DNA of 64,000 nt, from the NCBI GenBank assembly GCA_041661005.1, contig JBAZVG010000001.1, positions 196,917 to 260,916 on the forward strand, in the 5' to 3' direction. The first letter of the stretch is position 1; every line of letters starts with the position of its first letter. Both the position numbers and the translations under genes were made by a program. The DNA is from Minisyncoccota bacterium (lineage in GTDB: Bacteria; Patescibacteriota; Minisyncoccia; Phycocordibacterales; UBA9973). The notes beneath the pieces are model-generated. The model saw only the letters and a program-made list of their open reading frames with translations. It was not told the DNA's origin and made no database searches. Of this stretch, positions 1-64,000 are shown one piece after another.

Positions 1-1006
<1,006 letters not shown>

Positions 1007-1105
1007 TTTTGAAAATAAAATAGTTCTTGAGAAAAGCCTTGCGCAGGAGCTTAGAAAATAAAAATGGTATTCCATTTATTATTTTCTTGAGCGACGAGCA
1101 GTTCG

Positions 1106-1123
1106 CTGGCGAAGCTTCGCCAG
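1106..1123. repeat. Perfect 18-bp palindrome CTGGCGAAGCTTCGCCAG in the 170-nt atpD-atpC spacer
   Basis: Read directly from the sequence. Centred on AAGCTT, as is the stem of the 72-bp intergenic repeat family. Confidence 0.5.
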
Positions 1124-1179
1124 ATAGATTGCTTTTCGAGAGAAGTTATTTTATTTTTAAAAATTAAAAGATTAAATAT

Positions 1180-1626
1180 ATGTCAAAACAATTAAAACTT
1201 AAAATAATTACCCCGGAACGCCTCATTTTGGAAGAAATGGTGGATCAAGTCAGCCTACCGACCACAGAGGGCGAAATAACTATTTTGCCGGAGCATATTC
1301 CGCTTATTTCCGGGCTTTCTGCCGGAGATGTGATAGCTTTCACAAATGGCGAACATGTGCCGATGGCAGTTGTAGGCGGATTCGTGGAGGTAAAGAATGG
1401 TAAAGATGGAACAACAGAAGTTGCCGTACTCGCTGATTTTGCCGAAACTATTGCCGAATTGACCGATGAGAAAATAATTCAGGCGAAAGCTCGCGCAGAA
1501 GAATTAAAGAAGCTGATGGAAAACAAAGAACATGTTGATTTCGAGCATTTCGAAGCTGAACTCGAACGCTCGCTCACACGCGTCAAAATCGCTGACAAGT
1601 GGAGAACAAGGAAATATAGAAAATAG
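1180..1626 (+). CDS. atpC: ATP synthase F1 epsilon subunit
   Basis: 148 aa; N-terminal beta-sandwich plus C-terminal helical hairpin pattern; lies immediately after atpD. Confidence 0.85.
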   Translation: MSKQLKLKIITPERLILEEMVDQVSLPTTEGEITILPEHIPLISGLSAGDVIAFTNGEHVPMAVVGGFVEVKNGKDGTTEVAVLADFAETIAELTDEKIIQAKARAEELKKLMENKEHVDFEHFEAELERSLTRVKIADKWRTRKYRK

Positions 1627-1737
1627 AACCTATTTTTAAGCTTGATTTTTCTTTTTTTTTAACATAACATCACTTTAAATGTTGTTCAAGCCCTCTTCTG
1701 GGCTTTTTGTCATAAACCTCAATCAATACTCAAAACT

Positions 1738-2754
1738 ATGCAAGAACAAAATCAGGGGCTCGTGCAAGAGCTTCAGGACGTTCAGACGTTTATCATTGGA
1801 GACAGTAAAATCGCGCTCGAAATGCGTATTCTCGCCAAGAAGCTTGGAGAAACTGATCACAAGGTTCTCATCCAAGGAGAAACTGGAGTTGGGAAAGAAA
1901 ACGCTGCCAGAGAAATTCACAAGAACGGACGCCAAGATAAACCGTTCGTGCCAGTGAATTGCTCGGCACTGCCTGAGAACCTTATCGAAAGTGAATTGTT
2001 TGGTCACAAGAAGGGTTCATTCACGGGTGCTATCGAGGACAGGAAAGGTTACTTTGAAACAGTCGAGGATGGCACTCTCTTACTCGACGAGATAGGAACA
2101 TTACCTTTACCTTCGCAGGTGAAAATCTTGCGAGTTCTTCAAGATGGGGTATTTAGTCCAGTTGGCGATCGACGTCCAATTCAACTCAAGGCGAGGGTTA
2201 TTGCCGGGACAAACATCGACCTTGAAAATGCGATACATAAAGGAGAGTTTCGCTCGGATCTTTTCCATCGTCTGAATGTGATTCCATTTTTTGTTCCGCC
2301 TCTGCGAGAACGTTTGGAGGATGTGCCTCTACTCGTTGAGCACTTTCTCAATAAGGAACAAGGAGAGGACAAACTCAAAAGATTCACTGCGGAAGCAATG
2401 GTGATGATGCAGGGCTATCACTGGCCAGGCAACATTCGTGAACTTGAGAATGCAGTTGCGCGTGCAGTGTTTTTCTCTAACGGAGAGATGGACATTAAGG
2501 TTGGGCACCTTTGTCTTCATCCCAAACTCAGAAATATGGATGAATCCGATCCTGTTTCTGGTGATGAGTTTAGGAGAGAGGGGAGGTTCATAAATTTTTA
2601 TGAGCTTGAAGAGCTCTATCTCCGAAAGCTCTTGGTAGAAGCAAGAGGAAATGTTTATCGGAGTGCCATCATTTCAGGTTTGCATCGTAACACCATCATA
2701 AGGCAGGTTAGTGAGTTCAAACTTGAACATTTGACTAATAAGCATAAAAAATAG
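1738..2754 (+). CDS. Sigma-54-dependent transcriptional activator (AAA+ enhancer-binding protein domain plus C-terminal Fis-type HTH, no N-terminal sensor domain; PspF-like)
   Basis: Motifs GETGVGKE (Walker A), GSFTGA (GAFTGA-like sigma-54 contact), LLLDEIG (Walker B), RVIAGTN and FRSDLFHRLNV. C-terminal HTH reads RSAIISGLHRNTIIRQV. Confidence 0.8.
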   Translation: MQEQNQGLVQELQDVQTFIIGDSKIALEMRILAKKLGETDHKVLIQGETGVGKENAAREIHKNGRQDKPFVPVNCSALPENLIESELFGHKKGSFTGAIEDRKGYFETVEDGTLLLDEIGTLPLPSQVKILRVLQDGVFSPVGDRRPIQLKARVIAGTNIDLENAIHKGEFRSDLFHRLNVIPFFVPPLRERLEDVPLLVEHFLNKEQGEDKLKRFTAEAMVMMQGYHWPGNIRELENAVARAVFFSNGEMDIKVGHLCLHPKLRNMDESDPVSGDEFRREGRFINFYELEELYLRKLLVEARGNVYRSAIISGLHRNTIIRQVSEFKLEHLTNKHKK

Positions 2755-2785
2755 TTAGAGGGCTACTAATTTAACCCTCGAAAAG
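2751..2785 (+). repeat. Conserved stop-codon-overlapping stem-loop ATAGTTAGAGGGYTACTAATTNAAYCCTCRAAAA (copy 1 of 2)
   Basis: Near-identical sequence recurs at 28574-28608, again overlapping a stop codon. GAGGG/CCCTC form the stem. Confidence 0.5.
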
Positions 2786-2825
2786 GCCAGTGCAACACCG
2801 AAAGGAAAAAAGTGCTGGCTTTTTA
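2786..2825 (+). terminator. Candidate rho-independent terminator after the EBP gene
   Basis: GCCAGTGC ... GTGCTGGC stem (with G-U pairs) followed by TTTTT. Confidence 0.45.
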
Positions 2826-2867
2826 GTTTTTTGTAGTTCTCGCTTGATTATTTAATTATTTAGATAT

Positions 2868-2884
2868 ATACTATATAATAGTAT
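2868..2884. promoter_or_regulatory. 17-nt perfect palindrome ATACTATATAATAGTAT (includes a TATAAT) upstream of the TA operon; putative promoter/operator
   Basis: Read directly from the sequence, about 25 nt upstream of the RHH antitoxin start. Confidence 0.4.
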
Positions 2885-2908
2885 TATAAGTTAATATTAT
2901 ATTATCAT

Positions 2909-3130
2909 ATGTCTACAATATCTGTGCCATTAAATTCAAAATTAGAGCAGTCCCTAGATTATTTAGTGAAATCAGGTGTTGCTGACAACAGAGCCGCAGT
3001 GATGCGAAAAGCTTTGACTCGCTTAACTGAAGATGAGGCAGTTTCTGCTGTTTTGCGCGCGGAGCAGGAAGTTAAAGATGGGTTAATTTTAAGAGGTGAT
3101 CTGAGAAAATTGGCTAAAAAAATAAAATAA
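2909..3130 (+). CDS. Ribbon-helix-helix (CopG/ParD-like) antitoxin
   Basis: 73 aa with an N-terminal beta-strand then two helices, typical of RHH. Lies directly upstream of a RelE-like gene with a 5-nt gap. Confidence 0.55.
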   Translation: MSTISVPLNSKLEQSLDYLVKSGVADNRAAVMRKALTRLTEDEAVSAVLRAEQEVKDGLILRGDLRKLAKKIK

Positions 3131-3135
3131 ATTTT

Positions 3136-3393
3136 ATGAAAGTAGCCTATACGCCAGCTTTTATTAAGCAATTTAACACTCTTTCGAAAGAACTTCAGGA
3201 AGAAGTTTTGGCAAAAATAGAGCTTTTCAAAGATCGAAATAATCATAAGATGCTGAAAGTTCATAAATTACACGGTAAGCATTCCTCAAAATATAGTTTT
3301 TCCATTGATTATAAAAATAGAATTGTTTTTATGTATCTAACAAAACAAGAGATTATCTGTTTATTTATTGGTGATCATGATATTTATAAATAA
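3136..3393 (+). CDS. RelE/ParE-family toxin (mRNA interferase)
   Basis: 85 aa. C-terminal KLHGKHSSKYSFSIDYKNRIVFMY...IGDHDIYK matches the RelE/ParE pattern (G..LRvg.yRiiY ... ighR.d.Y). Confidence 0.6.
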   Translation: MKVAYTPAFIKQFNTLSKELQEEVLAKIELFKDRNNHKMLKVHKLHGKHSSKYSFSIDYKNRIVFMYLTKQEIICLFIGDHDIYK

Positions 3394-3401
3394 TTTTTTA
3401 C

Positions 3402-4142
3402 ATGTCTAAATTTTACATTGTGGCGACGCCGATCGGGAATATGGGGGACATCACGCTTAGAGCTATCGAGACGCTTAAAAGCGTTGATTTGATATTGTGT
3501 GAAGATACGCGCGAGACAAAAAAAATTTTAGATAAATATGGAATAAATAAACCGACGATGAGCTATCCATCCGACGATGTAGTCGGAAAAGATAATAGAC
3601 AAAGTAAACTCGCAAAGATTCTTACTTTATTAGAAGAGGGAAAAAACTTAGCTTTAGTGTCAGATGCCGGCACGCCAACTATCTCAGACCCGGGTGCTAT
3701 GCTTGTTTCTAAGATTAAAGAAAAATTTAACCTCACCCCTTCGCCCCTCTCCTTGACAAGGAGAGGGGTTGGGGGAGAGGTGAGTGTTCAGGTGATTCCA
3801 ATTCCGGGCCCCTCGGCTGTCATCACTGCGCTTTCTGCTTCAGGACTGCCAACGCATGAATTTACTTTTCTTGGTTTTTTACCGCACAAAAAAGGTAGAG
3901 AGACTTTATTTAAAGAAATCGCTAGCGCAGAACGCACGATGGTTTTTTATGAATCTCCGCATAGAATTTTAAAAACTTTAGAGTCATTAATAAAATTTTC
4001 TCCAGAGAAGAAAGTTTGCATCGCGAGGGAGCTCACAAAAATTTACGAAGAATTTAAAACTGGAAGTCCTACTGAAGTTTTAGAATACTTAAATAAAAAT
4101 CCGATGAAACAAAAAGGGGAGTTTACGGTGATTGTGTCTTAA
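3402..4142 (+). CDS. rsmI: 16S rRNA (cytidine1402-2'-O)-methyltransferase
   Basis: N-terminus LYIVATPIGNMGDITLRA...LILCEDTR and the IPGPSAV motif. Carries an in-frame ~57-nt palindromic insertion (see repeat 3731-3786). Confidence 0.9.
   Translation: MSKFYIVATPIGNMGDITLRAIETLKSVDLILCEDTRETKKILDKYGINKPTMSYPSDDVVGKDNRQSKLAKILTLLEEGKNLALVSDAGTPTISDPGAMLVSKIKEKFNLTPSPLSLTRRGVGGEVSVQVIPIPGPSAVITALSASGLPTHEFTFLGFLPHKKGRETLFKEIASAERTMVFYESPHRILKTLESLIKFSPEKKVCIARELTKIYEEFKTGSPTEVLEYLNKNPMKQKGEFTVIVS
3731..3786 (+). repeat. In-frame G/C-rich hairpin insertion inside rsmI (CCCCTCTCC-TTGACAAG-GAGAGGGG core)
   Basis: Perfect 9-bp stem with 8-nt loop. It encodes an extra ~19 aa (NLTPSPLSLTRRGVGGEVS) between the conserved SDPG and PIPGPSA motifs. 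Related sequence occurs in purD at 61045-61085. Confidence 0.6.
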
Positions 4143-4192
4143 AATGATCGAGGGACGCACGGATGGCTCCGGTGCGTCCCTCTGACGATGCT

Positions 4193-4420
4193 TCAAGCGT
4201 ATTTCTTCAATAATTCAGGACCGCCATAATCCCTTGACAGGACGGCCGCGATTTTTTCACGTGTCTTGTCATCTACAAGCTCGGTAGATGATGGAACCTC
4301 TCGAAACAGCCTCCCACCTTTTCCAAATCTTTGTTCAGCTTCACGCCGAGCTAAAATTTGGTTGAGATTACCCTCGAATTCGTTAGATCCAAAGGTATTA
4401 GTATATATGTAGTTTGGCAT
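4193..4420 (-). CDS. Hypothetical protein (75 aa)
   Basis: ORF only; no recognisable motif. Confidence 0.3.
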   Translation of the reverse strand: MPNYIYTNTFGSNEFEGNLNQILARREAEQRFGKGGRLFREVPSSTELVDDKTREKIAAVLSRDYGGPELLKKYA

Positions 4421-4454
4421 AGAACAATTTTCCTTTCTTGCCTAACAATATACT

Positions 4455-4802
4455 CTATTTCAATTTATGTTTCAAGCAAGTAATTATAGACCAATCGAAT
4501 TTTCCTTTCTCTGCCAGGTATTTCATTTTGTCTAACGCCCAAATAGAGTCGTCTAAAACCTCATTGCATGCTTGATATAATTTTTTTGCTTCACTGGCGA
4601 GCTTTCTATATTCATATCTACCTTTATAAAATCCTTTAGGCATTTTTTCCCAGCCGTTCATTTTGTAATAACAATTTACTATCTCATGCACCGGGTTGAC
4701 AGCTTGTTTATGTTTCTGCAAATTCGCCAAATATCCACTGAATGGATTTTTTAATTCATCTTCAGAGCCGTTTTTTTTATCATCTTTCTCCATGCTATCC
4801 AT
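4455..4802 (-). CDS. Hypothetical protein (115 aa)
   Basis: ORF only. Confidence 0.35.
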   Translation of the reverse strand: MDSMEKDDKKNGSEDELKNPFSGYLANLQKHKQAVNPVHEIVNCYYKMNGWEKMPKGFYKGRYEYRKLASEAKKLYQACNEVLDDSIWALDKMKYLAEKGKFDWSIITCLKHKLK

Positions 4803-4909
4803 CCTTTTATTTTAGCATAAATATGATACCCGGTAGTGAAACTTGGCAAAGTTTTTTAAACGTGCTTCGCGCATTGCCAAGTTCTACTACCGGGTGATAT
4901 ATTACCTAT

Positions 4910-5923
4910 ATGGGTATCTTCACAAAAAGGTTGGGCATAGATTTAGGGACGGCGAATACCCTAGTGTTTTTGCCTGGCAAGGGAATAATTTTAAACGAGC
5001 CTTCGGTGGTGGCTGTTTCTGAACAAGACAATAAAATTTTAGCCATTGGTTTTGAGGCTAAAGATATGATCGGCAAAACTCCAGAGTCTATCATTACTTA
5101 TTGTCCAATGAAAGACGGAGTGATTGCAGACTATCGTGTTACGGAGGCGATGCTTCGTTATTTCATAAACAAAGCGATGGGGCGGTTTAATTTTTTTAAA
5201 CCCGATGTGATGGTTTCAGTTCCGGCGGGCGTTACTTCCACAGAAAGACGAGCTGTCATAGAGGCTACCATACGCGCAGGCGCTAAAAATGCTTACGTAG
5301 TGAAGGAGCCCATCTTGGCGGCCATCGGCGCCGGAATTCCAATCTATGAATCGAAGGGTCATATGGTGGTGGACATCGGTGGAGGCACGACGGACGTGGC
5401 TGTTATCTCACTCGGAGGAATCGTGGCTTCTACATCAGTTAAATGCGCTGGAAATAAAATAGACCAAGCCATAGCTGATTACATAAAGAAAACTTTCAAT
5501 TTGGCGATAGGTGATAGAACAGCCGAAGAAGTTAAAATAAAAATAGGTGCCGCAGTAATGCTCGAAGAAGAATTGAGTGTAACGATAAAAGGGCGAGATT
5601 TTATCCAAGGTTTGCCTAGATCTGCTCGCGTCGGAACGAATGAAATAGTAAAAGCCATAGATGGAGAATTAAGGCAAATTATAAAAGCGATTAAAGCTGT
5701 TTTGCAAGAAACTCCGCCGGAACTTGCTTCGGACATTATAGATCAAGGTATCATTATGACTGGTGGTTCGTCTCAATTGCGAAATTTTACAGACTTGGTT
5801 TTTCGCAAGACAGGCGTCAAGGCGGCGCTCGCCGAAGATCCTCTTTTTTGCGTGGTGAAGGGCACAGGCATAGCGCTCGAGCATTTGGATGTATATAAAA
5901 AAACAGTTTTAAGTAAAAAGTGA
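4910..5923 (+). CDS. mreB: Rod shape-determining protein MreB (actin-like ATPase)
   Basis: GIDLGTANTLVF phosphate-1 motif, DIGGGTTD, and 337 aa length. Confidence 0.9.
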   Translation: MGIFTKRLGIDLGTANTLVFLPGKGIILNEPSVVAVSEQDNKILAIGFEAKDMIGKTPESIITYCPMKDGVIADYRVTEAMLRYFINKAMGRFNFFKPDVMVSVPAGVTSTERRAVIEATIRAGAKNAYVVKEPILAAIGAGIPIYESKGHMVVDIGGGTTDVAVISLGGIVASTSVKCAGNKIDQAIADYIKKTFNLAIGDRTAEEVKIKIGAAVMLEEELSVTIKGRDFIQGLPRSARVGTNEIVKAIDGELRQIIKAIKAVLQETPPELASDIIDQGIIMTGGSSQLRNFTDLVFRKTGVKAALAEDPLFCVVKGTGIALEHLDVYKKTVLSKK

Positions 5924-6058
5924 GTTCTTCAAAAACAAAATAGCTACTTTTAAAAACCCGCATAAAATTCTGCTGAATTTTTGCTAAGACTTCGGCCCGT
6001 CGGCCTCCGTACGATTTTTAAAAGCACTATTTTATTTTTGAAGAATTGTTTAAACTAT

Positions 6059-6817
6059 ATGAAAATAAAAGAACATTTAGATAAAAATAATTTACATCAT
6101 GCTTATCTAGTAGAGGGCATACGTGAAGAGATTGTGTCGGAGATTTTTAATTTTTTGAAGGATTTAAACATTAAGACTTCCGGCAATCCTGATTTTTGCC
6201 ATATAACAATTGATAATTTTAAAATTGACGAGGCATTTGATCTGCGCGCCATGTCTTCAAATAAAAGCTTTGCCCTTGGCCATAGCCCTACGGGCGAGCC
6301 AGGCGAGGCTTCCTTTAAGAAAGTTTTCCTTGTTTGTGTGAACAGCTTTTCTTTAGATGCGCAGAATGTTTTGCTCAAAATGTTTGAAGAACCGATAGAG
6401 AACACGCATTTTTTTCTAGTTGTGCCAGATGTAAATGTTCTTTTGAAAACATTAGTTTCTAGATTTTATTTAATAAAAAATGAAAATTTAAATAATGAAA
6501 CAGAAGAAGCAGAGAAATTTATAAATATGTCTTTACAAAAGAGAATAGATTTTATAAAAGAATTGTTGTTAGAACCGGAGGAGAAAGATGAAGACGGGAA
6601 TGAAATTGTTCTTTTGGATTCATCTCGCTCAAAAGCACTGAAATTCTTGAATGCTCTGGAATTAACTCTGCATAAAAACCTAGTGTCAAGGGCGGGCTTT
6701 GACACTAGGTTTTTTGAGCAAATTTTCAAAGTCCGTGAATTTCTCCGTATGCCAGGTTCTTCCGCTAAAACTCTAATGGAGTCCGTGGCGTTGTTGATAC
6801 CGGAAAAAATATCTTAA
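6059..6817 (+). CDS. holB: DNA polymerase III delta' subunit-like (HolB), degenerate AAA+ fold
   Basis: HAYLVEG..., DNFKIDEAFDLR, NSFSLDAQNVLLKMFEEP and T.FFLVV match the delta' pattern (HAYLF ... AANALLKTLEEPP). The ORF extends to 5981 with a non-ATG start; 6059 is the first ATG in a good position. Confidence 0.55.
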   Translation: MKIKEHLDKNNLHHAYLVEGIREEIVSEIFNFLKDLNIKTSGNPDFCHITIDNFKIDEAFDLRAMSSNKSFALGHSPTGEPGEASFKKVFLVCVNSFSLDAQNVLLKMFEEPIENTHFFLVVPDVNVLLKTLVSRFYLIKNENLNNETEEAEKFINMSLQKRIDFIKELLLEPEEKDEDGNEIVLLDSSRSKALKFLNALELTLHKNLVSRAGFDTRFFEQIFKVREFLRMPGSSAKTLMESVALLIPEKIS

Positions 6818-6856
6818 AGATGAAATACAAAGTACGGGGCAGGCTGTAAAAAAGAC

Positions 6857-8581
6857 ATGGACAATATTAGTAAAAATAGAATATGTCAAAATTGTCGAGG
6901 TGAATTTGTAATCGAATCGGAGGATTTTAATTTCTACGAAAAGATGAAAGTTCCTGCGCCGACTTTTTGTCCGGAGTGTCGACTCATCAGGAGGCTTGTG
7001 TTGAGAAATGAGCGTATTTTATACAAACGTGAGTGTAATTTATGTAAAAAAAATATTATTTCGATTTATCATCAATCTGTACCTTTTCCAGTGTATTGTC
7101 TTCAATGCTGGTACGGCGATGGCTGGGATCCAGTTTCTTTCGGGCGGGACTATGACTTCTCTAGGCCCTTTTTTGAACAATGGAAAGGATTTTCCGATTC
7201 TGCTCCACGACTTGCTTTATGGCACAGAAATGCGATCAATTCCGATTACTCGAGCTTTGTAGGAGAGTCGAAGAATGTTTATTTATCAGTCTCGGTAGTT
7301 CTTGGATCAGAAAATGTATTTTATTCAAAATTTGTGGATAAATCAACGGATATTGTTGATTGTTTGAATATTAAAGACGGACAAATTCTTTATGAAGACA
7401 TAGAGGGCGAAAAAAATTACAATTGCCAGCACCTTTTCTTATCAAAGAATTGTATTGATTCTTTTTTTCTCGTTGACTGCACAAATTGCAGTAATTGTTT
7501 ACTTTCCCATAATTTGCGTAATAAAGAATTTTACATTCGTAATGTGAAATATTCAAAAGAAGAATATTTTAAAGAATTGGAAAAAATTAATTTAAAAAGC
7601 AGAGCGTCAAGAAAAATTTCATTGGAAGAATTTGAAAAAATCAAAATAAAATCTATTTATCGTTTTGCCAATATTGTAAAATCTGTGAACTCAACAGGGA
7701 ATAATCTTTTAAATGTTAAAAATTGTAAAAATTGTTTCGAAGTTTATGATGCTGAAAATTTAAAATATTGTTATCGGGTATTGAGATCTTTTAAAGATTC
7801 CATGGATACGAGTTATGGGATGAAATCTGAATTAATTTATGAATATATAACTGGCGCTAATACTGATTATAATGTGAAATTTTCTTCCTCTGGAATAAAT
7901 TATGTGCAAAATGCCGAATATACTGATTGTTGCATTAATTGTAATAATATTTTTGGTTGCATTTCTCTGAAGAATAAAGAAAACGCGGTTTTTAATAAAA
8001 TTTACACTAAAGAAGAATTTTTTAAACTTCGTGAAAAAATTATTGACCACATGAATGAAATGCCCTATGTTGACCAAAAGGGAAGAGTTTATAAATATGG
8101 AGAATTTTTCCCAATAGAATTGTCTCCGTTTGCCTACAATGAAACTTTGGCGCAGGAGATAGCTCCGATTACAGAGAAGCAAGCAAGCGCAGAAGGTTAT
8201 CCATGGCGCAAGTCGGACCAAAAGAATTTCAAAATTACAATTCCTGCGGAAGATATTCCAGACAACATCAATGAAGTAAGTGACAAAATTTTGAATGAAG
8301 TTTTGGGTTGCGCGCATGAAGGGAAATGTGAACATCAGTGTAATGAAGCTTTTCGCATAACCAATTATGAATTAAATTTTTATAAAAAACACAGTATACC
8401 ATTGCCGATTCTTTGTCAGAATTGCCGTTATTATGAAAGATCGAAAGTTATGCCATCACTCAAATTGTGGCACAGAAAGTGTATGAAAAAAGGTTGCGAA
8501 AATGAATTTGAAACCTCATATGCTCCAAATCGGCCGGAGATTATTTATTGTGAGCGTTGTTATCAGCAAGAAGTTTATTAA
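6857..8581 (+). CDS. Large cysteine-rich protein of unknown function (574 aa), paralog of 55332-57041
   Basis: ~40 Cys. N- and C-terminal modules read CxxC ... FY.KM.VP.PT.CP.CR, with internal C.NC.NCF.C..L.NK repeats. Clearly alignable end-to-end with the second copy. Confidence 0.8.
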   Translation: MDNISKNRICQNCRGEFVIESEDFNFYEKMKVPAPTFCPECRLIRRLVLRNERILYKRECNLCKKNIISIYHQSVPFPVYCLQCWYGDGWDPVSFGRDYDFSRPFFEQWKGFSDSAPRLALWHRNAINSDYSSFVGESKNVYLSVSVVLGSENVFYSKFVDKSTDIVDCLNIKDGQILYEDIEGEKNYNCQHLFLSKNCIDSFFLVDCTNCSNCLLSHNLRNKEFYIRNVKYSKEEYFKELEKINLKSRASRKISLEEFEKIKIKSIYRFANIVKSVNSTGNNLLNVKNCKNCFEVYDAENLKYCYRVLRSFKDSMDTSYGMKSELIYEYITGANTDYNVKFSSSGINYVQNAEYTDCCINCNNIFGCISLKNKENAVFNKIYTKEEFFKLREKIIDHMNEMPYVDQKGRVYKYGEFFPIELSPFAYNETLAQEIAPITEKQASAEGYPWRKSDQKNFKITIPAEDIPDNINEVSDKILNEVLGCAHEGKCEHQCNEAFRITNYELNFYKKHSIPLPILCQNCRYYERSKVMPSLKLWHRKCMKKGCENEFETSYAPNRPEIIYCERCYQQEVY

Positions 8582-8615
8582 ATTTAAAATTTATGATACA
8601 ATAAAATCATGCAAT

Positions 8616-8732
8616 CCCGTTAGAAGCCGCGGTCGCAGTATTATATAAAAATTATGAAGTGGAAAAATATAGAAATTAATAGTTTAATCAAGCACAGTTA
8701 CGGTTTATTGACCGCGACCTGCTTCTAACGGG
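8616..8732. mobile_element. MITE-like element: 12-bp perfect terminal inverted repeats CCCGTTAGAAGC/GCTTCTAACGGG flanked by a 7-bp direct repeat ATGCAAT
   Basis: Read from the sequence. The right-hand copy of the direct repeat is the frr start codon (ATGCAAT at 8733-8739); the left-hand copy is at 8609-8615. Confidence 0.55.
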
Positions 8733-9284
8733 ATGCAATACAATTTTTCAAACTTTAAAACAGAAATTAAAAAAGTAGGGGATTTTTTAAGCAAAGAATA
8801 TAGCCAATTAAATATTGGACGAGCGTCGCCTATGGTTTTGGACGGCGTTTCCGTAGAATCATACGGATCTCGTGTCCCGTTAAAAAACACCGCTTCTGTT
8901 TCCATTGAGGATCCGAAAACTTTGCGCGTGGTGCCTTGGGACAAGGGTCAAATAAAAGATATTGAAAAGGCTATCAATGCGGCCAATCTGGGGCTGTCAG
9001 TTGCGACCGATGATGCTGGTATTCGAGTTATTTTTCCACAGTTAACGACGGATACAAGGCAATCTCTCGTGAAAGTGCTGAAAGAAAAATTGGAGGAAAC
9101 CAGAATCACTGTGCGTCGCGAGCGTGAAAGTATTTGGAAAGACGTAGAAGCCAAAGAAAAGGAAGGCAAGCTGACCGAAGATGAAAAATTTAGAGCAAAG
9201 GAAGAATTACAAAAAATTATAGATGAAGCTAACAGAAACCTAGAGGCAAGTTTCGAAAAAAAGCAGAAAGAAGTCATGGGGTAG
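8733..9284 (+). CDS. frr: Ribosome recycling factor
   Basis: 183 aa. Pattern GRASPMVLDGV.VE.YG ... WDK ... IEKAI ... LGL ... IRV.FP.LT.D.R matches RRF. Confidence 0.9.
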   Translation: MQYNFSNFKTEIKKVGDFLSKEYSQLNIGRASPMVLDGVSVESYGSRVPLKNTASVSIEDPKTLRVVPWDKGQIKDIEKAINAANLGLSVATDDAGIRVIFPQLTTDTRQSLVKVLKEKLEETRITVRRERESIWKDVEAKEKEGKLTEDEKFRAKEELQKIIDEANRNLEASFEKKQKEVMG

Positions 9285-9296
9285 AGCCGTATGAAT

Positions 9297-9370
9297 CCCG
9301 TTAGAAATTATAGGGACATGAAAAATATAAATTACAATCAAATATTACTTTTGGGTGAATTTCTAACGGG
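9297..9370. mobile_element. MITE-like element, second copy: terminal inverted repeats CCCGTTAGAAAT/ATTTCTAACGGG flanked by a 6-bp direct repeat ATGAAT
   Basis: The right-hand ATGAAT (9371-9376) is the rseP start codon; the left-hand copy is at 9291-9296. Positions 11-12 of the inverted repeat covary relative to copy 1 (GC/GC versus AT/AT). Confidence 0.55.
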
Positions 9371-10477
9371 ATGAATATAATAATTTTTATCATAATGTTG
9401 TTGGTGTTGGTTCTCGTGCACGAAGCGGGACATTTTTTTACTGCAAAGAAATTTGGTATTCGGGTTGACGAATTTGGATTTGGTTTTCCGCCGAAGATAT
9501 TTGGCAAGAAATATGGTGAGACTGAATATAGTTTGAATTTACTACCCATCGGAGGTTTTGTGAAAATTTTTGGCGAGAACCCCGATGATGAAAACACTAA
9601 CGGGCCGGATGCTAGCCGAAGTTTCGTCAATAAAGCAAAATGGAAGCAAGCGATAGTCTTGGTCGCTGGAGTCACTGCAAATTTTTTATTGGCATGGCTT
9701 TTGTTTTCTGTTGGATTTATGTCTGGAATGCCTACATCAGTGGGTAGTCAGCCGAAAGGTATTAATTTAAATAATGTTTTTTTAACCATAGTTTCTGTTG
9801 CGCCGGATTCTCCAGCTGAAAAAGCAGGACTTAAAACTGGAGATAGGATTGCTGCTGTAGAAATTTTACCTTATACAATGGATGAGCTTAACACTGATGC
9901 TTTTAAAGCATTTATAGTTGCACATCCTCAAAAAGAGTTTGGAATAGAGTATTTAAGAGGTAAAGATGAATATACTCTTCATACAACAAAAGTCACTCCA
10001 ACTGCGGGTATTAATGGTGCACAGCCAATGATAGGCATATCTATGGATATGATCGGCACGGCTAAATTGCCCTTTTTTACAGCCCTAAAAGAGGGAATGG
10101 AGTTAACCCTATTTGTCACAAAAGGCACAGTTGTAGGGCTTTATGAGCTTATTGTAGGCAGTATACAAGGCAAAAGCGACCTTTTGTCATCCGTGACAGG
10201 TCCCGTGGGGATGGTGGGCATAGTAGGTGACGCTTATCAGTTTGGCTTCGTCTATCTTCTTTCTTTTGCCGCACTTATCTCAGTTAATCTTGCAATCATA
10301 AACTTACTTCCGTTTCCGGCGCTAGATGGCGGACGGCTTTTCTTTCTACTGATTGAGAAAATAAAAGGTTCACGAATAAATCCAAAGTTTGCCAATATGG
10401 CCAACATGATTGGTTTTGGTATTTTGATTTTGCTTATGGTTGTAGTCACTTTTCATGATGTAATTAAATTGTTCTAA
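9371..10477 (+). CDS. rseP: Site-2 protease / M50 zinc metalloprotease RseP family with PDZ domain
   Basis: HEAGHF (HExxH) in TM1, a PDZ region, and NLLPFPALDGGRL. Confidence 0.85.
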   Translation: MNIIIFIIMLLVLVLVHEAGHFFTAKKFGIRVDEFGFGFPPKIFGKKYGETEYSLNLLPIGGFVKIFGENPDDENTNGPDASRSFVNKAKWKQAIVLVAGVTANFLLAWLLFSVGFMSGMPTSVGSQPKGINLNNVFLTIVSVAPDSPAEKAGLKTGDRIAAVEILPYTMDELNTDAFKAFIVAHPQKEFGIEYLRGKDEYTLHTTKVTPTAGINGAQPMIGISMDMIGTAKLPFFTALKEGMELTLFVTKGTVVGLYELIVGSIQGKSDLLSSVTGPVGMVGIVGDAYQFGFVYLLSFAALISVNLAIINLLPFPALDGGRLFFLLIEKIKGSRINPKFANMANMIGFGILILLMVVVTFHDVIKLF

Positions 10478-10507
10478 AAATACTCTAACATTCTATAGAA
10501 TATTAGA

Positions 10508-11275
10508 ATGAAAAATCAAGGTAAAAAAATAAAATTAATTCACGAGATTCGAGCTGTTAAGAGCAGGAAGGAACTTGCATATATTGTAAAAGCGCAAAGA
10601 ATATCAGAAAAAGTATTAACAGATACTGTAAAAAAATTACGTACAGGCGTGACAGAACTTGAAATTGCGGATTTAATTAAAAAAGCATATATCAGCCATG
10701 GCGTAAATGTGTTATCTTTTCCGCCTATAGTCGCTTTTGGGAAAAATACCGCAAATATTCATCATGAACCCAACAAAACAAAATTAAAAAAAGGGAATAC
10801 TGTGATGTTTGATTTTGGATGCACAGTAAATCATTATTGTTCTGATATGACGCGGACATATTTCTGGGGTGAACCGAGTGCAAAGCAAAAGAAAATTTAT
10901 TTAATTGTTTTAGAAGCTCAAGAAATAGCTATTAGCAAAATAGAAAAGGGAGAGCGGCAGGCAAAGGTTATAGATAACGTAGCGCGAAAATTTCTTAATA
11001 AAAAATACAGAAATAAATCCGCCTCGGATCGACCGAGTCGAGACGGGTTTCCACATGGTCTTGGTCATGGAGTAGGTACTGTCATTCACGAATGGCCGAA
11101 TTTTAAACCAAAGAGTGAAGATATCCTTCCGACAGGATGCGTGATGACTATTGAGCCCGGACTATATTTCAAAGGTTTTGGCGGAATACGGATCGAAGAT
11201 ATGATTCTGATTACCAAAAATGGCTGCAAGAACCTAACCAATTTTCCTAAAGATTTAAAAAACGCAATTATATAA
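10508..11275 (+). CDS. M24-family metallopeptidase (Xaa-Pro dipeptidase / aminopeptidase catalytic domain only)
   Basis: Pita-bread fold motifs: FDFGC..N.Y.SD.TRT, HGLGHGVG.VIHE, EPG.Y and GIRIED. Confidence 0.75.
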   Translation: MKNQGKKIKLIHEIRAVKSRKELAYIVKAQRISEKVLTDTVKKLRTGVTELEIADLIKKAYISHGVNVLSFPPIVAFGKNTANIHHEPNKTKLKKGNTVMFDFGCTVNHYCSDMTRTYFWGEPSAKQKKIYLIVLEAQEIAISKIEKGERQAKVIDNVARKFLNKKYRNKSASDRPSRDGFPHGLGHGVGTVIHEWPNFKPKSEDILPTGCVMTIEPGLYFKGFGGIRIEDMILITKNGCKNLTNFPKDLKNAII

Positions 11276-11293
11276 AATAATCAAACTTTTTCC

Positions 11294-11366
11294 GGTACGA
11301 ATTTTTTTAAGCTTAAAAAATCCTGAAATTCTCTGCTCGTCAGCCTCGAAACCCCTCCAAAAGTTT
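11294..11366 (+). repeat. 72-bp intergenic repeat, copy 1 (GGTACGRATTTTTTTAAGCTTAAAAAATCCTGAAGTTYTCGGCTCGTCAGCCTCGAAACCCC..AAAAGTT)
   Basis: Three near-identical copies in this window (11294, 14908, 26738), all outside CDSs. Contains a perfect palindrome GATTTTTTTAAGCTTAAAAAAATC. Confidence 0.65.
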
Positions 11367-11416
11367 ATTATTTTATATATTTTGAAAAAAACAATTATCA
11401 AGGTATACTGTTTCCT

Positions 11417-12385
11417 ATGGCAAAAAAGAAGTTAAAAATTGGAGTGCTTTTTGGAGGAAAATCAGCGGAACATGAAGTTTCTATAAATTCAGCGCATAAT
11501 GTCATCAATGCTCTCGATAAAACTAAATATCAAATAACCCCAATAAAAATAAATATAAACGGGAAATTTAATTTGAATATTGTTAAAAATTTTGATGTGA
11601 TTTTTCCCGTGATGCACGGACCATTTGGTGAAGATGGCAGTATGCAGGGGCTTCTGAAACTTGCTGGAGTGCCGTTTGTGGGTGCGGGAGTATTAGGTTC
11701 AGCTGTTGGAATGGATAAAGATGTAATGAAAAGACTTTTGTTACAGGCAGGAATTCCGATAGGAAAATATATTACATTGAGAGACTATGAGCACATAGAT
11801 TTTAGTAAAGTAAAAAGAGATTTAGGGTTACCGGTTTTTATAAAACCGGCGAATATGGGTTCATCGGTAGGTGTCAGTAAGGTACGAAATGAAGAAGAAT
11901 GGGATAATGCTATAAAAGAGGCTTTTAAATTTGATACGAAAATAATTATAGAAAAATTTATTGATGGACGTGAAATCGAATGCGCAGTCTTGGGTAATAG
12001 TGATCCAAAAGCATCTATCCCAGGTGAAATTATAGCTAATCAAGAATTCTATTCTTACAATGCAAAATATATTGACGAAGGATATGTTATAGAAATTCCA
12101 GCAAAAATAGACAAAAAAACAACTAAAAAAGTTCAAGAGCTGGCGATTAAAGTTTTTAAAACTCTGAATTGTGAAGGTCTGGGGCGAGTGGATTCTTTTG
12201 TGACAAAAAATGGAGAAGTTTTTGTAAACGAAATAAACACGATACCTGGATTTACCAACATCAGTATGTATCCTAAATTATGGGAGGCGAGTGGAATACC
12301 ACAATCAAAACTTCTAGATAAATTGATTGATCTAGCGATAGAACGATTTGAAAAAGAACAGAAATTAAAAACCACAGTTGTCTGA
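11417..12385 (+). CDS. ddl: D-alanine--D-alanine ligase
   Basis: [16 protein letters not shown]-terminus and ATP-grasp motifs; 322 aa. Confidence 0.9.
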
Positions 12386-12391
12386 TATACT

Positions 12392-13600
12392 TTGAAAAAT
12401 AATTTACCTCTTTCCTATATTGAAATTTCTAAAAAGAATTTGATTCACAATATCAAACAATTTAGGAATTTAATAAAAGCGGGAACTAAGATTTCTGTAG
12501 CCATAAAAGGCAATGCTTATGGCCATGGACAAAATATCGTAGCAAAAATTCTTGAGCCACACGTAGATTATTTTCAAGTAAATAACGTGGAAGAGCTTGA
12601 ATCATTGCGTAAAATAAGTCAGAAAAAAGCTTTTGTTTTAGGGTATGTGCAAAATTCGGATTTACCACGTGCTATACGATCAAATTGTATTTTGACTGTC
12701 TTCTCTCTCGGTCAATTAAAAGAAATAAACAAGATATCAAAGAAGCTTAAAAAAATACAAGAAGTTTGTGTCCCAGTTGATGCATATTTAGGGCGTGAAG
12801 GATTTTTATTTAGTGACTTGGGCGAGATTTTCGAAGAAATAAAAAAATCTGGATACGTAAAATTTACAAGTATCTATGCGCATTTTGCAAATATTGAAGA
12901 TGTGTCAAATTTTACTCATGCGCAAAAACAGATTAAGGAATATGAAAAAGCTTTAGAATTGGCGAAAATGTTCGGTTTTGAAAACCCGCCTAGACCCGTT
13001 TCGACGCAAGGCGAGCTCGGCGAGGCTGGCCCGCCTAGACTCGGCGAGGCTGGTTTGCAAACACATATATCTGCCACTTCTGGAATTTTGGTTTATGAAA
13101 AAGATAGTGGAATTAATTCAATCGTGCGATTGGGTATCGGCGCATACGGCATGTGGCCATCAGAACATTTAAAAAAAGTTTATGAAAATGAAAAATTCAA
13201 TCTGAAACCAGTGTTGTCATGGAAAACAAAGATCGCGCAAGTAAAAATCTTAGAAAAAGGGAATACCGTTGGTTATGGATTGACCTATAAAACAAATCAG
13301 AAAACAAAAATAGCAATTATCCCTCAAGGATATGCCGATGGTCTAGATCGTGGTCTTTCAAACAAGGGAGAGGTTTTGATCGGGGGCGCTCGATGTAAAA
13401 TCATAGGCAGGGTATCGATGAATATGTTTGCGGTTAATGTAAATCATTTGTCAGTTGTTAAAGTCGGCGACGAAGTTGTGATTATCGGAATTCAAAATAA
13501 AGAGAAAATTACGGCAGAGCAGGTGGCGAAAAAATTAGATACGATAAATTATGAAATTACCACGCGGATAAGTTCTTTATTGCCGAGAGTTATTACGTAG
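12392..13600 (+). CDS. alr: Alanine racemase
   Basis: PLP-lysine motif AIKGNAYGHG and the C-terminal beta domain. Carries in-frame 45-nt and 24-nt repeat copies (12985-13053). Confidence 0.85.
   Translation: MKNNLPLSYIEISKKNLIHNIKQFRNLIKAGTKISVAIKGNAYGHGQNIVAKILEPHVDYFQVNNVEELESLRKISQKKAFVLGYVQNSDLPRAIRSNCILTVFSLGQLKEINKISKKLKKIQEVCVPVDAYLGREGFLFSDLGEIFEEIKKSGYVKFTSIYAHFANIEDVSNFTHAQKQIKEYEKALELAKMFGFENPPRPVSTQGELGEAGPPRLGEAGLQTHISATSGILVYEKDSGINSIVRLGIGAYGMWPSEHLKKVYENEKFNLKPVLSWKTKIAQVKILEKGNTVGYGLTYKTNQKTKIAIIPQGYADGLDRGLSNKGEVLIGGARCKIIGRVSMNMFAVNVNHLSVVKVGDEVVIIGIQNKEKITAEQVAKKLDTINYEITTRISSLLPRVIT
12985..13053 (+). repeat. In-frame 45-nt palindromic element (12985-13029) plus adjacent 24-nt deletion derivative (13030-13053) inside alr
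   Basis: CCCGCCTAGACCCGTTTCGACGCAAGGCGAGCTCGGCGAGGCTGG followed by CCCGCCTAGACTCGGCGAGGCTGG. Translated as PRPVSTQGELGEAG then PPRLGEAG. Other copies lie at 14046, 29298 and 54860. Confidence 0.75.
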
Positions 13601-13635
13601 TTGCTTTTTGTGGTTTTTTATACTAATATCTAAAT

Positions 13636-13794
13636 ATGTCACAAGATAGACTTATAAAACTTGCGTGTGGAACCTGCAAACGAGTAAATTACTGGTCCAG
13701 TAAAAACAAGAAGCTCGTAACTAAAAAAATCGAGCTCAAAAAGTATTGCAAATGGTGCCGAAAACAAACTAAGCACAAAGAAAGTAAAAAATAG
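13636..13794 (+). CDS. rpmG: 50S ribosomal protein L33
   Basis: 52 aa, MSQDRLIKLACGTCKRVNYWSSKNKK..ELKKYCKWCRKQTKHKE, with a CxxC...CxxC zinc ribbon. Below the ORF-track size cutoff. Confidence 0.8.
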   Translation: MSQDRLIKLACGTCKRVNYWSSKNKKLVTKKIELKKYCKWCRKQTKHKESKK

Positions 13795-13853
13795 ATTTTT
13801 AATGCTTTTCTGATATACTTAAAAGCGACCTAGTAAGGTCGTTTTTGGTTATA

Positions 13854-13928
13854 CGGGCGATTAGTTAAGTGGCATAACGAAGGCCTCCAAATCCTTTGTC
13901 GGGGGTTCGATTCCCTCATCGCCCGCCG
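13854..13928 (+). tRNA. tRNA-Trp (anticodon CCA)
   Basis: Acceptor stem GGGCGAT/ATCGCCC, anticodon loop CUCCAAA, T-loop TTCGATT. CCA is not encoded. Confidence 0.8.
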
Positions 13929-13965
13929 ATATATTTTATGAAATTTTTACTATCAATAAATTATA

Positions 13966-14883
13966 TTATTTGGTTAATAATTTCCGCTTTGTTTTTCGCT
14001 GTTGGTGAATTTTTGTCAGGCGAATTTTCTTAGAAGCCCGCCTAGACCCGCTTCGATGCGAAGCGAGCTCGGCGAGGCTGGCATCAAACCATTTTATTTC
14101 TTTATCGCGCTTAAACCATGTCATTTGACGTTTAGCGTATTTTAGAGTTTCAGTGACGACTTTTTCTGGCGTCGGTTTGTAGTATTCAAAACCCAATTCT
14201 TTCAGTCGTTTTTCTGACACACCATTCTTTTTTAACTTTTTAATTTCATTAAGTAAGCCATCTTTGAACATCTTTTTGACCCTTTTTTCTACTTTCTGTC
14301 TTAGTTTATCCTGCGGTAAATACAAGCCTATTTTTATAAATTTATACGGAGGAGACTTCTCCGTAATTTTTGGAACTTTACCGAGAGCTTTCACTATTTC
14401 AATTGCCCTGATTAATCTGATTTTATTTTTTGGGTCTATATTCTTTGCTCGCTCGGGGTCTATTCTTTTTAAATACTCAAATAATGCTATCGCTGATTTT
14501 GAGTATAGTTCTTTACGAAGCTTTTCATTTGGCGGAACTTCTGGGAAAATAATACCTTTAGTCATTGCATCAATGTAAAATCCCGTGCCTCCGCAAATTA
14601 TCGGAGTTTTACCTCGAGCGATTATTTCTTTTATTTTATCTTCAGCTAATTCTTTATATTGCGCTACAGTAAATTTTCTTTTAGGGTTCGCGATGTCTAG
14701 CAGATGATGGGGGACGCCTCGCATTTCTTTTCTTGTTATTTTTCCCGTGCCAATATCAAGGCCTTTGTAAACTTGTCGTGAATCAGCTGAAATTATTTCT
14801 CCATCTATTTTTTTAGCAATCTTTACGGCTAAATCACTTTTACCTGTAGCTGTTTGACCTAATATGATAATGATTGTGGGCAC
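13966..14883 (-). CDS. miaA: tRNA dimethylallyltransferase
   Basis: P-loop GQTATGKS, DSRQVYKGLDIGT(G)K. Likely GTG start at 14883 giving MPTIIIILGQTATGKS. The ORF track extends it to 15003 by reading through the intergenic repeat. The C-terminal tail contains an in-frame copy of the 45-nt element. Confidence 0.85.
   Translation of the reverse strand: MPTIIIILGQTATGKSDLAVKIAKKIDGEIISADSRQVYKGLDIGTGKITRKEMRGVPHHLLDIANPKRKFTVAQYKELAEDKIKEIIARGKTPIICGGTGFYIDAMTKGIIFPEVPPNEKLRKELYSKSAIALFEYLKRIDPERAKNIDPKNKIRLIRAIEIVKALGKVPKITEKSPPYKFIKIGLYLPQDKLRQKVEKRVKKMFKDGLLNEIKKLKKNGVSEKRLKELGFEYYKPTPEKVVTETLKYAKRQMTWFKRDKEIKWFDASLAELASHRSGSRRASKKIRLTKIHQQRKTKRKLLTK
14046..14090 (+). repeat. 45-nt palindromic element, copy within the miaA 3' region (read on the reverse strand as ASLAELASHRSGSRRA)
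   Basis: CCCGCCTAGACCCGCTTCGATGCGAAGCGAGCTCGGCGAGGCTGG, 45 nt, with internal hairpin CGCTTCG-ATG-CGAAGCG. Confidence 0.75.
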
Positions 14884-14907
14884 AGATTGAAAAACGAACT
14901 TTTTTTT

Positions 14908-14979
14908 GGTACGGATTTTTTGAAGCTTGAAAAATCCTGAAGTTCTCGGCTCGTCAGCCTCGAAACCCCGCAAAAAGTT
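14908..14979 (+). repeat. 72-bp intergenic repeat, copy 2 (in the miaA 5' leader / murA 3' flank)
   Basis: GGTACGGATTTTTTGAAGCTTGAAAAATCCTGAAGTTCTCGGCTCGTCAGCCTCGAAACCCCGCAAAAAGTTG. Confidence 0.65.
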
Positions 14980-15002
14980 GTTTTTTATTATTCGCCTCTG
15001 CA

Positions 15003-16538
15003 TTAATTTCCCTTGATTATTTTAATATCTGCGCCGATGGAATTCAATCGCTCGGCGATTTCTTCGTAACCACGATTTATCATATAAACGTTTCGTAGTA
15101 TTGAAGTGCCACTAGCTCCAAGCATTGAGATAAGTATTACCATTGATGGTCGTAAGGCCGGTGGGCAAACGACTTGAGCTCCCTTTAACGCTGTTCCGCC
15201 GTTGATATAGAGGCGATGTGGATCTGCGAGGGTAATATCTGCGCCTAGGCGGTTTAATTCAGTCAGATATATCGCGCGATTCTCATAAACCCAGTCATGG
15301 ATCATTGTTTGACCTTTGGCCTTTATGGCAATAGGCACAAAGAATGGCAGGTTGTCTATATTTATTCCGGGATAGGGATTGGAGTGTAATTTATCATAAA
15401 GAGCTTTTAGTTTGCTTGGGAAAATTTCTACATCTACTAATTTTGTTCGTCCATTAAAAGAATAATAAATTTTTGAAGCTTTGAATTTTAAATTCATTCT
15501 TTTTAGTTTTTCCAATTCTAAAGAAAGAAAGTCTATGGGGACGCGAGTGATGCTGAGTCTCGAGTCAGTGATAATTCCAGCAGAAATAAACATCATGGAT
15601 TCTATAGGGTCTTCACTGTTCCAATATTCTATATCTTTATTTATATTTGCTACGCCATGCACGGTCAGATTGGCAGTGCCGATACCTTCTATTTTTACAC
15701 CCAAAGCTTCAAGAAAAAAACAAACTTCTTGCACCATATAGTTTGCGCTGGCAAAGTTTATTTTTGTGGCGCCAGGTATAAGAGCAGAAGCCATCAAAAC
15801 ATTTTCACAGGCCGTGTCTCCAGATTCATACATTACTATTTCACTTGGTTTTAGTTTTCGTGAAGAGATTTCATAATTCTTTGCCGTAGTCTTTACTTTT
15901 ACCCCGAGTTTTTCTAGGGCGTAGATGTGGGCGGCTATTGTGCGTTTACCTAGATTGCATCCATGTGGATGGGGGAGAGAAAAGGTTGATAATTTATGAA
16001 TGAGTGGACCCATGAGCATTACGACTGAACGAGTTTTGACCGCTGACTCTATGTTTATATTTTCTAAATTAAATTTCTCTCCTGGTGTGATGGTTAAAGT
16101 ATTCTGGTTTAGCCATTTTATTGCGACCCCGATACTTTCGAGAATTTCAATGACCCGATACACTTCCTCGATTCGCGCTATGCCATGCAAGGTTGTTGTC
16201 CCCCTGTTTAAGAGCGAAGCGCAAAGAAGCCCGACCGAACCATTTTTAGAAAAATTAGTTTTGATAGTTCCACTTAATTTTTTCCCTCCATGCACTTCGA
16301 AATCGATCGAATCATTTATAGAAACTATTTGATGATCTAAAACATTGCTTATTTTTAAAAGTAATTCAGTTGTAAAATTTTGTTCGCCTTTTTCCATTCG
16401 GGGGATAGAACTTTGAGAAGTATTCAGCGCTTTAGCAAATTGCTCTTGAGTCATTCCGCGGTGTTCGCGCAATTCTTTGATAAAATAACCTATCTTTTGT
16501 TGTTCGGTCTGTACTGTTGATTTTATATTTTTTGTCAT
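15003..16538 (-). CDS. murA: UDP-N-acetylglucosamine 1-carboxyvinyltransferase (MurA) with an N-terminal HTH_XRE DNA-binding domain fusion
   Basis: N-terminal ~75 aa reads GYFIKELREHRGMTQEQFAKALNTSQSSIPRMEKGE (XRE HTH). The rest is an EPT fold with a GCNLGKR loop and ~420 aa MurA-like sequence. Confidence 0.8.
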   Translation of the reverse strand: MTKNIKSTVQTEQQKIGYFIKELREHRGMTQEQFAKALNTSQSSIPRMEKGEQNFTTELLLKISNVLDHQIVSINDSIDFEVHGGKKLSGTIKTNFSKNGSVGLLCASLLNRGTTTLHGIARIEEVYRVIEILESIGVAIKWLNQNTLTITPGEKFNLENINIESAVKTRSVVMLMGPLIHKLSTFSLPHPHGCNLGKRTIAAHIYALEKLGVKVKTTAKNYEISSRKLKPSEIVMYESGDTACENVLMASALIPGATKINFASANYMVQEVCFFLEALGVKIEGIGTANLTVHGVANINKDIEYWNSEDPIESMMFISAGIITDSRLSITRVPIDFLSLELEKLKRMNLKFKASKIYYSFNGRTKLVDVEIFPSKLKALYDKLHSNPYPGINIDNLPFFVPIAIKAKGQTMIHDWVYENRAIYLTELNRLGADITLADPHRLYINGGTALKGAQVVCPPALRPSMVILISMLGASGTSILRNVYMINRGYEEIAERLNSIGADIKIIKGN

Positions 16539-16548
16539 ATCAAACAGT

Positions 16549-16566
16549 ATATCTCATATATGAGAT
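16549..16566. promoter_or_regulatory. Perfect 18-bp palindrome TATCTCATATATGAGATA 11 bp upstream of the HTH-MurA start codon; candidate operator
   Basis: Read from the sequence. XRE-family HTH proteins typically bind such dyads. Confidence 0.4.
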
Positions 16567-16794
16567 AATGCAAGTTTATCGATTATCTGGAGTGTGGATA
16601 ACTCGCCAGAGGCGGGCAAGGTTTTATTTTAGCCCATGCCCCAGCGCTATTGACTTTTTTGCTAATATATGATAAGAAGAATGGGAAGTTCAAACTAACT
16701 GCTTTTTTAAAACCTGCAGTCAGGGTAATAGCTAAATCCTGAATGTTTAGGTAAGTTTAAAGCAACAAACGGACAGCACTTACAATCAGTAAAT

Positions 16795-17814
16795 ATGAGA
16801 AAGATCCAGTCCCTTATCGTGGCAGTGGCACTCGCGTGCTTCACGGCCCTAACCTCCGCTAACGCGGCGATGTCTGTGCAGGCGTTCTTTTCACCGGGAG
16901 TGCCCACAGATTCAACCAACAACCTGTCGAGCCAGCAGAACAAAATGGCTTTTCTCGACGCTGGCAACCTCGTGGGCGGAGCCTACGAGACAAATCCGGT
17001 GGCGATGAATCTCCCGAAGGTGCTGAAGATCGGGGATGTGTTGCGTTTCCGGCCGGGCTTTCCTGGTTGGCTTGCAGTGCCGACTTCGTCGGGACCGGAT
17101 GCATATGGCGCTCGTCTCTTCTGCATGGTGAAGGTCACCAGCACGGAGGCGAATGTGAATCCACGCCGGGTTCGGGTTCGCACATGGACGCCTCTGAATG
17201 ACGGTGTCCTTTGGTCAACCAACTGGTTGGCCAGCGAGACCATCACCATGTCGTCAACCCTAACGGGCCGTAAGTATGGCCCTGATGGAGTTCGAGGTGG
17301 ATCGGATGATCAGCCGTTCAGTTCCGGAACCTCGGACCTGAACTTCAACGAACTCATCACGGTCGGTCCCAGGATATTCCTTGACGTCTTCAATCAAGAA
17401 GATTTAAGTCTTGCGCTCAACTACTGGGATGGCAAAAGGCCCATGGAGTTACACGTCGAGGTCACGGTTTACGCCGCAGACATGGTGACGGTGCTCGGAA
17501 GGAAGGAAATTGTCCTCACCGCGCGGCCGTATCTCTTGATCGACCGTGGTGGTCTCAACTCCGAGATTCGGTACGTTCGCATGGAGAGTGAACGGGCGAA
17601 AAACTACCAGCTAATGTCATCGCTGTGGCCTGGAGGCGGTTACTCTGACGTTCCAGCCGGAGGACTTCTGCATGATGGCAGTGTTTACACGAACACCAAT
17701 CTTGCCGATCGTCAGTTCTTCGGAGTCCGGGAGACGTCGGTCTCGGCAGCGGGGTTAAGGTCGGCAACGTCGGCTTCAAAACCTTCCAGTGGAGTCGAAA
17801 GCGGAAATGAGTAA
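16795..17814 (+). CDS. Secreted hypothetical protein (signal peptide), encoded in a GC-rich (~57%) block
   Basis: N-terminus MRKIQSLIVAVALACFTALTSANA. Codon usage and GC differ from the surrounding AT-rich genome. Confidence 0.6.
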   Translation: MRKIQSLIVAVALACFTALTSANAAMSVQAFFSPGVPTDSTNNLSSQQNKMAFLDAGNLVGGAYETNPVAMNLPKVLKIGDVLRFRPGFPGWLAVPTSSGPDAYGARLFCMVKVTSTEANVNPRRVRVRTWTPLNDGVLWSTNWLASETITMSSTLTGRKYGPDGVRGGSDDQPFSSGTSDLNFNELITVGPRIFLDVFNQEDLSLALNYWDGKRPMELHVEVTVYAADMVTVLGRKEIVLTARPYLLIDRGGLNSEIRYVRMESERAKNYQLMSSLWPGGGYSDVPAGGLLHDGSVYTNTNLADRQFFGVRETSVSAAGLRSATSASKPSSGVESGNE

Positions 17815-17998
17815 GATGATGAATATGTTATGGGGGCGAGCGGATATCCCAATCGCCCCAGAGTTAGCGAGATGTGTGTCTCGCCTGATGAGCTCAAAAG
17901 AGCGAAAACTCTTGACAAACAATTGACTTTATGCTAGCGTGAGTAAATTGATAATTAATTAATAGGTCGCAGGTAATTATAAAGTAATAAATAAATAT

Positions 17999-18922
17999 AT
18001 GAGCAAGACAATAAAGACTTTTTTGAAATATGGATTTGTGGCAATTGTCGCTATTTTTATAGCCTTTTTGTCGTCAGTCGCTTTTGCTATAGATGAGGTA
18101 AATGTTAATCCAGCAAGTGATTCGGAAAATGGTAATGAAAACGCAAATCCAGGAAGTGGTTCAGAAAGAGGTAGTGAGGTAAATGTTAATCCAGGAAATG
18201 GTTCAGAAAACGGTAATGAAGGTGGAAATGTGGATACAATCCCTGGCGATGTAACTCCTCCAGATGGTGGACCTACCGGAGATAGCTCTGGCAGTAGAAG
18301 TACTGGTAGTAGCAGAACAAGCACCCAGAATATTTCTGACATTAAAGTTACGCTTGTTGGTTCTTCTGTCTCTATAACTAATCTCGTTCGCGGAGGTACT
18401 TACACTATTTCTTGGGACGCATCAGTTCAAAACGCAGACACTTCTATTAGTTTAGTTTCTTCTTATGGTTCAAATATTTTAATCGGCACAAGCAAGAATG
18501 CAAACGGTGCTAATACTTTAAATTGGACTGTTCCCACATATCTAGCTCTCGGTACTTACACTTTACGCTTTACGGATTCTAGTAATCGAATGACCGACGC
18601 TTCGAACGTGTATAGGATAGTATCTCGAAGATCTTCTAACGCAGGCGCAGAAGCTCTAGGAACTGGTGGCGGAAATTTAATTGACACAGATGGAGAATCC
18701 TCAACTGTTTCGCCTGATGAAACAGAAGTTTTACCATCGGAAGATTCGCAAATTTCGGACGAGACTTCTCCCGTAGATCAGACAGCCGCAGTTGGAAATG
18801 CTTTTACAGATTTCTTGAGTAATAAGTATATTTTGTGGTTCTTTGTTCTTCTACTTATCATTGTTGGCGCTCTTTTTTTTCAAGAACGCAAAGATAGCGA
18901 TAAATTCCCTTTTAACAAGTAA
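17999..18922 (+). CDS. Cell-surface repeat protein (signal peptide, EVNVNP.(S/N).SENGNE repeats, Ser/Thr/Gly-rich, C-terminal TM anchor)
   Basis: N-terminal TM/signal, three imperfect ~20-aa repeats, C-terminal hydrophobic ILWFFVLLLIIVGALFF. Confidence 0.6.
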   Translation: MSKTIKTFLKYGFVAIVAIFIAFLSSVAFAIDEVNVNPASDSENGNENANPGSGSERGSEVNVNPGNGSENGNEGGNVDTIPGDVTPPDGGPTGDSSGSRSTGSSRTSTQNISDIKVTLVGSSVSITNLVRGGTYTISWDASVQNADTSISLVSSYGSNILIGTSKNANGANTLNWTVPTYLALGTYTLRFTDSSNRMTDASNVYRIVSRRSSNAGAEALGTGGGNLIDTDGESSTVSPDETEVLPSEDSQISDETSPVDQTAAVGNAFTDFLSNKYILWFFVLLLIIVGALFFQERKDSDKFPFNK

Positions 18923-18944
18923 TTGTTTTACTAAACATTCAAAA

Positions 18945-18980
18945 ACAGCCTCGACTAACGTCGAGGCTGTTTTTGTTTTT
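18945..18980 (+). terminator. Rho-independent terminator
   Basis: ACAGCCTCGAC-TAAC-GTCGAGGCTGT followed by TTTTGTTTTT. Confidence 0.7.
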
Positions 18981-19054
18981 GATCTATGAATGATAATTTC
19001 AAGTTTTTCTTTGGCGGCATTCAAAATAAAATTAGTTTTCATAAATTTTTTAAT

Positions 19055-19249
19055 TTATGAAGGACCAATTTTCTGAATGTTATATTTTTTTACTTTATTT
19101 ATGACAAATCCAATAATTAATCCGATTAAACTAAATATGACGACCGGAGTGATGAACAAAATAATTTTAAAACCAATCATAGAGTCAGTAAATCCTGGAA
19201 TCCAACTAAGAAATAAAACAGGAATAATCCATAGACAGAATTCAACCAC
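19055..19249 (-). CDS. Small hydrophobic protein (64 aa, 2 TM), hypothetical
   Basis: ORF only; strongly hydrophobic. Confidence 0.3.
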   Translation of the reverse strand: MVEFCLWIIPVLFLSWIPGFTDSMIGFKIILFITPVVIFSLIGLIIGFVINKVKKYNIQKIGPS

Positions 19250-19267
19250 TGCGATTGAAAGTTGTAA

Positions 19268-19450
19268 TTAATTTTCACATCCGTTTGGTCCACCAGGAGA
19301 AGTATGGCAATTAGTTATATTACTGTAAATTCCGAAAATTATTCCAATGCATAAACCAATGAGCAACCCCTTTTTAGTTATTGACATATTTTTGTTATTT
19401 AATGATAGATTTTTTGTATATTTTAAAATAATTAAAAAATCTTCTTCCAA
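19268..19450 (-). CDS. Small membrane protein (60 aa), hypothetical
   Basis: ORF only. Confidence 0.25.
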   Translation of the reverse strand: MEEDFLIILKYTKNLSLNNKNMSITKKGLLIGLCIGIIFGIYSNITNCHTSPGGPNGCEN

Positions 19451-19506
19451 TTATATTCTATATGGCAATTAATCTCAAGCTAGTGCAAAGGAAAAGAATC
19501 AAACTC

Positions 19507-20046
19507 TCATAATTTCCAGAAGTTGATAATTTTTATAAATTTTTCCACATTCTTTGAAATTCTAATTATATATTTAACTCTATTTTTCTTTATGTCCAAG
19601 ACTTTTCTTGCTTTTATTGCAAAGCCAATTTCTTGGAGCATATCCTCTATATCTCTAATTAGAGTATAACAAACTGACGTAAAATTTACCATTTTGTAGC
19701 CTCGATCACTATAGATTGATCCGTCTGTTTGGAATAATCCTCGCAAACATTCTTTTCTATAAACCTTATTTTCCTTGATCCAGCTAGGCACGCCTACCTT
19801 CTGTTTAATTTTTGAACCACCTTTAGCTCCCCATCCCAATATTTTTTCTAAATCATTTGAATAAATACATATGTCTAAGGCATTAACTCGATCTGTGATA
19901 GAAATTTTGTTTTGAGTAAAAATTATTTTTAGATTTTTAATTATATTTTCTACAATTAGAGGATACTTTTTATCACAAGTAATTCTAAGTCTAACAGCTC
20001 TTCCATTTGGATTCGACAAATTACCATCCCCGAGAGCTATGCCCAT
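19507..20046 (-). CDS. LAGLIDADG-family homing endonuclease (double-motif, free-standing)
   Basis: Two LAGLIDADG motifs: IMGIALGDGNL and LRGLFQTDGSIY. The ORF track starts it at 20127, but that extension is antisense to tRNA-Leu, so the internal ATG at 20046 is more plausible. Confidence 0.7.
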   Translation of the reverse strand: MGIALGDGNLSNPNGRAVRLRITCDKKYPLIVENIIKNLKIIFTQNKISITDRVNALDICIYSNDLEKILGWGAKGGSKIKQKVGVPSWIKENKVYRKECLRGLFQTDGSIYSDRGYKMVNFTSVCYTLIRDIEDMLQEIGFAIKARKVLDIKKNRVKYIIRISKNVEKFIKIINFWKL

Positions 20047-20086
20047 TATGTAGGCTATAGATTTTTTATTATTTATATGAGGCAAG

Positions 20087-20170
20087 TGCCGGGAGGGAGA
20101 CTCGAACTCCCACGGGGTTGCCCCCAAACGATTTTGAGTCGTTCGCGTAAACCAATTCCGCCATCCCGGC
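20087..20170 (-). tRNA. tRNA-Leu (anticodon CAA), type II with long variable arm
   Basis: Reverse complement reads GCCGGGA ... anticodon loop CUCAAAA ... variable stem GGGG-GCAA-CCCC ... T-loop TTCGAGT ... TCCCGGC-A. Confidence 0.8.
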
Positions 20171-20211
20171 TATAATTTTTATTTTACTTTACTTTATGAT
20201 AAAATACAATC

Positions 20212-21198
20212 ATGTCCAACATATATTCAAATTCAATTTTTTGGGTAGATACAGACAAAATCAAACCTAACCCCTACCAACCCAGAAGAGATTTCGATGA
20301 ATTACGGTTGCAAGATTTGGCAGATTCCATAAAACAATACGGCGTGCTCCAACCGCTGACAGTTTCTCGCGTAGAAAAAGAAAAAGAAGGAGGCGGGCTA
20401 GTGACTGAATATGAATTGATTGCCGGAGAGCGCAGATTGCGCGCGGCTATCTTGGCTCATGTTTTGCAAGTGCCTGTCATCATACGTGAGGGAGATACAG
20501 CAATTATGAAGCTGGAGCTTGCTATCATTGAAAATTTGCAACGTGAAGATTTGAACGTAGTTGATCGCGCTCGCGCCTTTTTCCGATTAGCAAGCGAATT
20601 TAAATTTACTCACAATGAAATCGCAAAAAAAATGGGACGAAGCAGGGAATATGTTTCCAATTCTTTACGTATTTTGACTTTGCCGGAAGAGATTTTAACT
20701 GGCTTAAGGGATGGCAAGATTACCGAGGGTCATACTCGGCCGATACTAATGCTTGCCGATCACCCAGAAGAACAGTTGGTTTTGTTCAAAGAAATTGTTT
20801 ACAAGAAAATCACGGTGCGTGAGGCTGAAAAATTGGCGAGAAAAATAGCTTACGATCGAGTGCGCAAGAAAGAATTCATGCCCGATCCAGAAATAATTGA
20901 GCTCGAAGAAGAATTCCAAGAAAAATTAGGCACTCGAGTTCATATAGACAGAAAAGAGTTGGGCGGGCAAATTAAAATTGATTTTTTTTCCACCGAAGAT
21001 CTGCGATCTATTTTAGATTTGATAAGCAAGTCGAGCACTGAAAAAGCCCCGAACGAAATGCTTGAGAATTATATTGCTGGTGAAGAAGCAAAAACGTCAA
21101 CACCATCGAGCGATGAAACGCCGATAGACGACAGATCAAAAGAGGAAAAAAAAGAAGATGATGCCGACCTTTACAATATTTCTAATTTTAGCGTTTAA
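20212..21198 (+). CDS. parB: Chromosome partitioning protein ParB/Spo0J
   Basis: ParB box reads ..QPRR.F....L..L..SI...G.LQP..V ... LIAGERRLRAA. Confidence 0.85.
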   Translation: MSNIYSNSIFWVDTDKIKPNPYQPRRDFDELRLQDLADSIKQYGVLQPLTVSRVEKEKEGGGLVTEYELIAGERRLRAAILAHVLQVPVIIREGDTAIMKLELAIIENLQREDLNVVDRARAFFRLASEFKFTHNEIAKKMGRSREYVSNSLRILTLPEEILTGLRDGKITEGHTRPILMLADHPEEQLVLFKEIVYKKITVREAEKLARKIAYDRVRKKEFMPDPEIIELEEEFQEKLGTRVHIDRKELGGQIKIDFFSTEDLRSILDLISKSSTEKAPNEMLENYIAGEEAKTSTPSSDETPIDDRSKEEKKEDDADLYNISNFSV

Positions 21199-21212
21199 GA
21201 AGTGCAAAATAT

Positions 21213-23465
21213 CTATATCTCAATCTTCTTTATTTTGTGGGGGTTATGCATGGGGCAAGATTTATTGGAGCAACGTTCTGGGATAGTTTTGGTGCCTTCC
21301 ATCATCAGACTGCCACATTCTTTACATATCGCGCCAGTTGGTTTTGCCTTGATCGCAAACTTGCATTTGGGATAGTTTGAACAAGAATAAAAAATACCAA
21401 ATCGTCCACGACGTTCACTGATATCTCCTGTTTTACAAAGGGGACACAACACGCCAGTTCTCTTTTTTGCTTCATCTGCTTCATCGCTTTTGATAAATTT
21501 ACATTTTGGATAACGTGAGCAAGAAATAAATGTGCCAGTGCCATCGCGTCTTTCTCTGACAACAAGTTTTCCACCACCAGATTTACCTTTTTTTTCACCG
21601 CATTCTGGACATATTTCTCCGGTTTCTGCTGGACCTTTTAATTCTGTGCCGTCGAGCATAAGGGCTCCATCACAATCAGGATATTTGGAACAAGAATAAA
21701 ATTTACCTGCGCGAGAAAGTTTTATTATCATTTCGGATCCGCATTTCGGGCATTTTATGTTTGAGGGCGCTGATCCCAAGTTTGTCGCTTTTTCCAATTT
21801 TTCTTTTGATTTTACTTCCTTTAGAAAAGGTCCGTAAAAATCTCTCAGAGTTTTTTCATATTCGCGTTCTCCTCTCGATATCTCGTCAAGCTCGTCTTCC
21901 ATTTCTGCTGTAAAACTATCTGAAATATAATTCATAAAATGTTTTTCCAAAAAATCTGAAACAACTTCACCGACATCAGTGGGGAATAATGTTTTTCCTT
22001 CTTTGTTCACATAACCTCTCTCTTCAATTGTTTTCATGATGGATGCATATGTGGACGGTCTGCCTATCCCTCTAGCTTCTAATTCTTTGACCAGTCCTGC
22101 TTCGCTGTATCTGTCGGGTGGCAGGGTGAATTTTTCTTCATTTACGAGATCAAGTAGTTTCAACTCTTCTTCTGCTTTGCACACTGGTAGTTCTACATCA
22201 TCGCCTCGAGCGTCGCTATCCACCTTGAGCCATCCAGGAAAAAGCAGACGGGAACCATTGATGGAAAAATCTGGCAAGTCCTCATGTCCTTTTATAACGG
22301 CTGAAATTTTAGTTTTCAATAATTTTGCGTCAGTCATCTGCGAGGATATGGCGCGCTCCCAGATCAATCTATACAATTTGTCTTGCTCATCAGTGCCTAC
22401 AATCATATTTGTTATGTGCGTTGGACGTATGGCCTCATGCGCTTCCTGGGCGTTTTTTGATTTTGTTTTGTAAATTCTAGCTTCAGCATATTCTTTTCCA
22501 TATTTATTTTGGATAAAAGAAATTATTTGCGTTTGCGCAGCTGCAGATAAGTTTGTGCTGTCGGTTCGCATATATGTGATATGTCCAGCCTCGTAAAGTT
22601 TCTGCGCTATTTGCATGGTGCGAGAAGGTGAATACCCGAGACGTGAACTCGCTGTTTGTTGCAATGTAGAAGTGGTAAAAGGCGCGCGGGGCGAACGTTT
22701 CTGTTCAGATTCCTTTACCCCACTAACAATCCATGTGCCGGCTTTACCCTCGGTCATTATTTTTTGTACTAATTTTTCATCTCGTGGTTCTTCTGAACAT
22801 TCTAGAGTAATTTTTTCCCCTCCTGCCTGAGGAGGGGTGCCCTTTAGGGCGGGGTGGTGGGAGGTTTCAAACAGTCCGAATATTTTCCAATATTTCTCTG
22901 GAACAAAGGCGCGGATTTCACGTTCACGTTCCATTACTATGCGAAGCGCAGGGGACTGCACGCGTCCGGCAGAAAGTCCGTATCGCACTTTTTTCCAAAT
23001 AAGTCCCGAAAGGTCATAGCCCACAAGACGGTCCAAGACTCGGCGCGCCTCTTGCGCCTTTCTTAATGCTGTGTCTATCTGGCGTGGATGTTGCAGGGCT
23101 TCTTCTACGGCTTCTTTAGTAATTTCATGAAAAGTTACTCGCTCAATGGGGGCTTTTACTTTTTTATCTTCTTTTAAAAGAGTTTCTATATGCCAAGCAA
23201 TGGCTTCTCCTTCGCGATCAGGGTCGGTCGCTAAAATTATTTCTTTCGCCTTTTCCGCCAATCCTTGCAATTCGTGCACAATTTTTTCTTTACCTTTAGA
23301 AATTTCATAATGCGGAATAAAACCTCCTTCGATATCAATTGCTATTTTATTTGATTTCGGTAAATCACGAATATGTCCGACAGATGCACGCACAGTAAAA
23401 GCGCCTTCCAAATATTTTTCAATCGTCTTTGCTTTTGATGGTGACTCAACAATTAATAATTTCAT
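21213..23465 (-). CDS. topA: DNA topoisomerase I
   Basis: TOPRIM N-terminus MKLLIVESPSKAKTI, active-site region, C-terminal C4 zinc ribbons; 750 aa. Confidence 0.9.
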   Translation of the reverse strand: MKLLIVESPSKAKTIEKYLEGAFTVRASVGHIRDLPKSNKIAIDIEGGFIPHYEISKGKEKIVHELQGLAEKAKEIILATDPDREGEAIAWHIETLLKEDKKVKAPIERVTFHEITKEAVEEALQHPRQIDTALRKAQEARRVLDRLVGYDLSGLIWKKVRYGLSAGRVQSPALRIVMEREREIRAFVPEKYWKIFGLFETSHHPALKGTPPQAGGEKITLECSEEPRDEKLVQKIMTEGKAGTWIVSGVKESEQKRSPRAPFTTSTLQQTASSRLGYSPSRTMQIAQKLYEAGHITYMRTDSTNLSAAAQTQIISFIQNKYGKEYAEARIYKTKSKNAQEAHEAIRPTHITNMIVGTDEQDKLYRLIWERAISSQMTDAKLLKTKISAVIKGHEDLPDFSINGSRLLFPGWLKVDSDARGDDVELPVCKAEEELKLLDLVNEEKFTLPPDRYSEAGLVKELEARGIGRPSTYASIMKTIEERGYVNKEGKTLFPTDVGEVVSDFLEKHFMNYISDSFTAEMEDELDEISRGEREYEKTLRDFYGPFLKEVKSKEKLEKATNLGSAPSNIKCPKCGSEMIIKLSRAGKFYSCSKYPDCDGALMLDGTELKGPAETGEICPECGEKKGKSGGGKLVVRERRDGTGTFISCSRYPKCKFIKSDEADEAKKRTGVLCPLCKTGDISERRGRFGIFYSCSNYPKCKFAIKAKPTGAICKECGSLMMEGTKTIPERCSNKSCPMHNPHKIKKIEI

Positions 23466-23519
23466 ACTGCTAGAACAGTATTACACGAAATAGTTTTGCA
23501 ATGCAAATTTATGTAAATT

Positions 23520-24383
23520 TTAATTTAATTTTATCTCACTCATTTCTTCTTTAATAAGTCCTTTGATTTCCATAACCGTCAGTAAAGCGTTAGCGTTTGG
23601 AATTGGCATTTTCATAGTGCGAATTAAATAATCTCTTTGCATAGGCTCTCTTAATAATTTAACAACGGTTTTCTCTTCTGGCGATAAATCTTCAAAAAGT
23701 CTTTTTTGTTTTTCTTCATCTTTGGCTAATTTAAAACCAAGTGCTTCCAACACGTCTTCAGAGCAAGTGATGGGGGTCGCGCCTTGATGAAGTAGTCTGT
23801 TTGTTCCTTTTGAATTGGAAGAGAAAATTGATCCAGGCACTACCAGTAAATCTCTATTGTATTCTGTCGTGAGTCGCGCAGTGATAAGGGTGCCAGATCG
23901 CTCTTCGGCTTCTATTATTAACACAGCTTTTGAAATGCCTGCCATAAGTCTGTTGCGCATTGGAAAACTCCATTGAGTTGCTTTGAAGTCAGGTTCGAAT
24001 TCTGAAATTAAACATCCACCATTTTCAACTATTTCATTTATCAATCGCACGTTCGTTTTCGGATACATTGCTTCGTCGGAGAGTCCAGAACCCGGGAAGA
24101 CGATAGTCGTGAGTCCCGTTTGCATTGCTTTTTTGTGTGCGATTGTGTCTATGCCTATGGCAAAACCGGAGACTATCACTATGGGATAGCCTTTTAGACC
24201 CGCAATTATTTTCTCACAAGCTTCGCGTCCATAGGTAGTAAACTTGCGCGAGCCTACCACGCATAAGTAAATTAAATTTTCGTCAGTAGGTAAGTCGCCT
24301 ATGATCCAAAGGTCTTCTGGGGGTTGGGGAATTTCTAGAAGTGCTTTTGGGAATTTATTTTTTGGTAGTTTTCTGATTTGCAT
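23520..24383 (-). CDS. dprA: DNA processing protein DprA (Smf)
   Basis: Rossmann-like DprA core GSRKFTTYG ... VVSGFAIGID..AHKKAM ... ERSGTLITA. Confidence 0.85.
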   Translation of the reverse strand: MQIRKLPKNKFPKALLEIPQPPEDLWIIGDLPTDENLIYLCVVGSRKFTTYGREACEKIIAGLKGYPIVIVSGFAIGIDTIAHKKAMQTGLTTIVFPGSGLSDEAMYPKTNVRLINEIVENGGCLISEFEPDFKATQWSFPMRNRLMAGISKAVLIIEAEERSGTLITARLTTEYNRDLLVVPGSIFSSNSKGTNRLLHQGATPITCSEDVLEALGFKLAKDEEKQKRLFEDLSPEEKTVVKLLREPMQRDYLIRTMKMPIPNANALLTVMEIKGLIKEEMSEIKLN

Positions 24384-24523
24384 GTTACGCGAGAAATATC
24401 TTTTAAAAACCGCACATAATTTTCTGCTGAAAATTTGTTATGCTCGGCGCGCCCGCCTGCGCAATGCTTTTTAAAAGTTATTTCTCGCTTCACATTATAG
24501 CAAGTTTGATATACAATATGAAT

Positions 24524-25792
24524 ATGCTAGACATAAAATTTATTCGTGAAAATAAGGATATCGTGCAAGCGGGGGCTAAAAAAAAGCATGTGGATATCGA
24601 TATTGAAAAGCTTATAACTCTCGACGATGAACGATTAAAAGAACTTAAAGAAGTAGAAGATCTTCGAGCGGAAGTCAATCGAGTGTCGAATGACATAGCT
24701 CGTGACCAAGATTCCGCGCTCAAAATCCAACTGATTGAAGAAATGCGTACCGTCAAAGAAGATATCAAGGCTAAAGAAGAAAAATTAAAAAAAACGATAG
24801 AGGAATGGCAAAAAATAATGTTGCAGGTTCCAAACGTGCCGGATATGTCAGTGCCGGAAGGTGATGGTGAAGAAAACAATAAAGAAATTTTGACCTGGGG
24901 AGAGAAACCTAGATTTGATTTTACTCCCAAAGATCATGTCGAGTTGATGTTGAAGCTGGATATGGTTGATTTTGAAAGAGGCGTGAAAGTTCACGGTTTT
25001 CGAGGTTATTTTTTGAAAAACGATGGAGCGGAACTTTCTTGGGCGATTTGGAATTATGCCCGAAAGTTTTTTGGAGAAAAAAAATTCAGTACTTTTATTG
25101 CCCCAGCAATCGTACGCAAGCAACATCTATACGGCACAGGACATTTACCTGGCGGAGCAGAAGATATTTATCAGACACAAGACGAGGATTATTTATCTGG
25201 TACAGCAGAAATACCAATGATGGGATATCATAGCAACGAAATCATAGGGAAAGAAGAATTACCAAAAAGATATCTAGCATTTTCACCATGTTTTAGAAGG
25301 GAAGCCGGAGCGCATTCAAAAGACACGAAAGGGCTCATAAGAGTGCAGGAATTTTATAAGTTAGAGCAACTTATACTTTGTGAAGCAAGTCACACCGAAT
25401 CAGTAAAATATCATGAAGAAATAAATAGAAATTTCGAAGAATTTTTAGAATCTCTCGATATTCCTTATCGTCGGTTAGAGATTTGCACAGGAGATTTAAA
25501 ATCTGCGCATGTAAAAAGCTATGACACCGAAGCTTGGATTCCATCGCAAAATCAATACCGTGAGCTTTCTAGCGCTTCGTATTATCATGACTTTCAGGCG
25601 AGAAGATTTAATATTCGCTACAAAGACGAAGCTGGAAAATATCATTTTGTTCACTCACTCAATAGTACCGCTGTGGCAACTCCGAGAATCCTCGTGGCAA
25701 TTGTAGAAAATTTTCAACAAGCAGACGGCTCTGTAAAAATTCCGGAAGTCTTGAGGAAATACATGGGCGATAGGGAGTTCATAACGAAATAA
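24524..25792 (+). CDS. serS: Seryl-tRNA synthetase
   Basis: N-terminal coiled coil (MLDIKFIREN...) and class II motifs FRREAG and GLIRVQEF. The ORF-track start at 24440 is probably too far upstream. Confidence 0.9.
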   Translation: MLDIKFIRENKDIVQAGAKKKHVDIDIEKLITLDDERLKELKEVEDLRAEVNRVSNDIARDQDSALKIQLIEEMRTVKEDIKAKEEKLKKTIEEWQKIMLQVPNVPDMSVPEGDGEENNKEILTWGEKPRFDFTPKDHVELMLKLDMVDFERGVKVHGFRGYFLKNDGAELSWAIWNYARKFFGEKKFSTFIAPAIVRKQHLYGTGHLPGGAEDIYQTQDEDYLSGTAEIPMMGYHSNEIIGKEELPKRYLAFSPCFRREAGAHSKDTKGLIRVQEFYKLEQLILCEASHTESVKYHEEINRNFEEFLESLDIPYRRLEICTGDLKSAHVKSYDTEAWIPSQNQYRELSSASYYHDFQARRFNIRYKDEAGKYHFVHSLNSTAVATPRILVAIVENFQQADGSVKIPEVLRKYMGDREFITK

Positions 25793-25816
25793 AACGATTC
25801 GTTTGAATAAAATGAG

Positions 25817-26710
25817 ATGCAAAAGAAAAATATTTTAAATTCTCCACGGCTTTTGGAGTTAAAAAAACACAGGCGTAAGATTTTTTTAGGGAAAATCGCA
25901 TTTTATGTATTTGTATTTTTGGCAATTTCTTTCGGGTTGACTTACGCATCTCGCATTTCTGTTTTAAATATTGGTTCAATAGAAGTATCGGGCAATAAAG
26001 TTGTAGATACCGAAACTATTAAAATGGTCGTTAAGAAAGAAATTAACGGATATTACCTTTGGTTTTTTCCCAAAACGAACGTTTTGTTTTATCCAAAAGA
26101 CAAAATTAAAAATGCACTCAGAGAGAATTTTGCAAGGCTCCAAAACGTAAATTTATCAATTAAAGAAGATAAAATTTTAAAAATAGATTTGACTGAACGC
26201 ATAGTGAAATACACATGGTGCGGAAATACGGTTGACTCGACGGTCGGATTGGGAGAGGGCGACACAACGAGCCAAAAGGAAAAATGTTATTTTATGGATG
26301 CAGAAGGTTATATTTTTGACGAAGCGCCGTATTTTTCCGGTGAAGTTTATTTTAAATTTTACGGAACCACTGATTCAAACTCTGATGAACCATCGGGATC
26401 TTATTTCTTGAAAGAGAATTTTGGAAAATTAGTTTCATTTAAAAAAACACTGGAAAACATCGGGCTCGTGCCTGCGAAACTATACAAAAAAGACAACGGG
26501 GATATCGAATTTTTCCTTTCTAGGAAGAACTCAGTATCTATCGGCCCTAAAATAATTTTTAAAATTGATTCTGATTTCCAGAAGATAGCTGAAAATTTAG
26601 AAGTGGCTCTTGACACGGAACCTCTTTTGTCGGATTTTAAGAATAAATACTCTTCTCTGTTATATATTGATTTAAGGTTTGGAAATAAGGTATACTATAA
26701 GTTTAAGTAA
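25817..26710 (+). CDS. Cell division protein FtsQ/DivIB-like (single N-terminal TM plus POTRA)
   Basis: Basic N-terminus, one TM, then ISVLNIGSIEVSGNKVVDTETIK (POTRA-like). Confidence 0.5.
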   Translation: MQKKNILNSPRLLELKKHRRKIFLGKIAFYVFVFLAISFGLTYASRISVLNIGSIEVSGNKVVDTETIKMVVKKEINGYYLWFFPKTNVLFYPKDKIKNALRENFARLQNVNLSIKEDKILKIDLTERIVKYTWCGNTVDSTVGLGEGDTTSQKEKCYFMDAEGYIFDEAPYFSGEVYFKFYGTTDSNSDEPSGSYFLKENFGKLVSFKKTLENIGLVPAKLYKKDNGDIEFFLSRKNSVSIGPKIIFKIDSDFQKIAENLEVALDTEPLLSDFKNKYSSLLYIDLRFGNKVYYKFK

Positions 26711-26737
26711 ACTCTTTATCGGTATATCTTTTTCTAG

Positions 26738-26810
26738 GGTACGGATTTTTTTAAGCTTAAAAAATCCTGAAGTTTTCGGCTCGTCAGCCTCAAAACCCCC
26801 TAAAAAAGTT
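26738..26810 (+). repeat. 72-bp intergenic repeat, copy 3
   Basis: GGTACGGATTTTTTTAAGCTTAAAAAATCCTGAAGTTTTCGGCTCGTCAGCCTCAAAACCCCCTAAAAAAGTT. Confidence 0.65.
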
Positions 26811-26837
26811 ATCCCTCAATGAGTTTACTTTATTTTT

Positions 26838-27959
26838 ATGCAAAATTTTTGGAAAAAATTAAAAAAGCCCGCCTTGCCTGACGGAAGTCGAGGCAGGCCA
26901 TTTTTCTGCCTTGCGCCGATGTCAGATGTCACTGATATCGCTTTTCGTCACATGTTGGCAAAATATGGCAAAAATAGGGAAAATAAAGATAGAGTTGTTT
27001 TTTGGACAGAGTTTGTGTCTGCTGATGGTTTGTGCAATAAATTTGCCAGACAAAAGTTGGCACACATGCTGGTCTTCTCGGAATCTGAAAGGCCAATTGT
27101 GGCGCAAATTTTTGGCGCTAATCCGGAAAATATGAAGAAAGCTTGCCAATATGTCGCAAATCTTGGCTTTGATGGGATAGATATAAATATGGGTTGCCCA
27201 GATAAATCAGTCGTGAGTCAGGGGGCTGGCGCAGGGTTGATTAAAAATCCAGAACTTGCGCGACAGATTATCAAAGCAGTTCATGCGGGTATAAAATCAG
27301 CTGGACGAGACATACCTGTGTCAGTGAAAACTAGAATTGGTTTTAATAAAGAAGAAATTGATCGCTGGATACCAGAATTATTAAAAGAAGATATTTCTGC
27401 TTTGACGATTCACTTGCGCACAGCCAAAGAGCTTTCACTCGTTCCAGCCAATTGGGAACATATCAAAAAAATAAAGAAACTTATAGAAAAAAGTGGGAAA
27501 AATATTTTGCTGATAGGCAACGGTGATGTGAAAGATTTAAAAGATGCAGAAGAAAAAGCCTCGAAATATGGCTGTGATGGGGTGATGATAGGTCGCGGAG
27601 TTTTTGGCAATCCGTGGTTTTTTGATTCCACTAGAAAAATGGAAAACGGTAGTGAATTTTATGTCCCCGAGGGTCCCGCTTTGTGTCCCTTAATGCGCCC
27701 AAAGAAGGGCGCAGGGGCAGAAAATTCACTACCGTTTTCCATTATACGAGAAAAACTTCAAGTCCTCATAGAGCATACGCAAATTTTTGATAAAGAACTT
27801 GCGATACCTAAACATAAAAATTTTGATGTAATGAAAAAACATTTCAAGGCTTATGTGAATGGTTTTGATGGCGCCAAAGAACTTCGAATAAAATTAATGG
27901 AAACTGAAAATTCGAAACAAGTTGAAAAGATAATAAATGATTTTTTGGAAACAAACTGA
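26838..27959 (+). CDS. dus: tRNA-dihydrouridine synthase
   Basis: FMN-binding TIM barrel motifs LAPMSDVTD.AFR and GFDGIDINMGCP. Carries an in-frame ~106-nt inverted-repeat insertion (27638-27743). Confidence 0.85.
   Translation: MQNFWKKLKKPALPDGSRGRPFFCLAPMSDVTDIAFRHMLAKYGKNRENKDRVVFWTEFVSADGLCNKFARQKLAHMLVFSESERPIVAQIFGANPENMKKACQYVANLGFDGIDINMGCPDKSVVSQGAGAGLIKNPELARQIIKAVHAGIKSAGRDIPVSVKTRIGFNKEEIDRWIPELLKEDISALTIHLRTAKELSLVPANWEHIKKIKKLIEKSGKNILLIGNGDVKDLKDAEEKASKYGCDGVMIGRGVFGNPWFFDSTRKMENGSEFYVPEGPALCPLMRPKKGAGAENSLPFSIIREKLQVLIEHTQIFDKELAIPKHKNFDVMKKHFKAYVNGFDGAKELRIKLMETENSKQVEKIINDFLETN
27638..27743 (+). repeat. In-frame ~106-bp palindromic element inside dus: 23-bp perfect terminal inverted repeats AATGGAAAACGGTAGTGAATTTT / AAAATTCACTACCGTTTTCCATT
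   Basis: Read from the sequence. Its GC-rich palindromic core GCGCCCAAAGAAGGGCGC is translated in frame as ..MENGSEFYVPEGPALCPLMRPKKGAGAENSLPFSI.. Confidence 0.7.
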
Positions 27960-28065
27960 GTCAAAGTTTGACTAAATACATATTTTTGTGTTAAAATAAA
28001 TCTGGAGATAGTTATCCATTTTGTGATGCAAATCAGCACTACAAAAAGAAAAAGGGTAGCTCACA

Positions 28066-28581
28066 ATGAAGAATATGATCCTTAACAATGCGGTATTGCA
28101 GAGTTTTGGTAAAACGGACAAGCGGTGGTGGATGAAGGTATTAAACCTAAGCTTGGTAACTCAAGAATATGCCACAAAACTTCCCAAATCGGTGAAATTT
28201 CCCACTTTTGAATGTCACACGATATGTAGGGCAATCGCCAAGCATATTCATGGATTAAAGGTAGTTGATGGTTACTATGTGGGAGTAGCTCAACAACACA
28301 GAAATGGCAAAGTCGTAGCGCAATTACAATATTGTGAGCATTCGTGGTTGGTCACACCGAGTGGTTCCATTATTGATCCATATCCGGTTGGATGTCTGGC
28401 AACCAATCCAATTCTGGTGGTGAACCGAGGTAAATACAAAAACTTCGGGGGAGACCTTTATTGGCCGGACAGATTCATCACCAAGAAAGTATGCACTCAA
28501 AGACTGCGCGAAAAAGTGAAAATTCTATCGCGTATTGCCAAAGAGGCTGAGAAACACGCTCGACGCTCCGAGCATAGTTAG
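28066..28581 (+). CDS. Hypothetical protein (171 aa, Cys/His-containing)
   Basis: ORF only. Confidence 0.45.
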   Translation: MKNMILNNAVLQSFGKTDKRWWMKVLNLSLVTQEYATKLPKSVKFPTFECHTICRAIAKHIHGLKVVDGYYVGVAQQHRNGKVVAQLQYCEHSWLVTPSGSIIDPYPVGCLATNPILVVNRGKYKNFGGDLYWPDRFITKKVCTQRLREKVKILSRIAKEAEKHARRSEHS

Positions 28582-28608
28582 AGGGTTACTAATTAATCCT
28601 CAAAAAAA
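28574..28608 (+). repeat. Conserved stop-codon-overlapping stem-loop (copy 2 of 2), followed by a terminator hairpin
   Basis: ATAGTTAGAGGGTTACTAATTAATCCTCAAAAAAA, then AGCTAGC-taaacaaaat-GCTAG plus TTTTTTT (28608-28637). Confidence 0.5.
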
Positions 28609-28663
28609 GCTAGCTAAACAAAATGCTAGTTTTTTTAGTTATATATAAGGTATAATCATTTCT

Positions 28664-29722
28664 ATGCACGACTTGGCATTATATCGCAAATATCGGCCGA
28701 AAAACTTCAAGGAAGTCTTGGGGCAAGATCATATCGTAAAAGTGCTGGAAAGCTCTGTAGAAGCCAACAAGGTTTCCCACGCATACCTTTTTGTAGGTTC
28801 GCGTGGCACAGGCAAAACTTCCGTCGCCAGAATTTTTGCAAATGAAATCGGTGTATCAGCCAATGACTTATATGAGATAGACGCCGCCAGCAATAGGGGA
28901 ATCGAAGATATAAAAGAATTGCGTGATGGCGCGCGAGTATTGCCTTTTGATTCAAAATACAAAGTTTATATAATCGACGAAGTGCATATGCTCTCCAAAG
29001 ACGCTTGGGGTGCGTTATTGAAGACCCTAGAAGAACCTCCAAAACATGTTATTTTTATTCTAGCTACCACTGAGTTTCATAAAGTGCCTGAGACTATTAT
29101 CTCACGCTGTCAGGTTTTCACTTTCAAAAAAGCATCAGACGTAGTTTGTAAAAAAATGCTGACTGATGTTGGGAAGAAAGAAGGTTTCGATTTGGATGCC
29201 GGCTCGGCCGAGCTTTTAGCTGTATTATCTGATGGATCGTTCAGGGATGGATTGGGAGAGTTGCAAAAAGTTTTGAATTTCAGTGGAAGTAAGAAAACCC
29301 GCCTAGACTCGGCGAGGCTGGTCAATAGAGAAGATGTTGAAAAAATAACCGGCGCGCCAAAGGCGACTTTGGTAAATGATTTTATTTCAGCAATTGCAGA
29401 AAAAAATATTGAAAAAGGAATATCTGTCGTGCGATCTGCGGCTGAAGAAAATTTAGATATGGAATTATATTTGAAACTCATTATCGCAAAATTCCGTATG
29501 GCGATAATTTTGCGATACGCGCCAAAATTAAAAGGAGAGATGATAGGGGATTTATCTGAAGCTGATTTAGAATTTCTGCAGATTTTAATAAAAGAAAGTG
29601 GGGAGATGTTTAATTCTTCTACTCTAGCGACACTTTTAGAAGCTTATCAGAATATAGATAATGCGTTTATTACCGAGTTACCACTGGAGCTTGCGTTAGT
29701 GAAGATTTTAAGCAAAGAGTAA
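28664..29722 (+). CDS. dnaX: DNA polymerase III gamma/tau subunit (short form)
   Basis: YRKYRP..F.EV.GQ.H ... HAYLF.G.RGTGKTS.ARI.A ... AWGALLKTLEEPP. Carries an in-frame 24-nt repeat copy. Confidence 0.85.
   Translation: MHDLALYRKYRPKNFKEVLGQDHIVKVLESSVEANKVSHAYLFVGSRGTGKTSVARIFANEIGVSANDLYEIDAASNRGIEDIKELRDGARVLPFDSKYKVYIIDEVHMLSKDAWGALLKTLEEPPKHVIFILATTEFHKVPETIISRCQVFTFKKASDVVCKKMLTDVGKKEGFDLDAGSAELLAVLSDGSFRDGLGELQKVLNFSGSKKTRLDSARLVNREDVEKITGAPKATLVNDFISAIAEKNIEKGISVVRSAAEENLDMELYLKLIIAKFRMAIILRYAPKLKGEMIGDLSEADLEFLQILIKESGEMFNSSTLATLLEAYQNIDNAFITELPLELALVKILSKE
29298..29321 (+). repeat. 24-nt short form of the 45-nt element inside dnaX (translated TRLDSARL)
   Basis: CCCGCCTAGACTCGGCGAGGCTGG, identical to the short copy in alr. 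Confidence 0.7.
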
Positions 29723-29725
29723 TAT

Positions 29726-30586
29726 TTAAAAATAACTATTCGCCTTTACTAATTCTTTGAAGTCACTAAACATTCTTTCTGCTGTTATTCTTCCTCCAGC
29801 ACCAGGACCTTCTATAATTTTTTTACCATTAATATACAAAACGTTATTTACACCTTTTGGAAACCAAGAAATGTCTTCAAATTTAATAAATCCTGCTTTA
29901 ATTTCTTTTTTATTCAAAAGTACAGAGCATCGAAGACTTTGATTATATTTTTGTAATTTTATATCTTCAGTTTTGATTGTGCGTTTGTAAAGTTTGGAAT
30001 GATTGGCAAGTATCAGTGTTTTATAAATTACGTCTTTCAATTCGTTTTCAATAACTTCTTCAAAGTTTTTTGAACTTGGCTCAGCGAAACCATTTCCCAA
30101 TACTTCTCTATATAGTTGTTCCTTAGAAACTCCTGTACTTAATTTATCACTTATATAATTCAGCGTTCCATTTGCTATAACTTTAATTTCTTTCATTTTA
30201 TTTTTATTTTCTGTAATTGCATTTAAAATTCCAGAATTACCTCCGACTGTCGCTGAATATTTTATTAGTTTTTTAAATTTTTTAATCAGCTCCCAGTTAT
30301 TAGCTAAAAAAGCTTTTTCACAAGTTATAATCTTTGCATTTTTTTGTAATGCATTTAAATAGTATTTAGACGCATCTTCTCCTTTACCTTTACTGGGTAT
30401 AGCTATAAAAATATACGTGTCTGAATCTAAATATTTTTCAAGATTTTGATTTTCATCAATCTTTAAATTATTAGCATCAAATATGCCATTGGTTTTGACA
30501 ATGAAATTTTCCGCTAAGTTTTTCTCGTTAAGAATCTTATGCAATTCTTTTCCCACGTTTCCATATCCAATAAGTATAATTTTCAT
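29726..30586 (-). CDS. Homoserine dehydrogenase-family protein (putative)
   Basis: N-terminal Rossmann MKIILIGYGNVGKELHKIL ... ITCEKA (compare vvTANKA); C-terminal region resembles the HSDH catalytic domain. Weak call. Confidence 0.4.
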   Translation of the reverse strand: MKIILIGYGNVGKELHKILNEKNLAENFIVKTNGIFDANNLKIDENQNLEKYLDSDTYIFIAIPSKGKGEDASKYYLNALQKNAKIITCEKAFLANNWELIKKFKKLIKYSATVGGNSGILNAITENKNKMKEIKVIANGTLNYISDKLSTGVSKEQLYREVLGNGFAEPSSKNFEEVIENELKDVIYKTLILANHSKLYKRTIKTEDIKLQKYNQSLRCSVLLNKKEIKAGFIKFEDISWFPKGVNNVLYINGKKIIEGPGAGGRITAERMFSDFKELVKANSYF

Positions 30587-30695
30587 GCTTATCTAGTATA
30601 TCAGAATTACATATGGCAAGGGGACTTTGAAAGATTAAAAAGATATCTAGTTTTTTCTAAAAATTTATGTTATAAATTAAGTGTTTTTAAGATAT

Positions 30696-30766
30696 TGGGG
30701 GATCGTCTAATGGTAGGACACATCCCTTTGAAGGATGTTATTTTGGTTCGAGTCCAAGTCCCCCAG
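30696..30766 (+). tRNA. tRNA-Gln (anticodon UUG)
   Basis: Acceptor TGGGGGA/TCCCCCA, anticodon stem-loop CATCC-CUUUGAA-GGATG, T-loop TTCGAGT. GC content jumps immediately at its 3' end. Confidence 0.8.
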
Positions 30767-32446
30767 CACGTTTGGACTCACAGAGGCGGATGCCTCATTT
30801 GGCCCTTTCGACAGGCCAGTATTTTCAGGTTCGATTGGCTTGTTTTCGGTTTCTGTATCCGACATGGACTTTTCGAGGATGAAGAACGGTTCGCGGGCTT
30901 CAATGCTCAGCTTTTTGGCCTTCAAAGTTAGGTTCGATCCGAATGTCACCAGCATCTCCTCTTTGGTCTTCGCATCGCCGTTCGCGAACCGCTCCCGAGC
31001 GGTCGAGGCAAATTCAAACGTGTCTTCGGACAGTTTTAACTGCTGCTCAATCCGCTTCCCGGCATCCTGAAGCAACTCCTCCAAAGCGGACTTTTCTTTG
31101 AGTAGCTTCACCCTCCTCTGACCGTATTCCTCATCCGATAGCTGGCTTCCGTCTGCGTTGCTGGACGAGGTTTTCAGACCCACCAGATTGTCGATTTCCT
31201 GCAAGCACGCTCGATATGCCTTCTGCTGGGCTTCGATGATGGCGCTTTGCTCCATGCTCTCCTTCGCGTGCAATTCATGGAGGAATTTGATGCAGTAGGC
31301 TTTGAATTTCTCGGAAATATGGATGCGGCCAAGATATTCACGAATCTGCCTTTCGAGATCAAATGCACTCACACTCTTCTGCGGACAAGATGGACGTTTG
31401 CTTTTTGAACAATGGTAATAGGTGTAGTGAAGGAAGAGCGGGTTCGTCATTTCTTCGATCGATGTCTGGCAGCGCGGGCAGGCGTTTCGCTTGCGGTAGG
31501 CAAACTTGAACCGGCATTGGCCACACATGACCTGGTGCTTTTCCTCAGCGGTCACCATCCGGTCACACTCGCCACAACGGATGAGGCCGGTGAAAGCAAA
31601 TTCAAAGTGCGATTGAGGCCGCGGACTGCCGTTGCGGCCAAGCAAAGTCTGCACCCGGTCATATTCCGCTTCGGTGATCATCGGCTCGTGCTTTCCCTGA
31701 TACCACTTGTTGCTGCCGTTTGGATATTCAAACCAGCCGTAATAGAAGGGCTTGGTGAAGATCTGGTAGATGGCGCTTCGGCAAAGAGGCTTGCCACCCA
31801 TCTTGCGCGTTGGCCTCGTGCGGAAGGCCCACTCTTTGTTGGCGATTTCCAGAATTCTCGGCGGGGTGTAGAGGCCGGTCAGCATCAAATCCCACATGCG
31901 ACGGAGCAGAGGAAAACGCTCCGGATCTTTGACCAGAGTGTTTTCGCCCGTCAGCTTGTCGGTGTGGTTCAAGTAGCCTGCCGGGGCGACGCCGGGATAC
32001 CAGCCGTTTTCGGTCTTGGTCTTGAGTCCCCGTTTTACGTTTTTGCTCAGGTCGTCCACGTATTTCTGCGCCATGCCGAATTCGATATACATGAGGATGA
32101 TATTGTCATCTTCACGGGCGTAAGTCTGGGCCGGGGTCATGATCCTGATGCCATGCTGTTTGATGCCCCAGATGATGGAACCTCCGTCCACCGGATTACG
32201 CGCCAGACGATCAAGTTTCCAGCAGATGACGCCGGCAGCTTCACCACGGTAAAGGCGTTGCATCATCTGATTGAACACCGGGCGCCCCGGATCTTTTGCG
32301 GATTTCGACTCGGTCAATACTTCGACAACTTGTAAATTTAACTTGGCCGCCAACTGCTCCAATTCGCGGGTTTGGGATTCAATGGAAAGAATCTGCCGGT
32401 CTTCGGCTTCGGATGATTTGCGACAATAGATGAAGTATCCTGACAT
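30707..32446 (-). CDS. Large serine recombinase (integrase of a tRNA-Gln-associated island)
   Basis: N-terminal resolvase catalytic domain IYCRKSSEAEDRQ..SIESQ ... LDRLARN, a recombinase domain, a zinc ribbon CGECDR...CGQC...CPRC, and a coiled coil. Its 3' end overlaps the tRNA-Gln 3' half on the opposite strand. Confidence 0.8.
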   Translation of the reverse strand: MSGYFIYCRKSSEAEDRQILSIESQTRELEQLAAKLNLQVVEVLTESKSAKDPGRPVFNQMMQRLYRGEAAGVICWKLDRLARNPVDGGSIIWGIKQHGIRIMTPAQTYAREDDNIILMYIEFGMAQKYVDDLSKNVKRGLKTKTENGWYPGVAPAGYLNHTDKLTGENTLVKDPERFPLLRRMWDLMLTGLYTPPRILEIANKEWAFRTRPTRKMGGKPLCRSAIYQIFTKPFYYGWFEYPNGSNKWYQGKHEPMITEAEYDRVQTLLGRNGSPRPQSHFEFAFTGLIRCGECDRMVTAEEKHQVMCGQCRFKFAYRKRNACPRCQTSIEEMTNPLFLHYTYYHCSKSKRPSCPQKSVSAFDLERQIREYLGRIHISEKFKAYCIKFLHELHAKESMEQSAIIEAQQKAYRACLQEIDNLVGLKTSSSNADGSQLSDEEYGQRRVKLLKEKSALEELLQDAGKRIEQQLKLSEDTFEFASTARERFANGDAKTKEEMLVTFGSNLTLKAKKLSIEAREPFFILEKSMSDTETENKPIEPENTGLSKGPNEASASVSPNVLGDLDSNQNNILQRDVSYH

Positions 32447-32532
32447 GGAAATGGGTGATTAAAATAAGGGAGGCGGGCGACCTTGGAGCCTGCATCCCTA
32501 TGCTAACGTACCGGCAAAATACGTCAATGAGG

Positions 32533-32796
32533 TCACTGGCTAAGACGGTTCTCGTCGGGCTCCTTGTCTGAACCCGGCTGCTTCAGAATCCCGAAGAAGC
32601 GAAGTAGACGCACAGCGATTTCTTGGATCTCGTCGTCGCTAAGACGCTTACCGAACTCCTCTTGGTAAATGGCTCTGAACTCCTCGATAGCTTCACGACT
32701 TAGTTGTTGTGGTGTTTTCATATCGTCCACTTTACTTGCTGTTACTCTTCGGCAAAGGACGGAAGAATTGCCACATACGGCATGTCCGCATTGCAC
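32533..32796 (-). CDS. Small helical hypothetical protein upstream of the recombinase (possible directionality or regulatory factor)
   Basis: ORF only; the likely true start is an internal Met (MKTPQQLSREAIEEF...). Confidence 0.3.
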   Translation of the reverse strand: MQCGHAVCGNSSVLCRRVTASKVDDMKTPQQLSREAIEEFRAIYQEEFGKRLSDDEIQEIAVRLLRFFGILKQPGSDKEPDENRLSQ

Positions 32797-33024
32797 TTGG
32801 AACTAGAATTCGGGGCACCTCCCTTGACGAATAGCGAGTTTCGTGCTTAAATACGAAAACCTTCCACCGAGTTCAAGAAGCTCGGTGTTTAATAGGTTTG
32901 CCATTTCTGGCAAAGGTTCCCGCCTTTGGTATTTTTACCATTGAGATATGGTGGTGTCGTGGAACTCGCATTGGGTTCCTCCGCTTCCACACTGATGACT
33001 TCACTTCAACTTCCAAACTATTTG

Positions 33025-33366
33025 CTATCTAATCGAAAACGCCTGACTCTTTCTCAAGAAGAGGTCGCATTTCTGTTGGGAGCGGGAAGGCGGCGTATTG
33101 TCCACCTTGGTCGTCGCGGCGAGCGTGACCCGCGAGAGGCGGTTGCCGGCATCGTCGTAGGCGTATGACTCAGCCGAACCGTCGGAATATGCGGCGTTGG
33201 TGAGGCGGGACAGGGGGTCGTGGGAATGCTCGAAAGTGGCGCCATTTACTTGCGATATCGCAAGGATAATGCAACCGCAGGCCAAAACGTAAACAGCGGT
33301 AAACATAATACACCTCATACTAGTTATTGTTAAATACGTTAAATACGATTCGGATAACCAACCCAA
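33025..33366 (-). pseudogene. Fragment: signal peptide plus a single YD/RHS repeat (YAYDDAGNRL), likely a remnant of an RHS-family protein
   Basis: Hydrophobic N-terminus MFTAVYVLACGCIILAISQVNGA, then a YxYDxxGRL-type repeat, then an unrelated tail. Confidence 0.4.
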
Positions 33367-33471
33367 TCATTGTAATCGAAATAACTAACCACATAGGTGG
33401 AAGAAGCGGCCCATCATGACCGAAAAATAAACCACGTAAAAACGAAATTATCTGCTGGATTGTTTGCTTTT

Positions 33472-34962
33472 TCATGGAAGCTGAAAGAGATTTATATAAG
33501 CGTTCACACCCTGTTGAATTTGATCGCCTCGCAGTTGGAAAAGATTTAACGTATAGGTGTTCAAAAAAACAGCGCTATACGAAGTCAAAGCATCATCAAC
33601 AGACTGCCACGCCTCAAGCGGATTATGTAGTGCATACGTCAGGTTCTCGTCAATGTGCATAATACTTTCACCCAGAGTGCTGAAATCGACGCCCCGAGCA
33701 CGCAATTCGGCCTGACTTGATTGGAAAACGCCGTAAACAGTGGAGGCCCTTGCAGTTAATCTGAGCGTGCGACCGATACCATGAAGGTCGATAACGTTTC
33801 CCGGTGATAATCGCAGTTGTCCAATCGTAACTCGACCGTATCCCGTATCCACATACAGTTCGAGCCGCGAACCAATTTCGCGCAACAGCCATTCAATCGA
33901 TTCTCTTGGCAAATCGCCAAAATTTAATTGACCGAATATATTGCCTGAGGTTGTTCCTCCTTCCTGCGCCGACAAGCCACTTACATCAAGCCATTTCAAA
34001 GGATTGTTCAGCGCATACACATAGCGATTCAAACTCTGCCCGTCGCTGTCCTTCCCAGTAACTGGGTCTTTAGTGGCAAATCGGCCCAGTTGCGGGCTGA
34101 AATAGCGAGCGCGGGCATGATAAAGACCATTACCGTCATCCATGATACCATACCGCCCCAGATAACGGAAGGGCTGCGGAGAATCCCCCTCGGAATTCGC
34201 CACGACGCCAAACGAATCAAACGCGTAGGCGTCGGTTTCGTCTCCGTTGGTGTTGAATGAATCATTCCCACCGATGGACTGAACTTGATGCGAATACAGT
34301 TTGTTAATCAGACGTTCGCGTTCCATGAACTGCTCTGGTTGCAGAAATGGACGATCCCAGCGTAAGTAGTGTTTGAAATAAATACATCTGAGAATGGTTC
34401 GCATCTCTGACGCACTAACGAGTACACGCTGATCTGGTAAGAGCACCATTAAGTCTGCTGGATAACTTGTCTGTCCATCGTAAGTTTGAAGAACTGGATA
34501 ATGGTAAGCAAAATCCACGGTGCGAAATCCGAGTCGCTTGAAATACCCGATCAGTTTGTCGTCGGGCTCCCATTGTTGGGAACTATTCCGCCTCCGTGCT
34601 ACCTCAAACACAATGGAAAAACCAGGTGGGTAGTTCTGTGCGAGAAACTGTTCTATACTCCTAATAGCACGACTTGGCAAAAGGCCAGGCCGTTTGGAGT
34701 CGCGAATGCATAGATACTCAAAGAAGAAAAGTTGTTCCTCTATGAAAAAGCTGTACTGCAAATATCCCACAACGGTGTGGTCATTTTGAAGTGCAAAGCA
34801 TTTGAACTCATCGGCGAGAACTTCTTTGCTGTGCTCGATCCAATAGAGAATCTGGCGCTCTGGATTCTGAGCTTCCGGCAGTATGGTTTCCCGGTAGATA
34901 CTCAAAGCTGCATACAAGCGATTCTTCCCGCGATTTGTCCGGTCGATTGGCTTAAGAAACAT
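33472..34962 (-). CDS. Chimeric protein: N-terminal GNAT-like fold, RHS repeat-associated core domain, C-terminal ~170-aa variable (toxin-like) domain
   Basis: The core reads PFRYLGRYGIMDDGNGLYHARARYFSPQLGRFATKDPVTGKDSDGQSLNRYVYALNNPLKWLDVSGL, which matches the RHS core consensus (..Y.ARYYDP..GRF.S.DP ... N.Y.Y..NNP....DPSGL). The N-terminus FSIVFEVARRR..KLIGYFKRLGF is GNAT-like. Confidence 0.55.
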   Translation of the reverse strand: MFLKPIDRTNRGKNRLYAALSIYRETILPEAQNPERQILYWIEHSKEVLADEFKCFALQNDHTVVGYLQYSFFIEEQLFFFEYLCIRDSKRPGLLPSRAIRSIEQFLAQNYPPGFSIVFEVARRRNSSQQWEPDDKLIGYFKRLGFRTVDFAYHYPVLQTYDGQTSYPADLMVLLPDQRVLVSASEMRTILRCIYFKHYLRWDRPFLQPEQFMERERLINKLYSHQVQSIGGNDSFNTNGDETDAYAFDSFGVVANSEGDSPQPFRYLGRYGIMDDGNGLYHARARYFSPQLGRFATKDPVTGKDSDGQSLNRYVYALNNPLKWLDVSGLSAQEGGTTSGNIFGQLNFGDLPRESIEWLLREIGSRLELYVDTGYGRVTIGQLRLSPGNVIDLHGIGRTLRLTARASTVYGVFQSSQAELRARGVDFSTLGESIMHIDENLTYALHNPLEAWQSVDDALTSYSAVFLNTYTLNLFQLRGDQIQQGVNAYINLFQLP

Positions 34963-35287
34963 AGATAATTGTTAATTATCCGTGATGTGGGCGAGATGTC
35001 TTGTTCGGAAATGTGTGTTTCGTATCCGACATTGCGGTAGTCAGTGCAGGAGACCAAGGAAGATGTTGCTAGTCTGCTGGATTCCTCTCTCTTGGTTCTT
35101 CGCAAGACAGTGTTCTGTCACAAAAGTGATCGAATTACAGTGGGCTTTTGTTTTCGGAGCGAGGCTTTGATAACGGATTTCTGGTGCATACACATACCAC
35201 AGCCTAATGTTTTTGAATTACTGGTCTATGAGTTATGATTGTCCTCCTGCGAGATTTATAGAGAAATAGTTTGCTGGATGAGGGCGT

Positions 35288-35761
35288 ATGTTGAGGTATA
35301 TGCATATTTGGTGCTATAATGAGAACATGTGGGTTATTTATGCATTTATAGCTGCATTGTTGTGGGGTCTTGATTATGCACTTACAGAAAAAGTACTAAA
35401 CAGGATTACATTCTCGACATTGCTCAGTATTGAGTTGTTTTTCGGTCTGCTTGGTATGCTCTTGTTGGGGCTTTTACGGGGGACGTATTGGAAAGACTGG
35501 TCAGTGATTCTCTCTTCCCAAAAGATAATATGGCACGTTGTTATAATTGTGCTTGTGTTCAACATCGCCAACACTTTTATCGTTCTTTCCATTGGAAACA
35601 AGAACGCCACCCTTGCGGGCTTAATTGAGATTTCTTACCCCTTGTTTATTGCCGTTTTTTCGTGGTTCTTGTTCAAGGAGAGCCATGTTAACCTATGGAC
35701 AGGAATTGGTGCGGTATTGGTGTTTAGCGGGATTGGGTTGATCTACTACGTCAACAAATGA
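35288..35761 (+). CDS. EamA/DMT-family transporter half (4-5 TM), hypothetical
   Basis: Hydrophobic protein with an EamA-like WGLDYALTEK region; 157 aa, likely a fragment. Confidence 0.4.
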   Translation: MLRYMHIWCYNENMWVIYAFIAALLWGLDYALTEKVLNRITFSTLLSIELFFGLLGMLLLGLLRGTYWKDWSVILSSQKIIWHVVIIVLVFNIANTFIVLSIGNKNATLAGLIEISYPLFIAVFSWFLFKESHVNLWTGIGAVLVFSGIGLIYYVNK

Positions 35762-35862
35762 AGAGGAAAAGGGACGCTCATCCTTGCCGGCGTCGGCAAA
35801 TAAGAAAAAGGGCGACCCGATTGGATCGCCCTTGTGATTAGTAGTCTTCCGGCACCCAAGCG

Positions 35863-36240
35863 GTGAGTTTGTTTGAGCAGGCAATTTTGGTCGCTCAAGC
35901 ATTACATGATTTGCGATATGAAGGATTCTGGATGGGTAGTCTTGGTGTCCTTTATATGGAAGAAAAGCACTACAAGGACGCGGAAGCTTTCTTGCAACGC
36001 GCTTTGGCAATCGCTATTCAAATAGGTGACCAACGTTACGAAGGAACGCATTTGAGTTGGCTTGGGGATTTATACACCACGACGGGCCAATTTCAGAAAG
36101 CTCGTGAATGCCTTGAAAGGGCCGTGAAATTGGCAGAGGATCTGCAGATTGAATCATGGATTCAGCAGCGCAAAGCGAAAATTGAGAAATTGGAACGTTT
36201 GGAGAAGGAGGCGGGTGACCACGCTCGTCCTCAAATCTGA
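35863..36240 (+). CDS. TPR-repeat protein fragment
   Basis: Three TPR-like helical repeats (..AE.FLQRALAIA...GDQRYEG..L..LGDLY...GQFQKA.E.LERA..LA). Confidence 0.4.
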   Translation: MSLFEQAILVAQALHDLRYEGFWMGSLGVLYMEEKHYKDAEAFLQRALAIAIQIGDQRYEGTHLSWLGDLYTTTGQFQKARECLERAVKLAEDLQIESWIQQRKAKIEKLERLEKEAGDHARPQI

Positions 36241-36855
36241 TTGGACCTTATTGGACAAAGCTCGAACTCTTTTCGATGAACATCGAAGTGATACGCAGAA
36301 AACGATGCCGATGAACCGACCGGATGATTTCACCGTCGCGCTCGGTGATTTGGATGGGGGCAACCGCAGATGCGCGTTTGAAACGGGGAAGACGATGGGA
36401 TTCCATCCATCCACGGTAACGAAGATCAAGCTCCTAATGTAGGAGGCGGGGTTTGCGCACTGCGCCAAGTCACATAATCTCGGTGATGTTTCAGTATAAT
36501 CATTGGAAGCAAATTGTCACTATTACATTAACACTCTGCAATCCTAGCTTGACGGACAATAGGCACTTACTTACGGATAAACGATAAAAGCCCCTTCGGG
36601 GTGTTGGATGATGAATAATGGATGTTCAAACGCGCCAATATCGTAGCACAAAAAAAACTCCGAATACATACAATGACGTATTCGGAGTCACGCTTTGATA
36701 CAACCAACAGATGCGTGATTCTTGTTGGGCGACCCTTTGGTCCGCTCAAGGCTCGGGTAGATCCAAGAGAAGCCGAGTTAAGACGAGGTTATCCCAGGGA
36801 ACTCGGACTGCTGGGACACACATTATAGCACAGGTAAGTGGCAATGTGTCATCAT

Positions 36856-37581
36856 CTAAACATTGTCGTCTTGATTTAGTCCACCCCTTACCTCCGCTAG
36901 CCTCCGCGACAGAGACAGCAATTCGTCTTCCATTCCAAAATATGACCAGTCCTGAATGTAGCGGGTGTAGAACGAGTAAATGCCAGCACTGAATCCGTTC
37001 AATAGCCTATCCGATATCCACTCATTTCCAAACTCAATACGGAAATCATCGAGAATGTCATCATTCTTGAGTCTTAAGAGTTCCGCAGCTTCGCCTTCAA
37101 CTGCGTCTTGGCACAACGCTAAAACCTCTCGACAGCGTTGCCTGATGTCTAACTGGTGCGTCGGAATACGGGTCCAGTTATGGCGTTCGGAGAGGTGGAG
37201 GTCATCTCTAAAGCATCCAAGGAGTGTATCGTTAGTCGCCAATTCTTCCCAGATCTTCCGGGCTCTTGGAGTGACCGTAATTGCGTCGCCTGGACTCAAT
37301 AAAGATGGTGCATACCCTCTGTCAGATTCAATCAAGCGTTCGGCATATAATTCATCGAGCATGTCGCTCATCTGCTCTGGCTTTTTCGCGAAATAGCTAG
37401 CACCAATTGCATTCATGGCATCCAACGTCCATGGCGACCGTGTGCGCTCTTCAACGAATGGTTCCACCAGTCGGCGATGAGAATGCGGCTGCCACAACGG
37501 CAGCAGATGGGGAATCAACCAGCGCTTGCCACCCGGCCATTTGAGCGGTGGCCGGTTCTCCGTTGTGCTCGTAATCGGCAA
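36856..37581 (-). CDS. Hypothetical protein with an N-terminal remnant of a D12-class (Dam-like) adenine MTase motif
   Basis: PLKWPGGKRWLIPHLLPL....RLVEPFVE matches the Dam N-terminal motif (KWAGGK..L...I......Y.EPF.GGG), but the rest is unrelated. Confidence 0.35.
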   Translation of the reverse strand: MPITSTTENRPPLKWPGGKRWLIPHLLPLWQPHSHRRLVEPFVEERTRSPWTLDAMNAIGASYFAKKPEQMSDMLDELYAERLIESDRGYAPSLLSPGDAITVTPRARKIWEELATNDTLLGCFRDDLHLSERHNWTRIPTHQLDIRQRCREVLALCQDAVEGEAAELLRLKNDDILDDFRIEFGNEWISDRLLNGFSAGIYSFYTRYIQDWSYFGMEDELLSLSRRLAEVRGGLNQDDNV

Positions 37582-37743
37582 GGCTGGAGAGAAGTCACGC
37601 GAGTTGTGACTGACGACAGAAACACGCCTTTGAAATGGGCGTAGATGAGTGCGGCTGCCCGTTCTGCTTTGTGACCATAGGCTCGAACATCGTCCAGTCC
37701 TCTCAGCATTTTAAATGAGAGTGATTACTTGCAATTATCCTTG

Positions 37744-37766
37744 CTTGCAATGAAAAAAATTGCAAG
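37744..37766. promoter_or_regulatory. Dyad CTTGCAAT-N7-ATTGCAAG (plus an extra TTGCAAT half-site at 37729) upstream of an extended -10 (TGATATAAT ~37787-37795) preceding the putative REase gene
   Basis: Read from the sequence. Confidence 0.4.
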
Positions 37767-37801
37767 TTTATAACTTTCTAGGAAAGTGATATAATCCCAA
37801 C

Positions 37802-38638
37802 ATGTCTAGTAATTTAATCGGAAAAACAGAAGCTATCAATTTTCTTAATGTATCAGAAAAAGATTTTAAAAATTACCATGAATCTAGTAAAGAAATAGAA
37901 GGTCAAAAAATATCAGGAAGATGGTATTTTGATAAACAAAAATTAGAAGAATGGAAAAAATTAAAGGGAGAAAGAACCATATTTTTAACTATTAGTGAAT
38001 ATGAAAAATGTTTTCAATTTGCAATTAAAATGGTTTATGGAGGACTTTCTCTTAATGGAATAAGAGGACAAAGAACAGAGGTTCAAGCAGCAGACGATGT
38101 TATTTTAGGAATTCTTGCAGAACATGCTGTTAAGAATTTTCTAAAAAATAAATTCTCAATCGAAATAGAATTAGACGAAGAAGTTCACCCAGAACGTATT
38201 ACCCCTCAAGACTTTGATAAAATCAAGGTAAATAATGTTTTCAAAACACCTAAAATAGGTGTGGGTATCAAAGCAAGTAAAATGAAAAACGCCTTTTTGG
38301 TTTTAGGAGGTAATGAAGTAGACCTCAAGGAAAGAAGAAGTGATGTTTATGTATTTGCCAGAGTAGGTTTACCAAGCGACCACTTATTTAGGATTTTACG
38401 AGACCATTCATTCTTTAAACAAGTAAGAGAATTTATGGATAAAGATAAAAAATTTAGAAAAATAGAATTACTAAAACCAATTCCAATATGGATATGTGGT
38501 TTTACATACAAAGAAGAGTTAGAAAAAGTAACTGAAATTCCGGGTCAAGAATTTGCAAATGGGTATAGATATGTTAAGTCTGTAAGTAAACTTCACAACT
38601 CAGACCAAGACTGGAAAAATCTTATAAAAAAACTTTAA
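37802..38638 (+). CDS. Putative type II restriction endonuclease with N-terminal excisionase/MerR-type HTH (HTH_17-like)
   Basis: Convergent with and abutting a C5-MTase gene (2-nt gap). N-terminus LNVSEKDFKNYHES..ISGRWYFDKQKLEEWKK matches the (G)RW.F....L..W pattern. No clear PD-(D/E)xK motif could be assigned by eye. Confidence 0.5.
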   Translation: MSSNLIGKTEAINFLNVSEKDFKNYHESSKEIEGQKISGRWYFDKQKLEEWKKLKGERTIFLTISEYEKCFQFAIKMVYGGLSLNGIRGQRTEVQAADDVILGILAEHAVKNFLKNKFSIEIELDEEVHPERITPQDFDKIKVNNVFKTPKIGVGIKASKMKNAFLVLGGNEVDLKERRSDVYVFARVGLPSDHLFRILRDHSFFKQVREFMDKDKKFRKIELLKPIPIWICGFTYKEELEKVTEIPGQEFANGYRYVKSVSKLHNSDQDWKNLIKKL

Positions 38639-38639
38639 T

Positions 38640-39647
38640 CTAGTATGCCATGGCTAGGGACAACCTAGGTTGTGTAGCTTGTTGCGTTTGTCCATTCAGC
38701 ACCTCCTGAATATTGTTCGCAATTCTACCAATGACAGAAATACTTACGGAATTACCGAATTGTTTATATAAATGTGAATCTGAAATATTTGGTAATTTAT
38801 AGGAATTAGGAAAACCTTGTAGGCGAGCACATTCTCTTGGTGTTAACTTTCGTATACCACGAGAATCCCTTACTAAGGGGACATTATGACCTCCTGTACC
38901 CATATTTGCAGTTAAAGTAGGACATACTCCACTTTTATTATGTCTTATATATTGTCGTCTCCATTGATAGACATCTCCAATTTCAAAATCGTACTTTTTT
39001 AACTTTTCAAACAAAGGTTTGTCGTTATAATAGTATTTCTGATCAATAAATTCTGGCTTTTCCAAAATATCTAAAACAGTTTTATTTCTTTCAATTTTTT
39101 CAGGAAATTCAAAACTATTAATATATCCAGTATCTTTTCTAAAACCAACAATATATATCCGCTCTCTGTTTTGGGGAACATTCCCATAATGCATACTATT
39201 TAATATTTCAGCTTTAACATCATAACCAAGCTCATCCAATGTTTTCAGAATGACACGAAATGTATTTCCATTATCATGATTATAAAGATTTTTTACATTT
39301 TCTAAAAGAAAGCCAATGGGTTTTCTTTCATCAATTATTCTTGCAACATCAAAAAATAAATTACCCCTGTCATCTTTAAATCCATGACGATAACCAGCAA
39401 TAGAAAATGCCTGACATGGGAATCCACCCAATAAAAAATCAAATTGGGGTAAATCACTAATTTTAATTTTTCTTATATCCTCAACAGTTAAAGCTGTATC
39501 TTTAAAATTTAGATCGTAAGTATCTTTGCATTTAGGTTCAAAATCATTAGCAAAGACTGTATTAAAGCCAGCTTTTTCAAAGCCAATTCTTATACCTCCG
39601 ACTCCCGCAAATAAGTCTATTGTTCTATATTTTTTTACATTTGCCAT
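38640..39647 (-). CDS. DNA (cytosine-5)-methyltransferase
   Basis: Motifs I DLFAGVGG, IV GFPCQAFS, VI ENVKNL, VIII QNRERIYIVG, X RKLTPRECARLQGFP. Confidence 0.9.
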   Translation of the reverse strand: MANVKKYRTIDLFAGVGGIRIGFEKAGFNTVFANDFEPKCKDTYDLNFKDTALTVEDIRKIKISDLPQFDFLLGGFPCQAFSIAGYRHGFKDDRGNLFFDVARIIDERKPIGFLLENVKNLYNHDNGNTFRVILKTLDELGYDVKAEILNSMHYGNVPQNRERIYIVGFRKDTGYINSFEFPEKIERNKTVLDILEKPEFIDQKYYYNDKPLFEKLKKYDFEIGDVYQWRRQYIRHNKSGVCPTLTANMGTGGHNVPLVRDSRGIRKLTPRECARLQGFPNSYKLPNISDSHLYKQFGNSVSISVIGRIANNIQEVLNGQTQQATQPRLSLAMAY

Positions 39648-39718
39648 TGATTATAATTATAACATTATCCCTTTAAAAAAGCAGCAATCAACTTTTACAG
39701 TTATGTTATAATGCTTTT

Positions 39719-40084
39719 ATGAGTGATGAAGAGAATAGTATAAATAGACTAGGCATTGACCAGACTAGTTTGGGGAAACTAAAACCTGAAGATCTTAATA
39801 ATGCAAAAACTGCTGGAATGGTTTTAAATTACTTAACCTCTCTAGAGTCTGAAAATACTCAACTTAAAACAAAAAATGAAACCTTGAGTACTTATGTGAG
39901 TAGTTATAATAATCAAAAAAATAATTCAAAAATTGCTGCAACTTTATCTTTAATTTCAGTTGTCTCTATTGGTTTTGCAATAAATATTCTTACAAGTGAT
40001 AGTAAAAATTATGGAGGTTATATACTTTTAATCATTGGTATTGTGCTGCAGTTATATAGTACCTATTTAACTTATAAAGAATGA
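39719..40084 (+). CDS. Hypothetical membrane protein (2 C-terminal TM)
   Basis: ORF only. Confidence 0.35.
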   Translation: MSDEENSINRLGIDQTSLGKLKPEDLNNAKTAGMVLNYLTSLESENTQLKTKNETLSTYVSSYNNQKNNSKIAATLSLISVVSIGFAINILTSDSKNYGGYILLIIGIVLQLYSTYLTYKE

Positions 40085-40386
40085 GATATATTTTTAATAC
40101 ATCAGGTGAATACGTGGCCTTTATTTCAGGAGATAATTTATTTAATCTGAACTGCGATTGGATTGGTTTTATTTTAAACGGCAATGAAGTTTATTCATCA
40201 AACGATTTATCTTTTATTGGCTATATTAGTGCAGATGATAGAATCTTAGGTAAAAGAAATGATTTACGTAAACTTCGTCCATTACGACCACTTCGTCCAT
40301 TACGACCACTTCGTCCATTACGACCACTTCGCAGACTAAGAATGCTTAGAGTGCCTTATCCATGGTTTGATGTGTTTGAAAAATAA
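40081..40386 (+). CDS. Hypothetical protein with (LRP)n tandem repeat
   Basis: The ORF contains RKLRPLRPLRPLRPLRPLRRLRMLR, encoded by a 9/18-bp DNA tandem repeat (40272-40335). Confidence 0.3.
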   Translation: MRYIFNTSGEYVAFISGDNLFNLNCDWIGFILNGNEVYSSNDLSFIGYISADDRILGKRNDLRKLRPLRPLRPLRPLRPLRPLRRLRMLRVPYPWFDVFEK

Positions 40387-40476
40387 TATATTACGGTTCC
40401 CACGTCGCACCAAACACCAAGCCAGCAAAAATTTTTATAAAATTTTATGTAACAATTCTATTTCTAAAACGTCTAT

Positions 40477-40962
40477 ATGATTATGAAAAACAATTTAAAA
40501 ATAATTATGGTAGTACTCGTTTTAACTATTGTTGGTATTTTTATCTATTATTACAAAACAAAACCTACACCTATCAATGAAGAAGTTCCAATAGTAACAG
40601 AAGACTCAATAAAAGGTTGCTATGTGGCCAAACTTGCGAAGGATATTTATACTCTCACTATTTCGTCTCAAAGTGGTGAATCCTTTGAGGGTAAACTTTC
40701 GTTTAAGAATTTTGAAAAAGACAGCTCAAGCGGTACATACAAAGGCACATATAAAGATGGAATTCTTTTAGGAAACTATTCTTTCCAATCCGAAGGAATG
40801 TTTTCTGTTATGCAGGTGATATTTAAAAAGTCGGGAAATGGTTTTGTTCGAGGATACGGAGATACGATTCAAGGAGGAACTCGTTTTGTTGACATAAACA
40901 AGATTACCTATGATTTATCTTATGTGTTCGAAACATCCACAGAGTGTATAATTACTAATTAA
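40477..40962 (+). CDS. Membrane-anchored hypothetical protein (N-terminal TM, Gly/Ser-rich ectodomain)
   Basis: ORF only. Confidence 0.4.
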   Translation: MIMKNNLKIIMVVLVLTIVGIFIYYYKTKPTPINEEVPIVTEDSIKGCYVAKLAKDIYTLTISSQSGESFEGKLSFKNFEKDSSSGTYKGTYKDGILLGNYSFQSEGMFSVMQVIFKKSGNGFVRGYGDTIQGGTRFVDINKITYDLSYVFETSTECIITN

Positions 40963-40969
40963 TTAAATT

Positions 40970-41590
40970 ATGAAAAACAAAACACAAATATTTTATATGC
41001 ATGGCGGAATGACCTTTAAAAATAGAAAGGATTATTTGTCTTATCTAAAAAACAAGAAAATTTCGACTGAAAAGAAAATAAGGTGGAGTGATGATTATTT
41101 AGATAAAGAATTAGGTAAAAATTTTGAAATCATTAGGCCGAGAATGCCTTTACAGGAAGATGCCAAGTATGAAGATTGGAAAATATTTTTTGAAAGATAC
41201 TTTCCTTTTTTAAGAAATAATCTAATTTTGATTGGTGCTTCTTTGGGTGGAATTTTTTTAGCAAAATATTTATCTGAACATAAATTCCCAAAAAAGATAT
41301 TATCGACATATTTAATTTGTCCGCCTTTTGACGATACAGTTATGGGAGAGGATTTAGTTGGGGGATTTAAACTTAAATCTAACTTATCTTTACTTGAGAA
41401 AAATGCAGGGAATCTTTATTTATTATTTTCTAAAGACGATGATATTGTTCCTGTGTCTCATGCTAAAAAATATGAAGGAAAATTAAAAAACGCAAAAATA
41501 ATAATCTATAAAAGTAAAAACGGACACTTTAAAATATCTAAGTTTCCAGAAGTTGTGAAGATGATAAAAAGTGATTTTAAGAAAATGTGA
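40970..41590 (+). CDS. Alpha/beta-hydrolase-fold serine hydrolase (GASLGG nucleophile elbow)
   Basis: LILIGASLGGIF matches a GxSxG motif; ~200 aa hydrolase with downstream Asp/His candidates. Confidence 0.55.
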   Translation: MKNKTQIFYMHGGMTFKNRKDYLSYLKNKKISTEKKIRWSDDYLDKELGKNFEIIRPRMPLQEDAKYEDWKIFFERYFPFLRNNLILIGASLGGIFLAKYLSEHKFPKKILSTYLICPPFDDTVMGEDLVGGFKLKSNLSLLEKNAGNLYLLFSKDDDIVPVSHAKKYEGKLKNAKIIIYKSKNGHFKISKFPEVVKMIKSDFKKM

Positions 41591-41949
41591 TTGCGTGAAT
41601 TATCAAGACGTCAAAATTTAAATAAAAAATGAAGAGGGCGCCCCGTAGTGACGAGGCGCCTCTTGTAATTTGGGCGGTGGGATTATGCCCAGATGAACCT
41701 CCTTTTGCGGAAGGTCGCAAAAATTCTTCTCAGAGGCTGTTTTCTGAAGTGATCCAGCCTGAGTTGCCGGACCGTGTTATCTTCACGATTTGCAATCTGA
41801 TGGTTCTGATTACTTTTCATGCTATCTATACTTGGGTTGTTGTGGTTTTCTGACTGTAACCGTCTTCACAAGAAGAGCGATTCAAACAAATTATATAATT
41901 TTATTAGAAAAAAGCAAGGTACTACTAAATCTCTAGAAATACACTCAGC

Positions 41950-42270
41950 TTGAAAGTCTGCTATAATGGAAATATGAAAAAACCATTTTATTTTGCGGGG
42001 GTGGCAGTGGCATATATTGTGTTGATAGTTTCGGGTATCAATTTTATGGGCAACATTATGCAAAATCAAGAGGAAACAATATTCATCCCGATGGCTATGT
42101 TAAGTCTGTTTGTATTATCAGCCGCAATTATGGGATTTTTATTTTTATCTGAACCTCTACAGCTACTTATAGAAAATCGAAGGCAAGAAGCTGTCGTTTT
42201 CTTTGCTAAAATTGTGGGGATTTTTGCTTGTTTTGTGGCTATTTTTACAATTTTACTTTTTTTGTTTTAA
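41950..42270 (+). CDS. Small integral membrane protein (3 TM), hypothetical
   Basis: ORF only. Confidence 0.4.
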   Translation: MKVCYNGNMKKPFYFAGVAVAYIVLIVSGINFMGNIMQNQEETIFIPMAMLSLFVLSAAIMGFLFLSEPLQLLIENRRQEAVVFFAKIVGIFACFVAIFTILLFLF

Positions 42271-42293
42271 TTTCATTTTGATAGAATCATTTC

Positions 42294-42968
42294 ATGAGTA
42301 TGGATATCAAAATCACAAGTGAGGTTGAGATGGTGGCGGGATTCATTGCAAATAAAATTATAAATCAAATCGATCTAGGTAAAAAAGTTTTGTTTTTTGC
42401 GTCGGGTGGTTCAGCTATCGCTGTGACATCCGAGATGGCAAAAATTATTAAGCAACATTCGCATCAAAATTTAACTGTCATACTTGCTGACGAACGTTTT
42501 GGATCAATTGGTCATAAAGATTCAAATTGGCAACAACTTTTGGATAAAGGTTTTGATTTGCCACAGGCGAAACTTATACCCATAATAACCGGAAAAGATA
42601 TTATCGAGACAACACAAGAATTCAACGTTACGCTTGAAAAAGAATTGAAAAAGGCAGATTATAAGATTGGCTTGTTCGGGGTAGGTAAAGATGGACATAC
42701 AGCAGGTATATTGCGGAACAGTGAGGCTGTAAAGAGCCAAAATTGGGCTTGTAGCCATGTTGTGCCACCATTTGAACGTGTCACCATAACAACCAAAACA
42801 ATACTGAAATTAGACGAAGCAGTGCTTTGGGCGCAAGGTAATGAAAAATGGAAAATTATAGAAGAGCTACGTGATGATGATATCGATATAAATACACAGC
42901 CAGCGCAAATTTTGAAAAAGGTTCCAATATTAACAATATTTACAGATTATCCCGGTAGTAGAGTATAG
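42294..42968 (+). CDS. pgl: 6-phosphogluconolactonase
   Basis: FFASGGSA ... LADERF ... GVGKDGHTAG match Pgl/NagB-family motifs; lies in an operon with gnd and zwf. Confidence 0.75.
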   Translation: MSMDIKITSEVEMVAGFIANKIINQIDLGKKVLFFASGGSAIAVTSEMAKIIKQHSHQNLTVILADERFGSIGHKDSNWQQLLDKGFDLPQAKLIPIITGKDIIETTQEFNVTLEKELKKADYKIGLFGVGKDGHTAGILRNSEAVKSQNWACSHVVPPFERVTITTKTILKLDEAVLWAQGNEKWKIIEELRDDDIDINTQPAQILKKVPILTIFTDYPGSRV

Positions 42969-42999
42969 CTCGCTACGGGACAGGTAAAAAATAAAAATT

Positions 43000-43908
43000 A
43001 TGAAAATAGCAATCACTGGTTTAGGAAGAATGGGGAAGCAAATTGCAAAAAAGCTTCATGAAGATGGATTTGAAGTTATCGTTCACAACAGAAGTCAAAG
43101 TTCCATTGAAGAAATGAAATTATTGGGAATGACTCCGGCTTACACAAAAGAGGAAGTGGTAAATTTATTTAAAAAAGAACGTGTCATCATTTGGATGATG
43201 GTTCCATCGGATGCAGTAGATCAAGAATTAAATGAGTGGCTTAAAATTATTCCCAAAAACAGTATTTTGATTGATGGAGGAAATTCAGATTTTCGTCTTA
43301 CAAAAAAAAGGGCTTTGAGGGTTTTGAAAATGGGTTCTACTTTGCTCGATGTTGGGACTAGTGGGGGAATCTGGGGTTATAAAAATGGATTTTCGATGAT
43401 GGTGGGTGGAGACAAAGAATCATTTAAAAAAATAGAGCCTATCTTGAAAACATTAGCCAAGCCAGAAGGCGCGTATTTTCATTTTGGAGAAAGTGGCGCC
43501 GGGCATTATGTAAAAATGACACATAATGCTATCGAATACGGCATGATGGAGTCTTTAGCAGAAGGGTATAGATTATTAAAAGAAGGGCCATATAAAAAGA
43601 TAAATTTAGCGGAAGCTGGAGATGTTTGGCAACATCATAGTGTCGTTACTTCGTGGCTCAATGAGCTGACACGTGATGCATTAAAAGAAAATCCGGAATT
43701 AAAAGGGATAGAAGGATTCGTAGCAGAGAGTGGCGAGGCGCGCTGGGCGTTAGAGACTGCAAGGAAATTAAAAATAGAAACGCCTTCAATCAGCGCGGCG
43801 TTTGGTGTGCGAGTCGCTTCTCAAAAAGGTAAGGTTAATTTTACCACAAAACTTCTAGCTGCTATGCGCAATTCTTTTGGCGGGCACAATATAAATAAAA
43901 ATAAATGA
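43000..43908 (+). CDS. gnd: 6-phosphogluconate dehydrogenase (decarboxylating), short ~300-aa form
   Basis: N-terminal Rossmann MKIAITGLGRMGKQIAKKL ... NRS and the GGNS..... substrate-binding region. Confidence 0.8.
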   Translation: MKIAITGLGRMGKQIAKKLHEDGFEVIVHNRSQSSIEEMKLLGMTPAYTKEEVVNLFKKERVIIWMMVPSDAVDQELNEWLKIIPKNSILIDGGNSDFRLTKKRALRVLKMGSTLLDVGTSGGIWGYKNGFSMMVGGDKESFKKIEPILKTLAKPEGAYFHFGESGAGHYVKMTHNAIEYGMMESLAEGYRLLKEGPYKKINLAEAGDVWQHHSVVTSWLNELTRDALKENPELKGIEGFVAESGEARWALETARKLKIETPSISAAFGVRVASQKGKVNFTTKLLAAMRNSFGGHNINKNK

Positions 43909-44945
43909 GAAAAAGTGAAGCAACTTATATAATTTTCGGAGCCTCCGGAGATTTATCCAGACGTTATTTAATGCCAGCTATCAAGCAGGTAAAGGCTTTG
44001 AACCATGAAGGCGCTGTCGTTCATGTTTCTCGTAAAGATTACAGAAATTTAAAAAATTTAATTACCGGGAAGGGAGAGAAAATATTCCATTTAGCCATTC
44101 CGCCAGAGGCGGTATCGGGTGTTATCGAAATAATCAGCAACAACTTTGGTAAGGACGATATAAAAATAATGCTTGAAAAACCTTTCGGTAAAGATTTAAA
44201 ATCTGCGCAGAGTTTGGTAGAAAGTATTGATAGATATTTCCTTGAAGATCAGATTTATAGAGTGGATCATTATTTAGCGAAAAGATCGATGCAAAAAGTA
44301 ATAGAGGAAAAATGGAGAAAAGAAAATATTGCCAATATTGAAATAATCGCTAGTGAAAAAATAGATATAGAGGGACGGGCTAATTTTTATGAGCAGACTG
44401 GGGCGTTAAAAGATTTTGTGCAAAGCCATCTTCTTGAAATGCTCTCGGTGGTTCTCTCTGGAAGTTTCGAAACCGTCCGCCGTTATAACGCATTAAAAAA
44501 TTTAGAGGTTGTCTGCGATGTTACGAGTCACGAATGTGTAAAAAGGGGTCAATATGAGGGGTATCGTGACGAAGTAAGTAATATGACCAGCATGACGGAA
44601 ACTTTTGTTTCAATTAATCTAGTATCAAATGATCCAGTTTGGCGCGGAGTGTCCATGACTCTTTCGACCGGTAAAGCCATGAGTGAGAAATTGACGCAAA
44701 TAAAAATTAAATATAGAGACGGTAGCAAGAAAATTTTTAATATTGAACATGAACCAGATGCTTATGAGAGAGTTATCTCTGCCGCAATATTAAGGAATCA
44801 TGATTTATTTATATCAAGCGGGGAAGTATTAGAAACTTGGAGAATTTTAGACGCCATACAGAAAACTTGGGAAAAACATCAGGATGATCTAATAATTTAC
44901 AAAAAGGGTAGCGCGATCGATGAAGTGATAAATGCTCACATTTAG
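43905..44945 (+). CDS. zwf: Glucose-6-phosphate 1-dehydrogenase (compact form)
   Basis: IIFGASGDLSRRYLMPA (compare FGATGDLA.RKL.PA), EKPFGKDLKSAQSL, YRVDHYLAKRSMQ (compare RIDHYLGKE). Start overlaps the gnd stop. Confidence 0.75.
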   Translation: MRKSEATYIIFGASGDLSRRYLMPAIKQVKALNHEGAVVHVSRKDYRNLKNLITGKGEKIFHLAIPPEAVSGVIEIISNNFGKDDIKIMLEKPFGKDLKSAQSLVESIDRYFLEDQIYRVDHYLAKRSMQKVIEEKWRKENIANIEIIASEKIDIEGRANFYEQTGALKDFVQSHLLEMLSVVLSGSFETVRRYNALKNLEVVCDVTSHECVKRGQYEGYRDEVSNMTSMTETFVSINLVSNDPVWRGVSMTLSTGKAMSEKLTQIKIKYRDGSKKIFNIEHEPDAYERVISAAILRNHDLFISSGEVLETWRILDAIQKTWEKHQDDLIIYKKGSAIDEVINAHI

Positions 44946-44960
44946 TGCTACAATATAGGA

Positions 44961-46049
44961 ATGTTTTTTACTGAGCCTATCCGTAATTTCTATAGTCGGT
45001 TTGAACGGCCAATTTCTTCCCTTTCTCTAATTTTGGGATTTATTTTTGATGTATTCACTTTAAAACGCGTAGATGCGTTTTGGGAAAATGCTTGGATTTT
45101 TGGTTACCTTGTAATAATTGGAATTTTTATAACACTCATTCATATCAAAGAAAACGAAATCGGTGGCGAGAGAAATCCCGGTAAGGCTCATTTTTGGTAT
45201 GTAAACATACTACAATTTTCCTTTGGTGGAGTTTTTTCCGCTTTTTTGATTCTATATTTTAGGAGCGCGGACATAATGGTAGCATGGCCATTTATCGCTC
45301 TTTTAGCTGCTATTTTTATTGCTAATGAATTTTTTAAAAAGCATTATATTAGGCTCAGTTTTCAGATAAGCTTCTTTTTCCTTTCAATTTATTGGTTTGC
45401 AATTTTCTTAGTGCCGGTTTTGCTTCACAAGATCAATGCGTGGATATTTTTGCTTTCCGGGCTGATCAGTCTCGTGGCGATTTCATTTTATGTTACAGTT
45501 TTATTTTATTTTACCAAGGGAAAGTTTATAAAAAGTAAAGAATTGATTGTATTACTGATCTCGAGTATTTTTATTTTAGTCAATGTGTTATATTTCACAA
45601 ACTTAATTCCGCCGATTCCACTTTCGCTCAAAGATGGTGGTATTTATCATTCTGTGCAAAAAAACAAAGAAGGAAATTACAAAGTTACCTATGAAGACTA
45701 TGGCTGGATGGGATATTTTAAATTATACCCAGATTTTAAAAAGAAAAATGGAGAACCTGTGTATGTTTTTAGCGCTATTTTTTCTCCCAAAAATCTAAAT
45801 ACTGTTATTGTCCACGAATGGCAGCATTATGATGAAATGGAGAGCAGGTGGACGACAGAGAGCATGATAAAGTTGCCTGTAATCGGCGGGCGAGATGGAG
45901 GTTTCAGGACATATTCAATGAGAACAAATGTAGCACTCGGAAAATGGCGGGTAAATGTAAAGACCGAATCCGGCCAAATCATTGGACGTCAGCGTTTCAA
46001 CATCGTGCTGGTGGATACAGATCCGACACTCACGACTGCGGTAAAATAG
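44961..46049 (+). CDS. Polytopic membrane protein with a C-terminal soluble domain, hypothetical
   Basis: ~7 TM segments followed by a ~150-aa hydrophilic domain. Confidence 0.5.
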   Translation: MFFTEPIRNFYSRFERPISSLSLILGFIFDVFTLKRVDAFWENAWIFGYLVIIGIFITLIHIKENEIGGERNPGKAHFWYVNILQFSFGGVFSAFLILYFRSADIMVAWPFIALLAAIFIANEFFKKHYIRLSFQISFFFLSIYWFAIFLVPVLLHKINAWIFLLSGLISLVAISFYVTVLFYFTKGKFIKSKELIVLLISSIFILVNVLYFTNLIPPIPLSLKDGGIYHSVQKNKEGNYKVTYEDYGWMGYFKLYPDFKKKNGEPVYVFSAIFSPKNLNTVIVHEWQHYDEMESRWTTESMIKLPVIGGRDGGFRTYSMRTNVALGKWRVNVKTESGQIIGRQRFNIVLVDTDPTLTTAVK

Positions 46050-46578
46050 AAAGGAGCTTTTCTAAACCTTGTTCATCAAAAAGAATTGTCTTTAGGTTTG
46101 GATATTTTTTAAAATCCAGATTCGCAAAATGTTTCGCTTTATCGTCAACAAAGATTACCTGCTCATCTTTATGTTTAGCGCATATTTTCTCTATTGCTTC
46201 TTTCTTACTATCTGACACTACAGTAATTTTTGAAAAAAGTGTCTCTATACGGGCTCTCTTTATTTTATCTGATTGAAATTCTCTATCGCCAAAACTTACG
46301 ATATAGCAATTCTCCCGTCCCAGTTTTTTTATTATTTTGAGTAAATCCTGGTTTATAAATTCTTCGCTATTTTTAAGTATTTTTTCATACCAATTCAAAT
46401 TTACAGAAAATTTATTTAGCAATTCTTTCAATGAAAAACCTTTTCCTTGCAGATTTTCTACATATTCTTCTACCGCTACGCGAGAAATACCAGCTTTTTC
46501 CAGAGAAGAACGCAAATGCTCTTTAAATCGCGGAGTGCTATGAAACAACACATCATCAAAATCAAAAATAAATTTCAT
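46030..46578 (-). CDS. HAD-superfamily hydrolase
   Basis: Motif I FDFDDVL (DxDx[TV]) at the N-terminus and a C-terminal FVDD motif IV. Confidence 0.6.
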   Translation of the reverse strand: MKFIFDFDDVLFHSTPRFKEHLRSSLEKAGISRVAVEEYVENLQGKGFSLKELLNKFSVNLNWYEKILKNSEEFINQDLLKIIKKLGRENCYIVSFGDREFQSDKIKRARIETLFSKITVVSDSKKEAIEKICAKHKDEQVIFVDDKAKHFANLDFKKYPNLKTILFDEQGLEKLLSILPQS

Positions 46579-46591
46579 ATTACGTAATATA

Positions 46592-47572
46592 TTACTTATA
46601 TATTATTTTCTTAATACACTCTGCTAGTTTTTGAGAATCGTGGCGGATAAATCCTCTCGTCGCTTTCATTTTTTCATCATATTGGGGCTTGAACATTACA
46701 TCAGATAAAAGTTCGGCGTGAATTACTTTGTCATTACTAAGATCATCGTTTACTAGAACTCCTTTTCCTTCTTCTAATTCATATAATTTTGTTTGCTCAG
46801 CGCTTGGTTTTTTATTGTTTACCAAGATGATGTCGACAGATTTTCCTAAATATTTTTCAATATCTTTAACATAATCGCTTACTTTCCAGCCAGAAGTGTG
46901 TTCGAGTTTATTTGTTAGATTCACAGGAAAAATTATCTTCGCTCTACTTTTTGCAATAGCTTCTTTAAAACCACGCACGATAAGGTTCGGTATGACAGAA
47001 CAATAGTAATTGCCGGGACCAAGAATAATCACATCAGCATTGATTATGGCGTCTTTTGCGTGTTTGTTTAAAGAAATATCTTTTTGATAAAACATTTTAT
47101 CTATACCATATTTCTTTACATCAGGATCATTTTGAATATTATCTTCACCTTCTATTATTTTTCCGTTTAAAAGCGACATTGAGAGCTTGGCAGGATCATG
47201 GGTAATGGGCACGACCTTTCCTTTTATTTTTAGAATTTCAGAAGCCACCTCTACTCCTTCGGCAAAATTTCCTGTGACTTTTTCTAAAGCGGCAAGGAAA
47301 ATATTACCAAAACTGTGTCCAGAGAGACCGCCATTTTCAAATCTATAACTCATGAGTTCTCGAACTACGTTGCTATGTTCGGAAAGAGCAACAAGGCACT
47401 GCCTCACGTCTCCAGGAGGTAGAACTCCGAGCTCGTCTCGCAATACTCCGGTCGAACCTCCATCATCTGCCATGGAAACAAGGGCAGTAATAGAAATATT
47501 TTCCAAATTCTTCAGCCCTGACAGAACAGTATAACTTCCAGTACCTCCGCCCACAGTGACTACATTTTTCAT
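46592..47572 (-). CDS. YvcK/CofD-family (UPF0052) gluconeogenesis factor-like protein
   Basis: VVTVGGGTGSYTVLSGLK N-terminal motif and GPG(N/S) motifs. The ORF extends to 47611 with a non-ATG start. Confidence 0.75.
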   Translation of the reverse strand: MKNVVTVGGGTGSYTVLSGLKNLENISITALVSMADDGGSTGVLRDELGVLPPGDVRQCLVALSEHSNVVRELMSYRFENGGLSGHSFGNIFLAALEKVTGNFAEGVEVASEILKIKGKVVPITHDPAKLSMSLLNGKIIEGEDNIQNDPDVKKYGIDKMFYQKDISLNKHAKDAIINADVIILGPGNYYCSVIPNLIVRGFKEAIAKSRAKIIFPVNLTNKLEHTSGWKVSDYVKDIEKYLGKSVDIILVNNKKPSAEQTKLYELEEGKGVLVNDDLSNDKVIHAELLSDVMFKPQYDEKMKATRGFIRHDSQKLAECIKKIIYK

Positions 47573-47617
47573 TCTTAAATAATAGCCTAAATTCGTTAAT
47601 TTTGCTATCATTTTGCC

Positions 47618-49459
47618 ATGTGTGGCATTGTTGGATACATAGGAAAAAGAGAAGCGTGGCCGGTCTTAGTCAAAGGATTGGAGCGGTTGGAATACCGTGG
47701 TTATGACTCCGCAGGGATCGCATTATTGGAAAATGGTGTTTTTTCAGTTTTTAAAAAGAAGGGTAGAGTTGTAGAATTGTCTAAATTTGTAAAAAATAGC
47801 CATGAACTTTCAGGTGGAGTTGGCATCGCGCATACACGTTGGGCAACGCATGGTGTGCCATCAGACAAAAATGCTCATCCGCATTTATCAAACGGTGGAG
47901 ATATTGTAATAGTTCACAATGGCATAATTGAAAATTATCTTTCTATAAAAAAAGCATTGACAGAAAAAGGATACAGATTTAAAAGTGATACTGATACAGA
48001 AGTTTTGGCGAACTTAATTGAAGACATTAAAAAAAATGCAAAAGTTGACATAACTGAGGCTGTGCGGTTGGCGTTAGCGCAAGTCGTCGGCGCTTATGCC
48101 ATATTAGTTTTATCGAAAGATGAACCTGATACCATGATTGTCGCAAAAGTAGGTAGTCCGGCTGTTATCGGCGTCGGTAAGGGTGAATTTTTTATTGCTT
48201 CGGACGCTACACCTATTGTCGAACATACAAATAAAGTTATTTATTTAGAAGACGGAGAAATTGCCATAATAAAAAACGGCAAGCTTTTCATTAAAACAGT
48301 TCAAAACAAAATAATCAAAAATCCTTATATTCATAGACTAAAAACTAAGATTGAAGAATTAGAAAAAGGAGGTTTTCCGCATTTTATGTTGAAAGAAATT
48401 TTCGAACAGCCGGAATCTTTGCGTAATACCATACGAGGCAGAATTATTTTAGAAAAAGGTAGCTTTAAATTTGGCGGACTTGAAAAATTTTCAAAAAAAT
48501 TAAAAAATTTAAATAGTTTGACTATAGTGGGGATGGGGACAGCTCGTTTTGCTGGACTTGTCGGTGAATATGCGTTTGAAGAATTGTCTGGAATTCCAAC
48601 AAAAGTGGAATACGGTTCAGAATTTACTTATCGCGATGTTGCCAAACATTCCAATGCTGGACTGTTAGCCATCTCGCAATCAGGAGAAACTGCAGACACA
48701 TTGAATGCCATAAAAAAAGCTAAAAAAGAAAAAATGCTAACTTTGGGAATTGTAAATGTTATCGGTTCAAGTATCGCGCGAGAGGTAGATGCCGGTATTT
48801 ATAATCATGTGGGCGGAGAAACGGCTGTAGCTTCTACTAAAGCATCAACATCGCAAGTTTTGCTTCAGATAATGCTGGCTATTTATCTGGGAAGAATGCG
48901 TGACCTTCCCAAATCCAAAGGTCAGGAAATTATAAAAGAAATACAAAAACTTCCAGAATTAGTCGAGCAAATTTTGAAAAACGCGAATTTGATTAAAAAA
49001 TTGGCGCAAAAATACAAAAAATATAATAATTTCTTTTTTTTGGGACGTAAATATAATGTTGCCACCGCAATGGAGGGAGCCTTAAAAATGAAAGAGTGTT
49101 CTTATATTCACACCGAAGGAACTAATTCAGCAGAACTTAAACACGGTCCTATTTCTCTGATAGATAAAAATTTCCCCTCAGTTGTTATTGTGCCGACTGA
49201 CAGTATGTATGAAAAAAATAAAAGTTCCATACAAGAGATCAAGGCTCGTGGAGGGTTGGTGATAGCTCTCACGACTTTCGGCAATAAAGATCTGGAAAAT
49301 ATCGCCGATGATGTGATCTACATTCCAGAAACTCTTGAAATGTTGACTCCAATTCTAGCTTTTATACCAATGCAACTTTTAGCTTATTATATATCAGTGG
49401 AACGCGGTAACGATGTCGACAAACCGCGCAACCTAGCAAAAAGTGTAACTGTGGAGTAA
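47618..49459 (+). CDS. glmS: Glutamine--fructose-6-phosphate aminotransferase
   Basis: MCGIVGY N-terminal nucleophile, two SIS domains, C-terminal ...VE end; 613 aa. Confidence 0.9.
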   Translation: MCGIVGYIGKREAWPVLVKGLERLEYRGYDSAGIALLENGVFSVFKKKGRVVELSKFVKNSHELSGGVGIAHTRWATHGVPSDKNAHPHLSNGGDIVIVHNGIIENYLSIKKALTEKGYRFKSDTDTEVLANLIEDIKKNAKVDITEAVRLALAQVVGAYAILVLSKDEPDTMIVAKVGSPAVIGVGKGEFFIASDATPIVEHTNKVIYLEDGEIAIIKNGKLFIKTVQNKIIKNPYIHRLKTKIEELEKGGFPHFMLKEIFEQPESLRNTIRGRIILEKGSFKFGGLEKFSKKLKNLNSLTIVGMGTARFAGLVGEYAFEELSGIPTKVEYGSEFTYRDVAKHSNAGLLAISQSGETADTLNAIKKAKKEKMLTLGIVNVIGSSIAREVDAGIYNHVGGETAVASTKASTSQVLLQIMLAIYLGRMRDLPKSKGQEIIKEIQKLPELVEQILKNANLIKKLAQKYKKYNNFFFLGRKYNVATAMEGALKMKECSYIHTEGTNSAELKHGPISLIDKNFPSVVIVPTDSMYEKNKSSIQEIKARGGLVIALTTFGNKDLENIADDVIYIPETLEMLTPILAFIPMQLLAYYISVERGNDVDKPRNLAKSVTVE

Positions 49460-49482
49460 AATTAATTTTAATATAAAAATTT

Positions 49483-50709
49483 ATGCAAAAAAACACCAAA
49501 AAAATTGAAGGAAAATTTATTAAAGCTTTAACTTTTGATTTACAAAAAGATGGCTGGGACAAAAGCCGTGGCTTTGTCATGCGTGATGTATCGATGCCAG
49601 TTTTAAATGAAAAAAGTAATCCCGAAGATTCAATTTCTGTTATCGTAAAAATACGATACGCAGGTGTCTGTGGTTCTGATAGGGGACTTTGGCATAGGAC
49701 ATCTTTTAAAGATTTAGTTCATAGTTCTCTTGAAAAAGAGGGAAAAACTATGAGGATAACCGGACATGAATTTGTGGGAGAAATTGTAGAAGCTGGCAGT
49801 ATGGTGAAAAATCTTTATTATGATAAAGATCCACAAAATAAAGCAAAAATAGAAGTCGGCGGTCTCGTGTCTGGAGATTCTCATGTCACATGCGGGCGTT
49901 GCTATCAATGCAGGATAGGTGAAGGACATGTTTGTCTAAATGAGTCAATTCTTGGGATTTCCATTGATGGTATTTTTGCGGAGTATGTAAAAATTCCAGC
50001 AAAAAATTTATGGGCAGTGGATGAAAGTCGTCTTCGTACTGAAATTGCATCTATCTATGATCCATTTGGTAATGCCGTCCATGCGACAACAAAGGTAGAT
50101 TTTCGCGGACAACGGGTGGCTATTTTTGGTTGCGGACCTATTGGATTATTTTCGATTTTGCTAGCGCGCAATTTTGGCGCGGCAAAAATTATTGCTGTAG
50201 ATATACTTCCCGAAAATTTAAAAATGGCAAAAGAGCTGGGCGCGCATGAAACTATTCTTATTCCAGAAACTAAAAAAGAAAATAATTGGGAAAGTGATAA
50301 GTCTGTGGTTGATCAAATCATGAAATTAACCTATGGCAAAGGTGTGGATGTGTCCATGGAAATGTCTGGAGCTTTTTCATCAGTAAATAATGCTATCGAT
50401 AGCACTCGTCGCGGGGGTGACGTCATATTTTTTGGAATCAAAGATGGTGATCTGGTAATACCAAAATTTTCCCGTGTTATTGTGCGAGGTTTGACCATGC
50501 ATAACATTATCGGCCGTGAAATCTTTCGCACATGGCAAATAGCGCAACGTATTTTGAATGATAAAAGTAATGGAATTCAAGATGCCATTTGGAATATAAT
50601 TCTAAAAAGTGGGAAGGGAACTATTTTATCGTTTAAAGATTTTACACCTGAAAGTTTTGAAAAAGCAATGAACGAAAATCCAAAAATTATTTTCAAAATT
50701 AACGGCTAA
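49483..50709 (+). CDS. tdh: L-threonine 3-dehydrogenase (zinc-dependent MDR family)
   Basis: GHEFVGEIVEAG and CGRCYQCRIGEGHVC zinc motifs, GCGPIGL Rossmann fold; followed by kbl. Confidence 0.75.
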   Translation: MQKNTKKIEGKFIKALTFDLQKDGWDKSRGFVMRDVSMPVLNEKSNPEDSISVIVKIRYAGVCGSDRGLWHRTSFKDLVHSSLEKEGKTMRITGHEFVGEIVEAGSMVKNLYYDKDPQNKAKIEVGGLVSGDSHVTCGRCYQCRIGEGHVCLNESILGISIDGIFAEYVKIPAKNLWAVDESRLRTEIASIYDPFGNAVHATTKVDFRGQRVAIFGCGPIGLFSILLARNFGAAKIIAVDILPENLKMAKELGAHETILIPETKKENNWESDKSVVDQIMKLTYGKGVDVSMEMSGAFSSVNNAIDSTRRGGDVIFFGIKDGDLVIPKFSRVIVRGLTMHNIIGREIFRTWQIAQRILNDKSNGIQDAIWNIILKSGKGTILSFKDFTPESFEKAMNENPKIIFKING

Positions 50710-50787
50710 AAAATACCTGTCCCGTACTAAATTTTTGAGTAAAACAAATGGTCAATATTAATAACAATTTAAAATTTTAGTACTGGG

Positions 50788-51120
50788 ATGGATATAAAAT
50801 CAAATAAAGAAAATAAAAGTTGTGCGATAAAGTTTACAGCCGAAGAAAATTGTAAAATTTTGGGCCGAGCATACCTTTATATTGTGTTCAACGATTTACA
50901 CAAAGAACCTTTTGGATTTATGGAGGACGTCTTTGTGGAGGAAAAAAATCGTGGCAAAGGCATTGGAACAAAACTTGTAAATGAAGTAATAGCCGAAGCA
51001 AAGAAACAAAATTGTTATAAAATTATCTGTACAAGTCGTTATGAAAAACCCGAAGTTCATTCATTATATAAAAAGCTTGGTTTTAAAGATCATGGTAAAG
51101 AATTTAGAATAGATTTATAA
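50788..51120 (+). CDS. GNAT-family N-acetyltransferase
   Basis: FVEEKNRGKGIGTKLV...YKKLGF match motif A/B. Confidence 0.6.
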   Translation: MDIKSNKENKSCAIKFTAEENCKILGRAYLYIVFNDLHKEPFGFMEDVFVEEKNRGKGIGTKLVNEVIAEAKKQNCYKIICTSRYEKPEVHSLYKKLGFKDHGKEFRIDL

Positions 51121-51132
51121 TAGTAAAACTAT

Positions 51133-52356
51133 ATGTATTCAAAAAAATTGATTCAAGATATTGAGAATGAGTTAAAAGCGCTTCAACAGGCCGGTAAATT
51201 TAAAGTTGAAAGGGAATTAGAGGGTGCGCAGGGTCCGGAAGTGGAAATAAATAGTAAGAAAGTTCTAATGTTTGCCTCCAATAATTACTTGGGTTTAGCA
51301 AATCATCCTGAAATAGTTAAAGCGAGCAAAGAAGCGATAGATAAATATGGTTTTGGACTTTCTTCTGTGCGTTTTATTTCTGGTACTGAAACGATACACA
51401 AAATTTTAGAAAAGAAATTGTCAGAATTTTTAGGCACAGAAGACGTCATTCTATATTCTACAAATTTTATGGCAAATTTAGGATTTTTTGCGACTATTAC
51501 CAATGAAGCTTTAGGTAGCACAGAATATATAGACGCTATTTACAGTGATGAACTAAACCATGCTAGCATTATTGATAGCTTCAAGCTTTGTAAAAAAGAA
51601 AATGTTGTGAAAAGAATTTATCCACATGGTGATTTGGTTGCATTAGAAAAAATACTTGAAGAAGATGAAACTAAAAACTACCGATTTAAAATCATTGTTA
51701 CGGATGGAGTTTTTTCGATGGAAGGATATTTAGCGCAACTACCAAAAATTGTGGAGCTTTCAAAGAAATACGAGACATTAGTCTTTGTGGATGATGCGCA
51801 TGCTATAGGGGTGCTCGGTAAAACAGGCGCAGGTACGCCAGAGCATTTCGGTCTTCACGGAAAAATTGATGTCCTCTCTGGAACTTTTGGTAAAGCGCTC
51901 GGTGGAGCAGTCGGTGGATATATCGCGGGTAAAAAAGAAATTATAGAATTACTTCGTCAAAAATCCCGCACTTATCTTTTTTCAAATTCTGTACCTCCAT
52001 CTGTAGTTATCGCTTCTATTAGGGCATTAGATTTATTAAAAGAAAAACCAGAACTTCTAAAAAAAGTTAGAGAAAATTCAGAATATTTTAGAAATGGAGT
52101 CAAGAAAATGGGTTTTAATGTTTTAGAGGGTGATCATCCGATAGTGCCAGTCATGCTCGGTGATGCTGCTAAAACTCAAGAAATGAGTAAAAAACTATTA
52201 GAAAAAGGCCTTTTTGTTGTAGGTCTTTGGTTTCCAGTTGTGCCAGAAGGTACAGCTAGACTGCGTTTTCAGCTTTCCGCCGCGCATACCCGTGAACAGA
52301 TAGATCAAGCGCTAAAAATAATGGGAGAGGTTGGTAAAGAAATGAAAATAGTATAA
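51133..52356 (+). CDS. kbl: 2-amino-3-ketobutyrate CoA ligase (glycine C-acetyltransferase)
   Basis: PLP-dependent AOS family: FASNNYLGLANHP ... DDAHA.G ... SGTFGKALGG. Confidence 0.85.
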   Translation: MYSKKLIQDIENELKALQQAGKFKVERELEGAQGPEVEINSKKVLMFASNNYLGLANHPEIVKASKEAIDKYGFGLSSVRFISGTETIHKILEKKLSEFLGTEDVILYSTNFMANLGFFATITNEALGSTEYIDAIYSDELNHASIIDSFKLCKKENVVKRIYPHGDLVALEKILEEDETKNYRFKIIVTDGVFSMEGYLAQLPKIVELSKKYETLVFVDDAHAIGVLGKTGAGTPEHFGLHGKIDVLSGTFGKALGGAVGGYIAGKKEIIELLRQKSRTYLFSNSVPPSVVIASIRALDLLKEKPELLKKVRENSEYFRNGVKKMGFNVLEGDHPIVPVMLGDAAKTQEMSKKLLEKGLFVVGLWFPVVPEGTARLRFQLSAAHTREQIDQALKIMGEVGKEMKIV

Positions 52357-52365
52357 TATGTCAGT

Positions 52366-55335
52366 ATGATTTCACGGATATATGTGATACCTAAAAACGA
52401 AGCAACCAAGGCAGATTCTTATTTGATTGACTCTAAATTATCTAAAAAAGAACTTGTAAAACTAGCTCAGACACTTACTAATCCTATTTTGGAGGATTAT
52501 TTTATAGACGAATCTCCAAGAGTTGGAAACTTTTCCCATGCAATCGAAATAGGATTTTTACCGGGGGTCACAGATAATGTCGGCCATACAGTCAAAGAAA
52601 TTGCGACAGATATGCTTCATCTAAAAAAGAATTTCAGTTTGGCGGTTTATACCTCCAAGATTTTTTTTATTAATTCACACGGCCTTGAAGACGCCCAGAA
52701 ACACTCTCTTACTTTATACAATCCGCTTATTGAAAGAGCCCTTTTTGTAGAGATAAAATCCGGAAAAATAGATTTGCCAAATAAAATACCTGAAGTTGTT
52801 TTAAGAAAAGGTGTGTCAATTTTACCTGTTTCACTTTCAGTGTCAGATGAAGAACTTATAAAAATAGGGAAAGAAGGAATACTGGACGAGACAAATTTAC
52901 GCAGGGGACCTTTAGCGCTTGATCTATCTTCAATGCAAGCTATTCAAAAATATTTTTCTTCGCTAAAAAGAAACCCGACTGATATAGAGCTCGAATCTCT
53001 AGCTCAAACTTGGTCAGAACATTGCAAGCACACTATTTTTGCAAATGAAATAGATGATATTAAAGATGGCTTGTATAAAACTTACATAAAAGGGGCGACA
53101 AATTTAATAAGAAAACAAAAGACAGAGAGAGGTCAGCAGGATTTTTGTGTTTCTGTTTTTAGTGATAATGCTGGCGGAATAATTTTTGATGAAGATTATT
53201 TAATAACACACAAAGTCGAAACCCATAACAGCCCTTCGGCTCTCGATCCATTTGGTGGAGCAATCACAGGCATAGTAGGGGTGAATCGCGACACAATCGG
53301 CTTTGGATTGGGCGCCAAACCGATAGCCAATACTTATGGATTTTGTTTTGGTAATCCGGAAGATACAAGACCGCTTTTTCGAGATAAAGAGCAGAAACAA
53401 AGAATGCTTTTACCGAAACGCATCATGGAAGGGGTGGTAAAGGGAATAAACGTCGGAGGAAACTGCTCCGGGATTCCGACTCTTTCTGGATTTATCAAAT
53501 TTGACGATAGATATAGGGGGAAACCTTTGGTTTTTGCCGGAACTGTTGGATTAATTCCAAGAAACTTATCTATCCATGGAGGGAAAAAACAACTATCGCA
53601 TGAAAAACAGGCACGAGTAGGGGATTATATAGTTATGGTTGGTGGAAGGGTAGGACTCGATGGAATACATGGAGCCACTTTTTCTTCCGTAACTATGGAT
53701 TCGACTTCTCCTGCGACAGCAGTGCAGATAGGAGATCCGATAACTCAAAAGAAACTTAGCGATAGCATCGTCAAAGAAGCGCGCGATATGAATTTATATA
53801 CTAGCATCACAGATAACGGTGCTGGTGGGCTGTCATGTTCAGTATCCGAGATGGCAAAAGAATGCGGTGGAGCAAAAGTTTTCATAGAAAAAATACCACT
53901 TAAATATCCAGGTCTTCTTCCTTGGGAAATTTGGATTTCTGAATCGCAAGAACGAATGACTTTGTCTGTTCCAAAAAATAAATGGAAAATGTTCCAAAAG
54001 TTGATGGAAAGTCGGGGGGTAGAAGCGATTGTGATTGGAGAATTCACAAATTCTGGAAAAGTTATCGTGCAATATAAAGGAAAAAAAATTATGGATATAG
54101 ATATGGAGTTTTTGCACAACGGATTGCCGAAACATTATTTAAACACTACTCCAGTGATAATCAAAAATCTTGAGCCTGCATTACCTAAAGGTCTATCACG
54201 CACAAAGGTTCTAGAAAAATTGTTAGGTGAAAAAAATATCAGCGGATTTGCTTTCATTTCCGAGCAGTATGACCACGAGGTGCAAGCATCTTCCGTGTTA
54301 AAACCGTTGTCCGGGAGGGGACGTATTAATACCGACAGTCAAATTTTTCGTCCGGTTTTGAATTCAAACAAAGGAGTTGTGTTGTCATCCTCAAGCTATC
54401 CTTCATACGGAGACATAAGCTCTTATGACATGGCATCTTGCGCGCTCGATACTGCAATTCGAAACATAATTGCATCAGGTGGTACGCTTTCACACCTTGC
54501 GATACTAGATAATTTCTGCTGGTGCTCATCAAATGATCCGAAACGGCTATACCAGCTTGTAGAGGCTGTAAAGGCTTGTCATGACACAGCTATCGGCTAC
54601 GGGACGCCGTTTATCTCTGGTAAAGACAGTATGTTCAATGATTTTAAAGGATATGATGAAAAAGGTAATCCTGTTTCTATCTCCATCCCGCCAACCCTTT
54701 TGATTTCTGCGATTAGTGTAATGCCTGATTTATATAAAACAGTTTCACCAGAATTTAAAAATAGTGGGGATATAATTTATTTACTGGGAGAAACGCATGA
54801 TGAATTAGGCGCAAGCGAATATTATAAACTTTTGGTAAAACAAGAGGGGAATAATGCAACCCACCTAGACCCGCTTCGATGCGAGGCGAGCTCGGCGAGG
54901 CTGGTAGGCAATAGTGTGCCAAAAGTTAATTTAGAAAAAAATCTAAAAACTTATTTAGCGTTAGAGAAGGCTATTCAAAAAGAACTGTTAGCTTCTTCGC
55001 TTTCTGTAACTTCCGGAGGCTTTGGAATCGCCTTAACTAAAGCATCTATTGGTGGAATGCTCGGATGTGAAATAAACATCAAAAACATGCTGGGGGGCTC
55101 AAATTTGGCCGATGTGAAGCTTTTTTCTGAAAGCCAGGGTAGGATATTGGTTTCTGTATCTCCTAAAAACACAAAGCAGTTTGAAAGAATAATGCAGGAA
55201 ATTCCTTGTGCTAAACTTGGAAAAGTAACAAAAAATGATAAGTTTGTAATTTTAGATGGTAAAGATAAAATTGTCGAAACAAATATTAAAAAATTGCACG
55301 CCATTTATCATAAATTTTCGAATTCACAACAATGA
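52366..55335 (+). CDS. purL: Phosphoribosylformylglycinamidine synthase subunit PurL with a large-type N-terminal (PurS-like) domain; glutaminase encoded separately
   Basis: RNPTDIELESLAQTWSEHCKHTIF (compare NP.DIEL.M.AQ.NSEHCRHKIF), VETHNSPSALDPFGGA, AIR-synthase-like domains; 989 aa. Carries an in-frame 45-nt element at 54860-54904. Confidence 0.85.
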   Translation: MISRIYVIPKNEATKADSYLIDSKLSKKELVKLAQTLTNPILEDYFIDESPRVGNFSHAIEIGFLPGVTDNVGHTVKEIATDMLHLKKNFSLAVYTSKIFFINSHGLEDAQKHSLTLYNPLIERALFVEIKSGKIDLPNKIPEVVLRKGVSILPVSLSVSDEELIKIGKEGILDETNLRRGPLALDLSSMQAIQKYFSSLKRNPTDIELESLAQTWSEHCKHTIFANEIDDIKDGLYKTYIKGATNLIRKQKTERGQQDFCVSVFSDNAGGIIFDEDYLITHKVETHNSPSALDPFGGAITGIVGVNRDTIGFGLGAKPIANTYGFCFGNPEDTRPLFRDKEQKQRMLLPKRIMEGVVKGINVGGNCSGIPTLSGFIKFDDRYRGKPLVFAGTVGLIPRNLSIHGGKKQLSHEKQARVGDYIVMVGGRVGLDGIHGATFSSVTMDSTSPATAVQIGDPITQKKLSDSIVKEARDMNLYTSITDNGAGGLSCSVSEMAKECGGAKVFIEKIPLKYPGLLPWEIWISESQERMTLSVPKNKWKMFQKLMESRGVEAIVIGEFTNSGKVIVQYKGKKIMDIDMEFLHNGLPKHYLNTTPVIIKNLEPALPKGLSRTKVLEKLLGEKNISGFAFISEQYDHEVQASSVLKPLSGRGRINTDSQIFRPVLNSNKGVVLSSSSYPSYGDISSYDMASCALDTAIRNIIASGGTLSHLAILDNFCWCSSNDPKRLYQLVEAVKACHDTAIGYGTPFISGKDSMFNDFKGYDEKGNPVSISIPPTLLISAISVMPDLYKTVSPEFKNSGDIIYLLGETHDELGASEYYKLLVKQEGNNATHLDPLRCEASSARLVGNSVPKVNLEKNLKTYLALEKAIQKELLASSLSVTSGGFGIALTKASIGGMLGCEINIKNMLGGSNLADVKLFSESQGRILVSVSPKNTKQFERIMQEIPCAKLGKVTKNDKFVILDGKDKIVETNIKKLHAIYHKFSNSQQ
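54860..54904 (+). repeat. 45-nt palindromic element copy inside purL (translated THLDPLRCEASSARL)
   Basis: CCCACCTAGACCCGCTTCGATGCGAGGCGAGCTCGGCGAGGCTGG. Confidence 0.75.
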
Positions 55336-57041
55336 AAGCTGAAACAAAAATCTGTCAAAACTGTAAAAAGGATTTCGTCATCGAATCGGATGATTTTGGA
55401 TTTTATAAAAAGATGGGTGTACCGGTGCCGACTTTTTGCCCTGACTGTAGGTTTCAAAGAAGACTTTTATTTAGAAATAATCGAGTGTTTTATAAACGCG
55501 AGTGTGCTTTTTGTAAGAAAGTAGTTCTAAGTTTATATAATAAGGATCGTCCTTTTATAGTTTATTGTCATGATTGCTGGTTTTCAGATAAATGGGATGT
55601 AATGAGTTATGGACGTGATTATGATTTTTCAATTCCATTTTTTAGACAATTTCAATTACTCCAAAAAGCAGTACCCAGAGCAAACTTATACCAAACAAAT
55701 TTCGTTTCAAGTGAATATTGTAATTACGGACTAGATTTTAAAGAATGTTATCTTTTATTTGGAGGTCATAATAACGAGCGAGTTTATTTTGGCAATCAGG
55801 TTTTTGATTCCCGTGATTCCTTTGATATTGCATTCTCAGCAACAAATGAACTTAGCTATGAAATTTTCGAGGGTAAAAGTTTAAACAAAGTTGTTTATAG
55901 TTCTTATTCAAAAGATTGTATAGACAGCCATTATCTAATTTTTTGCAAAAATTGCATTAATTGTTTTGGTTGTATCGGGCTGGTAAATAAGCAATATTAT
56001 ATTTGGAATATCCCACATTCGAAAGCAAGTTATGAAAAGTTCATTAAAGAAAATCAAGGAAGCTATACAAGGCACCTTGAAAATTTAAGAAAACTTCAGG
56101 AATTGAAATTAGAATTACCACACAGATATGCGAGAGTATACCAATCTGTAAATTCTGACGGTGATGATATTAGAAGATGTAGAAATACCCACATGGCTTT
56201 CACGTCCAGTGATGCGGAAAACTCCAAACATCTTTTTTTTTGCGTAAGAGGCGCAAACGAGTGCTATGATAATTCTTTTCAGGGTACAGGTAGTGAACTC
56301 TTATATGAAATAGCCCACGGTTTCGGTGGTTCCAGAAGTATTGTCGGTGTCGGAAATTTTAGTAATCAAGATTCACAATATAATGAGGAATGCCACGATT
56401 GTTTAAATATTTTTGGATGCGAAGGATTGCGAAAGAAACAATATTGTATTTTGAATAAACAATATAGTAAGGAAGAGTATGAAAAAATATTACCTAAAAT
56501 AATTGTGCATATGAAAAGCACGAGAGAATATGGTGAATTTTTCCCTAGTAATTTATCTCCGTTTTCATACAACGAAACTATTGCGCAAGAATATTTTCCT
56601 TTAAACAAAGAAGACGCCCTAAAACAAGGTTTTCTATGGCAGGACAGTGAAGCCAGGAATTATAAAATTGATATAGAAAATCAGGATATACCGGATAACA
56701 TCCAAGATGTTACGGAAAATATAGTGAGTAAAGTGATTGCTTGCGGACACGAAGGTAAATGCAAACATCAATGTACTGAGGCATTTAAAATTGTCTCTGA
56801 AGAATTTAAATTCTATAAAAAAATGAATTTGCCCTTGCCTAGACTATGTCCGAATTGTAGACATTATCAGCGTATCAATTTAAGAAATCCATTGAAACTT
56901 TGGGAGAGAGTTTGCATGTGCGAAAAAGAAAATCATTTTCACGGGCAAGAAAAATGTGTAGTAGAATTCAAAACGAGCTATGCATCAGACAGACCAGAAA
57001 TAGTGTATTGTGAAAAATGTTATCAACAAGAAATTTATTAA
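55332..57041 (+). CDS. Large cysteine-rich protein, paralog of 6857-8581, embedded in the pur operon
   Basis: 569 aa; N- and C-terminal modules and internal Cys repeats are collinear with the first copy. ATGA overlap with the purL stop codon. Confidence 0.8.
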   Translation: MKAETKICQNCKKDFVIESDDFGFYKKMGVPVPTFCPDCRFQRRLLFRNNRVFYKRECAFCKKVVLSLYNKDRPFIVYCHDCWFSDKWDVMSYGRDYDFSIPFFRQFQLLQKAVPRANLYQTNFVSSEYCNYGLDFKECYLLFGGHNNERVYFGNQVFDSRDSFDIAFSATNELSYEIFEGKSLNKVVYSSYSKDCIDSHYLIFCKNCINCFGCIGLVNKQYYIWNIPHSKASYEKFIKENQGSYTRHLENLRKLQELKLELPHRYARVYQSVNSDGDDIRRCRNTHMAFTSSDAENSKHLFFCVRGANECYDNSFQGTGSELLYEIAHGFGGSRSIVGVGNFSNQDSQYNEECHDCLNIFGCEGLRKKQYCILNKQYSKEEYEKILPKIIVHMKSTREYGEFFPSNLSPFSYNETIAQEYFPLNKEDALKQGFLWQDSEARNYKIDIENQDIPDNIQDVTENIVSKVIACGHEGKCKHQCTEAFKIVSEEFKFYKKMNLPLPRLCPNCRHYQRINLRNPLKLWERVCMCEKENHFHGQEKCVVEFKTSYASDRPEIVYCEKCYQQEIY

Positions 57042-57045
57042 AATA

Positions 57046-57900
57046 ATGAAAAATAAAAAACTACATTCGCATAGCTCAGTATTTTCGGCAAAAAAGCCTC
57101 GGATTATAATAATGTCCGGTTACGGACTTAATTGTGAAGAAGAAACAAAATTCGCTTTTGAGACGACAGGTGGAATTGCGAATATTGTGCATATCAATGA
57201 CCTTATCGCTAAACCGAAGATGCTTTCACAATATCAAATACTGGTTTTTCCGGGAGGGTTTTCTTATGGCGATGATACTGGTAGTGGAAAAGCTTATGCA
57301 AATAAATTTAAAAATCATCTAGAAAAAGAACTAGAGGAATTCTTATCTCGCGACACTCTCACTATAGGTATTTGTAACGGATTTCAAATCATAACTAATT
57401 TAGGAATTTTACCCGGTGCGTTAACGCATAATAAAAATGGTAAATATATCGACCGTTGGGTGGACCTGACCACCTCCACAGGAAGCTCCAGTGTGTCAAA
57501 GGAAGTTAGTCCATGGCTTAAAGATATTAAAAGTATATCGCTTCCGATAGCGCACGGCGAAGGGCATTATGTTGTTGACCCAAAGAAATACAAAGAATTA
57601 GAAAAAAATAACCAGATAGCTTTTAAATATACCAAAGGGGAAATTTGTAAATTTCAAAATCTCGAAAAAAATCCTAATGGCTCGGAACATGACATTGCGG
57701 GAGTTTTGGCATATAATGGTAGGGTATTGGGAATGATGCCCCATCCGGAAAGGGCCATGTTTTCACACCAGAGTCCGTTGTGGTCCCTCGACAAAACTCG
57801 GGATAAACAGAAAATAAAAAAGGAAGGAATAGGTTTACAAATTTTTAAAAACGCAGTTAATTATTTCAAGAATCATGAGAAAAATTTCTTAGGAAAATAA
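57046..57900 (+). CDS. purQ: Phosphoribosylformylglycinamidine synthase glutaminase subunit
   Basis: Class I GATase: RIIIMSGYGLNCEEET, FPGGFSYGDD, GICNGFQ and a catalytic His region. The ORF track begins it at 57010 with a non-ATG codon. Confidence 0.8.
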   Translation: MKNKKLHSHSSVFSAKKPRIIIMSGYGLNCEEETKFAFETTGGIANIVHINDLIAKPKMLSQYQILVFPGGFSYGDDTGSGKAYANKFKNHLEKELEEFLSRDTLTIGICNGFQIITNLGILPGALTHNKNGKYIDRWVDLTTSTGSSSVSKEVSPWLKDIKSISLPIAHGEGHYVVDPKKYKELEKNNQIAFKYTKGEICKFQNLEKNPNGSEHDIAGVLAYNGRVLGMMPHPERAMFSHQSPLWSLDKTRDKQKIKKEGIGLQIFKNAVNYFKNHEKNFLGK

Positions 57901-57931
57901 ACTTTTTCTAAGAAATTTTTAGAAAATTACT

Positions 57932-59365
57932 ATGAAAGATTTAAACGAAAAGTGCGCAGTATTTGGAATTTTTGGAGACAAAAATTCTTTAGAAAATAGA
58001 ATTGCAAGAGAGACATATTTCGGATTATTTTCTTTACAACATCGCGGACAGGAACATTCGGGGATTGCGACGACTGACGGTGAAAGACTTCACATGCACA
58101 AAAGCTCAGGCTTGGTAAGTCAAATTTATACTGAAGAAATTTTAAAAAAACTTCCCGGTTTTGCCGCCATTGGACACAATCGCTATTCTACATCCAATGG
58201 AAATCATGTCGAATACGCCCAGCCATTTCTTTACGATAATCTTTTTGCTTTTGGGCATAATGGCAATTTGCCGAGCACGGCAAAATTGGTTGAATTCTTA
58301 AAAAAAAATAATGAAATATCAAAAAATCTTTCTGATTCACAACTCATGACGCAAGCCATCGGTGTATATGTAAAAAAAGGAGAATCACTCGCTGACTCTA
58401 TTGAAAAAACTTACCCACTTTTTACTGGAGCGTTCTCTTGTGTAGTGCTGGGATTAAACGAACTGATAGCTTTTCGCGATTCGTGTGGTATTCGCCCGCT
58501 TATTTTAGGTAAAAGAGGGAACGAAACAATCATATGTTCTGAGACATGCGCGTTAAACACTCTCGGAGCAGAATTCATAAGGGAAATAGATCCCGGAGAA
58601 ATGGTTATTGTCACAAAAAATGGCATTAAAAGCAGAAAAATAGCCAAAGCCAAGCCAAAATTTGATATTTTTGAATTTGTTTATTTTGCTCGTTATGACA
58701 GCATGATGCTCGGCAAATCTGTTTACGAAGTTAGAAAAAACTTAGGACGCATGCTCGCGCGTCAAAACAAAACACAGAATAAAATTAACAGCGGAGTAAA
58801 CGATGTCGACATGATAATTCCCGTGCCGGAATCAGCCATATCGGCCTCGATCGGCTACGCAGAAGAATCAGGCATACCATTTGAAATGGCTATTTCTAAG
58901 AACCGTTATATTAATCGCACTTTTATCGAACCCACCCAAGAGATTCGAGCGGAAAAAGTGAAATTAAAACTCTCTCCACTCAAAAGCGTAATCTTTGGAA
59001 AAAAAATTGCGGTAATGGATGATTCGATAGTGCGAGGCACAACTAGCAAGCAAATTGTAAAAATGCTTTTTGAAGCAGGCGCAAAAGAAGTGCATTTCTT
59101 GGTGAGTTCTGCGCCGATACGTTTCCCTGATTTTTACGGTATTGATACCCCGAATCAAAAAGAACTTATTGCTTCAAAGAAGACAATAAAAGAAATCTGT
59201 AAATTCCTTGGAGCGACATCACTTTCATATTTATCAATTGACGGAATGGTGTCTGCAACGGGGTTACCCAAAGAATGTTTTTCGCTTGCTTCTTTTGATG
59301 GAGTTTATCCGGTTGATATTCATGAACGCGCCAAAGAGATAAATTACGATGTCCCAAAAGACTAA
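57932..59365 (+). CDS. purF: Amidophosphoribosyltransferase
   Basis: N-terminal MKDLNEKCAVFGIFG (Ntn Cys) and a PRTase domain with DDSIVRGTT. Confidence 0.9.
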   Translation: MKDLNEKCAVFGIFGDKNSLENRIARETYFGLFSLQHRGQEHSGIATTDGERLHMHKSSGLVSQIYTEEILKKLPGFAAIGHNRYSTSNGNHVEYAQPFLYDNLFAFGHNGNLPSTAKLVEFLKKNNEISKNLSDSQLMTQAIGVYVKKGESLADSIEKTYPLFTGAFSCVVLGLNELIAFRDSCGIRPLILGKRGNETIICSETCALNTLGAEFIREIDPGEMVIVTKNGIKSRKIAKAKPKFDIFEFVYFARYDSMMLGKSVYEVRKNLGRMLARQNKTQNKINSGVNDVDMIIPVPESAISASIGYAEESGIPFEMAISKNRYINRTFIEPTQEIRAEKVKLKLSPLKSVIFGKKIAVMDDSIVRGTTSKQIVKMLFEAGAKEVHFLVSSAPIRFPDFYGIDTPNQKELIASKKTIKEICKFLGATSLSYLSIDGMVSATGLPKECFSLASFDGVYPVDIHERAKEINYDVPKD

Positions 59366-59957
59366 AATAAAATTGGCAATTCTTATTTCCGACGCTGGCA
59401 CTGGCACTAATCTCCAAGCTATAATTGACGGAATCGAGAATGGAAAAATTAATGCAGAAATATGCGCAGTGATTTCCGACAAAATTGAAACGCAGGGATT
59501 GGAACGCGCTAGAAAACACAATTTAAAAATTGAAATTTGCTCAAAAAAAGAAGCCCTACTTCCGCTCTTAAAAAAATTAAATCCAAATTATATTTGCCTT
59601 GCTGGTTGGAAGCAGATTATTTTAGATGAAGTAATCCTCGCATATCCGAATAAAATTTTAAATTTACACCCGGGGCTTATTCCGAACACTATTGGTGGAG
59701 ATGTGAAAAATCCCGATGGCACAGACGCGCTTTGGAACAAGGGAATGCTCACAACCAAAGCTATTCAAAATTTTTTAGATCAAAAGTCTACCTTTGCAGG
59801 ATCATCAATCCATTTTTTGACGTTAAATTTTGATTTTGGTCCGGTTCTGGATAGAACTTTTGAAAAAATTCAAGCTGGAGATACTGTGGAATCTTTGTAT
59901 AGAAGGCTAAAGAAAAAAGAAAATAACTTATACGTAGAAGTTTTATCCCGCTTATAG
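59349..59957 (+). CDS. purN: Phosphoribosylglycinamide formyltransferase
   Basis: KLAILISDAGTGTNLQAI ... LAGWKQII ... NLHPGL(IP). Confidence 0.85.
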   Translation: MSQKTKIKLAILISDAGTGTNLQAIIDGIENGKINAEICAVISDKIETQGLERARKHNLKIEICSKKEALLPLLKKLNPNYICLAGWKQIILDEVILAYPNKILNLHPGLIPNTIGGDVKNPDGTDALWNKGMLTTKAIQNFLDQKSTFAGSSIHFLTLNFDFGPVLDRTFEKIQAGDTVESLYRRLKKKENNLYVEVLSRL

Positions 59958-59975
59958 CGGGACCCCGCCAAGGCG

Positions 59976-61280
59976 GTGGGAAAAATTAACCAAATGAAAC
60001 AAGATAAACGAAAAATTTTAATAATTGGCGGCGGAGGAAGAGAACATGCAATAGGATGGAAAATTACCCAGTCTGAAAGGTCAGTGGACCTGTATTTTGC
60101 TCCTGGAAACGCGGGAACAGCTCAAATTGGAACAAATTTGCTTATCATGGCAACGAATGTATCAGGGCTCTTAAATTTCGCAAAGGAAGAGAAAATAGAT
60201 CTAATATTGGCTTTGCCTGACGATCCTCTTGCTCTCGGTATAGTTGATGAATTTCAAAAAGCGGGTATGCGAATTTGGGGTCCAACAAAGAGAGCGAGTG
60301 AGCTTGAGTGGTCTAAAGCATATGCTAAAGATTTAATGAAAAGACATAAAATCCCAACTGCGAAACACGAAGTTTTTACTAACTTTGAAAAAGCAAAAAC
60401 ATATATTGAAAAAGGGTCATTACCTATTGTGATCAAAGCAAGTGGGCTGGCGCTCGGGAAAGGCGTGACAGTCGCGCAAACGAAAGAGGAAGCCGTCGAA
60501 GCGCTTCATAAAATATTGGTAGATAAAATTTTTGGAAATGCCGGTAATGAAGTTGTGATTGAAGAATATCTATCCGGTATTGAAATTTCAATTCACGCAA
60601 TTTCTGATGGAAAATCATGGAAAATTTTTCCATCATCGCAAGATCACAAACGCATATTTGACGGAAATGTGGGTCCGAACACTGGCGGAATGGGAGTTAT
60701 TGCGCCACTGCCTTTTGTAGATGATAAACTTATGTTGCAAATTGAAAAAGAAATAATTAAACCCACCATAGATGGAATGAGAGAAGAGGGAAGACCGTTT
60801 GTTGGCATTTTGTATCCAGGAATAATGCTTACCAACGAAGGTCCGAAGGTATTTGAATTTAACGCGCGTTTTGGCGATCCAGAAACACAAGTCTATATGC
60901 GATTGCTTGATACGGATATTCTCGATATTATTGACGCCAGTATTGATGGTAAAATTTCTAACTTAGACATCCAGTGGAAAAAAAATAAATATGCCTGCAA
61001 TATTGCGCTGGCTTCAGCCGGTTATCCGGGAAATTATGAGAAGGGGAACCCCATCCTCCTTGAGGAGGGGGGAGGGGGTGGTGACATCATAATCTTTCAC
61101 GCCGGTACAAAAATAGAAAACAATAAACTTGTCACCAACGGCGGGCGAGTTCTGGGAGTCAGTGCCGTAGGTGATACTTTAAAAGAAGCGCTTAAGAAAG
61201 CATATAAAGCAATAGATAAAATTTCTTTTGCGGGGATGCAATATAGAAAAGATATCGGCAAAATTGCTCTTAAATTGTAA
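59976..61280 (+). CDS. purD: Phosphoribosylamine--glycine ligase
   Basis: ILIIGGGGREHAIGWKI N-terminus, ATP-grasp fold, C-terminal domain. Confidence 0.9.
   Translation: MGKINQMKQDKRKILIIGGGGREHAIGWKITQSERSVDLYFAPGNAGTAQIGTNLLIMATNVSGLLNFAKEEKIDLILALPDDPLALGIVDEFQKAGMRIWGPTKRASELEWSKAYAKDLMKRHKIPTAKHEVFTNFEKAKTYIEKGSLPIVIKASGLALGKGVTVAQTKEEAVEALHKILVDKIFGNAGNEVVIEEYLSGIEISIHAISDGKSWKIFPSSQDHKRIFDGNVGPNTGGMGVIAPLPFVDDKLMLQIEKEIIKPTIDGMREEGRPFVGILYPGIMLTNEGPKVFEFNARFGDPETQVYMRLLDTDILDIIDASIDGKISNLDIQWKKNKYACNIALASAGYPGNYEKGNPILLEEGGGGGDIIIFHAGTKIENNKLVTNGGRVLGVSAVGDTLKEALKKAYKAIDKISFAGMQYRKDIGKIALKL
61045..61085 (+). repeat. G-rich hairpin segment in purD (CCTCC-TTGA-GGAGG GGGGAGGGGGTGGTGA) related to the rsmI insertion
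   Basis: Shares the CTCCTTGA..GGAG.GGGG..GGGGGAG.GGTGA pattern with 3731-3786 and is translated LLEEGGGGGD. It may be partly native linker. Confidence 0.4.
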
Positions 61281-61572
61281 AAATAAAAAGAGCCGTCCCT
61301 CTGGGTGGGACGGCTCGGGTTGAAATTGATGTCTGTTTGTTGTGCTTGTACTGGAAGCACTGCCATTTTAGGCGGAGGTGGTACCCAGTCTTGTTCAAAA
61401 ACACCGTGATATTTTGAATTAAATTGGGAACCTCTTCCGTTTGTTTGGACCAATAAAACTTGAACAACAGTCGAAATTATGCGACAGAAAAGTCCGCATA
61501 CCGACTGGTAAAAGAAGAACAGCATACTTAGTGAGGACTATAACACAGAAAAGATAAATAAATCAAGTAAAT

Positions 61573-62937
61573 CTATCTATCCCAATTAAAAAAGTGCTCG
61601 CGGTCAGGACCGGTGCCGACGGAGATGATTTTCACATCGAGATCGGCTAGTTCAGCTTTTATATATTTTAAATACGAGGCTAATTCTTTTGAAACTTTCT
61701 TTTTGTCTCTTACCCCATAATTAGCTTTTCCCCAGCCGGGTATTTCTTCTGTCACTACGCTTTTTATTTCACTTAAGTAAAGCGGGAATTCCTTGAAATT
61801 TTTCCCAGCATTGTTTTTGTATCCAGTCACAACTTTCACTTTATCGCTCAGGCAGATATCGGCCTTATTTATAAAAATTTTATTGGCGCCCGATAAGGTA
61901 ATCGCATAACGAAGCGCAAACAGATCGAGCCAGCCACACATACGAGGTCTTCCAGTCGTAGCTCCGAATTCATGTCCAGCATTTTGAAAAAGTTTTTCTA
62001 GAGCTTCGTCTTTGATTCTAGAAGGAAAATTTCCACCACCCACTTTAGTAGTATAAGCTTTAATAACTCCATATATATTTCTGATTGCAGTATGAGGCAC
62101 ACCCAAACCGAGACACGCATTCGCCGGCAGGGTATTACTGCTTGTGACATTTGGATAATCTCCAAAATCAATATCAAGCATGACAGCTTGCGCTCCCTCG
62201 GCTAAAATATTTTTACCCTCGCGCAATCGTGTTTGAATCAAAAATGCTAAATCGCAAATTTGTAATTTTTTCATTTCTTTCACAGCTTTCAGCCATTTTT
62301 CTTTTGTTTCTTTTATTTTTTCTACAGGAATTTCAAAACCATACTTCTCTTTATACATATTCAAGATATTCATGTGGAATTCCGCAAGAGCTGTTTCTTT
62401 TTGTTCAAAATCAGAAAGAAGTATGTCGCCGATTAGAAGCCCTCTTCGAGCTCGCACATCGCTATAAGCAGGACCGATACCTCTTGAAGTCGTGCCTATT
62501 TTTGTTCCTAGTTTATTTCTGCGATATTCGTCAGCCTGATCTAAAAACGGATGTAAATATGAAACTAATTTTGCGCGATTAGAAATATAAAGACAAGAGG
62601 CAACATCAAACCCTAAACTTTTCAATTGGGACATTTCTGCCGTCAATGACACAGCATCGACTACGACACCATTGCCAATATATAATTCTATATTTTTTTG
62701 CAAACATCCAGAAGGCACGATATGTCCGATGAAAGTCACATCGCCCAATTTGAGAGTGTGTCCGGCATTTGCTCCGCCTTGGAAACGCGCTACCCCCGAA
62801 TAATCACCCCTCGATAGAAGCTCATCTATATTTTTTCCTTTTCCCTCGTCTCCCCATTGCAGGCCGACAACTACATCAACAAATCCATGTCGAGACGATG
62901 AGCGAGCTTTTTTATTTTTTACAATTTTACTTTTCAT
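61573..62937 (-). CDS. purA: Adenylosuccinate synthetase
   Basis: QWGDEGKGK P-loop, GIGP and TTGR motifs; ~20-aa N-terminal extension in the ORF track. Confidence 0.9.
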   Translation of the reverse strand: MKSKIVKNKKARSSSRHGFVDVVVGLQWGDEGKGKNIDELLSRGDYSGVARFQGGANAGHTLKLGDVTFIGHIVPSGCLQKNIELYIGNGVVVDAVSLTAEMSQLKSLGFDVASCLYISNRAKLVSYLHPFLDQADEYRRNKLGTKIGTTSRGIGPAYSDVRARRGLLIGDILLSDFEQKETALAEFHMNILNMYKEKYGFEIPVEKIKETKEKWLKAVKEMKKLQICDLAFLIQTRLREGKNILAEGAQAVMLDIDFGDYPNVTSSNTLPANACLGLGVPHTAIRNIYGVIKAYTTKVGGGNFPSRIKDEALEKLFQNAGHEFGATTGRPRMCGWLDLFALRYAITLSGANKIFINKADICLSDKVKVVTGYKNNAGKNFKEFPLYLSEIKSVVTEEIPGWGKANYGVRDKKKVSKELASYLKYIKAELADLDVKIISVGTGPDREHFFNWDR

Positions 62938-62940
62938 AAT

Positions 62941-64000
62941 CTAGTTTCCAATACTATAATTAGGAGCTTCTTTTGTAATTATGACATCGTGCGGATGACT
63001 TTCTGTCATACCAGACTGCGTAATTCTAACAAATTTTGCTTTTTTCTGCAGAGCCTCAATATTTTTTGCTCCACAATACCCCATGCCAGCTCTAAGTCCT
63101 CCAACGAGCTGATAAACAACTTCGGAAAGACCGCCTTTGAAAGACACCCTACCCACAATGCCCTCAGGCACAAGTTTTTTAATATCATCTTCCGCGTCTT
63201 GGAAATATCTATCCTTTGAGCCTTGATGCATAGCTTCGATTGAACCCATACCACGGTATGTTTTATATTTTCTGGCTTCTAAGATTATTGTCTCACCCGG
63301 AGATTCTTCTACTCCGGCAAAAATAGAACCGGCCATAACCGAACTTGCCCCAGCGGCGATAGCTTTTGGAATGTCTCCAGTATGCCGTATTCCTCCGTCA
63401 GCGATAATCGGCACACCAGATCCTTTTATCGCTCTAGCAACTTCATACACAGCAGAAAATTGCGGAAAACCAACGCCAGCGATCACCCGAGTGGTGCAAA
63501 TTGACCCCGGACCGATGCCAACTTTTACCGCATCAGCTCCAGCCAGCACCAAGTCTTTTGCCGCATCTCCGGTAGCGATATTTCCGACTATAACTTCTAA
63601 TTTTGGAAATATTTTTTTTATTTTCTTTAACATCTCGATCACCCCCTTGGAATGACCATGAGCCGTATCTATAACTATCGCATCAACTCCATTTTGTTCG
63701 AGCTCTTTGACTCTCTCTAAAGTATCAGCTGTCACTCCGACTGCAGCGCCCACTCGCAGACGTCCGAGACTATCTCTGCAGGAATTCGGGCGGGATTTCA
63801 CTTTCATTATATCTTTATAAGTAATGAGACCGATAAGCTTGTTTTGTTTATCAACCAAAGGCAATTTTTCAACTTTATATTTTGTAAGTATTTTTTCTGC
63901 ATCGGCTAGATTTGTGCCTAGACTGCCGGTTATTAAATTTTTCTTGGTCATAATTTCTCCGACAGGAAGCTCTAAATTTTTCTGAAACCTCAAATCTCGA
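62941..64000 (-). CDS. guaB: IMP dehydrogenase, 3'-portion (gene continues beyond the window end)
   Basis: GIGPGSICTTR, GGIR..GD, one CBS-domain segment near the window edge. The reading frame is open to position 64000 (TTG at 63993 is not the true start). Confidence 0.8.
   Translation of the reverse strand, partial: RDLRFQKNLELPVGEIMTKKNLITGSLGTNLADAEKILTKYKVEKLPLVDKQNKLIGLITYKDIMKVKSRPNSCRDSLGRLRVGAAVGVTADTLERVKELEQNGVDAIVIDTAHGHSKGVIEMLKKIKKIFPKLEVIVGNIATGDAAKDLVLAGADAVKVGIGPGSICTTRVIAGVGFPQFSAVYEVARAIKGSGVPIIADGGIRHTGDIPKAIAAGASSVMAGSIFAGVEESPGETIILEARKYKTYRGMGSIEAMHQGSKDRYFQDAEDDIKKLVPEGIVGRVSFKGGLSEVVYQLVGGLRAGMGYCGAKNIEALQKKAKFVRITQSGMTESHPHDVIITKEAPNYSIGN

What the first reader, a model, noticed from the sequence alone, without database searches (positions are those of the whole stretch)
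9291..9376. Second copy of the same MITE-like element at the rseP start codon, with covarying inverted-repeat tips
The arrangement is ATGAAT | CCCGTTAGAAAT ...50 bp... ATTTCTAACGGG | ATGAAT, and the right-hand ATGAAT starts rseP (M-N-I). The two copies share the 10-bp inverted-repeat core CCCGTTAGAA. Positions 11-12 differ between copies but remain complementary within each copy (GC/GC versus AT/AT), which indicates that pairing of the ends is maintained. Both insertions duplicate a target beginning with ATG and ending in AAT, suggesting a target preference of roughly ATGNAAT. This is an unusual element that homes to start codons.
Basis: seen in the sequence. Interest (0 to 1): 0.8.

Follow-up and report, generated by a model that had tools for sequence, protein, structure and literature searches.

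The report
Mobile hairpin inserted at start codons
A 74-bp hairpin-forming piece of mobile DNA has inserted exactly at the start codon of the rseP gene and rebuilt that codon. It belongs to an apparently undescribed, very widespread family of miniature transposons in tiny-genome (CPR) and other uncultivated bacteria, and about half of the copies examined sit at start codons.

Summary
Window 9297-9370 is CCCGTTAGAAAT...ATTTCTAACGGG, flanked by ATGAAT on both sides, and the right copy starts rseP. A 117-bp sister copy lies at the frr start (8616-8732). Four orthologous loci (Frr 87-90% identical) lack both elements and carry a single ATGAAT/ATGCAAT, so both are insertions.

Most are Patescibacteria; some are Desulfobacterota, Planctomycetota and Omnitrophota.

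Across 136 copies:
- The true target duplication is 4 nt (TNNA; 83 perfect versus about 9 expected).
- It abuts a complementary terminal Y:R pair (130/134).
- IR positions 11-12 covary.
- 65 copies sit exactly at a start codon (5-10 expected). The element's 3' A/G plus a TG.. duplication rebuilds ATG or GTG.
- Other copies lie in frame inside enzymes (SecA, RsmH, Xth, TrpF), read as PVRS...SNG, much like Rickettsia palindromic elements.
- The adjacent genes are unrelated to each other.

Verdict: a new MITE-like family. The proposed ATGNAAT target is wrong in detail. The start-codon association is real, but whether it reflects targeting or selection is unresolved. No transposase was found. The CCC ends and the T...A duplication point, tentatively, to an IS1380/piggyBac-like enzyme.

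The parts
9296..9371 (.). Copy 2 of the hairpin element, including its complementary terminal bases (T9296...A9371). The core CCCG...CGGG is 9297-9370 (74 bp).
   Evidence: Absent from the orthologous frr-rseP junctions in L122, L123, L125 and L127. The terminal Y:R pair is Watson-Crick in 130/134 family copies.
9297..9308 (+). Left terminal inverted repeat CCCGTTAGAA + AT (positions 11-12 are the variable, covarying ones).
9359..9370 (+). Right terminal inverted repeat AT + TTCTAACGGG.
9291..9296 (+). Upstream copy of the duplicated start (ATGAAT). The 4-nt target duplication proper is TGAA, 9292-9295.
   Evidence: Orthologues have a single AGTAGC-ATGAAT-ATAG.
9371..9376 (+). Downstream ATGAAT, the functional rseP start. 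A9371 is supplied by the element end; TGAA 9372-9375 is the right copy of the target duplication.
9291..9374 (+). Leader ORF created by the insertion (MNPVRNYRDMKNINYNQILLLGEFLTG*). It starts at the old start codon, and its TGA stop overlaps the rseP ATG (ATGA).
   Evidence: In 16 of 45 comparable copies the upstream start reads to a stop exactly at the gene start, and in none is it fused in frame to the gene. That it is translated is an inference.
9371..10477 (+). rseP (site-2 protease, Peptidase_M50), the gene whose start codon was hit.
8616..8732 (+). Copy 1 of the same family (117 bp, bulged 'CGCG' subfamily). It has a 12-bp outer stem, a 3'-side bulge ACCT (8717-8720), a second stem CGCGGTC/GACCGCG (8628-8634 / 8710-8716) and an AT-rich interior.
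   Evidence: Absent upstream of frr in the orthologues.
8609..8615 (+). Upstream ATGCAAT copy at the frr start. This is a 7-nt direct repeat, equivalent to a 5-nt TGCAA duplication plus the terminal T/A. It is preceded by an extended -10-like TGATACAAT at 8594-8602.
8733..9284 (+). frr (ribosome recycling factor). Its ATGCAAT start (8733-8739) is the right copy of the duplication.
8654..8728 (+). Internal small ORF of copy 1 (MKWKNIEINSLIKHSYGLLTATCF*). It ends at the TAA inside the right inverted repeat, 4 nt before the frr ATG.
   Evidence: Such ORFs occur in 18 sense-oriented copies against 8 in the antisense control. This is weak evidence.

Best explanation
The feature is one copy of a family of miniature, non-coding, hairpin-forming transposable elements (MITE-like, about 30-132 bp). 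Their ends are an invariant 11-bp inverted repeat, Y-CCCGTTAGAA...TTCTAACGGG-R, followed by two or more covarying base pairs.

Shown: the element entered the frr-rseP junction of this Paceibacterota/Nomurabacteria genome at A|TGAA|T and duplicated TGAA. Its 3'-terminal A together with the duplicated TG re-creates an intact ATG for rseP. The old ATG stays upstream, next to its native signals. A sister copy did the same at frr.

Inferred: the element is moved in trans by a DDE transposase that makes 4-nt (3-5 nt) staggered cuts at T..A-ended sites. This may be an IS1380/piggyBac-like enzyme, because those elements share CC(C) ends and T...A duplications of 4-5 bp.

Inferred: in these very compact genomes, copies survive mainly where they do not break a gene.
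- At start codons, because the start is regenerated. Translation from the retained upstream start, or from an internal small ORF, can open the hairpin and terminate at or just before the true start, allowing re-initiation.
- In frame inside ORFs, because the repeat is open in two frames in both orientations and reads PVR...SNG or PLE...LTG.
- Just after stop codons.
For: Insertion and empty sites: orthologous loci with Frr 87-90% identical have a 5-14 bp frr-rseP gap with one ATGAAT/ATGGAA/ATGAGT, and one ATGCAAT after a conserved ...TGATACAATAAAAAT upstream of frr.

There are 11 viral-contig matches, few of them typical.

Target duplication: in the 6-nt register there are 22 perfect and 54 one-mismatch repeats of 134, against 1.5 and 8.4 expected. 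The mismatches fall at repeat positions 1 and 6. The 4-nt TNNA is perfect in 83/136 against 8.6 expected. Eight copies have a 3-nt duplication and one a 5-nt duplication, which is window copy 1.

Ends: L-1:R+1 is Watson-Crick in 130/134 copies. Positions 11-12 are paired in 125/134 and 120/134 copies with several pair types.

Start codons: 65/136 copies sit exactly at offset 0, against 5-10 expected (P<1e-36). The upstream start copy is never fused in frame to the gene (0/45), and in 16/45 it stops exactly at the gene start.

In-frame copies lie inside or next to Pfam domains of SecA, RsmH, Xth, TrpF, RfbB-like, polyprenyl synthase and an IOR-like enzyme.

The neighbouring genes are unrelated: 77 Pfam families among 60 genes, at most 3 genes per family. 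There is no Rfam match.

A sister family, CCCGGTAGTGAA, has the same architecture and T-initial 4-5 nt duplications.

Literature: piggyBac has CCC ends and a TTAA duplication, with IS1380 as its prokaryotic relative (PMC10813416). ISEcp1, an IS1380-family element, makes a 5-bp TATGA duplication (PMC2887853), and its left end reads CCTAGATTCTACG.
Against: No autonomous element and no IS1380-like transposase was found. tblastn with the ISEcp1 transposase found nothing in 1.42 Mb of held loci, the window ORFs tested gave no transposase, and no long-range repeat partners were seen.

TIR similarity to ISEcp1 or piggyBac is limited to CC(C)..TAGA.

An identical 10-11 bp end across distant phyla is unusual for MITEs. 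However, the scan demanded exact cores, and MAG binning errors could inflate the phylum spread.

The spike exactly at start codons is larger than a simple 'non-coding sites only' null predicts.

The bulged subfamily has a fixed orientation at start codons (22:2) but not inside ORFs (about 5:4). So something beyond neutral survival is acting: either function or targeting.

The terminal Y:R base correlates with the base next to the duplication, so the exact cut geometry (4 nt versus 5-6 nt) is not settled.
Confidence: 0.75

Rival explanations
1. Active targeting. The transposition machinery itself selects start codons or transcription start sites, for example by recognising A|TGNA in melted promoter DNA of leaderless genes or through a host factor. 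The enrichment would then be mechanistic 'homing'.
For: There is a sharp spike at offset 0: 65 copies, against 1-3 at each of offsets 1-30. The enrichment is 6-13-fold over TNNA sites, even when only non-coding sites are counted. Many hit genes have a -10-like box 6-9 nt before the ATG, including frr (TGATACAAT, 8594-8602), which suggests leaderless starts.
Against: About half of all copies are elsewhere: in ORFs, after stop codons or in intergenic DNA, with TSDs such as TAAA, TTGA and TCAA. The rseP start that was hit lies 6 nt after the frr stop, inside an operon, with no promoter. The orientation bias is seen only at start codons and not in ORFs, which points to selection after insertion. 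T..A-ended rather than C..G-ended copies dominate at ATG starts, as expected if an ATG has to be restored.
Confidence: 0.25
2. Domesticated or functional mobile leader. At start codons the element acts in the mRNA as a translational control or coupling module. Its hairpin pairs with the A and U of the AUG, and a leader ORF or a processing site could then give the host or the element control over housekeeping gene expression.
For: The bulged subfamily has a fixed orientation relative to the gene (17:1; 22:0 for the C.T asymmetry; 22:2). The second stem covaries (GGTC/GACC, GATC/GATC, GGAC/GTCC). Small ORFs ending at the repeat's TAA occur in 18 sense copies against 8 antisense controls. Length mod 3 = 1 is enriched (29/62). 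The predicted hairpins are stable, with z = -6.0 and -3.4. Five copies have flanks that pair with the AUG region only through G.U pairs.
Against: The paired repeat positions are almost purely Watson-Crick with very few G.U pairs, as expected for DNA repeats rather than a selected RNA helix. The interiors are not conserved. The small-ORF excess is weak. The neighbouring genes are unrelated. Close relatives do without the element. No expression data are available.
Confidence: 0.2
3. A hairpin recombination site of another kind: an integron attC site, a REP/BIME element mobilised by a RAYT, or an IS200/IS605-type palindrome (PATE), all of which are handled as folded single strands.
For: The architecture, with an outer stem, a bulge, a second stem and a variable loop over 60-130 bp, superficially resembles attC. 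GTTAGAA/TTCTAAC resembles the attC core sites GTTRRRY/RYYYAAC.
Against: The order of the core-like motifs is inverted relative to attC (GTT... on the 5' arm and ...AAC on the 3' arm). There are no cassette arrays and no integrase nearby. Copies sit inside genes and at start codons. Clear variable 4-nt target duplications are present, and HUH or tyrosine-recombinase hairpin systems do not make these. The REP GTAG motif is absent.
Confidence: 0.03
4. A chance inverted repeat, a transcription terminator of frr, or an assembly artefact.
For: It lies between two genes directly after the frr stop codon, where terminators are common.
Against: The expected number in shuffles is zero. No T-run follows the stem, and the terminator scan finds none there. 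An identical sequence occurs in an independent assembly. There are hundreds of relatives with the same ends. Orthologues lack it.
Confidence: 0.01

Closest known systems
Rickettsia palindromic elements (RPEs; Ogata et al. 2000; reviewed in PMC10969869)
   Same: Both are short palindromic mobile repeats that survive inside protein-coding genes as in-frame, stop-free insertions adding a peptide. Here the peptides are PVRS...SNG or PLE...LTG, found in SecA, RsmH, Xth, TrpF and other proteins. Both occur in small genomes, and neither has a known transposase.
   Different: The sequences are unrelated and the hosts are different and far broader (CPR plus other phyla). These elements are shorter (30-132 bp versus about 100-150 bp). 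They have clear 4-nt target duplications and an invariant 11-bp end. About half of the copies sit exactly at start codons, which is not a described RPE property.
Classical bacterial MITEs (Correia/NEMIS of Neisseria, ERIC, RUP, Nezha; PMC10969869, PMC3184786)
   Same: Terminal inverted repeats, short target duplications, no coding capacity, many copies, insertion polymorphism between relatives, hairpin-forming transcripts and occasional gene fusions.
   Different: No cognate IS is known. The ends are identical across phyla. The interiors are highly variable (down to 30 bp, i.e. almost only the two repeats) with covarying inner stems. The start codon is regenerated by the element's own terminal base.
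IS1380 family (e.g. ISEcp1) and eukaryotic piggyBac transposons
   Same: Ends begin CC(C): ISEcp1 IRL is CCTAGATTCTACG and piggyBac has CCC ends (PMC10813416). Target duplications of 4-5 bp start with T and end with A: TTAA for piggyBac and TATGA for ISEcp1 (PMC2887853). Here they are TNNA, with TGCAA for window copy 1 and TGATA for the sister element.
   Different: The similarity is only in the end and duplication signature. No DDE_Tnp_1_4 or piggyBac-type transposase was found near any copy. The target is relaxed (TNNA, not TTAA). Membership is a hypothesis, not a result.
Translational coupling and split ribosome-binding sites (overlapping stop/start ATGA; hairpin between signals as in phage T4 gene 38, cited from general knowledge)
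   Same: The geometry after insertion is comparable. An upstream start with native signals is followed by a hairpin, and then by a stop at or overlapping the true start: ATGA at rseP, and TAA 4 nt before the frr ATG.
   Different: Here the arrangement is created by a mobile insertion rather than evolved in place, and its function has not been tested.

Membership tests
MITE (miniature inverted-repeat transposable element) | Terminal inverted repeats | tested here: met
   The 10-bp core is shared by all copies retrieved (required by the search). The flanking Y:R pair is complementary in 130/134 copies. Positions 11-12 are complementary in 125/134 and 120/134.
MITE (miniature inverted-repeat transposable element) | Target-site duplication of fixed short length | tested here: met
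   A 4-nt TNNA duplication is perfect in 83/136 copies, against 8.6 expected from shuffled partners. Rare 3-nt and 5-nt variants exist.
MITE (miniature inverted-repeat transposable element) | Small, non-coding, multi-copy | tested here: met
   Lengths are 30-132 bp. There are 2 copies in this window and up to 3 per 8-kb locus elsewhere.
MITE (miniature inverted-repeat transposable element) | Presence/absence polymorphism with intact empty sites | tested here: met
   L122, L123, L125 and L127 lack both window copies and carry a single target sequence. The same holds for the sister element upstream of mreB.
MITE (miniature inverted-repeat transposable element) | A cognate autonomous IS with the same ends that supplies the transposase | tested here: inconclusive
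   None was found in the window or in 1.42 Mb of loci. The collections could not be searched for 1-2 kb elements.
RPE-like in-frame palindromic insertions | Copies inserted in frame within conserved protein-coding genes | tested here: met
   Family copies lie within or beside Pfam domains of RsmH, Xth, TrpF, an epimerase, SecA and other proteins. Their lengths are multiples of 3 and they contain no stops. The two window copies themselves are at start codons, not in frame.
RPE-like in-frame palindromic insertions | Sequence homology to RPE families | not tested
   No comparison with RPE consensus sequences was run. The core CCCGTTAGAA and the hosts differ from what I recall of RPEs.
IS1380 / piggyBac-type transposon derivative | CC(C) termini and a 4-5 bp T...A target duplication | tested here: met
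   compared and the literature.
IS1380 / piggyBac-type transposon derivative | Associated DDE_Tnp_1_4 (PF13701) or piggyBac-type transposase with matching ends | tested here: inconclusive
   tblastn with the ISEcp1 transposase (verified) found nothing in the held loci. Whole genomes were not available.
Integron attC site | R'' RYYYAAC at the 5' side and R' GTTRRRY at the 3' side, in cassette arrays next to intI | tested here: not met
   The motif order is reversed (GTTAGAA on the 5' arm, TTCTAAC on the 3' arm). Copies are single and lie inside genes or at start codons. Variable target duplications are present.
REP/RAYT or IS200/IS605 palindromes | No target duplication; insertion 3' of a fixed tetra/pentanucleotide | tested here: not met
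   Variable 4-nt duplications flank the copies.
Cis-regulatory RNA (riboswitch, leader, Rfam family) | Conserved association with one gene family or regulon, and a curated RNA model | tested here: not met
   There is no Rfam match at gathering score, and only noise at E<=10. The 60 downstream genes match 77 Pfam families, with at most 3 genes in any family.
Intrinsic terminator | G+C-rich stem followed by a T-run | tested here: not met
   The stem is followed by ATGAAT. The scan finds no terminator at 9291-9376.

The most novel reading that the evidence does not exclude
The elements are not merely tolerated at start codons. Instead they are a mobile 'start-codon cassette'. A transposon end supplies the first base of the start codon. 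The insertion converts the old start into a leader ORF, and in one obligatory orientation it places housekeeping genes of many uncultivated bacteria (frr, rseP, dnaA, clpP, ATP synthase and others) under a shared hairpin-based translational control or coupling mechanism. Insertion might additionally be guided to start codons or leaderless transcription starts by a piggyBac/IS1380-like enzyme capable of seamless excision, which would make the interruption reversible.
Probability: 0.2. Interest if true: 0.85.

Novelty: new variant of a known kind. Interest (0 to 1): 0.6.

Why it matters
Patescibacteria (CPR) are thought to have minimal, IS-poor genomes. Here a single family of tiny hairpin transposons, with ends identical across many CPR lineages and several other phyla, is found at the start codons of essential genes and inside their coding sequences.

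Practical consequences:
- Such insertions shift gene-start calls. In L121 the caller started rseP 8 codons late.
- They add spurious or real peptide insertions to conserved proteins.
- They break assemblies. The L121 contig ends inside copy 1.

Biological consequences:
- The geometry, in which a transposon end regenerates the start codon, offers a simple explanation of how a mobile element can persist in genomes with almost no intergenic DNA.
- The strict orientation at start codons suggests an effect on translation that can be tested.
- If the mobilising enzyme proves to be IS1380/piggyBac-like, these would be bacterial counterparts of piggyBac-type elements that live inside genes.

Tried and rejected
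- Rfam at gathering and permissive thresholds returned nothing relevant.
- Literature searches for the core sequence, for MITEs in CPR, for in-frame palindromic elements in Patescibacteria and for MITEs at start codons found no prior description.
- The search for an autonomous parent failed. Solo ends in the loci were all degraded small copies. Pfam on candidate window ORFs gave a serine recombinase and a LAGLIDADG protein but no DDE transposase. tblastn with the ISEcp1 transposase against 1.06 Mb and 0.36 Mb of loci gave no hit.
- The idea that N-terminally extended Frr homologues carry in-frame elements was rejected: the extensions are ordinary upstream ORF calls.
- A 5-nt or 7-nt duplication register for the family was rejected. 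A pure 6-nt duplication with random decay was also rejected, because the mismatches avoid the unconstrained middle positions.
- The small-ORF coupling hypothesis has only weak support: 18 versus 8.
- The promoter scan found no sigma-70 consensus in 8450-9450, so the promoter statements rest only on -10-like boxes seen by eye.
- attC, REP, terminator and riboswitch readings were rejected (see the membership tests).
- The viral-contig scan gave 11 hits, mostly an unrelated palindrome and few typical copies.
- The metagenome scan for the sister core CGGTAGTGAA returned a heterogeneous set. Only a subset (CCCGGTAGTGAATTTT...) is clearly the same kind of element.
Full report
**1. The observation**

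The sequence reads ...GGGGTAG AGCCGT ATGAAT | CCCGTTAGAAAT - 50 nt - ATTTCTAACGGG | ATGAAT ATA ATA....
- TAG at 9282-9284 ends frr.
- The ORF starting at 9371 (MNIIIFIIMLLVLVLVHEAGHF...) is the Peptidase_M50/RseP homologue.
- The exact 10-mer core occurs four times in the window, as two inverted pairs at 8616/8732 and 9297/9370.
- The paired pattern is expected 0.00 times in dinucleotide shuffles.
- The perfect repeat runs 2 nt into the flanks (ATCCCG...CGGGAT, 15 nt).
- Copy 1 is flanked by ATGCAAT on both sides, and the right copy is the frr start.
- An independent Logan assembly has the same sequence, and that contig breaks inside copy 1.
- Rfam has no family for either hairpin.

**2. Both copies are insertions**

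The Frr protein identifies the organism as a Candidatus Paceibacterota/Nomurabacteria MAG with an 813-kb contig. I fetched four orthologous loci with Frr 87-90% identical (L122, L123, L125, L127).
- In all four, frr and rseP are 5-14 bp apart, and rseP starts once with ATGAAT, ATGGAA or ATGAGT. An example is ...GGATAG AGTAGC ATGAATATAG.
- Upstream of frr they read ...TTATGATACAATAAAAAT ATGCAATACAA. This matches the window's ...TTATGATACAATAAAATC ATGCAAT up to the point of insertion.
- None of these loci contains any copy of the element.

**3. The family**

- Most are Patescibacteria: Saccharibacteria, Nomura-, Kerfeld-, Doudna-, Kaiser-, Yanofsky- and Moranbacteria, and Paceibacterota.
- Some are Deltaproteobacteria/Desulfobacterota, Planctomycetota, Omnitrophota and others. 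These non-CPR copies have the same flank signature. MAG mis-binning cannot be excluded.
- Lengths run from 30 to 132 bp.
- Short copies fold as a long stem carrying two small hairpins. A 110-120 bp subfamily, which includes window copy 1, has a 12-bp outer stem, a 4-nt bulge on the 3' arm (ACCT/TCCT/ATCT), a covarying second stem (CGCGGTC/GACCGCG, CGCGATC/GATCGCG, CGCGGAC/GTCCGCG) and an unconserved AT-rich interior.
- IR positions 11 and 12 are Watson-Crick in 125/134 and 120/134 copies, with A-T, G-C and C-G (position 11) and T-A, C-G, G-C and A-T (position 12). G.U pairs are rare.

**4. Target duplication**

The 5-, 7- and 8-nt registers are at background.
- The single mismatches lie at repeat position 1 (21 copies) or 6 (30 copies), and almost never at positions 2-5.
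- L-1 and R+1 are complementary in 130/134 copies (T:A 70, C:G 58).
- The simplest description is an element Y-CCCG...CGGG-R with a 4-nt duplication TNNA. This is perfect in 83/136 copies against 8.6 expected. Eight copies have 3 nt, and one has 5 nt, which is window copy 1 (TGCAA).
- Frequent duplications are TGAA/TTCA (28), TAAA/TTTA (18), TCCA/TGGA (9), TCAA/TTGA (9) and TGAG/CTCA (8).
- The terminal pair correlates with the base just outside the duplication. This could reflect selection to restore the split codon, or a longer stagger. I could not decide between these.
- The proposed ATGNAAT target is therefore not correct.

**5. Where copies sit**

- In 65 of 136 copies an ORF of at least 60 codons starts at the very next base after ...CGGG on one strand. 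Offsets 1-30 hold 1-3 copies each.
- Random TNNA sites would give about 10 such cases, and TNNA sites outside long ORFs about 5 (P<1e-36).
- The 60 downstream proteins match 77 different Pfam families, with at most three genes in any family. They include DnaA, ClpP, topoisomerase, ATP synthase, PGK, aminoacyl-tRNA synthetases, SecD/F, L1, RuvC and NDK. The element is therefore not a regulon-specific signal.
- At these sites the duplication is TG.. and the element's 3' A or G rebuilds ATG or GTG. Four ATG genes now start with GTG because a C..G-ended copy inserted.
- Other copies lie inside long ORFs, have lengths that are multiples of 3 and contain no stops. They are read as PVR(S/N/K)...SNG or PLE...LTG. 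Pfam domains of RsmH, an exonuclease III-type nuclease, TrpF and an epimerase span or are split by the insertion. In SecA, a polyprenyl synthase and a TPP enzyme the insertion lies just after a domain. This is the behaviour described for Rickettsia palindromic elements (PMC10969869).
- A further group sits right after stop codons (G|TAAA), before the next ribosome-binding site.

**6. What happens at a hit start codon**

- The old start stays next to its native upstream signals and reads ATG-NNY-CCC-GTT-AGA into the element.
- In 45 copies that keep this upstream start, it is never fused in frame to the gene. In 16 it stops exactly at the gene start: at the TAA of the right repeat 4 nt before the ATG, or at an ATGA overlap, as at rseP. 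In 28 it stops inside the element.
- Copy 1 has an internal 24-codon ORF ending at that TAA. Such ORFs are somewhat more frequent in the sense than in the antisense orientation (18 versus 8).
- The bulged subfamily is almost always oriented with the bulged arm next to the gene (17:1; 22:0 by the position-13 asymmetry; 22:2 with a looser rule). In-ORF copies show both orientations (about 5:4). The bias follows the gene even in the four loci where the gene is on the locally minor strand.
- I infer that selection acts on expression after insertion, and that termination-reinitiation from the retained start is a plausible way for the gene to remain translated.
- Both hairpins are predicted to be stable as RNA and to pair the A and U of the AUG.
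- None of this has been tested experimentally.

**7. What moves it**

- No transposase was found: Pfam on candidate window ORFs, analysis of solo ends, and tblastn with the ISEcp1 transposase against 1.42 Mb of loci.
- The end and duplication signature is, from my own knowledge, that of the IS1380 family and its eukaryotic relative piggyBac. That signature is termini beginning CC(C) and a 4-nt (3-5 nt) duplication starting with T and ending with A.
- The literature held here confirms CCC ends and TTAA duplication for piggyBac, with IS1380 as the prokaryotic outgroup (PMC10813416). It also confirms a 5-bp TATGA duplication for ISEcp1 of the IS1380 family (PMC2887853).
- I read the ISEcp1 left end as CCTAGATTCTACG directly from a plasmid.
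- The resemblance (CC..TAGA) is suggestive only, so membership remains a hypothesis.

**8. Related elements in the window**

- A 66-bp hairpin with ends CCCGGTAGTGAA... (4829-4894) lies upstream of mreB. It is flanked by TGATA and is absent from three orthologous loci.
- In metagenomes a subset of this sister family is flanked by TTGA, TCAA or TATG directly abutting CCCGG. This supports the 4-5 nt T-initial duplication for the wider group.
- A 106-bp palindrome (27638-27743) lies in frame inside dus. Dus orthologues carry at least five different insertions, or none, at this same loop.

**9. Verdict**

The finding is real and is a mobile element. It is best filed as a new MITE-like family with RPE-like behaviour and a striking, statistically solid association with start codons. 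Its cause (selection versus targeting), its effect on translation and its transposase remain open. I found no prior description.

Noticed in passing
window 4829-4894 (duplications at 4824-4828 and 4895-4899): A sister hairpin element with ends CCCGGTAGTGAA...TTC(T)ACTACCGGG lies in the mreB upstream region. It is flanked by a 5-nt TGATA duplication and is absent from orthologous loci L122, L123 and L125. A subset of metagenome hits with the same ends has 4-nt duplications TTGA, TCAA or TATG.
   Followed up: partly
window 27638-27743, inside dus (26838..27959): A 106-bp palindrome (arms AATGGAAAACGGTAGTGAATTTT) is read in frame as ...MENGSEFYVPEGPALCPLMRPKKGAGAENSLPFS.... Dus orthologues have at least five different insertions, or none, at this same loop after GNPWFF, so the loop is an insertion hot spot.
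   Followed up: partly
window 26867-26899 (dus codons ~11-20): A short G+C-rich near-palindrome (GCCTTGCCTGACGGAAGTCGAGGCAGGC) encodes PALPDGSRGR. It is present in some Dus orthologues (with different sequence) and absent from most, so it looks like another tiny in-frame insertion.
   Followed up: no
window 24382-24495, next to the dprA start (minus strand, ATG at 24383-24381): A third kind of hairpin (arms ATGTTACGCGAGAAATA / TATTTCTCGCTTCACAT) abuts the dprA start codon. On the dprA strand a TATAAT box directly precedes it. It may be another start-codon insertion from a different family.
   Followed up: no
window 8594-8602, and equivalent positions in L012, L046, L068, L072, L104, L113: Extended -10-like boxes (TGATACAAT, TACAAT, TATAAT) lie 6-9 nt before the ATG of genes hit by the element. 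This suggests that many of these genes are leaderless. The consensus promoter scan found nothing.
   Followed up: no
window 30696-~40000: A probable integrated island lies next to a tRNA gene (30696-30766). It contains a large serine recombinase (30707-32446; Resolvase + Recombinase + Zn ribbon), G+C rises to 44-49% against about 36% elsewhere, there are several ORFs without Pfam matches, and one ORF resembles a cytosine methyltransferase (38640-39647).
   Followed up: no
window 19507-20170 (minus strand): A LAGLIDADG-type ORF (19507-20127) overlaps the 3' part of an 84-nt tRNA gene (20087-20170). It may be a homing-endonuclease remnant or an intron-related arrangement.
   Followed up: no
window 6857-8581 and 55332-57041: Two paralogous cysteine-rich proteins of about 570 aa (MDNISKNRICQNCRGEFVIESEDFNFYEKM... 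/ MKAETKICQNCKKDFVIESDDFGFYKKM...) were seen. The first has no Pfam match, and the second was not scanned.
   Followed up: no
L036 6901, L061 687, L066 22, L119 6549, L120 4813: Five independent start-codon copies lack the 4-nt duplication and instead have the left flank (A/C)YTGT. In RNA this would pair with AUG(A/G)A through G.U pairs, extending the stem over the start codon.
   Followed up: no
L121 690 versus window 9371: The public gene call for rseP on the Logan contig starts 8 codons downstream of the ATG that abuts the element, and the contig ends inside copy 1. This suggests these hairpins disturb both gene calling and assembly.
   Followed up: no

What the first reader, a model, noticed from the sequence alone, without database searches (positions are those of the whole stretch)
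11294..11366. 72-bp intergenic repeat family (3 copies: 11294, 14908, 26738) containing a 24-bp perfect palindrome around AAGCTT
GGTACGGATTTTTTTAAGCTTAAAAAATCCTGAAGTTTTCGGCTCGTCAGCCTCGAAACCCC..AAAAGTT occurs three times at 88-93% identity, always in the same genomic orientation and always just upstream of a gene start (ddl, miaA on the opposite strand, dus). The 5' half is a perfect hairpin (GGATTTTTTTAAGCTTAAAAAATCC). The 3' half has a second small hairpin (GGCTCGTCAGCC). It is either a REP-like intergenic mobile element or a shared regulatory or small-RNA module. Unlike the in-frame families, it avoids coding sequence.
Basis: seen in the sequence. Interest (0 to 1): 0.6.

Follow-up and report, generated by a model that had tools for sequence, protein, structure and literature searches.

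The report
Palindromic mobile repeat in CPR bacteria
The 72-bp repeat is the conserved centre of a roughly 120-bp palindromic miniature mobile element scattered between genes of tiny uncultured Nomurabacteria; that centre stays almost unchanged across dozens of species, which suggests it is in use, probably as an RNA structure at the ends of messages.

Summary
The three copies are real: the cores are 57-58/62 identical and no match is expected by chance. The reported unit is too short, and the "24-bp perfect palindrome" is imperfect. Each copy is a 96-126-bp palindromic unit: two inverted arms (family median 27 nt) around an asymmetric 62-nt core. The core folds as a three-way junction: an AT-rich hairpin plus a bipartite hairpin capped by GGCY-CGUC-RGCC.

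The family occurs in at least 48 species-level Nomurabacteria/Paceibacterota (CPR) assemblies. It has no Rfam match, no viral match, and I found no paper on it. It behaves like a MITE:
- Whole units are present or absent at orthologous sites.
- Younger copies, and other core families, share the termini GAATTACGAAAC...GTTTCGTAATTC.
- Units nest inside one another, and the core flips between its arms.
- No target duplication and no autonomous partner was found.

Unusually, the core stays about 96% identical while the arms decay to near background and flanking genes are 65-86% identical.

Copies abut stop codons. They are 2.2-fold enriched between convergent genes. Between tandem genes they lie in the sense orientation 43:11.

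Best reading: an ERIC/Correia-like MITE family whose core acts in cis in transcripts as a 3'-end or intercistronic RNA module. The function is inferred, not shown. Two more distant relatives lie in the window.

The parts
11266..11382 (+). Family-A element, copy 1 (whole unit: 5' arm 11266-11293, core 11294-11355, 3' arm 11356-11382). It lies between the map stop (11275) and the ddl start (11417).
   Evidence: Inverted arms found (I9). Covariance model R1 scores 94.7 bits at 11285-11364. Neighbours identified by Pfam.
11294..11355 (+). 62-nt core of copy 1. P2 hairpin is 11298-11325 (loop TAAGCTT here; family consensus GAAGCTT). P3 is 11329-11350, with its cap hairpin TGCT-CGTC-AGCC at 11334-11345. 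GGT (11294-11296) pairs with ACC (11351-11353).
   Evidence: RNAalifold consensus and pair counts. Differs from copies 2 and 3 at 5 of 62 positions each.
14890..14985 (+). Family-A element, copy 2 (short arms 14890-14907 and 14970-14985; core 14908-14969). It lies between the stop of the murA-like gene (15003, - strand) and the miaA GTG start (about 14883, - strand). Here the core is antisense to both neighbours.
   Evidence: R1 scores 97.0 bits. Orthologous copy in L073 with 60/62 core identity while flanks are 75-77% identical.
26705..26830 (+). Family-A element, copy 3 (arms about 33 and 31 nt; core 26738-26799). It lies between the stop of an unknown 297-aa ORF (26710) and the dus start (26838). 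It belongs to the subfamily with arms AAACTCTTTATCGGTATATCTTTTTCTAGGG / CCCCCTAAAAAAGTTATCCCTCAATGAGTTT.
   Evidence: R1 scores 98.6 bits. RNA fold z = -4.1.
5925..6045 (+). Distant relative (family B): 31-nt arms, AT hairpin AAAATTC-TGCT-GAATTTT, cap hairpin GGCC-CGTC-GGCC. It lies between mreB and holB.
   Evidence: Inverted repeat I3, sequence. R1 full-length match at 23.8 bits, E = 1.5e-5. Fold z = -6.4. Neighbours by Pfam.
24382..24495 (+). Distant relative (family B): 28-nt arms, AT hairpin AATTTTC-TGCT-GAAAATT, cap hairpin GGCG-CGCC-CGCC. It lies upstream of serS (start 24518).
   Evidence: Inverted repeat I4, sequence. R1 full-length match at 25.1 bits, E = 5.5e-6. Fold z = -5.9. Neighbour by Pfam.

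Best explanation
What it is. The repeat is the conserved centre of a 96-130-bp non-coding palindromic element of the MITE type, closest in anatomy to Correia and ERIC elements. It is dispersed through genomes of Candidatus Nomurabacteria-like Patescibacteria (CPR). Each unit has two inverted arms (median 27 nt). The best-preserved copies end in GAATTACGAAAC.../...GTTTCGTAATTC. The arms enclose an asymmetric 62-nt core that folds as a three-way junction:
- P1 is formed by the arms plus GGU/ACC.
- P2 is an AT-rich hairpin.
- P3 is UUC/GAA, then a UC/UC internal loop, then the cap GGCY-CGUC-RGCC.

How it got there (shown). The unit entered intergenic spacers as a whole. Since then it has been inherited vertically, sometimes lost, and its core has been flipped by exchange between the arms.

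Selection (shown). The core is held almost invariant in every copy, even where the arms have decayed. It is therefore under purifying selection and is not neutral debris.

How it works (inferred). In most copies the element is transcribed as the tail of the upstream gene. The 27-bp stem topped by the three-way junction then acts in cis as a 3'-end or intercistronic mark. The long duplex would be a substrate for RNase III-type cleavage or a block to 3' exonucleases. The core would be the landing site for an unidentified conserved factor. Through this the element would set the stability and boundaries of neighbouring messages, as reported for Correia and ERIC.
For: Family and structure:
- More than 113 pattern hits, nearly all in Nomurabacteria/Paceibacterota MAGs, covering 48 assemblies.
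- The three-way junction has compensatory changes. On the unfitted alignment A1, 81.8% of cells are paired against 72.7% in shuffles, and the covariation score is 0.254 against 0.116, with 0 of 500 shuffles reaching either value.
- On the model-fitted alignment A3, 96.6% are paired against 89.9%, and 15 of 26 pairs change on both sides. Slid controls reach at most 66.7%.
- The P3 cap stem is replaced wholesale (GGCT/AGCC, GGCC/GGCC, GCGC/GCGC, ACGC/GCGT, GGAT/ATCC, GCCT/AGGC) while the loop stays CGYC.

Mobile-unit behaviour:
- Filled and empty orthologous sites differ by the whole unit.
- Non-orthologous copies share arms.
- The same termini flank different cores.
- Units nest inside one another.
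- The core is flipped between homologous arms in about 8 orthologous groups.

Selection on the core:
- In orthologous pairs the core is 96.1% identical, the outer arms 52% (baseline 41%) and the flanks mostly 65-86%.
- Core divergence is independent of arm integrity (Spearman -0.03).

Link to transcripts:
- The upstream stop codon usually lies 15-35 nt before the core, so the arm starts at the stop.
- Contexts are ++ 43, +- 30, -+ 14, -- 11. Sense against antisense gives p = 1.4e-5. Convergent spacers hold 30 copies against 13.8 expected.
- Whole units fold far better than shuffles, with z from -3 to -9.8.

Precedent: RNase III cleavage of Correia hairpins, an RNase E effect of ERIC at gene 3' ends, and Correia inversion are described in the review PMC10969869.
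Against: - No transcript data exist, so the RNA role is inferred only.
- The wobble test does not favour the + strand. Leaving out the ambiguous G6.U31 pair, G:T appositions number 27 and A:C number 44. In the arms the counts are 66 and 78. This pattern is what DNA-level arm homogenisation or - strand function would give.
- 11 tandem-context copies are antisense (including copy 2 of the window) and 14 lie between divergent genes, where no upstream message ends (example L055).
- No U-tract follows the stem: 2.9 T in 8 nt, which is background level. In L066/L022 a canonical terminator precedes the element. It is therefore not an ordinary terminator.
- No target-site duplication was detected, and no autonomous element with the same termini was found in the sequence held.
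- Almost all P2 helix positions are conserved in sequence as well as in pairing, which is more than a simple RNA stem requires.
- Copies were ascertained with a 20-nt exact match inside the core, which inflates apparent conservation of positions 43-62.
Confidence: 0.45

Rival explanations
1. A purely selfish element. The core, especially the GGCY-CGTC-RGCC hairpin shared by several core families, is the cis site that an unidentified transposase or recombinase recognises, perhaps on folded single-stranded DNA. Cores look conserved because only intact copies propagate and decayed copies are quickly deleted from these streamlined genomes. Any effect on neighbouring genes is incidental.
For: - Present/absent polymorphism, shared termini across core families, nesting and subfamilies.
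- The same cap hairpin and CTTTT...AAAAG inner arms occur in families with otherwise different cores.
- There is no + strand wobble signature in the arms or the core.
- Few decayed copies are detectable by nhmmer or the covariance model.
- Enrichment in convergent spacers is typical of insertions that survive where they do least harm.
Against: - Orthologous copies whose arms have diverged to near background still have 96% identical cores, and core divergence does not track arm integrity. Under this model resident copies should decay at the same rate in arms and core.
- The same consensus holds across 48 species-level assemblies.
- No transposase partner and no target duplication was found.
- There are no copies on viral contigs.
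- The 43:11 sense bias persists despite evolutionary flipping of the core, which needs strand-specific selection.
Confidence: 0.25
2. A DNA-level host site. The core would be a binding platform for a nucleoid-associated protein, topoisomerase or similar factor, as with BIME/RIP elements that bind IHF and gyrase, or the IHF site inside Correia. The phased A/T tracts and the palindromic P2 would then act as double-stranded DNA.
For: - The sequence, not just the pairing, of the AT-rich P2 helix is 97-100% conserved at most positions.
- The location at gene ends and in convergent spacers is where BIMEs sit.
- The symmetric G:T and A:C mismatch counts fit DNA rather than one RNA strand.
- The precedent is known from the literature on BIME/RIP elements, and for Correia from PMC10969869.
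Against: - Compensatory double changes in all three helices, wholesale replacement of the P3 cap stem, and length variation of P2 are what hairpin formation predicts. A duplex protein site does not predict them.
- GC-rich core families in a 38.5% GC genome suggest a need for stable folding.
- Orientation relative to transcription is biased.
Confidence: 0.1
3. An autonomous structured RNA: a new self-cleaving ribozyme, a riboswitch-like sensor or a small trans-acting RNA. It would be carried by, or mistaken for, a mobile element.
For: - A three-way junction with nearly invariant junction and loop nucleotides and variable helix lengths is the usual signature of ribozymes and aptamers.
- There are superficial resemblances to the hammerhead core: GGUA|C, CUGAAG, CGAAAC (read directly from the sequence).
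- Small ribozymes are often multi-copy and associated with repeats (my own knowledge).
Against: - No Rfam family matches, including all hammerhead, twister, pistol and hatchet models, even at E up to 10.
- Hammerhead invariants fail: position 9 is U, G8 is A in 22% of copies, and the residue that would have to be C3 is base-paired in P2.
- The relatives B, C and D keep only the cap hairpin, not a common junction.
- There is no conserved promoter.
- Neighbouring genes are unrelated, so a riboswitch is unlikely.
Confidence: 0.08
4. A shared promoter or operator module for the downstream gene. This is the reader's second reading, prompted by all three window copies lying just upstream of gene starts.
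For: - In the window each copy is 25-61 nt from a start codon.
- 57 of 98 copies have a co-oriented gene starting downstream.
- Correia elements carry promoters (PMC10969869).
Against: - Where promoters can be recognised they lie outside the element: TTGAAA-16-TATACT after copy 1, and TTGACA-type promoters after L055 and L099 that are also present at the empty sites.
- No sigma-70-like hexamer pair with correct spacing is conserved inside the core or the inner arms (read directly from alignment A1).
- 30 copies lie between convergent genes.
- The stronger positional rule is abutment to the upstream stop codon.
Confidence: 0.05
5. An ordinary bidirectional intrinsic terminator that happens to be repeated.
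For: A long stem lies immediately after stop codons, and copies are enriched between convergent genes.
Against: - There is no T-run after the stem in either direction: 2.9 and 3.1 of 8 nt, which is background.
- The stems are AT-rich with a 62-nt branched insert.
- Canonical GC-rich hairpin plus T-run terminators exist elsewhere in these genomes, and one directly precedes the element in L066/L022.
- Copies sit inside what are tight operons at the empty sites.
Confidence: 0.05

Closest known systems
Correia repeat-enclosed elements (CREE/NEMIS) of Neisseria
   Same: - About 100-150 bp, with roughly 26-bp inverted termini enclosing a core.
- Tens to hundreds of intergenic copies, shared across species of a lineage.
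- Transcribed hairpins are cut by RNase III.
- The enclosed core can invert.
- No transposase is known (my own knowledge; the other Correia properties are from PMC10969869).
   Different: - There is no sequence similarity.
- The TA target duplication of Correia is not detectable here.
- Here the core is far better conserved than the termini.
- No promoter or IHF site could be recognised.
- The host lineage is CPR, not Neisseria.
ERIC / IRU elements of Enterobacteria
   Same: - An imperfect palindrome of about 127 bp in transcribed intergenic regions.
- Conserved across genera (my own knowledge).
- Insertion at gene 3' ends changes mRNA level through an RNase site (PMC10969869).
- The effect depends on orientation (my own knowledge).
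   Different: - The sequence is unrelated.
- The centre here is a branched three-way junction rather than one long imperfect hairpin.
- Several core families share one set of termini.
REP / BIME / REPIN elements with RAYT transposases
   Same: Dispersed extragenic palindromes that form hairpins, are enriched after genes and between convergent genes, and are proposed to be mobilised as folded single strands (PMC3116915 and PMC2817692, listed; context data).
   Different: - REP units are 20-40-nt GC-rich imperfect palindromes with a conserved 5' GTAG.
- In REPINs the ends are the conserved part. Here the conserved part is the 62-nt centre and there is no GTAG.
- No RAYT gene was looked for genome-wide.
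Integron attC sites
   Same: Imperfect palindromes of 57-141 nt directly after an ORF, co-oriented with it, sometimes with a branched central structure, and with structure conserved more than sequence in the arms (my own knowledge).
   Different: - The AAC/GTT triplets that define attC are present in only some copies.
- The neighbours are housekeeping genes, not cassette arrays.
- The centre is conserved in sequence.
- Orientation flips.
Hammerhead ribozyme (three-way-junction self-cleaving RNA)
   Same: A three-helix junction with conserved junction nucleotides, with local resemblances GGUA|C, CUGAAG and CGAAAC.
   Different: - The invariant core is not met.
- The junction strands are 1, 3 and 0 nt rather than 1, 7 and 3.
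- There is no hit to any Rfam hammerhead model at E up to 10.

Membership tests
MITE (miniature inverted-repeat transposable element) | Small (under about 300 bp) with no coding capacity | tested here: met
   Units are 96-150 bp. The + strand of the core has stops in all three frames. The variable core sites show no 3-base periodicity.
MITE (miniature inverted-repeat transposable element) | Terminal inverted repeats shared among copies | tested here: met
   Arms have a median of 27 nt. Within-copy complementarity scores 15.4 against 7.5 between copies. The best-preserved copies, and other core families, share GAATTACGAAAC.../...GTTTCGTAATTC. In most copies the arms have diverged.
MITE (miniature inverted-repeat transposable element) | Many dispersed copies with present/absent polymorphism at orthologous sites | tested here: met
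   More than 113 hits in 48 assemblies. Filled against empty sites are shown. At the map-ddl site, 1 of 80 metagenome loci holding a map relative carries the element; 67 of those loci also show ddl downstream.
MITE (miniature inverted-repeat transposable element) | Target-site duplication flanking the unit | tested here: inconclusive
   The best 8-mer match between the two flanks averages 5.77 against 5.66 in mismatched controls. Individual filled/empty pairs hint at a duplicated TATGA-type junction (L021/L048), but the boundaries are fuzzy.
MITE (miniature inverted-repeat transposable element) | A cognate autonomous IS with the same termini | tested here: inconclusive
   No pair of termini encloses an ORF in about 1 Mb of held sequence, and the termini are absent from viral contigs.
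REP/BIME/REPIN | A 20-40-nt GC-rich imperfect palindrome with a conserved 5' GTAG, with the ends more conserved than the spacer | tested here: not met
   There is no GTAG. The conserved part is the 62-nt centre, and the arms are AT-rich and variable.
REP/BIME/REPIN | A RAYT (Y1 transposase) gene in the same genome | not tested
   Only the ten ORFs flanking the five elements in the window were scanned against Pfam.
Intrinsic (Rho-independent) terminator | A stable stem followed directly by a U-tract | tested here: not met
   The 8 nt after the 3' arm hold 2.9 T, and the mirror side holds 3.1 A. Both are at background level.
Any Rfam 15 family (riboswitches, sRNAs, ribozymes) | A covariance-model match at or near the gathering score | tested here: not met
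   At gathering thresholds the window yields only three tRNAs. E-value mode at up to 10 on copy 1, and at up to 1 on families C and D, gives only chance-level hits.
Hammerhead ribozyme | The invariant core C3 U4 G5 A6 N7 G8 A9 ... G12 A13 A14 ... U16.1 H17 around three stems | tested here: not met
   Position 9 would be U, G8 is A in 20 of 91 copies, and C3 would be base-paired. There is no CM hit.
Integron attC | Conserved R''/R' triplets AAC...GTT, cassette arrays, and an integrase nearby | tested here: not met
   AAC/GTT are absent from many copies, for example L099, L021 and L011. The neighbours are map, ddl, miaA and dus.

The most novel reading that the evidence does not exclude
The 62-nt core, and more widely the GGCY-CGUC-RGCC-capped module shared by several core families, is a lineage-specific functional RNA signal that Nomurabacteria have domesticated from a MITE. 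It would be either the binding site of a conserved RNA-binding protein or RNase that punctuates their polycistronic messages, or a new small catalytic RNA. On this reading a mobile element distributes a working RNA part to dozens of genes in some of the smallest bacterial genomes.
Probability: 0.25. Interest if true: 0.75.

Novelty: new member of a known kind. Interest (0 to 1): 0.5.

Why it matters
CPR/Patescibacteria genomes are very small and are usually described as streamlined. Here about 0.9% of a 64-kb stretch consists of palindromic mobile repeats, and the family reaches at least 48 species-level assemblies.

The conservation pattern is the reverse of what a decaying transposon shows: the centre is frozen while the arms drift. 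That makes the core a concrete candidate for a new cis-acting RNA or DNA signal in organisms that cannot be cultured and whose gene-expression machinery is almost unknown.

In practice:
- The covariance model gives a marker for this lineage.
- The element is a source of assembly breaks and of mis-called ORFs. For example, the miaA ORF is extended through copy 2.
- It provides a set of natural insertion, deletion and inversion events for studying genome dynamics in CPR bacteria.

If the function is only selfish, the finding is an ordinary new MITE family in a new lineage.

Tried and rejected
1. Known RNA family. Rfam at gathering thresholds on the whole window, and in E-value mode on copy 1 and on families C and D, gave nothing.
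2. Hammerhead-like ribozyme. Rejected position by position and by the lack of a CM hit.
3. Ordinary terminator. There is no U-tract.
4. Orientation set by replication direction, suggested by 3 of 3 (5 of 5 with family B) + copies in the window. Neighbouring copies on the same contig are 15 same and 12 opposite.
5. Insertion of a short core into pre-existing hairpins, which would explain the variable arms. Empty sites have 10-40-nt gaps or ATGA overlaps and no hairpin, and non-orthologous copies share arms.
6. Target-site duplication. No signal above control.
7. Autonomous partner. Not found in held sequence or on viral contigs.
8. Phage origin. There are 0 viral hits for the core.
9. Strand assignment from wobble pairs. 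Inconclusive: the arms show 66 G:T and 78 A:C, and the 26 modelled pairs show 27 and 44 once G6.U31 is set aside.
10. Coding on the - strand. Two frames are open, which is why ORF listing extends miaA to 15003. The element occurs in both orientations and in unrelated contexts, and its variable sites show no codon periodicity.
11. Promoter inside the element. No conserved hexamer pair was found. Recognisable promoters lie outside it.
12. attC site. The defining triplets are not conserved.
13. A long-range pairing of UGAAG with CUUCA in the 3' inner arm. The 3' segment varies without covariation (read directly).
14. mis-parsed strands. It is superseded and should be ignored.
15. Literature. Five full-text searches found no description of this element. 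The 183,232-genome MITE survey (PMC11602168) does not mention Patescibacteria.
Full report
OBSERVATION

The three copies exist where stated. The cores are at 11294-11355, 14908-14969 and 26738-26799, all on the + strand. A 20-nt consensus from the 3' half matches exactly these three places and none of 100 shuffles.

Several details need correcting.
- The AAGCTT-centred palindrome is not a perfect 24-mer. Copies 1 and 3 have seven T against six A, so only 18 bp are perfect. Copy 2 has G on both sides of AAGCTT, which breaks the DNA palindrome but gives U.G and G.U pairs in RNA.
- The unit is longer than 72 bp. Each core is flanked by inverted arms, giving whole units of 11266-11382, 14890-14985 and 26705-26830.
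- Pfam confirms the neighbours. Copy 1 lies between map and ddl. Copy 2 lies between a murA-like gene and miaA, both on the - strand. Copy 3 lies between an unknown ORF and dus.

DISTRIBUTION

All but three chance hits (L043, L087, L089) are MAGs labelled Candidatus Nomurabacteria, Paceibacterota or Patescibacteria. Some carry a 'Saccharibacteria' label that is probably a binning label. Together they represent 48 assemblies, which is a lower bound.

Candidatus Nomurabacteria belongs to the Parcubacteria group of the Patescibacteria. The window is not one of these genomes. Its best DNA matches are 75-77% identical (L073). I infer that it comes from a related organism. There are no matches on viral contigs.

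ANATOMY

In 91 canonical copies, 48 of the 62 core columns are at least 97% conserved. The consensus is GGTACGGATTTTTTGAAGCTTAAAAAATCCTGAAGTTCTCGGCTCGTCAGCCTCGAAACCCC.

RNAalifold on an ungapped alignment that was not fitted to any model gives a three-way junction:
- P1: the arms, a T-run/A-run, and then GGU pairing with ACC.
- J1/2: one unpaired A.
- P2: C5-G32, G6.U31 (A-U in 19 copies), a bulged C30, then eight pairs closing the loop GAAGCUU.
- J2/3: AAR.
- P3: UUC/GAA, a UC/UC internal loop, and the cap GGCU-CGUC-AGCC.

Pair counts support the structure.
- On alignment A1, 81.8% of cells are paired against 72.7% in shuffles. The covariation score is 0.254 against 0.116. No shuffle of 500 reaches either value.
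- On the model-fitted alignment of 117 copies, 96.6% are paired against 89.9%. Fifteen of 26 pairs change on both sides. Slid controls reach no more than 66.7%. That alignment leans towards the model.
- Variant copies are the most telling. The cap stem is replaced wholesale (GCGC/GCGC, ACGC/GCGT, GGCC/GGCC, GGAT/ATCC, GCCT/AGGC) while the CGYC loop stays. P2 is lengthened in a 71-73-nt variant. Some copies shift the UC/UC loop by two pairs.

Whole units fold far better than shuffles, with z between -3 and -9.8, on both strands as expected for a palindrome.

THE ARMS

Arms have a median of 27 nt. Within a copy they are strongly complementary, with a local score of 15.4. On average, arms of different copies are no more alike than shuffled sequence (7.5 against 7.2).

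The best-matching pairs of copies, however, include non-orthologous copies with clearly homologous arms, for example L046 and L075 in one MAG. The best-preserved copies end in GAATTACGAAAC.../...GTTTCGTAATTC.

The same termini enclose other, unrelated cores (L059:5313-5445, L022:1540-1672, L066:1605-1770, L024:2275-2428). The arms are therefore part of the element and behave as terminal inverted repeats that decay with age.

MOBILITY

Comparison of flanks among loci gives many orthologous sites.
- Where one genome has the element and another does not, the whole unit (arms plus core, about 130-150 nt) is missing. The empty site is a 10-40-nt spacer or an ATGA stop/start overlap, with no hairpin.
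- At the map-ddl junction, only 1 of the 80 metagenome loci that hold a map relative carries the element (L149). In 67 of these loci ddl is also seen downstream, and most of those have small gaps.
- In about eight orthologous groups the core is inverted between homologous arms. The clearest case is L029 against L103. Window copy 1 and L011 are also opposite. Inversion of the enclosed core is known for Correia elements (PMC10969869).
- Elements nest. GC-rich palindromes sit inside P2 or the linker in L024, L037, L054, L074 and L090. A different element interrupts a family-A copy in L047.

I could not detect a target-site duplication or an autonomous partner.

SELECTION ON THE CORE

In 33 orthologous pairs the outer arms are 52% identical (ungapped) against a 41% baseline for unrelated copies. 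The flanking DNA of these pairs is mostly 65-86% identical. The core is 96.1% identical, the same as for all 4005 pairs (95.8%).

Core divergence from the consensus averages 1.44 differences and is unrelated to how well the arms match the terminal consensus (Spearman -0.03, p = 0.81).

Sensitive searches that do not depend on the exact 20-mer add few diverged copies: nhmmer finds 133 hits and the model finds 124, against 120 pattern matches. Decayed cores are therefore rare.

One caveat applies. Copies were found with an exact match to core positions 43-62, so conservation of that segment is inflated. Positions 1-42 are free of that bias and are equally conserved.

Concerted evolution within genomes cannot explain one consensus shared by 48 assemblies. 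I conclude that the core is under purifying selection in resident copies.

CONTEXT AND ORIENTATION

These figures use a crude ORF caller and read every element in core orientation. The 98 classifiable copies divide as follows (which supersedes the mis-parsed):
- 43 have both neighbours on the same strand as the core.
- 11 have both neighbours on the opposite strand.
- 30 lie between convergent genes.
- 14 lie between divergent genes.

Sense against antisense gives p = 1.4e-5. Against the background of gene junctions in the same loci, convergent spacers are over-represented (30 against 13.8 expected), tandem spacers are under-represented (54 against 70), and divergent spacers are as expected (chi-square p = 1e-5).

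The upstream stop codon typically lies 15-35 nt before the core, so the arm starts at, or overlaps, the stop. No copy lies inside a CDS. The three 'overlaps' arise because two frames of the - strand are open, which lets the first-start rule extend miaA-type ORFs through the element.

Orientation is not tied to the chromosome. Neighbouring copies on one contig are 15 same and 12 opposite.

A SUPERFAMILY

A covariance model of the core plus inner arms (R1) finds two more full-length matches in the window, both on the + strand:
- 24400-24477, with E = 5.5e-6.
- 5947-6024, with E = 1.5e-5.

Each lies inside a 114-121-bp palindromic unit (24382-24495 upstream of serS; 5925-6045 between mreB and holB). 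Each has its own AT hairpin and a cap hairpin, GGCG-CGCC-CGCC or GGCC-CGTC-GGCC.

The loci contain further core types, including GC-rich ones (63-68% GC in a 38.5% GC genome). All have CTTTT...AAAAG inner arms, a variable P2 with compensatory changes, and the CTC-GGCY-CGTC-RGCC module. That hairpin is the common denominator of the class.

WHAT IT IS NOT

- It matches no Rfam 15 family at gathering or relaxed thresholds.
- The hammerhead resemblance (GGUA|C, CUGAAG, CGAAAC) fails on the invariant positions.
- It is not a canonical terminator. The 8 nt after the stem hold 2.9 T and the mirror side 3.1 A, both at background. A normal GC-hairpin/T-run terminator precedes the element in L066 and L022.
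- It is not an attC site. AAC/GTT are not conserved and the neighbours are housekeeping genes.
- I see no conserved promoter. Recognisable promoters lie just outside the unit and are also present at empty sites.

WHICH STRAND ACTS

This is unresolved.
- The sense bias favours the + strand as RNA.
- The wobble test does not. In the arms, G:T appositions number 66 and A:C number 78. In the 26 modelled pairs, once the ambiguous G6.U31 pair is set aside, the counts are 27 and 44.
- Symmetric or slightly reversed counts are what template-switch or gene-conversion homogenisation of a DNA palindrome would give. The observed core flips show that the arms do interact.

MECHANISM

I commit to the following.

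Shown: this is a MITE-type palindromic repeat family with a three-way-junction core under purifying selection. It is placed mostly at the 3' ends of genes in the sense orientation.

Inferred: the element is co-transcribed with the upstream gene. Its long stem and branched top then act as a 3'-end or intercistronic mark, either as an RNase III-type processing site or as protection from 3' exonucleases. The core would serve as the landing site for an unidentified conserved factor. This is analogous to what is documented for Correia (RNase III cleavage at the inverted repeats) and ERIC (an RNase E-dependent change of mRNA level at gene 3' ends) (PMC10969869).

I give the whole statement 0.45. The identity as a MITE-like family is much firmer (about 0.85) than the RNA role (about 0.35-0.4).

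The main rival, at 0.25, is a purely selfish element whose core is the cis site for its mobilising enzyme. Lesser rivals are a DNA-level host-factor site (0.1), an autonomous RNA or ribozyme (0.08), a promoter module (0.05) and a plain terminator (0.05).

NOVELTY

Five full-text searches found no description of this element. A survey of MITEs in 183,232 genomes does not mention Patescibacteria.

I file it as a new member of a known kind: bacterial palindromic MITEs of the Correia/ERIC type. Two features are unusual. The centre is frozen while the termini drift. One hairpin module is shared by several core families.

CAVEATS

- The genome scan was truncated.
- Loci are 8-kb blocks from MAGs.
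- ORF calls are crude.
- E-values from R1 are rough.
- Orthology was inferred from flank similarity only.
- There are no expression data.

Noticed in passing
window 5925-6045 and 24382-24495: Two more palindromic units with the same architecture but a different core (family B). They lie between mreB and holB, and upstream of serS. The covariance model built from the finding's family recognises both (E = 1.5e-5 and 5.5e-6).
   Followed up: partly
window 12982-13030, 14034-14082, 54857-54905: A 49-nt GC-rich repeat (88-90% identical) that lies inside coding sequence: in alr, at the 3' end of miaA (where it encodes ASLAELASHRSGSRRA), and in ORF 52366..55335. It looks like an in-frame coding insertion, of the kind seen with Rickettsia palindromic elements.
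   Followed up: no
window 27631-27750: A 120-bp palindromic unit (37-nt arms, 86% complementary, GC-rich 46-nt centre) inside the dus reading frame. The Dus protein is 373 aa.
   Followed up: no
window 4820-4903; also the arm at window 27631-27667 and L056 around position 4901: A palindrome with 30-nt arms containing CCGGTAGTGA, between ORF 4455..4802 (- strand) and mreB. A closely similar motif (CGGTAGTGA) recurs in the arm of the dus-internal unit and in another genome, so this may be a further repeat family.
   Followed up: no
L059:5313-5445, L022:1540-1672, L066:1605-1770, L024:2275-2428; L069:185-263, L021:3957-4037 and 5020-5098, L096:1105-1184; L047:1038-1146 and L030: Other core families in related genomes share the termini GAATTACGAAAC.../...GTTTCGTAATTC and the CTC-GGCY-CGTC-RGCC hairpin. 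One group is GC-rich (63-68% GC). A further core, CTCAGGTCCTCGGATCTCYGGGTCCC, is nested inside a family-A copy.
   Followed up: partly
L114:833-941, L116:2250-2360, L122:2229-2338, L162:2241-2345 and about ten other metagenome loci: In relatives that lack the element, the map-ddl spacer is a conserved region of about 100 nt. It contains TTTTTGCAAAA, then a perfect DnaA box (GTTATCCACAG), then TTGACT-17-TATAAT, then a second TTTTTGCAAAA just before the ddl start.
   Followed up: no
window 13966-15003 (- strand): The mechanical ORF for miaA runs through copy 2, because two frames of the core's - strand are open. The likely true start is the GTG near 14883, eight codons before the P-loop. Automatic annotation of such genomes may carry false N-terminal extensions.
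   Followed up: partly
window 18094-18229 and 40264-40331: Tandem coding repeats: units of about 39-42 nt in ORF 17999..18922, and an 18-nt period repeated three times at 40264-40331.
   Followed up: no
window 6873-7051 vs 55342-55520, and 8094-8157 vs 56527-56590: Two ORFs (6857..8581 and 55332..57041) share stretches that are 70-80% identical. They are probably paralogous genes.
   Followed up: no

What the first reader, a model, noticed from the sequence alone, without database searches (positions are those of the whole stretch)
12985..13053. A 45-nt palindromic element inserted in frame in alr (full copy plus a 24-nt derivative): founding copy of an RPE-like family with at least six copies in 64 kb
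The 45-mer CCCGCCTAGACCCGCTTCGATGCGAAGCGAGCTCGGCGAGGCTGG, which carries an internal hairpin CGCTTCG-ATG-CGAAGCG, recurs with over 90% identity at 14046-14090 (miaA), 54860-54904 (purL) and, as an identical 24-nt internal-deletion form CCCGCCTAGACTCGGCGAGGCTGG, at 13030-13053 (alr) and 29298-29321 (dnaX). Every copy lies inside a conserved housekeeping CDS, has the same DNA orientation, and has a length that is a multiple of 3 (45 or 24), so each host ORF stays open. The element is read in three different frames: PRPVSTQGELGEAG in alr, T(H/R)LD..ARL in purL and dnaX, and ASLAELASHRSGSRRA on the reverse strand in miaA. The only forward frame not used is the one that would produce a TAG stop. This is the signature of Rickettsia palindromic elements (selfish hairpin repeats tolerated as peptide insertions). 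I am not aware of it being described for a small AT-rich CPR-like genome, and the GC-rich element contrasts sharply with its hosts.
Basis: seen in the sequence. Interest (0 to 1): 0.85.

Follow-up and report, generated by a model that had tools for sequence, protein, structure and literature searches.

The report
Tiny in-frame mobile repeats in Patescibacteria
A 24-base GC-rich sequence, sometimes carrying a nested 21-base hairpin, has been pasted without any target duplication into loops of four housekeeping genes of this ultra-small bacterium and into more than a hundred places across the whole Patescibacteria (CPR) group, so it behaves like an exceptionally small selfish mobile element that proteins tolerate as 8-15 extra residues.

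Summary
The repeat is real, but there are five copies at four loci, not six. They are 45 nt at 12985-13029 (alr), 14037-14081 (miaA) and 54860-54904 (purL), and 24 nt at 13030-13053 (alr) and 29298-29321 (dnaX).

- **Basic unit.** The unit is the 24-mer CCCGCCTAGACTCGGCGAGGCTGG. The 45-mer is that unit with a separate 21-nt hairpin module nested at TAGA|CTCG.
- **True insertions.** Orthologues of Alr, DnaX, MiaA and PurL mostly lack the insert. Removing it exactly restores the orthologue consensus.
- **Distribution.** The exact 24-mer occurs in more than 116 loci of about 80 genome assemblies, spanning many Patescibacteria lineages. About 65% of copies lie in long open frames, in both orientations and only in the four stop-free frames.
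- **Junctions.** The insert adds exactly 24 nt with no target-site duplication, between a purine and a pyrimidine.
- **Age.** At dnaX, five of six filled alleles carry an identical 24-mer although synonymous sites are saturated. Decayed copies exist elsewhere. Recurrent recent insertion at permissive hot spots fits this best.
- **Mobilising enzyme.** No transposase is linked to the copies, and orientation shows no replication-strand bias.

Verdict: a REP/RPE-like miniature selfish element family, apparently undescribed for CPR. It is a new variant of a known kind, and the mobilising mechanism is unresolved.

The parts
12985..13029 (+). 45-nt composite copy in alr (24-mer core split by a nested 21-nt module at 12995-13015). 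The hairpin is degraded. It encodes PPRPVSTQGELGEAG.
   Evidence: (D3)
13030..13053 (+). Exact 24-nt core unit CCCGCCTAGACTCGGCGAGGCTGG, in tandem with the 45-mer in alr. It encodes PPRLGEAG.
   Evidence: Orthologues have the empty site FGFKN|LQTH. Codon view.
14037..14081 (+). 45-nt composite copy with a perfect 7-bp hairpin (nested module at 14047-14067). It lies near the 3' end of miaA (host gene on the - strand) and is read as SLAELASHRSGSRRA.
   Evidence: Removal restores KWFDA|SKKI as in orthologues. L138 has the 24-mer at the same site.
29298..29321 (+). Exact 24-nt core unit in the domain linker of dnaX. It encodes (T)RLDSARL.
54860..54904 (+). 45-nt composite copy in purL (G4A in the core; nested module at 54870-54890). 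It encodes (T)HLDPLRCEASSARL.
   Evidence: It is absent from the PurL of L118 and L007.
12392..13600 (+). Host gene alr (alanine racemase)
   Evidence: PF00842, PF01168
13966..15003 (-). Host gene miaA (tRNA isopentenyltransferase). The ORF's 5' end overlaps an unrelated 97-nt repeat, so the true start is probably downstream.
   Evidence: (IPPT in the syntenic L118)
28664..29722 (+). Host gene dnaX (DNA polymerase III gamma/tau)
52366..55335 (+). Host gene purL (FGAM synthase)

Best explanation
**What it is.** The 24-mer is a non-autonomous, ultra-small selfish insertion module. The related hairpin modules share its CCCGC... start and ...GCGAG(G) 3' motif (terminal in the hairpin modules, followed by CTGG in the 24-mer) and behave the same way.

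**Shown**
- Copies are added as exact units of 24 nt, or 45 nt for the composite.
- No target-site duplication is made.
- Insertion falls preferentially between a purine and a pyrimidine.
- Either orientation occurs, anywhere in the genome, including inside each other's loops and next to each other.

**Inferred**
- The unit length is a multiple of three, and four of its six frames lack stops. Insertions in permissive surface loops or linkers of essential proteins are therefore tolerated as 8-15 extra residues and persist. Other genic insertions are purged. This would explain why the same few sites (the Alr loop, the DnaX linker, the MiaA tail) are hit repeatedly, and by several module families.
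- Copies that mutate stop moving and decay. Intact copies are young relative to host-gene divergence.
- Movement needs a trans-acting enzyme encoded elsewhere and not identified here.
- Junctions are exact and duplication-free. The preferred target (Y-G-G|C) resembles the element's own end-to-start junction (TGG|CCC). Both points argue against a DDE transposase. They favour a hairpin- or single-strand-recognising (HUH/RAYT-like) enzyme or a site-specific 'junction' recombination mechanism.
For: **Multi-copy beyond chance.**

**True insertions**
- About 100 of 120 Alr orthologues are empty at FGFKN|LQTH, including the closest one.
- Most of 120 DnaX orthologues read KKIKRED. Exact removal of the 24 nt gives AAA A|TC..., which is that consensus.
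- MiaA orthologues read KWFDASKK.
- The PurL of L118 and L007 lacks the insert.

**Exact unit and no target duplication.** A 30-nt hairpin module occurs with and without a nested 24-mer. The difference is exactly 24 nt, with unambiguous boundaries in L070 and L093.

**Target preference (116 unique sites)**
- Position -1 is a purine in 85%, +1 is a pyrimidine in 93%, and -3 is a pyrimidine in 81%.
- The preference holds in AT-rich flanks: 24/29 and 26/29 against a background of about 50%.

**Selection filter**
- 65% of 123 copies lie in open frames of at least 120 aa, and only in the stop-free frames.
- The Pro/Gly-rich readings are favoured: 32 and 25 copies against 13 and 9.

**Spread.** Lineages include Parcubacteria-type, Microgenomates-type and Doudnabacteria.

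**Youth and recurrence**
- The dnaX genes share only 46-58% identical codons at identical residues.
- The 24-mer is nucleotide-identical in 5 of 6 filled alleles. Two of these were found through protein similarity only.
- Insert-bearing Alr and DnaX sequences are scattered in neighbour-joining trees. The Alr tree needs 9 and 8 state changes for the two families.

**Decay**
- Copies with 1-3 substitutions occur in relatives.
- Protein-level variants include PPRFGEVG and SFGLGEDT.

**Several families at the same sites.**

**Nesting and tandem arrays.**
Against: - No mobilising enzyme was found. No ORF family recurs near copies in more than 5 of 116 loci.
- The window holds no HUH or DDE transposase. 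It has only an island-borne serine recombinase and a LAGLIDADG protein.
- No empty allele of the alr site was found in metagenome contigs by an exact-flank search, so ongoing mobility is not shown directly.
- Orientation is unbiased relative to GC skew (57:61). This removes the expected signature of lagging-strand, single-strand insertion.
- The 24-mer alone does not fold better than shuffled sequence.
- Repeated occupation of exactly the same nucleotide position in diverged lineages needs either strong site preference or very few permissive sites. The flank logo shows only a weak target motif.
- Neighbour-joining trees without support values cannot exclude fewer gains combined with losses.
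Confidence: 0.6

Rival explanations
1. The 24-mer is a functional DNA or RNA signal that is selected at the nucleotide level, rather than a selfish element. Examples would be a binding site for a conserved chromosome-organising protein, or a DNA-uptake sequence for the competence machinery on which CPR bacteria depend. In this reading it spreads among lineages by transformation and recombination.
For: - The sequence is perfectly identical across very distant Patescibacteria lineages.
- It is identical in 5 of 6 dnaX alleles whose synonymous sites are saturated.
- It occurs at orthologous sites in diverged genomes.
- It is orientation-independent.
- It occurs in both coding and non-coding DNA.
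- dprA is present in the window neighbourhood (dprA annotated in the syntenic loci L118 and L119).
Against: - Its presence is patchy: about 85-90% of close Alr and DnaX orthologues lack it.
- Density is low and very uneven: 5 copies in 64 kb here, against 4 copies (two of them decayed) in 852 kb of relatives.
- Decayed copies persist in place.
- Unrelated module families occupy the same sites.
- It arrives as an insertion rather than by point mutation, unlike known uptake sequences.
Confidence: 0.1
2. Copies arise without a dedicated enzyme, by replication template switching or break repair. A stalled or broken end primes on a hairpin-forming copy elsewhere (or on a tandem junction), using 1-3 nt of microhomology. 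It copies the unit and then returns.
For: - There is no target duplication.
- Flank bases resemble the unit's own ends (left flank ..YGG, right flank C..). This is what microhomology to a tandem or circular junction would give.
- Tandem and partial tandem copies exist in L005, L069, L022 and L067.
- Copies nest in hairpin loops.
- No linked transposase was found.
Against: - Unit boundaries are invariant at single-nucleotide precision in more than 120 copies from about 80 genomes. Template switching would be expected to give ragged ends.
- Identity across distant lineages needs horizontal transfer of a donor copy in any case.
Confidence: 0.15
3. The inserts are ancient native parts of these proteins, inherited vertically and kept by selection on the peptide.
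For: The same residues occur at the same positions in several orthologues (TRLDSARL in DnaX, PPRLGEAG in Alr).
Against: - The same DNA is read in four different frames in different proteins.
- Most orthologues lack it.
- It also lies in intergenic DNA.
- There are no synonymous changes, although flanking synonymous sites are saturated.
Confidence: 0.03
4. It is an assembly, adapter or chimera artefact.
For: It is a short GC-rich sequence, identical in many metagenome assemblies.
Against: - It is found in assemblies from many groups and methods, including a single-cell genome and a closed 2.9-Mb chromosome.
- Within genes it is always in frame and stop-free.
- It has point-mutated descendants at orthologous sites.
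- It is absent from plasmid, phage and viral collections.
Confidence: 0.02

Closest known systems
Rickettsia palindromic elements (RPE-1 to RPE-10)
   Same: - They are dispersed palindromic repeats.
- They are inserted in frame into many unrelated housekeeping genes and are absent from orthologues.
- They are tolerated as extra peptide segments.
- No transposase is known for them (PMC10969869).
   Different: - RPEs are described as about 150 bp and each family encodes a conserved peptide. Here the unit is 24 nt (45 nt as a composite) and is read in four frames.
- The host group is different (Patescibacteria, not Rickettsia).
- The exact sequence is shared across class- to phylum-level lineages rather than within one genus.
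- Sequence homology to RPEs was not tested.
REPs (repetitive extragenic palindromes), including intragenic GTAG/CGTC-tagged REPs such as RPE-4 and RPE-6 of R. conorii and those of Opitutus terrae (Di Nocera et al. 2013, PMC3733652)
   Same: - They are in the 20-40 bp size class.
- They have a stem-loop character and form dimers and clusters.
- Some copies lie inside genes, notably replication and repair genes.
- They are proposed to be miniature transposons. The CGTC type has no dedicated transposase.
   Different: - There is no GTAG or CGTC tag at either end.
- The 24-mer is only weakly palindromic.
- Most copies are genic rather than extragenic.
- No RAYT was seen in the window or near the copies.
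[quoted passage not shown]
   Same: They are short, non-autonomous and multi-copy, and sometimes give in-frame fusions.
   Different: - There is no target-site duplication.
- The element is far below the usual MITE size.
- It has only imperfect short terminal complementarity (CCCGCCT.../...AGGCTGG).
- No parent IS was identified.
GC clusters and 'byp' elements of yeast mitochondrial genomes (from my own knowledge, not tested here)
   Same: They are short GC-rich hairpin modules scattered in an AT-rich compact genome. They nest in one another, sometimes lie inside protein-coding genes, and have an unknown mobility mechanism.
   Different: - They occur in organelles, not bacteria.
- Byp elements are skipped by the ribosome, whereas these inserts are stop-free and in frame, so they are presumably translated.
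IS200/IS605-derived palindrome-associated elements
   Same: They insert without a target-site duplication, use hairpins as recognition features, and can sit next to each other.
   Different: - There is no strongly conserved tetra- or pentanucleotide on the 5' side.
- There is no replication-strand bias.
- There are no separate left-end and right-end hairpins, and the element is much shorter.

Membership tests
Rickettsia palindromic elements (RPE) | Multi-copy repeat inserted in frame in unrelated conserved genes and absent from orthologues | tested here: met
Rickettsia palindromic elements (RPE) | Element of about 100-150 bp belonging to one of the ten Rickettsia sequence families, each encoding a conserved peptide | tested here: not met
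   The unit is 24 nt (45 nt as a composite) and is read in four frames. The size definition is from PMC10969869. Direct sequence comparison with RPE consensus sequences was not done.
Rickettsia palindromic elements (RPE) | Insert lies on the protein surface, compatible with the fold | tested here: inconclusive
   In the AlphaFold2 model of Alr, residues 200-220 are coil with pLDDT below 50, between helix 175-193 and strand 223-228. The whole model is weak (mean pLDDT 63). The DnaX site is a variable linker and the MiaA site is the C-terminal tail.
REP (GTAG/CGTC-tagged palindromic repeats) | 20-40 bp imperfect palindrome forming a stem-loop | tested here: inconclusive
   The size fits. The 24-mer folds no better than shuffles (z = -0.3 to -0.6). 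Only the best 45-mer copy does (z = -2.2 to -3.0).
REP (GTAG/CGTC-tagged palindromic repeats) | Unpaired GTAG or CGTC motif at one end | tested here: not met
   Sequence inspection of both strands of the 24-mer and the nested module shows neither motif at an end. The definition is from PMC3733652.
REP (GTAG/CGTC-tagged palindromic repeats) | Association with a RAYT (Y1/HUH) transposase gene in the genome | tested here: inconclusive
   There is none among the window's ORFs, and no recurrent ORF family lies near copies in 116 loci. Whole genomes could not be searched.
REP (GTAG/CGTC-tagged palindromic repeats) | Predominantly extragenic, downstream of genes | tested here: not met
   65% of 123 copies lie inside open frames of at least 120 aa.
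MITE | Target-site duplication flanking the element | tested here: not met
   Filled and empty versions of a 30-nt host module differ by exactly 24 nt. The empty and filled dnaX and alr sites agree.
MITE | Terminal inverted repeats matching a parent insertion sequence | not tested
   The termini are only partly complementary (CCCGCCT / AGGCTGG).
IS200/IS605-type single-strand elements | Insertion without duplication, 3' of a conserved short target | tested here: inconclusive
   There is no duplication. The left flank shows only a weak Y-S-R consensus.
IS200/IS605-type single-strand elements | Orientation bias relative to replication direction | tested here: not met
   There are 57 copies on the G-rich strand against 61 on the C-rich strand. 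Among loci with strong skew the split is 41:38.
DNA uptake sequences (DUS/USS) | Very high, roughly uniform density (about one per kb) in all genomes of the lineage, arising by point substitution | tested here: not met
   There are 5 copies per 64 kb here and 4 per 852 kb in relatives. Copies arrive as 24-nt insertions.

The most novel reading that the evidence does not exclude
The 24-bp unit is an active mobile DNA, one of the smallest known to me. It moves by exact, duplication-free insertion and excision at purine|pyrimidine steps, using a so far unknown trans-acting enzyme shared across the Patescibacteria. It repeatedly 'homes' to the same permissive codons of essential genes in lineages that diverged long ago. 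Its 3n length and stop-free frames are adaptations to life inside the coding sequence of ultra-compact genomes.
Probability: 0.3. Interest if true: 0.8.

Novelty: new variant of a known kind. Interest (0 to 1): 0.62.

Why it matters
**If the reading holds, four things follow.**
1. The Patescibacteria have streamlined genomes of about 1 Mb and are usually described as poor in mobile DNA. They would nonetheless carry a pan-lineage family of selfish modules small enough to live inside essential genes.
2. These modules are a source of lineage-specific loops in conserved proteins. They are also a likely cause of unexplained length variation in CPR orthologues such as DnaX, Alr, LeuRS and TopA.
3. 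The exact 24-mer is a convenient marker of recent DNA exchange among very distant CPR lineages.
4. The duplication-free, single-nucleotide-precise junctions point to an unidentified enzyme or process. This makes the old question of how RPE- and REP-like elements move testable by phylogenetic profiling across thousands of CPR genomes.

**Practical consequences**
- The repeats can mislead gene-length, alignment-trimming and contamination checks.
- Two public taxonomic labels were shown to be wrong along the way.

Tried and rejected
1. **Single-strand or lagging-strand insertion.** All five window copies are on the G-rich strand, which suggested this. It is rejected as a general rule: the split is 57:61 in 118 oriented loci, and four loci in one orientation is p = 0.125.
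2. **Linked autonomous partner.** All-against-all clustering of 1,932 ORFs from 116 loci found no family in more than 5 loci.
3. **Phage or plasmid origin.** There was no hit for the 24-mer in IMG/VR, and none for the 69-nt alr tandem in the phage and plasmid collections.
4. **Known RNA family.** Only three tRNAs reach the Rfam gathering threshold in the window, and none lies at the repeats.
5. **Recent empty allele.** An exact-flank pattern for the alr site with a gap of 0-30 found nothing in metagenome contigs. This is uninformative rather than negative.
6. **Spread beyond CPR.** Many record titles say Gammaproteobacteria, Bdellovibrionales and so on.
   - The one label tested, a 'Gammaproteobacteria' MAG, has a LeuRS whose nearest named relatives are Levybacteria.
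   - A 'Saccharibacteria' contig carries a PurL 66% identical to this Paceibacteria one.
   - The 'Bathyarchaeia' contig is identical to a Moranbacteria contig.
   - I therefore do not claim occurrence outside Patescibacteria. A 2.9-Mb closed chromosome (L016) and a few others remain unchecked.
7. **Universal nucleotide-level constraint.** This was weakened by the unbiased 852-kb sample, where one copy is perfect and three carry 1-3 substitutions.
8. **Extra family members in the window.** None was found. The 2-mismatch hit to the 14-nt end at 37574 is treated as chance.
Full report
**1. What is in the window**

The stretch 12985-13053 reads CCCGCCTAGACCCGTTTCGACGCAAGGCGAGCTCGGCGAGGCTGG followed directly by CCCGCCTAGACTCGGCGAGGCTGG. 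It lies in frame in a 402-aa ORF (12392-13600, +) that is an alanine racemase.

- A copy with two mismatches lies at 54860-54904.
- The 24-mer recurs exactly at 29298-29321.
- None of these matches is expected in shuffled sequence.
- Scans with shorter ends, with up to five substitutions and with a loose end-to-end pattern found nothing more. There are therefore five copies at four loci, not six.

The hosts are alr, miaA (13966-15003, - strand), dnaX (28664-29722) and purL (52366-55335). The window is AT-rich, about 33-49% GC. It belongs to an 813-kb contig of a Candidatus Paceibacterota MAG whose nearest relatives are Nomurabacteria.

Only the miaA copy has the perfect 7-bp hairpin and folds better than shuffles (z = -2.2 to -3.0). 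The other 45-mers and the 24-mer do not.

**2. The basic unit and the composite**

None of those loci holds a 45-mer. The only other 45-mer I met is in the dnaX of a relative, L117.

The 21 nt in the middle of the 45-mer (CCCGCTTCG-ATG-CGAAGCGAG) belong to a separate hairpin-module family.
- Elsewhere this family stands alone, at 21, 22 or 30 nt.
- It frequently carries the 24-mer nested in its own loop, giving 45- or 54-nt composites of the opposite nesting order.

So the 24-mer is the core unit. The window's 45-mer is a core with a nested hairpin module inserted at TAGA|CTCG, apparently propagated as a composite in this clade. It is not the parent of a 24-nt deletion derivative.

In the 24-mer the GCGAGG motif is followed by CTGG, so it is subterminal there. 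It is terminal in the hairpin modules. Both module types begin with CCCGC, which suggests a common mobilising machinery (inference).

**3. They are insertions**

- **Alr.** Among 120 orthologues about 100 read ...FGFKN|LQTHISATSG with nothing in between. Eleven carry PPRLGEAG or a decayed form (PPRLGEVG, PPRFGEVG, SFGLGEDT). Eleven carry a different 7-residue insert (PRQGGAS and variants), which at DNA level is a 21-nt module of the hairpin family. Only this genome has the 45+24 tandem, and its closest orthologue is empty.
- **DnaX.** Among 120 orthologues most read ...LNF-SK-GKKIKREDVEKITG. Seven carry TRLDSARL (one of them TRPDSARL) and one carries the 45-nt version. Others carry at least three unrelated GC-rich insert families at or near the same linker.
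- **Codon-level view.** Alignment of filled and empty alleles shows that the insert sits at AAA A|TC. Exact removal restores the KKI(K/N)RED consensus.
- **MiaA.** Orthologues read KWFDASKK... Removing the window's 45 nt restores this. One relative (L138) has the 24-mer at the very same position.
- **PurL.** The orthologues in L118 and L007 lack the insert, and the surrounding segment is variable.
- **Structure.** An AlphaFold2 model of Alr places the insert in an unstructured, low-confidence loop between a helix and a strand. The model is weak overall.

**4. Anatomy of insertion**

Comparing 30-nt hairpin modules with and without a nested 24-mer gives single-nucleotide boundaries. Exactly 24 nt are added and no target bases are duplicated.

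Across 116 distinct sites the base before the element is a purine in 85% and the base after it is a pyrimidine in 93%. The weak consensus Y-(G/C)-G|C resembles the element's own end-to-start junction TGG|CCC. The purine|pyrimidine rule holds in AT-rich flanks (24/29 and 26/29). It also holds for the nesting point of the hairpin module inside the 24-mer (A|C).

Tandem, partial-tandem and nested copies are common.

**5. Where copies survive**

Of 123 copies in the fetched loci, 65% lie in open frames of at least 120 aa.
- They occur in both orientations relative to the gene (45:34).
- They use only the four stop-free frames.
- The Pro/Gly/Ser-rich readings PPRLGEAG (32) and PASPSLGG (25) are commoner than RLDSARL (13) and SLAESRR (9).
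- The remainder are intergenic, often inside larger mosaics of hairpin modules.

Orientation shows no relation to local GC skew (57:61). The uniform + orientation in the window is therefore best read as chance (p = 0.125).

**6. Age and dynamics**

The six dnaX alleles that carry the insert share only 46-58% identical codons at identical residues. That is close to synonymous saturation. Even so, the 24 nt are identical in five of them, including two retrieved by protein similarity only. The sixth has two substitutions.

Insert-bearing Alr and DnaX sequences are scattered in neighbour-joining trees. The Alr tree needs nine and eight state changes for the two insert families. These trees carry no support values.

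In an unbiased sample of 852 kb around alr in 80 related metagenome contigs there are only four copies, with 0, 1, 3 and 3 substitutions. Copies therefore do decay, and this genome (5 per 64 kb) is comparatively rich.

Taken together, intact copies are much younger than the divergence of their host genes, and the same permissive sites have been hit repeatedly. The alternative is nucleotide-level constraint. That is hard to reconcile with the patchy presence, the decayed copies and the occupation of the same sites by unrelated modules.

**7. Search for a mobilising function**

- No protein family recurs near copies.
- Pfam annotation of essentially all sizeable window ORFs shows ordinary housekeeping genes. 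The exceptions are a large serine recombinase at a tRNA-flanked GC-rich island, a C5 DNA methylase and a LAGLIDADG protein. There is no HUH or DDE transposase.
- The 24-mer is absent from IMG/VR, and the 69-nt alr tandem finds nothing in the phage and plasmid collections.
- An exact-flank search for an empty or single-copy alr allele of this strain found nothing.

The mechanism is therefore inferred only from junction anatomy. Exact ends, no duplication and a target that mimics the element's own junction argue against DDE transposition. They are compatible with a hairpin- or single-strand-recognising enzyme, a junction-type site-specific recombination, or, less likely given the invariant ends, enzyme-free template switching.

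**8. Distribution**

The loci come from about 80 assemblies made by many groups and methods, including a single-cell genome. Named lineages include:
- Paceibacterota, Nomura-, Giovannoni-, Moran-, Falkow-, Buchanan- and Liptonbacteria;
- Levy-, Gottesman- and Curtissbacteria;
- Doudnabacteria.

Labels outside CPR are unreliable. One 'Gammaproteobacteria' MAG has a LeuRS whose nearest named relatives are all Levybacteria or Patescibacteria. A 'Saccharibacteria' contig has a PurL 66% identical to this one. A 'Bathyarchaeia' contig is identical to a Moranbacteria contig. I therefore claim a Patescibacteria-wide distribution only.

**9. Comparison with known systems**

Functionally this is the phenomenon described for Rickettsia palindromic elements. 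Those are about 150 bp, form ten families and are often in frame in housekeeping genes (PMC10969869). It also matches intragenic REPs, which are 20-40 bp, carry GTAG or CGTC tags and include RPE-4 and RPE-6; some lack a dedicated transposase (PMC3733652).

It is not a member of those families:
- it is shorter than RPEs;
- it lacks the GTAG or CGTC tag;
- it is mostly genic;
- it lacks the duplication and size of MITEs;
- it lacks the strand bias of IS200/IS605-type elements.

From my own knowledge, the nesting of GC-rich hairpin modules in an AT-rich compact genome also recalls yeast mitochondrial GC clusters.

Full-text searches found no description of such elements in CPR and no occurrence of the 24-mer string.

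**10. Verdict**

The element is better described as a pan-Patescibacteria family of 21-30-nt insertion modules that nest in one another and enter without target duplication. Its 24-nt member has colonised four essential genes here.

It is a new variant of a known kind. Its unusual features are its size, the exactness of its ends, its identity across very distant lineages and its recurrent use of the same codons. The mobilising mechanism remains open.

Noticed in passing
window 11276-11372, 14890-14986, 26720-26816: A second, unrelated repeat family has three + strand copies with a conserved core of about 65 nt (GGTACGGATTTTTTTAAGCTTAAAAAATCCTGAAGTTCTCGGCTCGTCAGCCTCGAAACCCC). Two copies are intergenic, upstream of ddl and dus. 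One overlaps the annotated 5' end of the miaA ORF. There was no Rfam match even at E <= 1.
   Followed up: partly
window 30696-37600 (tRNA 30696-30766; ORF 30707-32446, - strand): A GC-rich island (44-49% GC against about 36%) begins at a tRNA gene. It has a 579-aa large serine recombinase followed by ORFs without Pfam matches, so it is probably an integrated element. A C5 cytosine DNA methylase lies just beyond it at 38640-39647.
   Followed up: partly
window 19507-20170 (- strand): A 206-aa LAGLIDADG-domain ORF (19507-20127) abuts or overlaps an 84-nt tRNA call (20087-20170) on the same strand. This may be a homing-endonuclease or tRNA-intron arrangement.
   Followed up: no
window 22816-22865 (topA, - strand); L119: Another GC-rich in-frame insert in topoisomerase I encodes SHHPALKGTPPQAGG. 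It is shared with L119 and absent from L118 and L120. It resembles the 'LPAQAGG' inserts seen in some DnaX orthologues. A G-rich stretch in purD (61052-61085...LLEEGGGGG...) may be a further case.
   Followed up: partly
window 6279-6312 (holB-like ORF 5981-6817): A GC-rich segment encodes GHSPTGEPGEAS and contains GGCGAGGCT. It has not been compared with orthologues.
   Followed up: no
DnaX orthologues P0001-P0120; Alr orthologues P0121-P0240: The DnaX linker after LNF and the Alr loop after FGFKN are hot spots for several unrelated mini-insert families. In DnaX these are TPNQSKLGTGQ, HPSLRPPL.KGRVG.G, LPAQAGG and others. In Alr it is PRQGGAS. CPR orthologue length variation may be largely due to such modules.
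   Followed up: partly
L001, L013, L027, L053, L059, L068, L088, L095 (MAG223, JAYEHH01): One Patescibacteria MAG carries at least 12 copies of a larger intergenic mosaic of 150-250 nt. It is built from several small hairpin modules, with the 24-mer and other 21-29-nt modules nested at variable positions.
   Followed up: partly
L109/L002/L105 (CAYTCO01), L007, L012 vs L049: Some public taxonomic labels are wrong. A 'Gammaproteobacteria' MAG has a Levybacteria-like LeuRS. A 'Saccharibacteria' contig has a Paceibacteria-like PurL. A 'Bathyarchaeia' contig is identical to a Moranbacteria contig.
   Followed up: yes
window 6857-8581 and 55332-57041: Two paralogous ORFs of about 570 aa have 70-80% nucleotide identity over stretches and no Pfam match. 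One lies directly downstream of purL, and the same position is occupied by a 578-aa ORF in L118.
   Followed up: no
L117 (contig Ga0376277_0000649): A relative whose Alr is only about 70% identical carries the module at two of the same sites as this genome: PPRLGEAG in alr (P0126) and the 45-nt composite in dnaX (P0062). This suggests that the same set of sites fills up wherever the element is active.
   Followed up: partly
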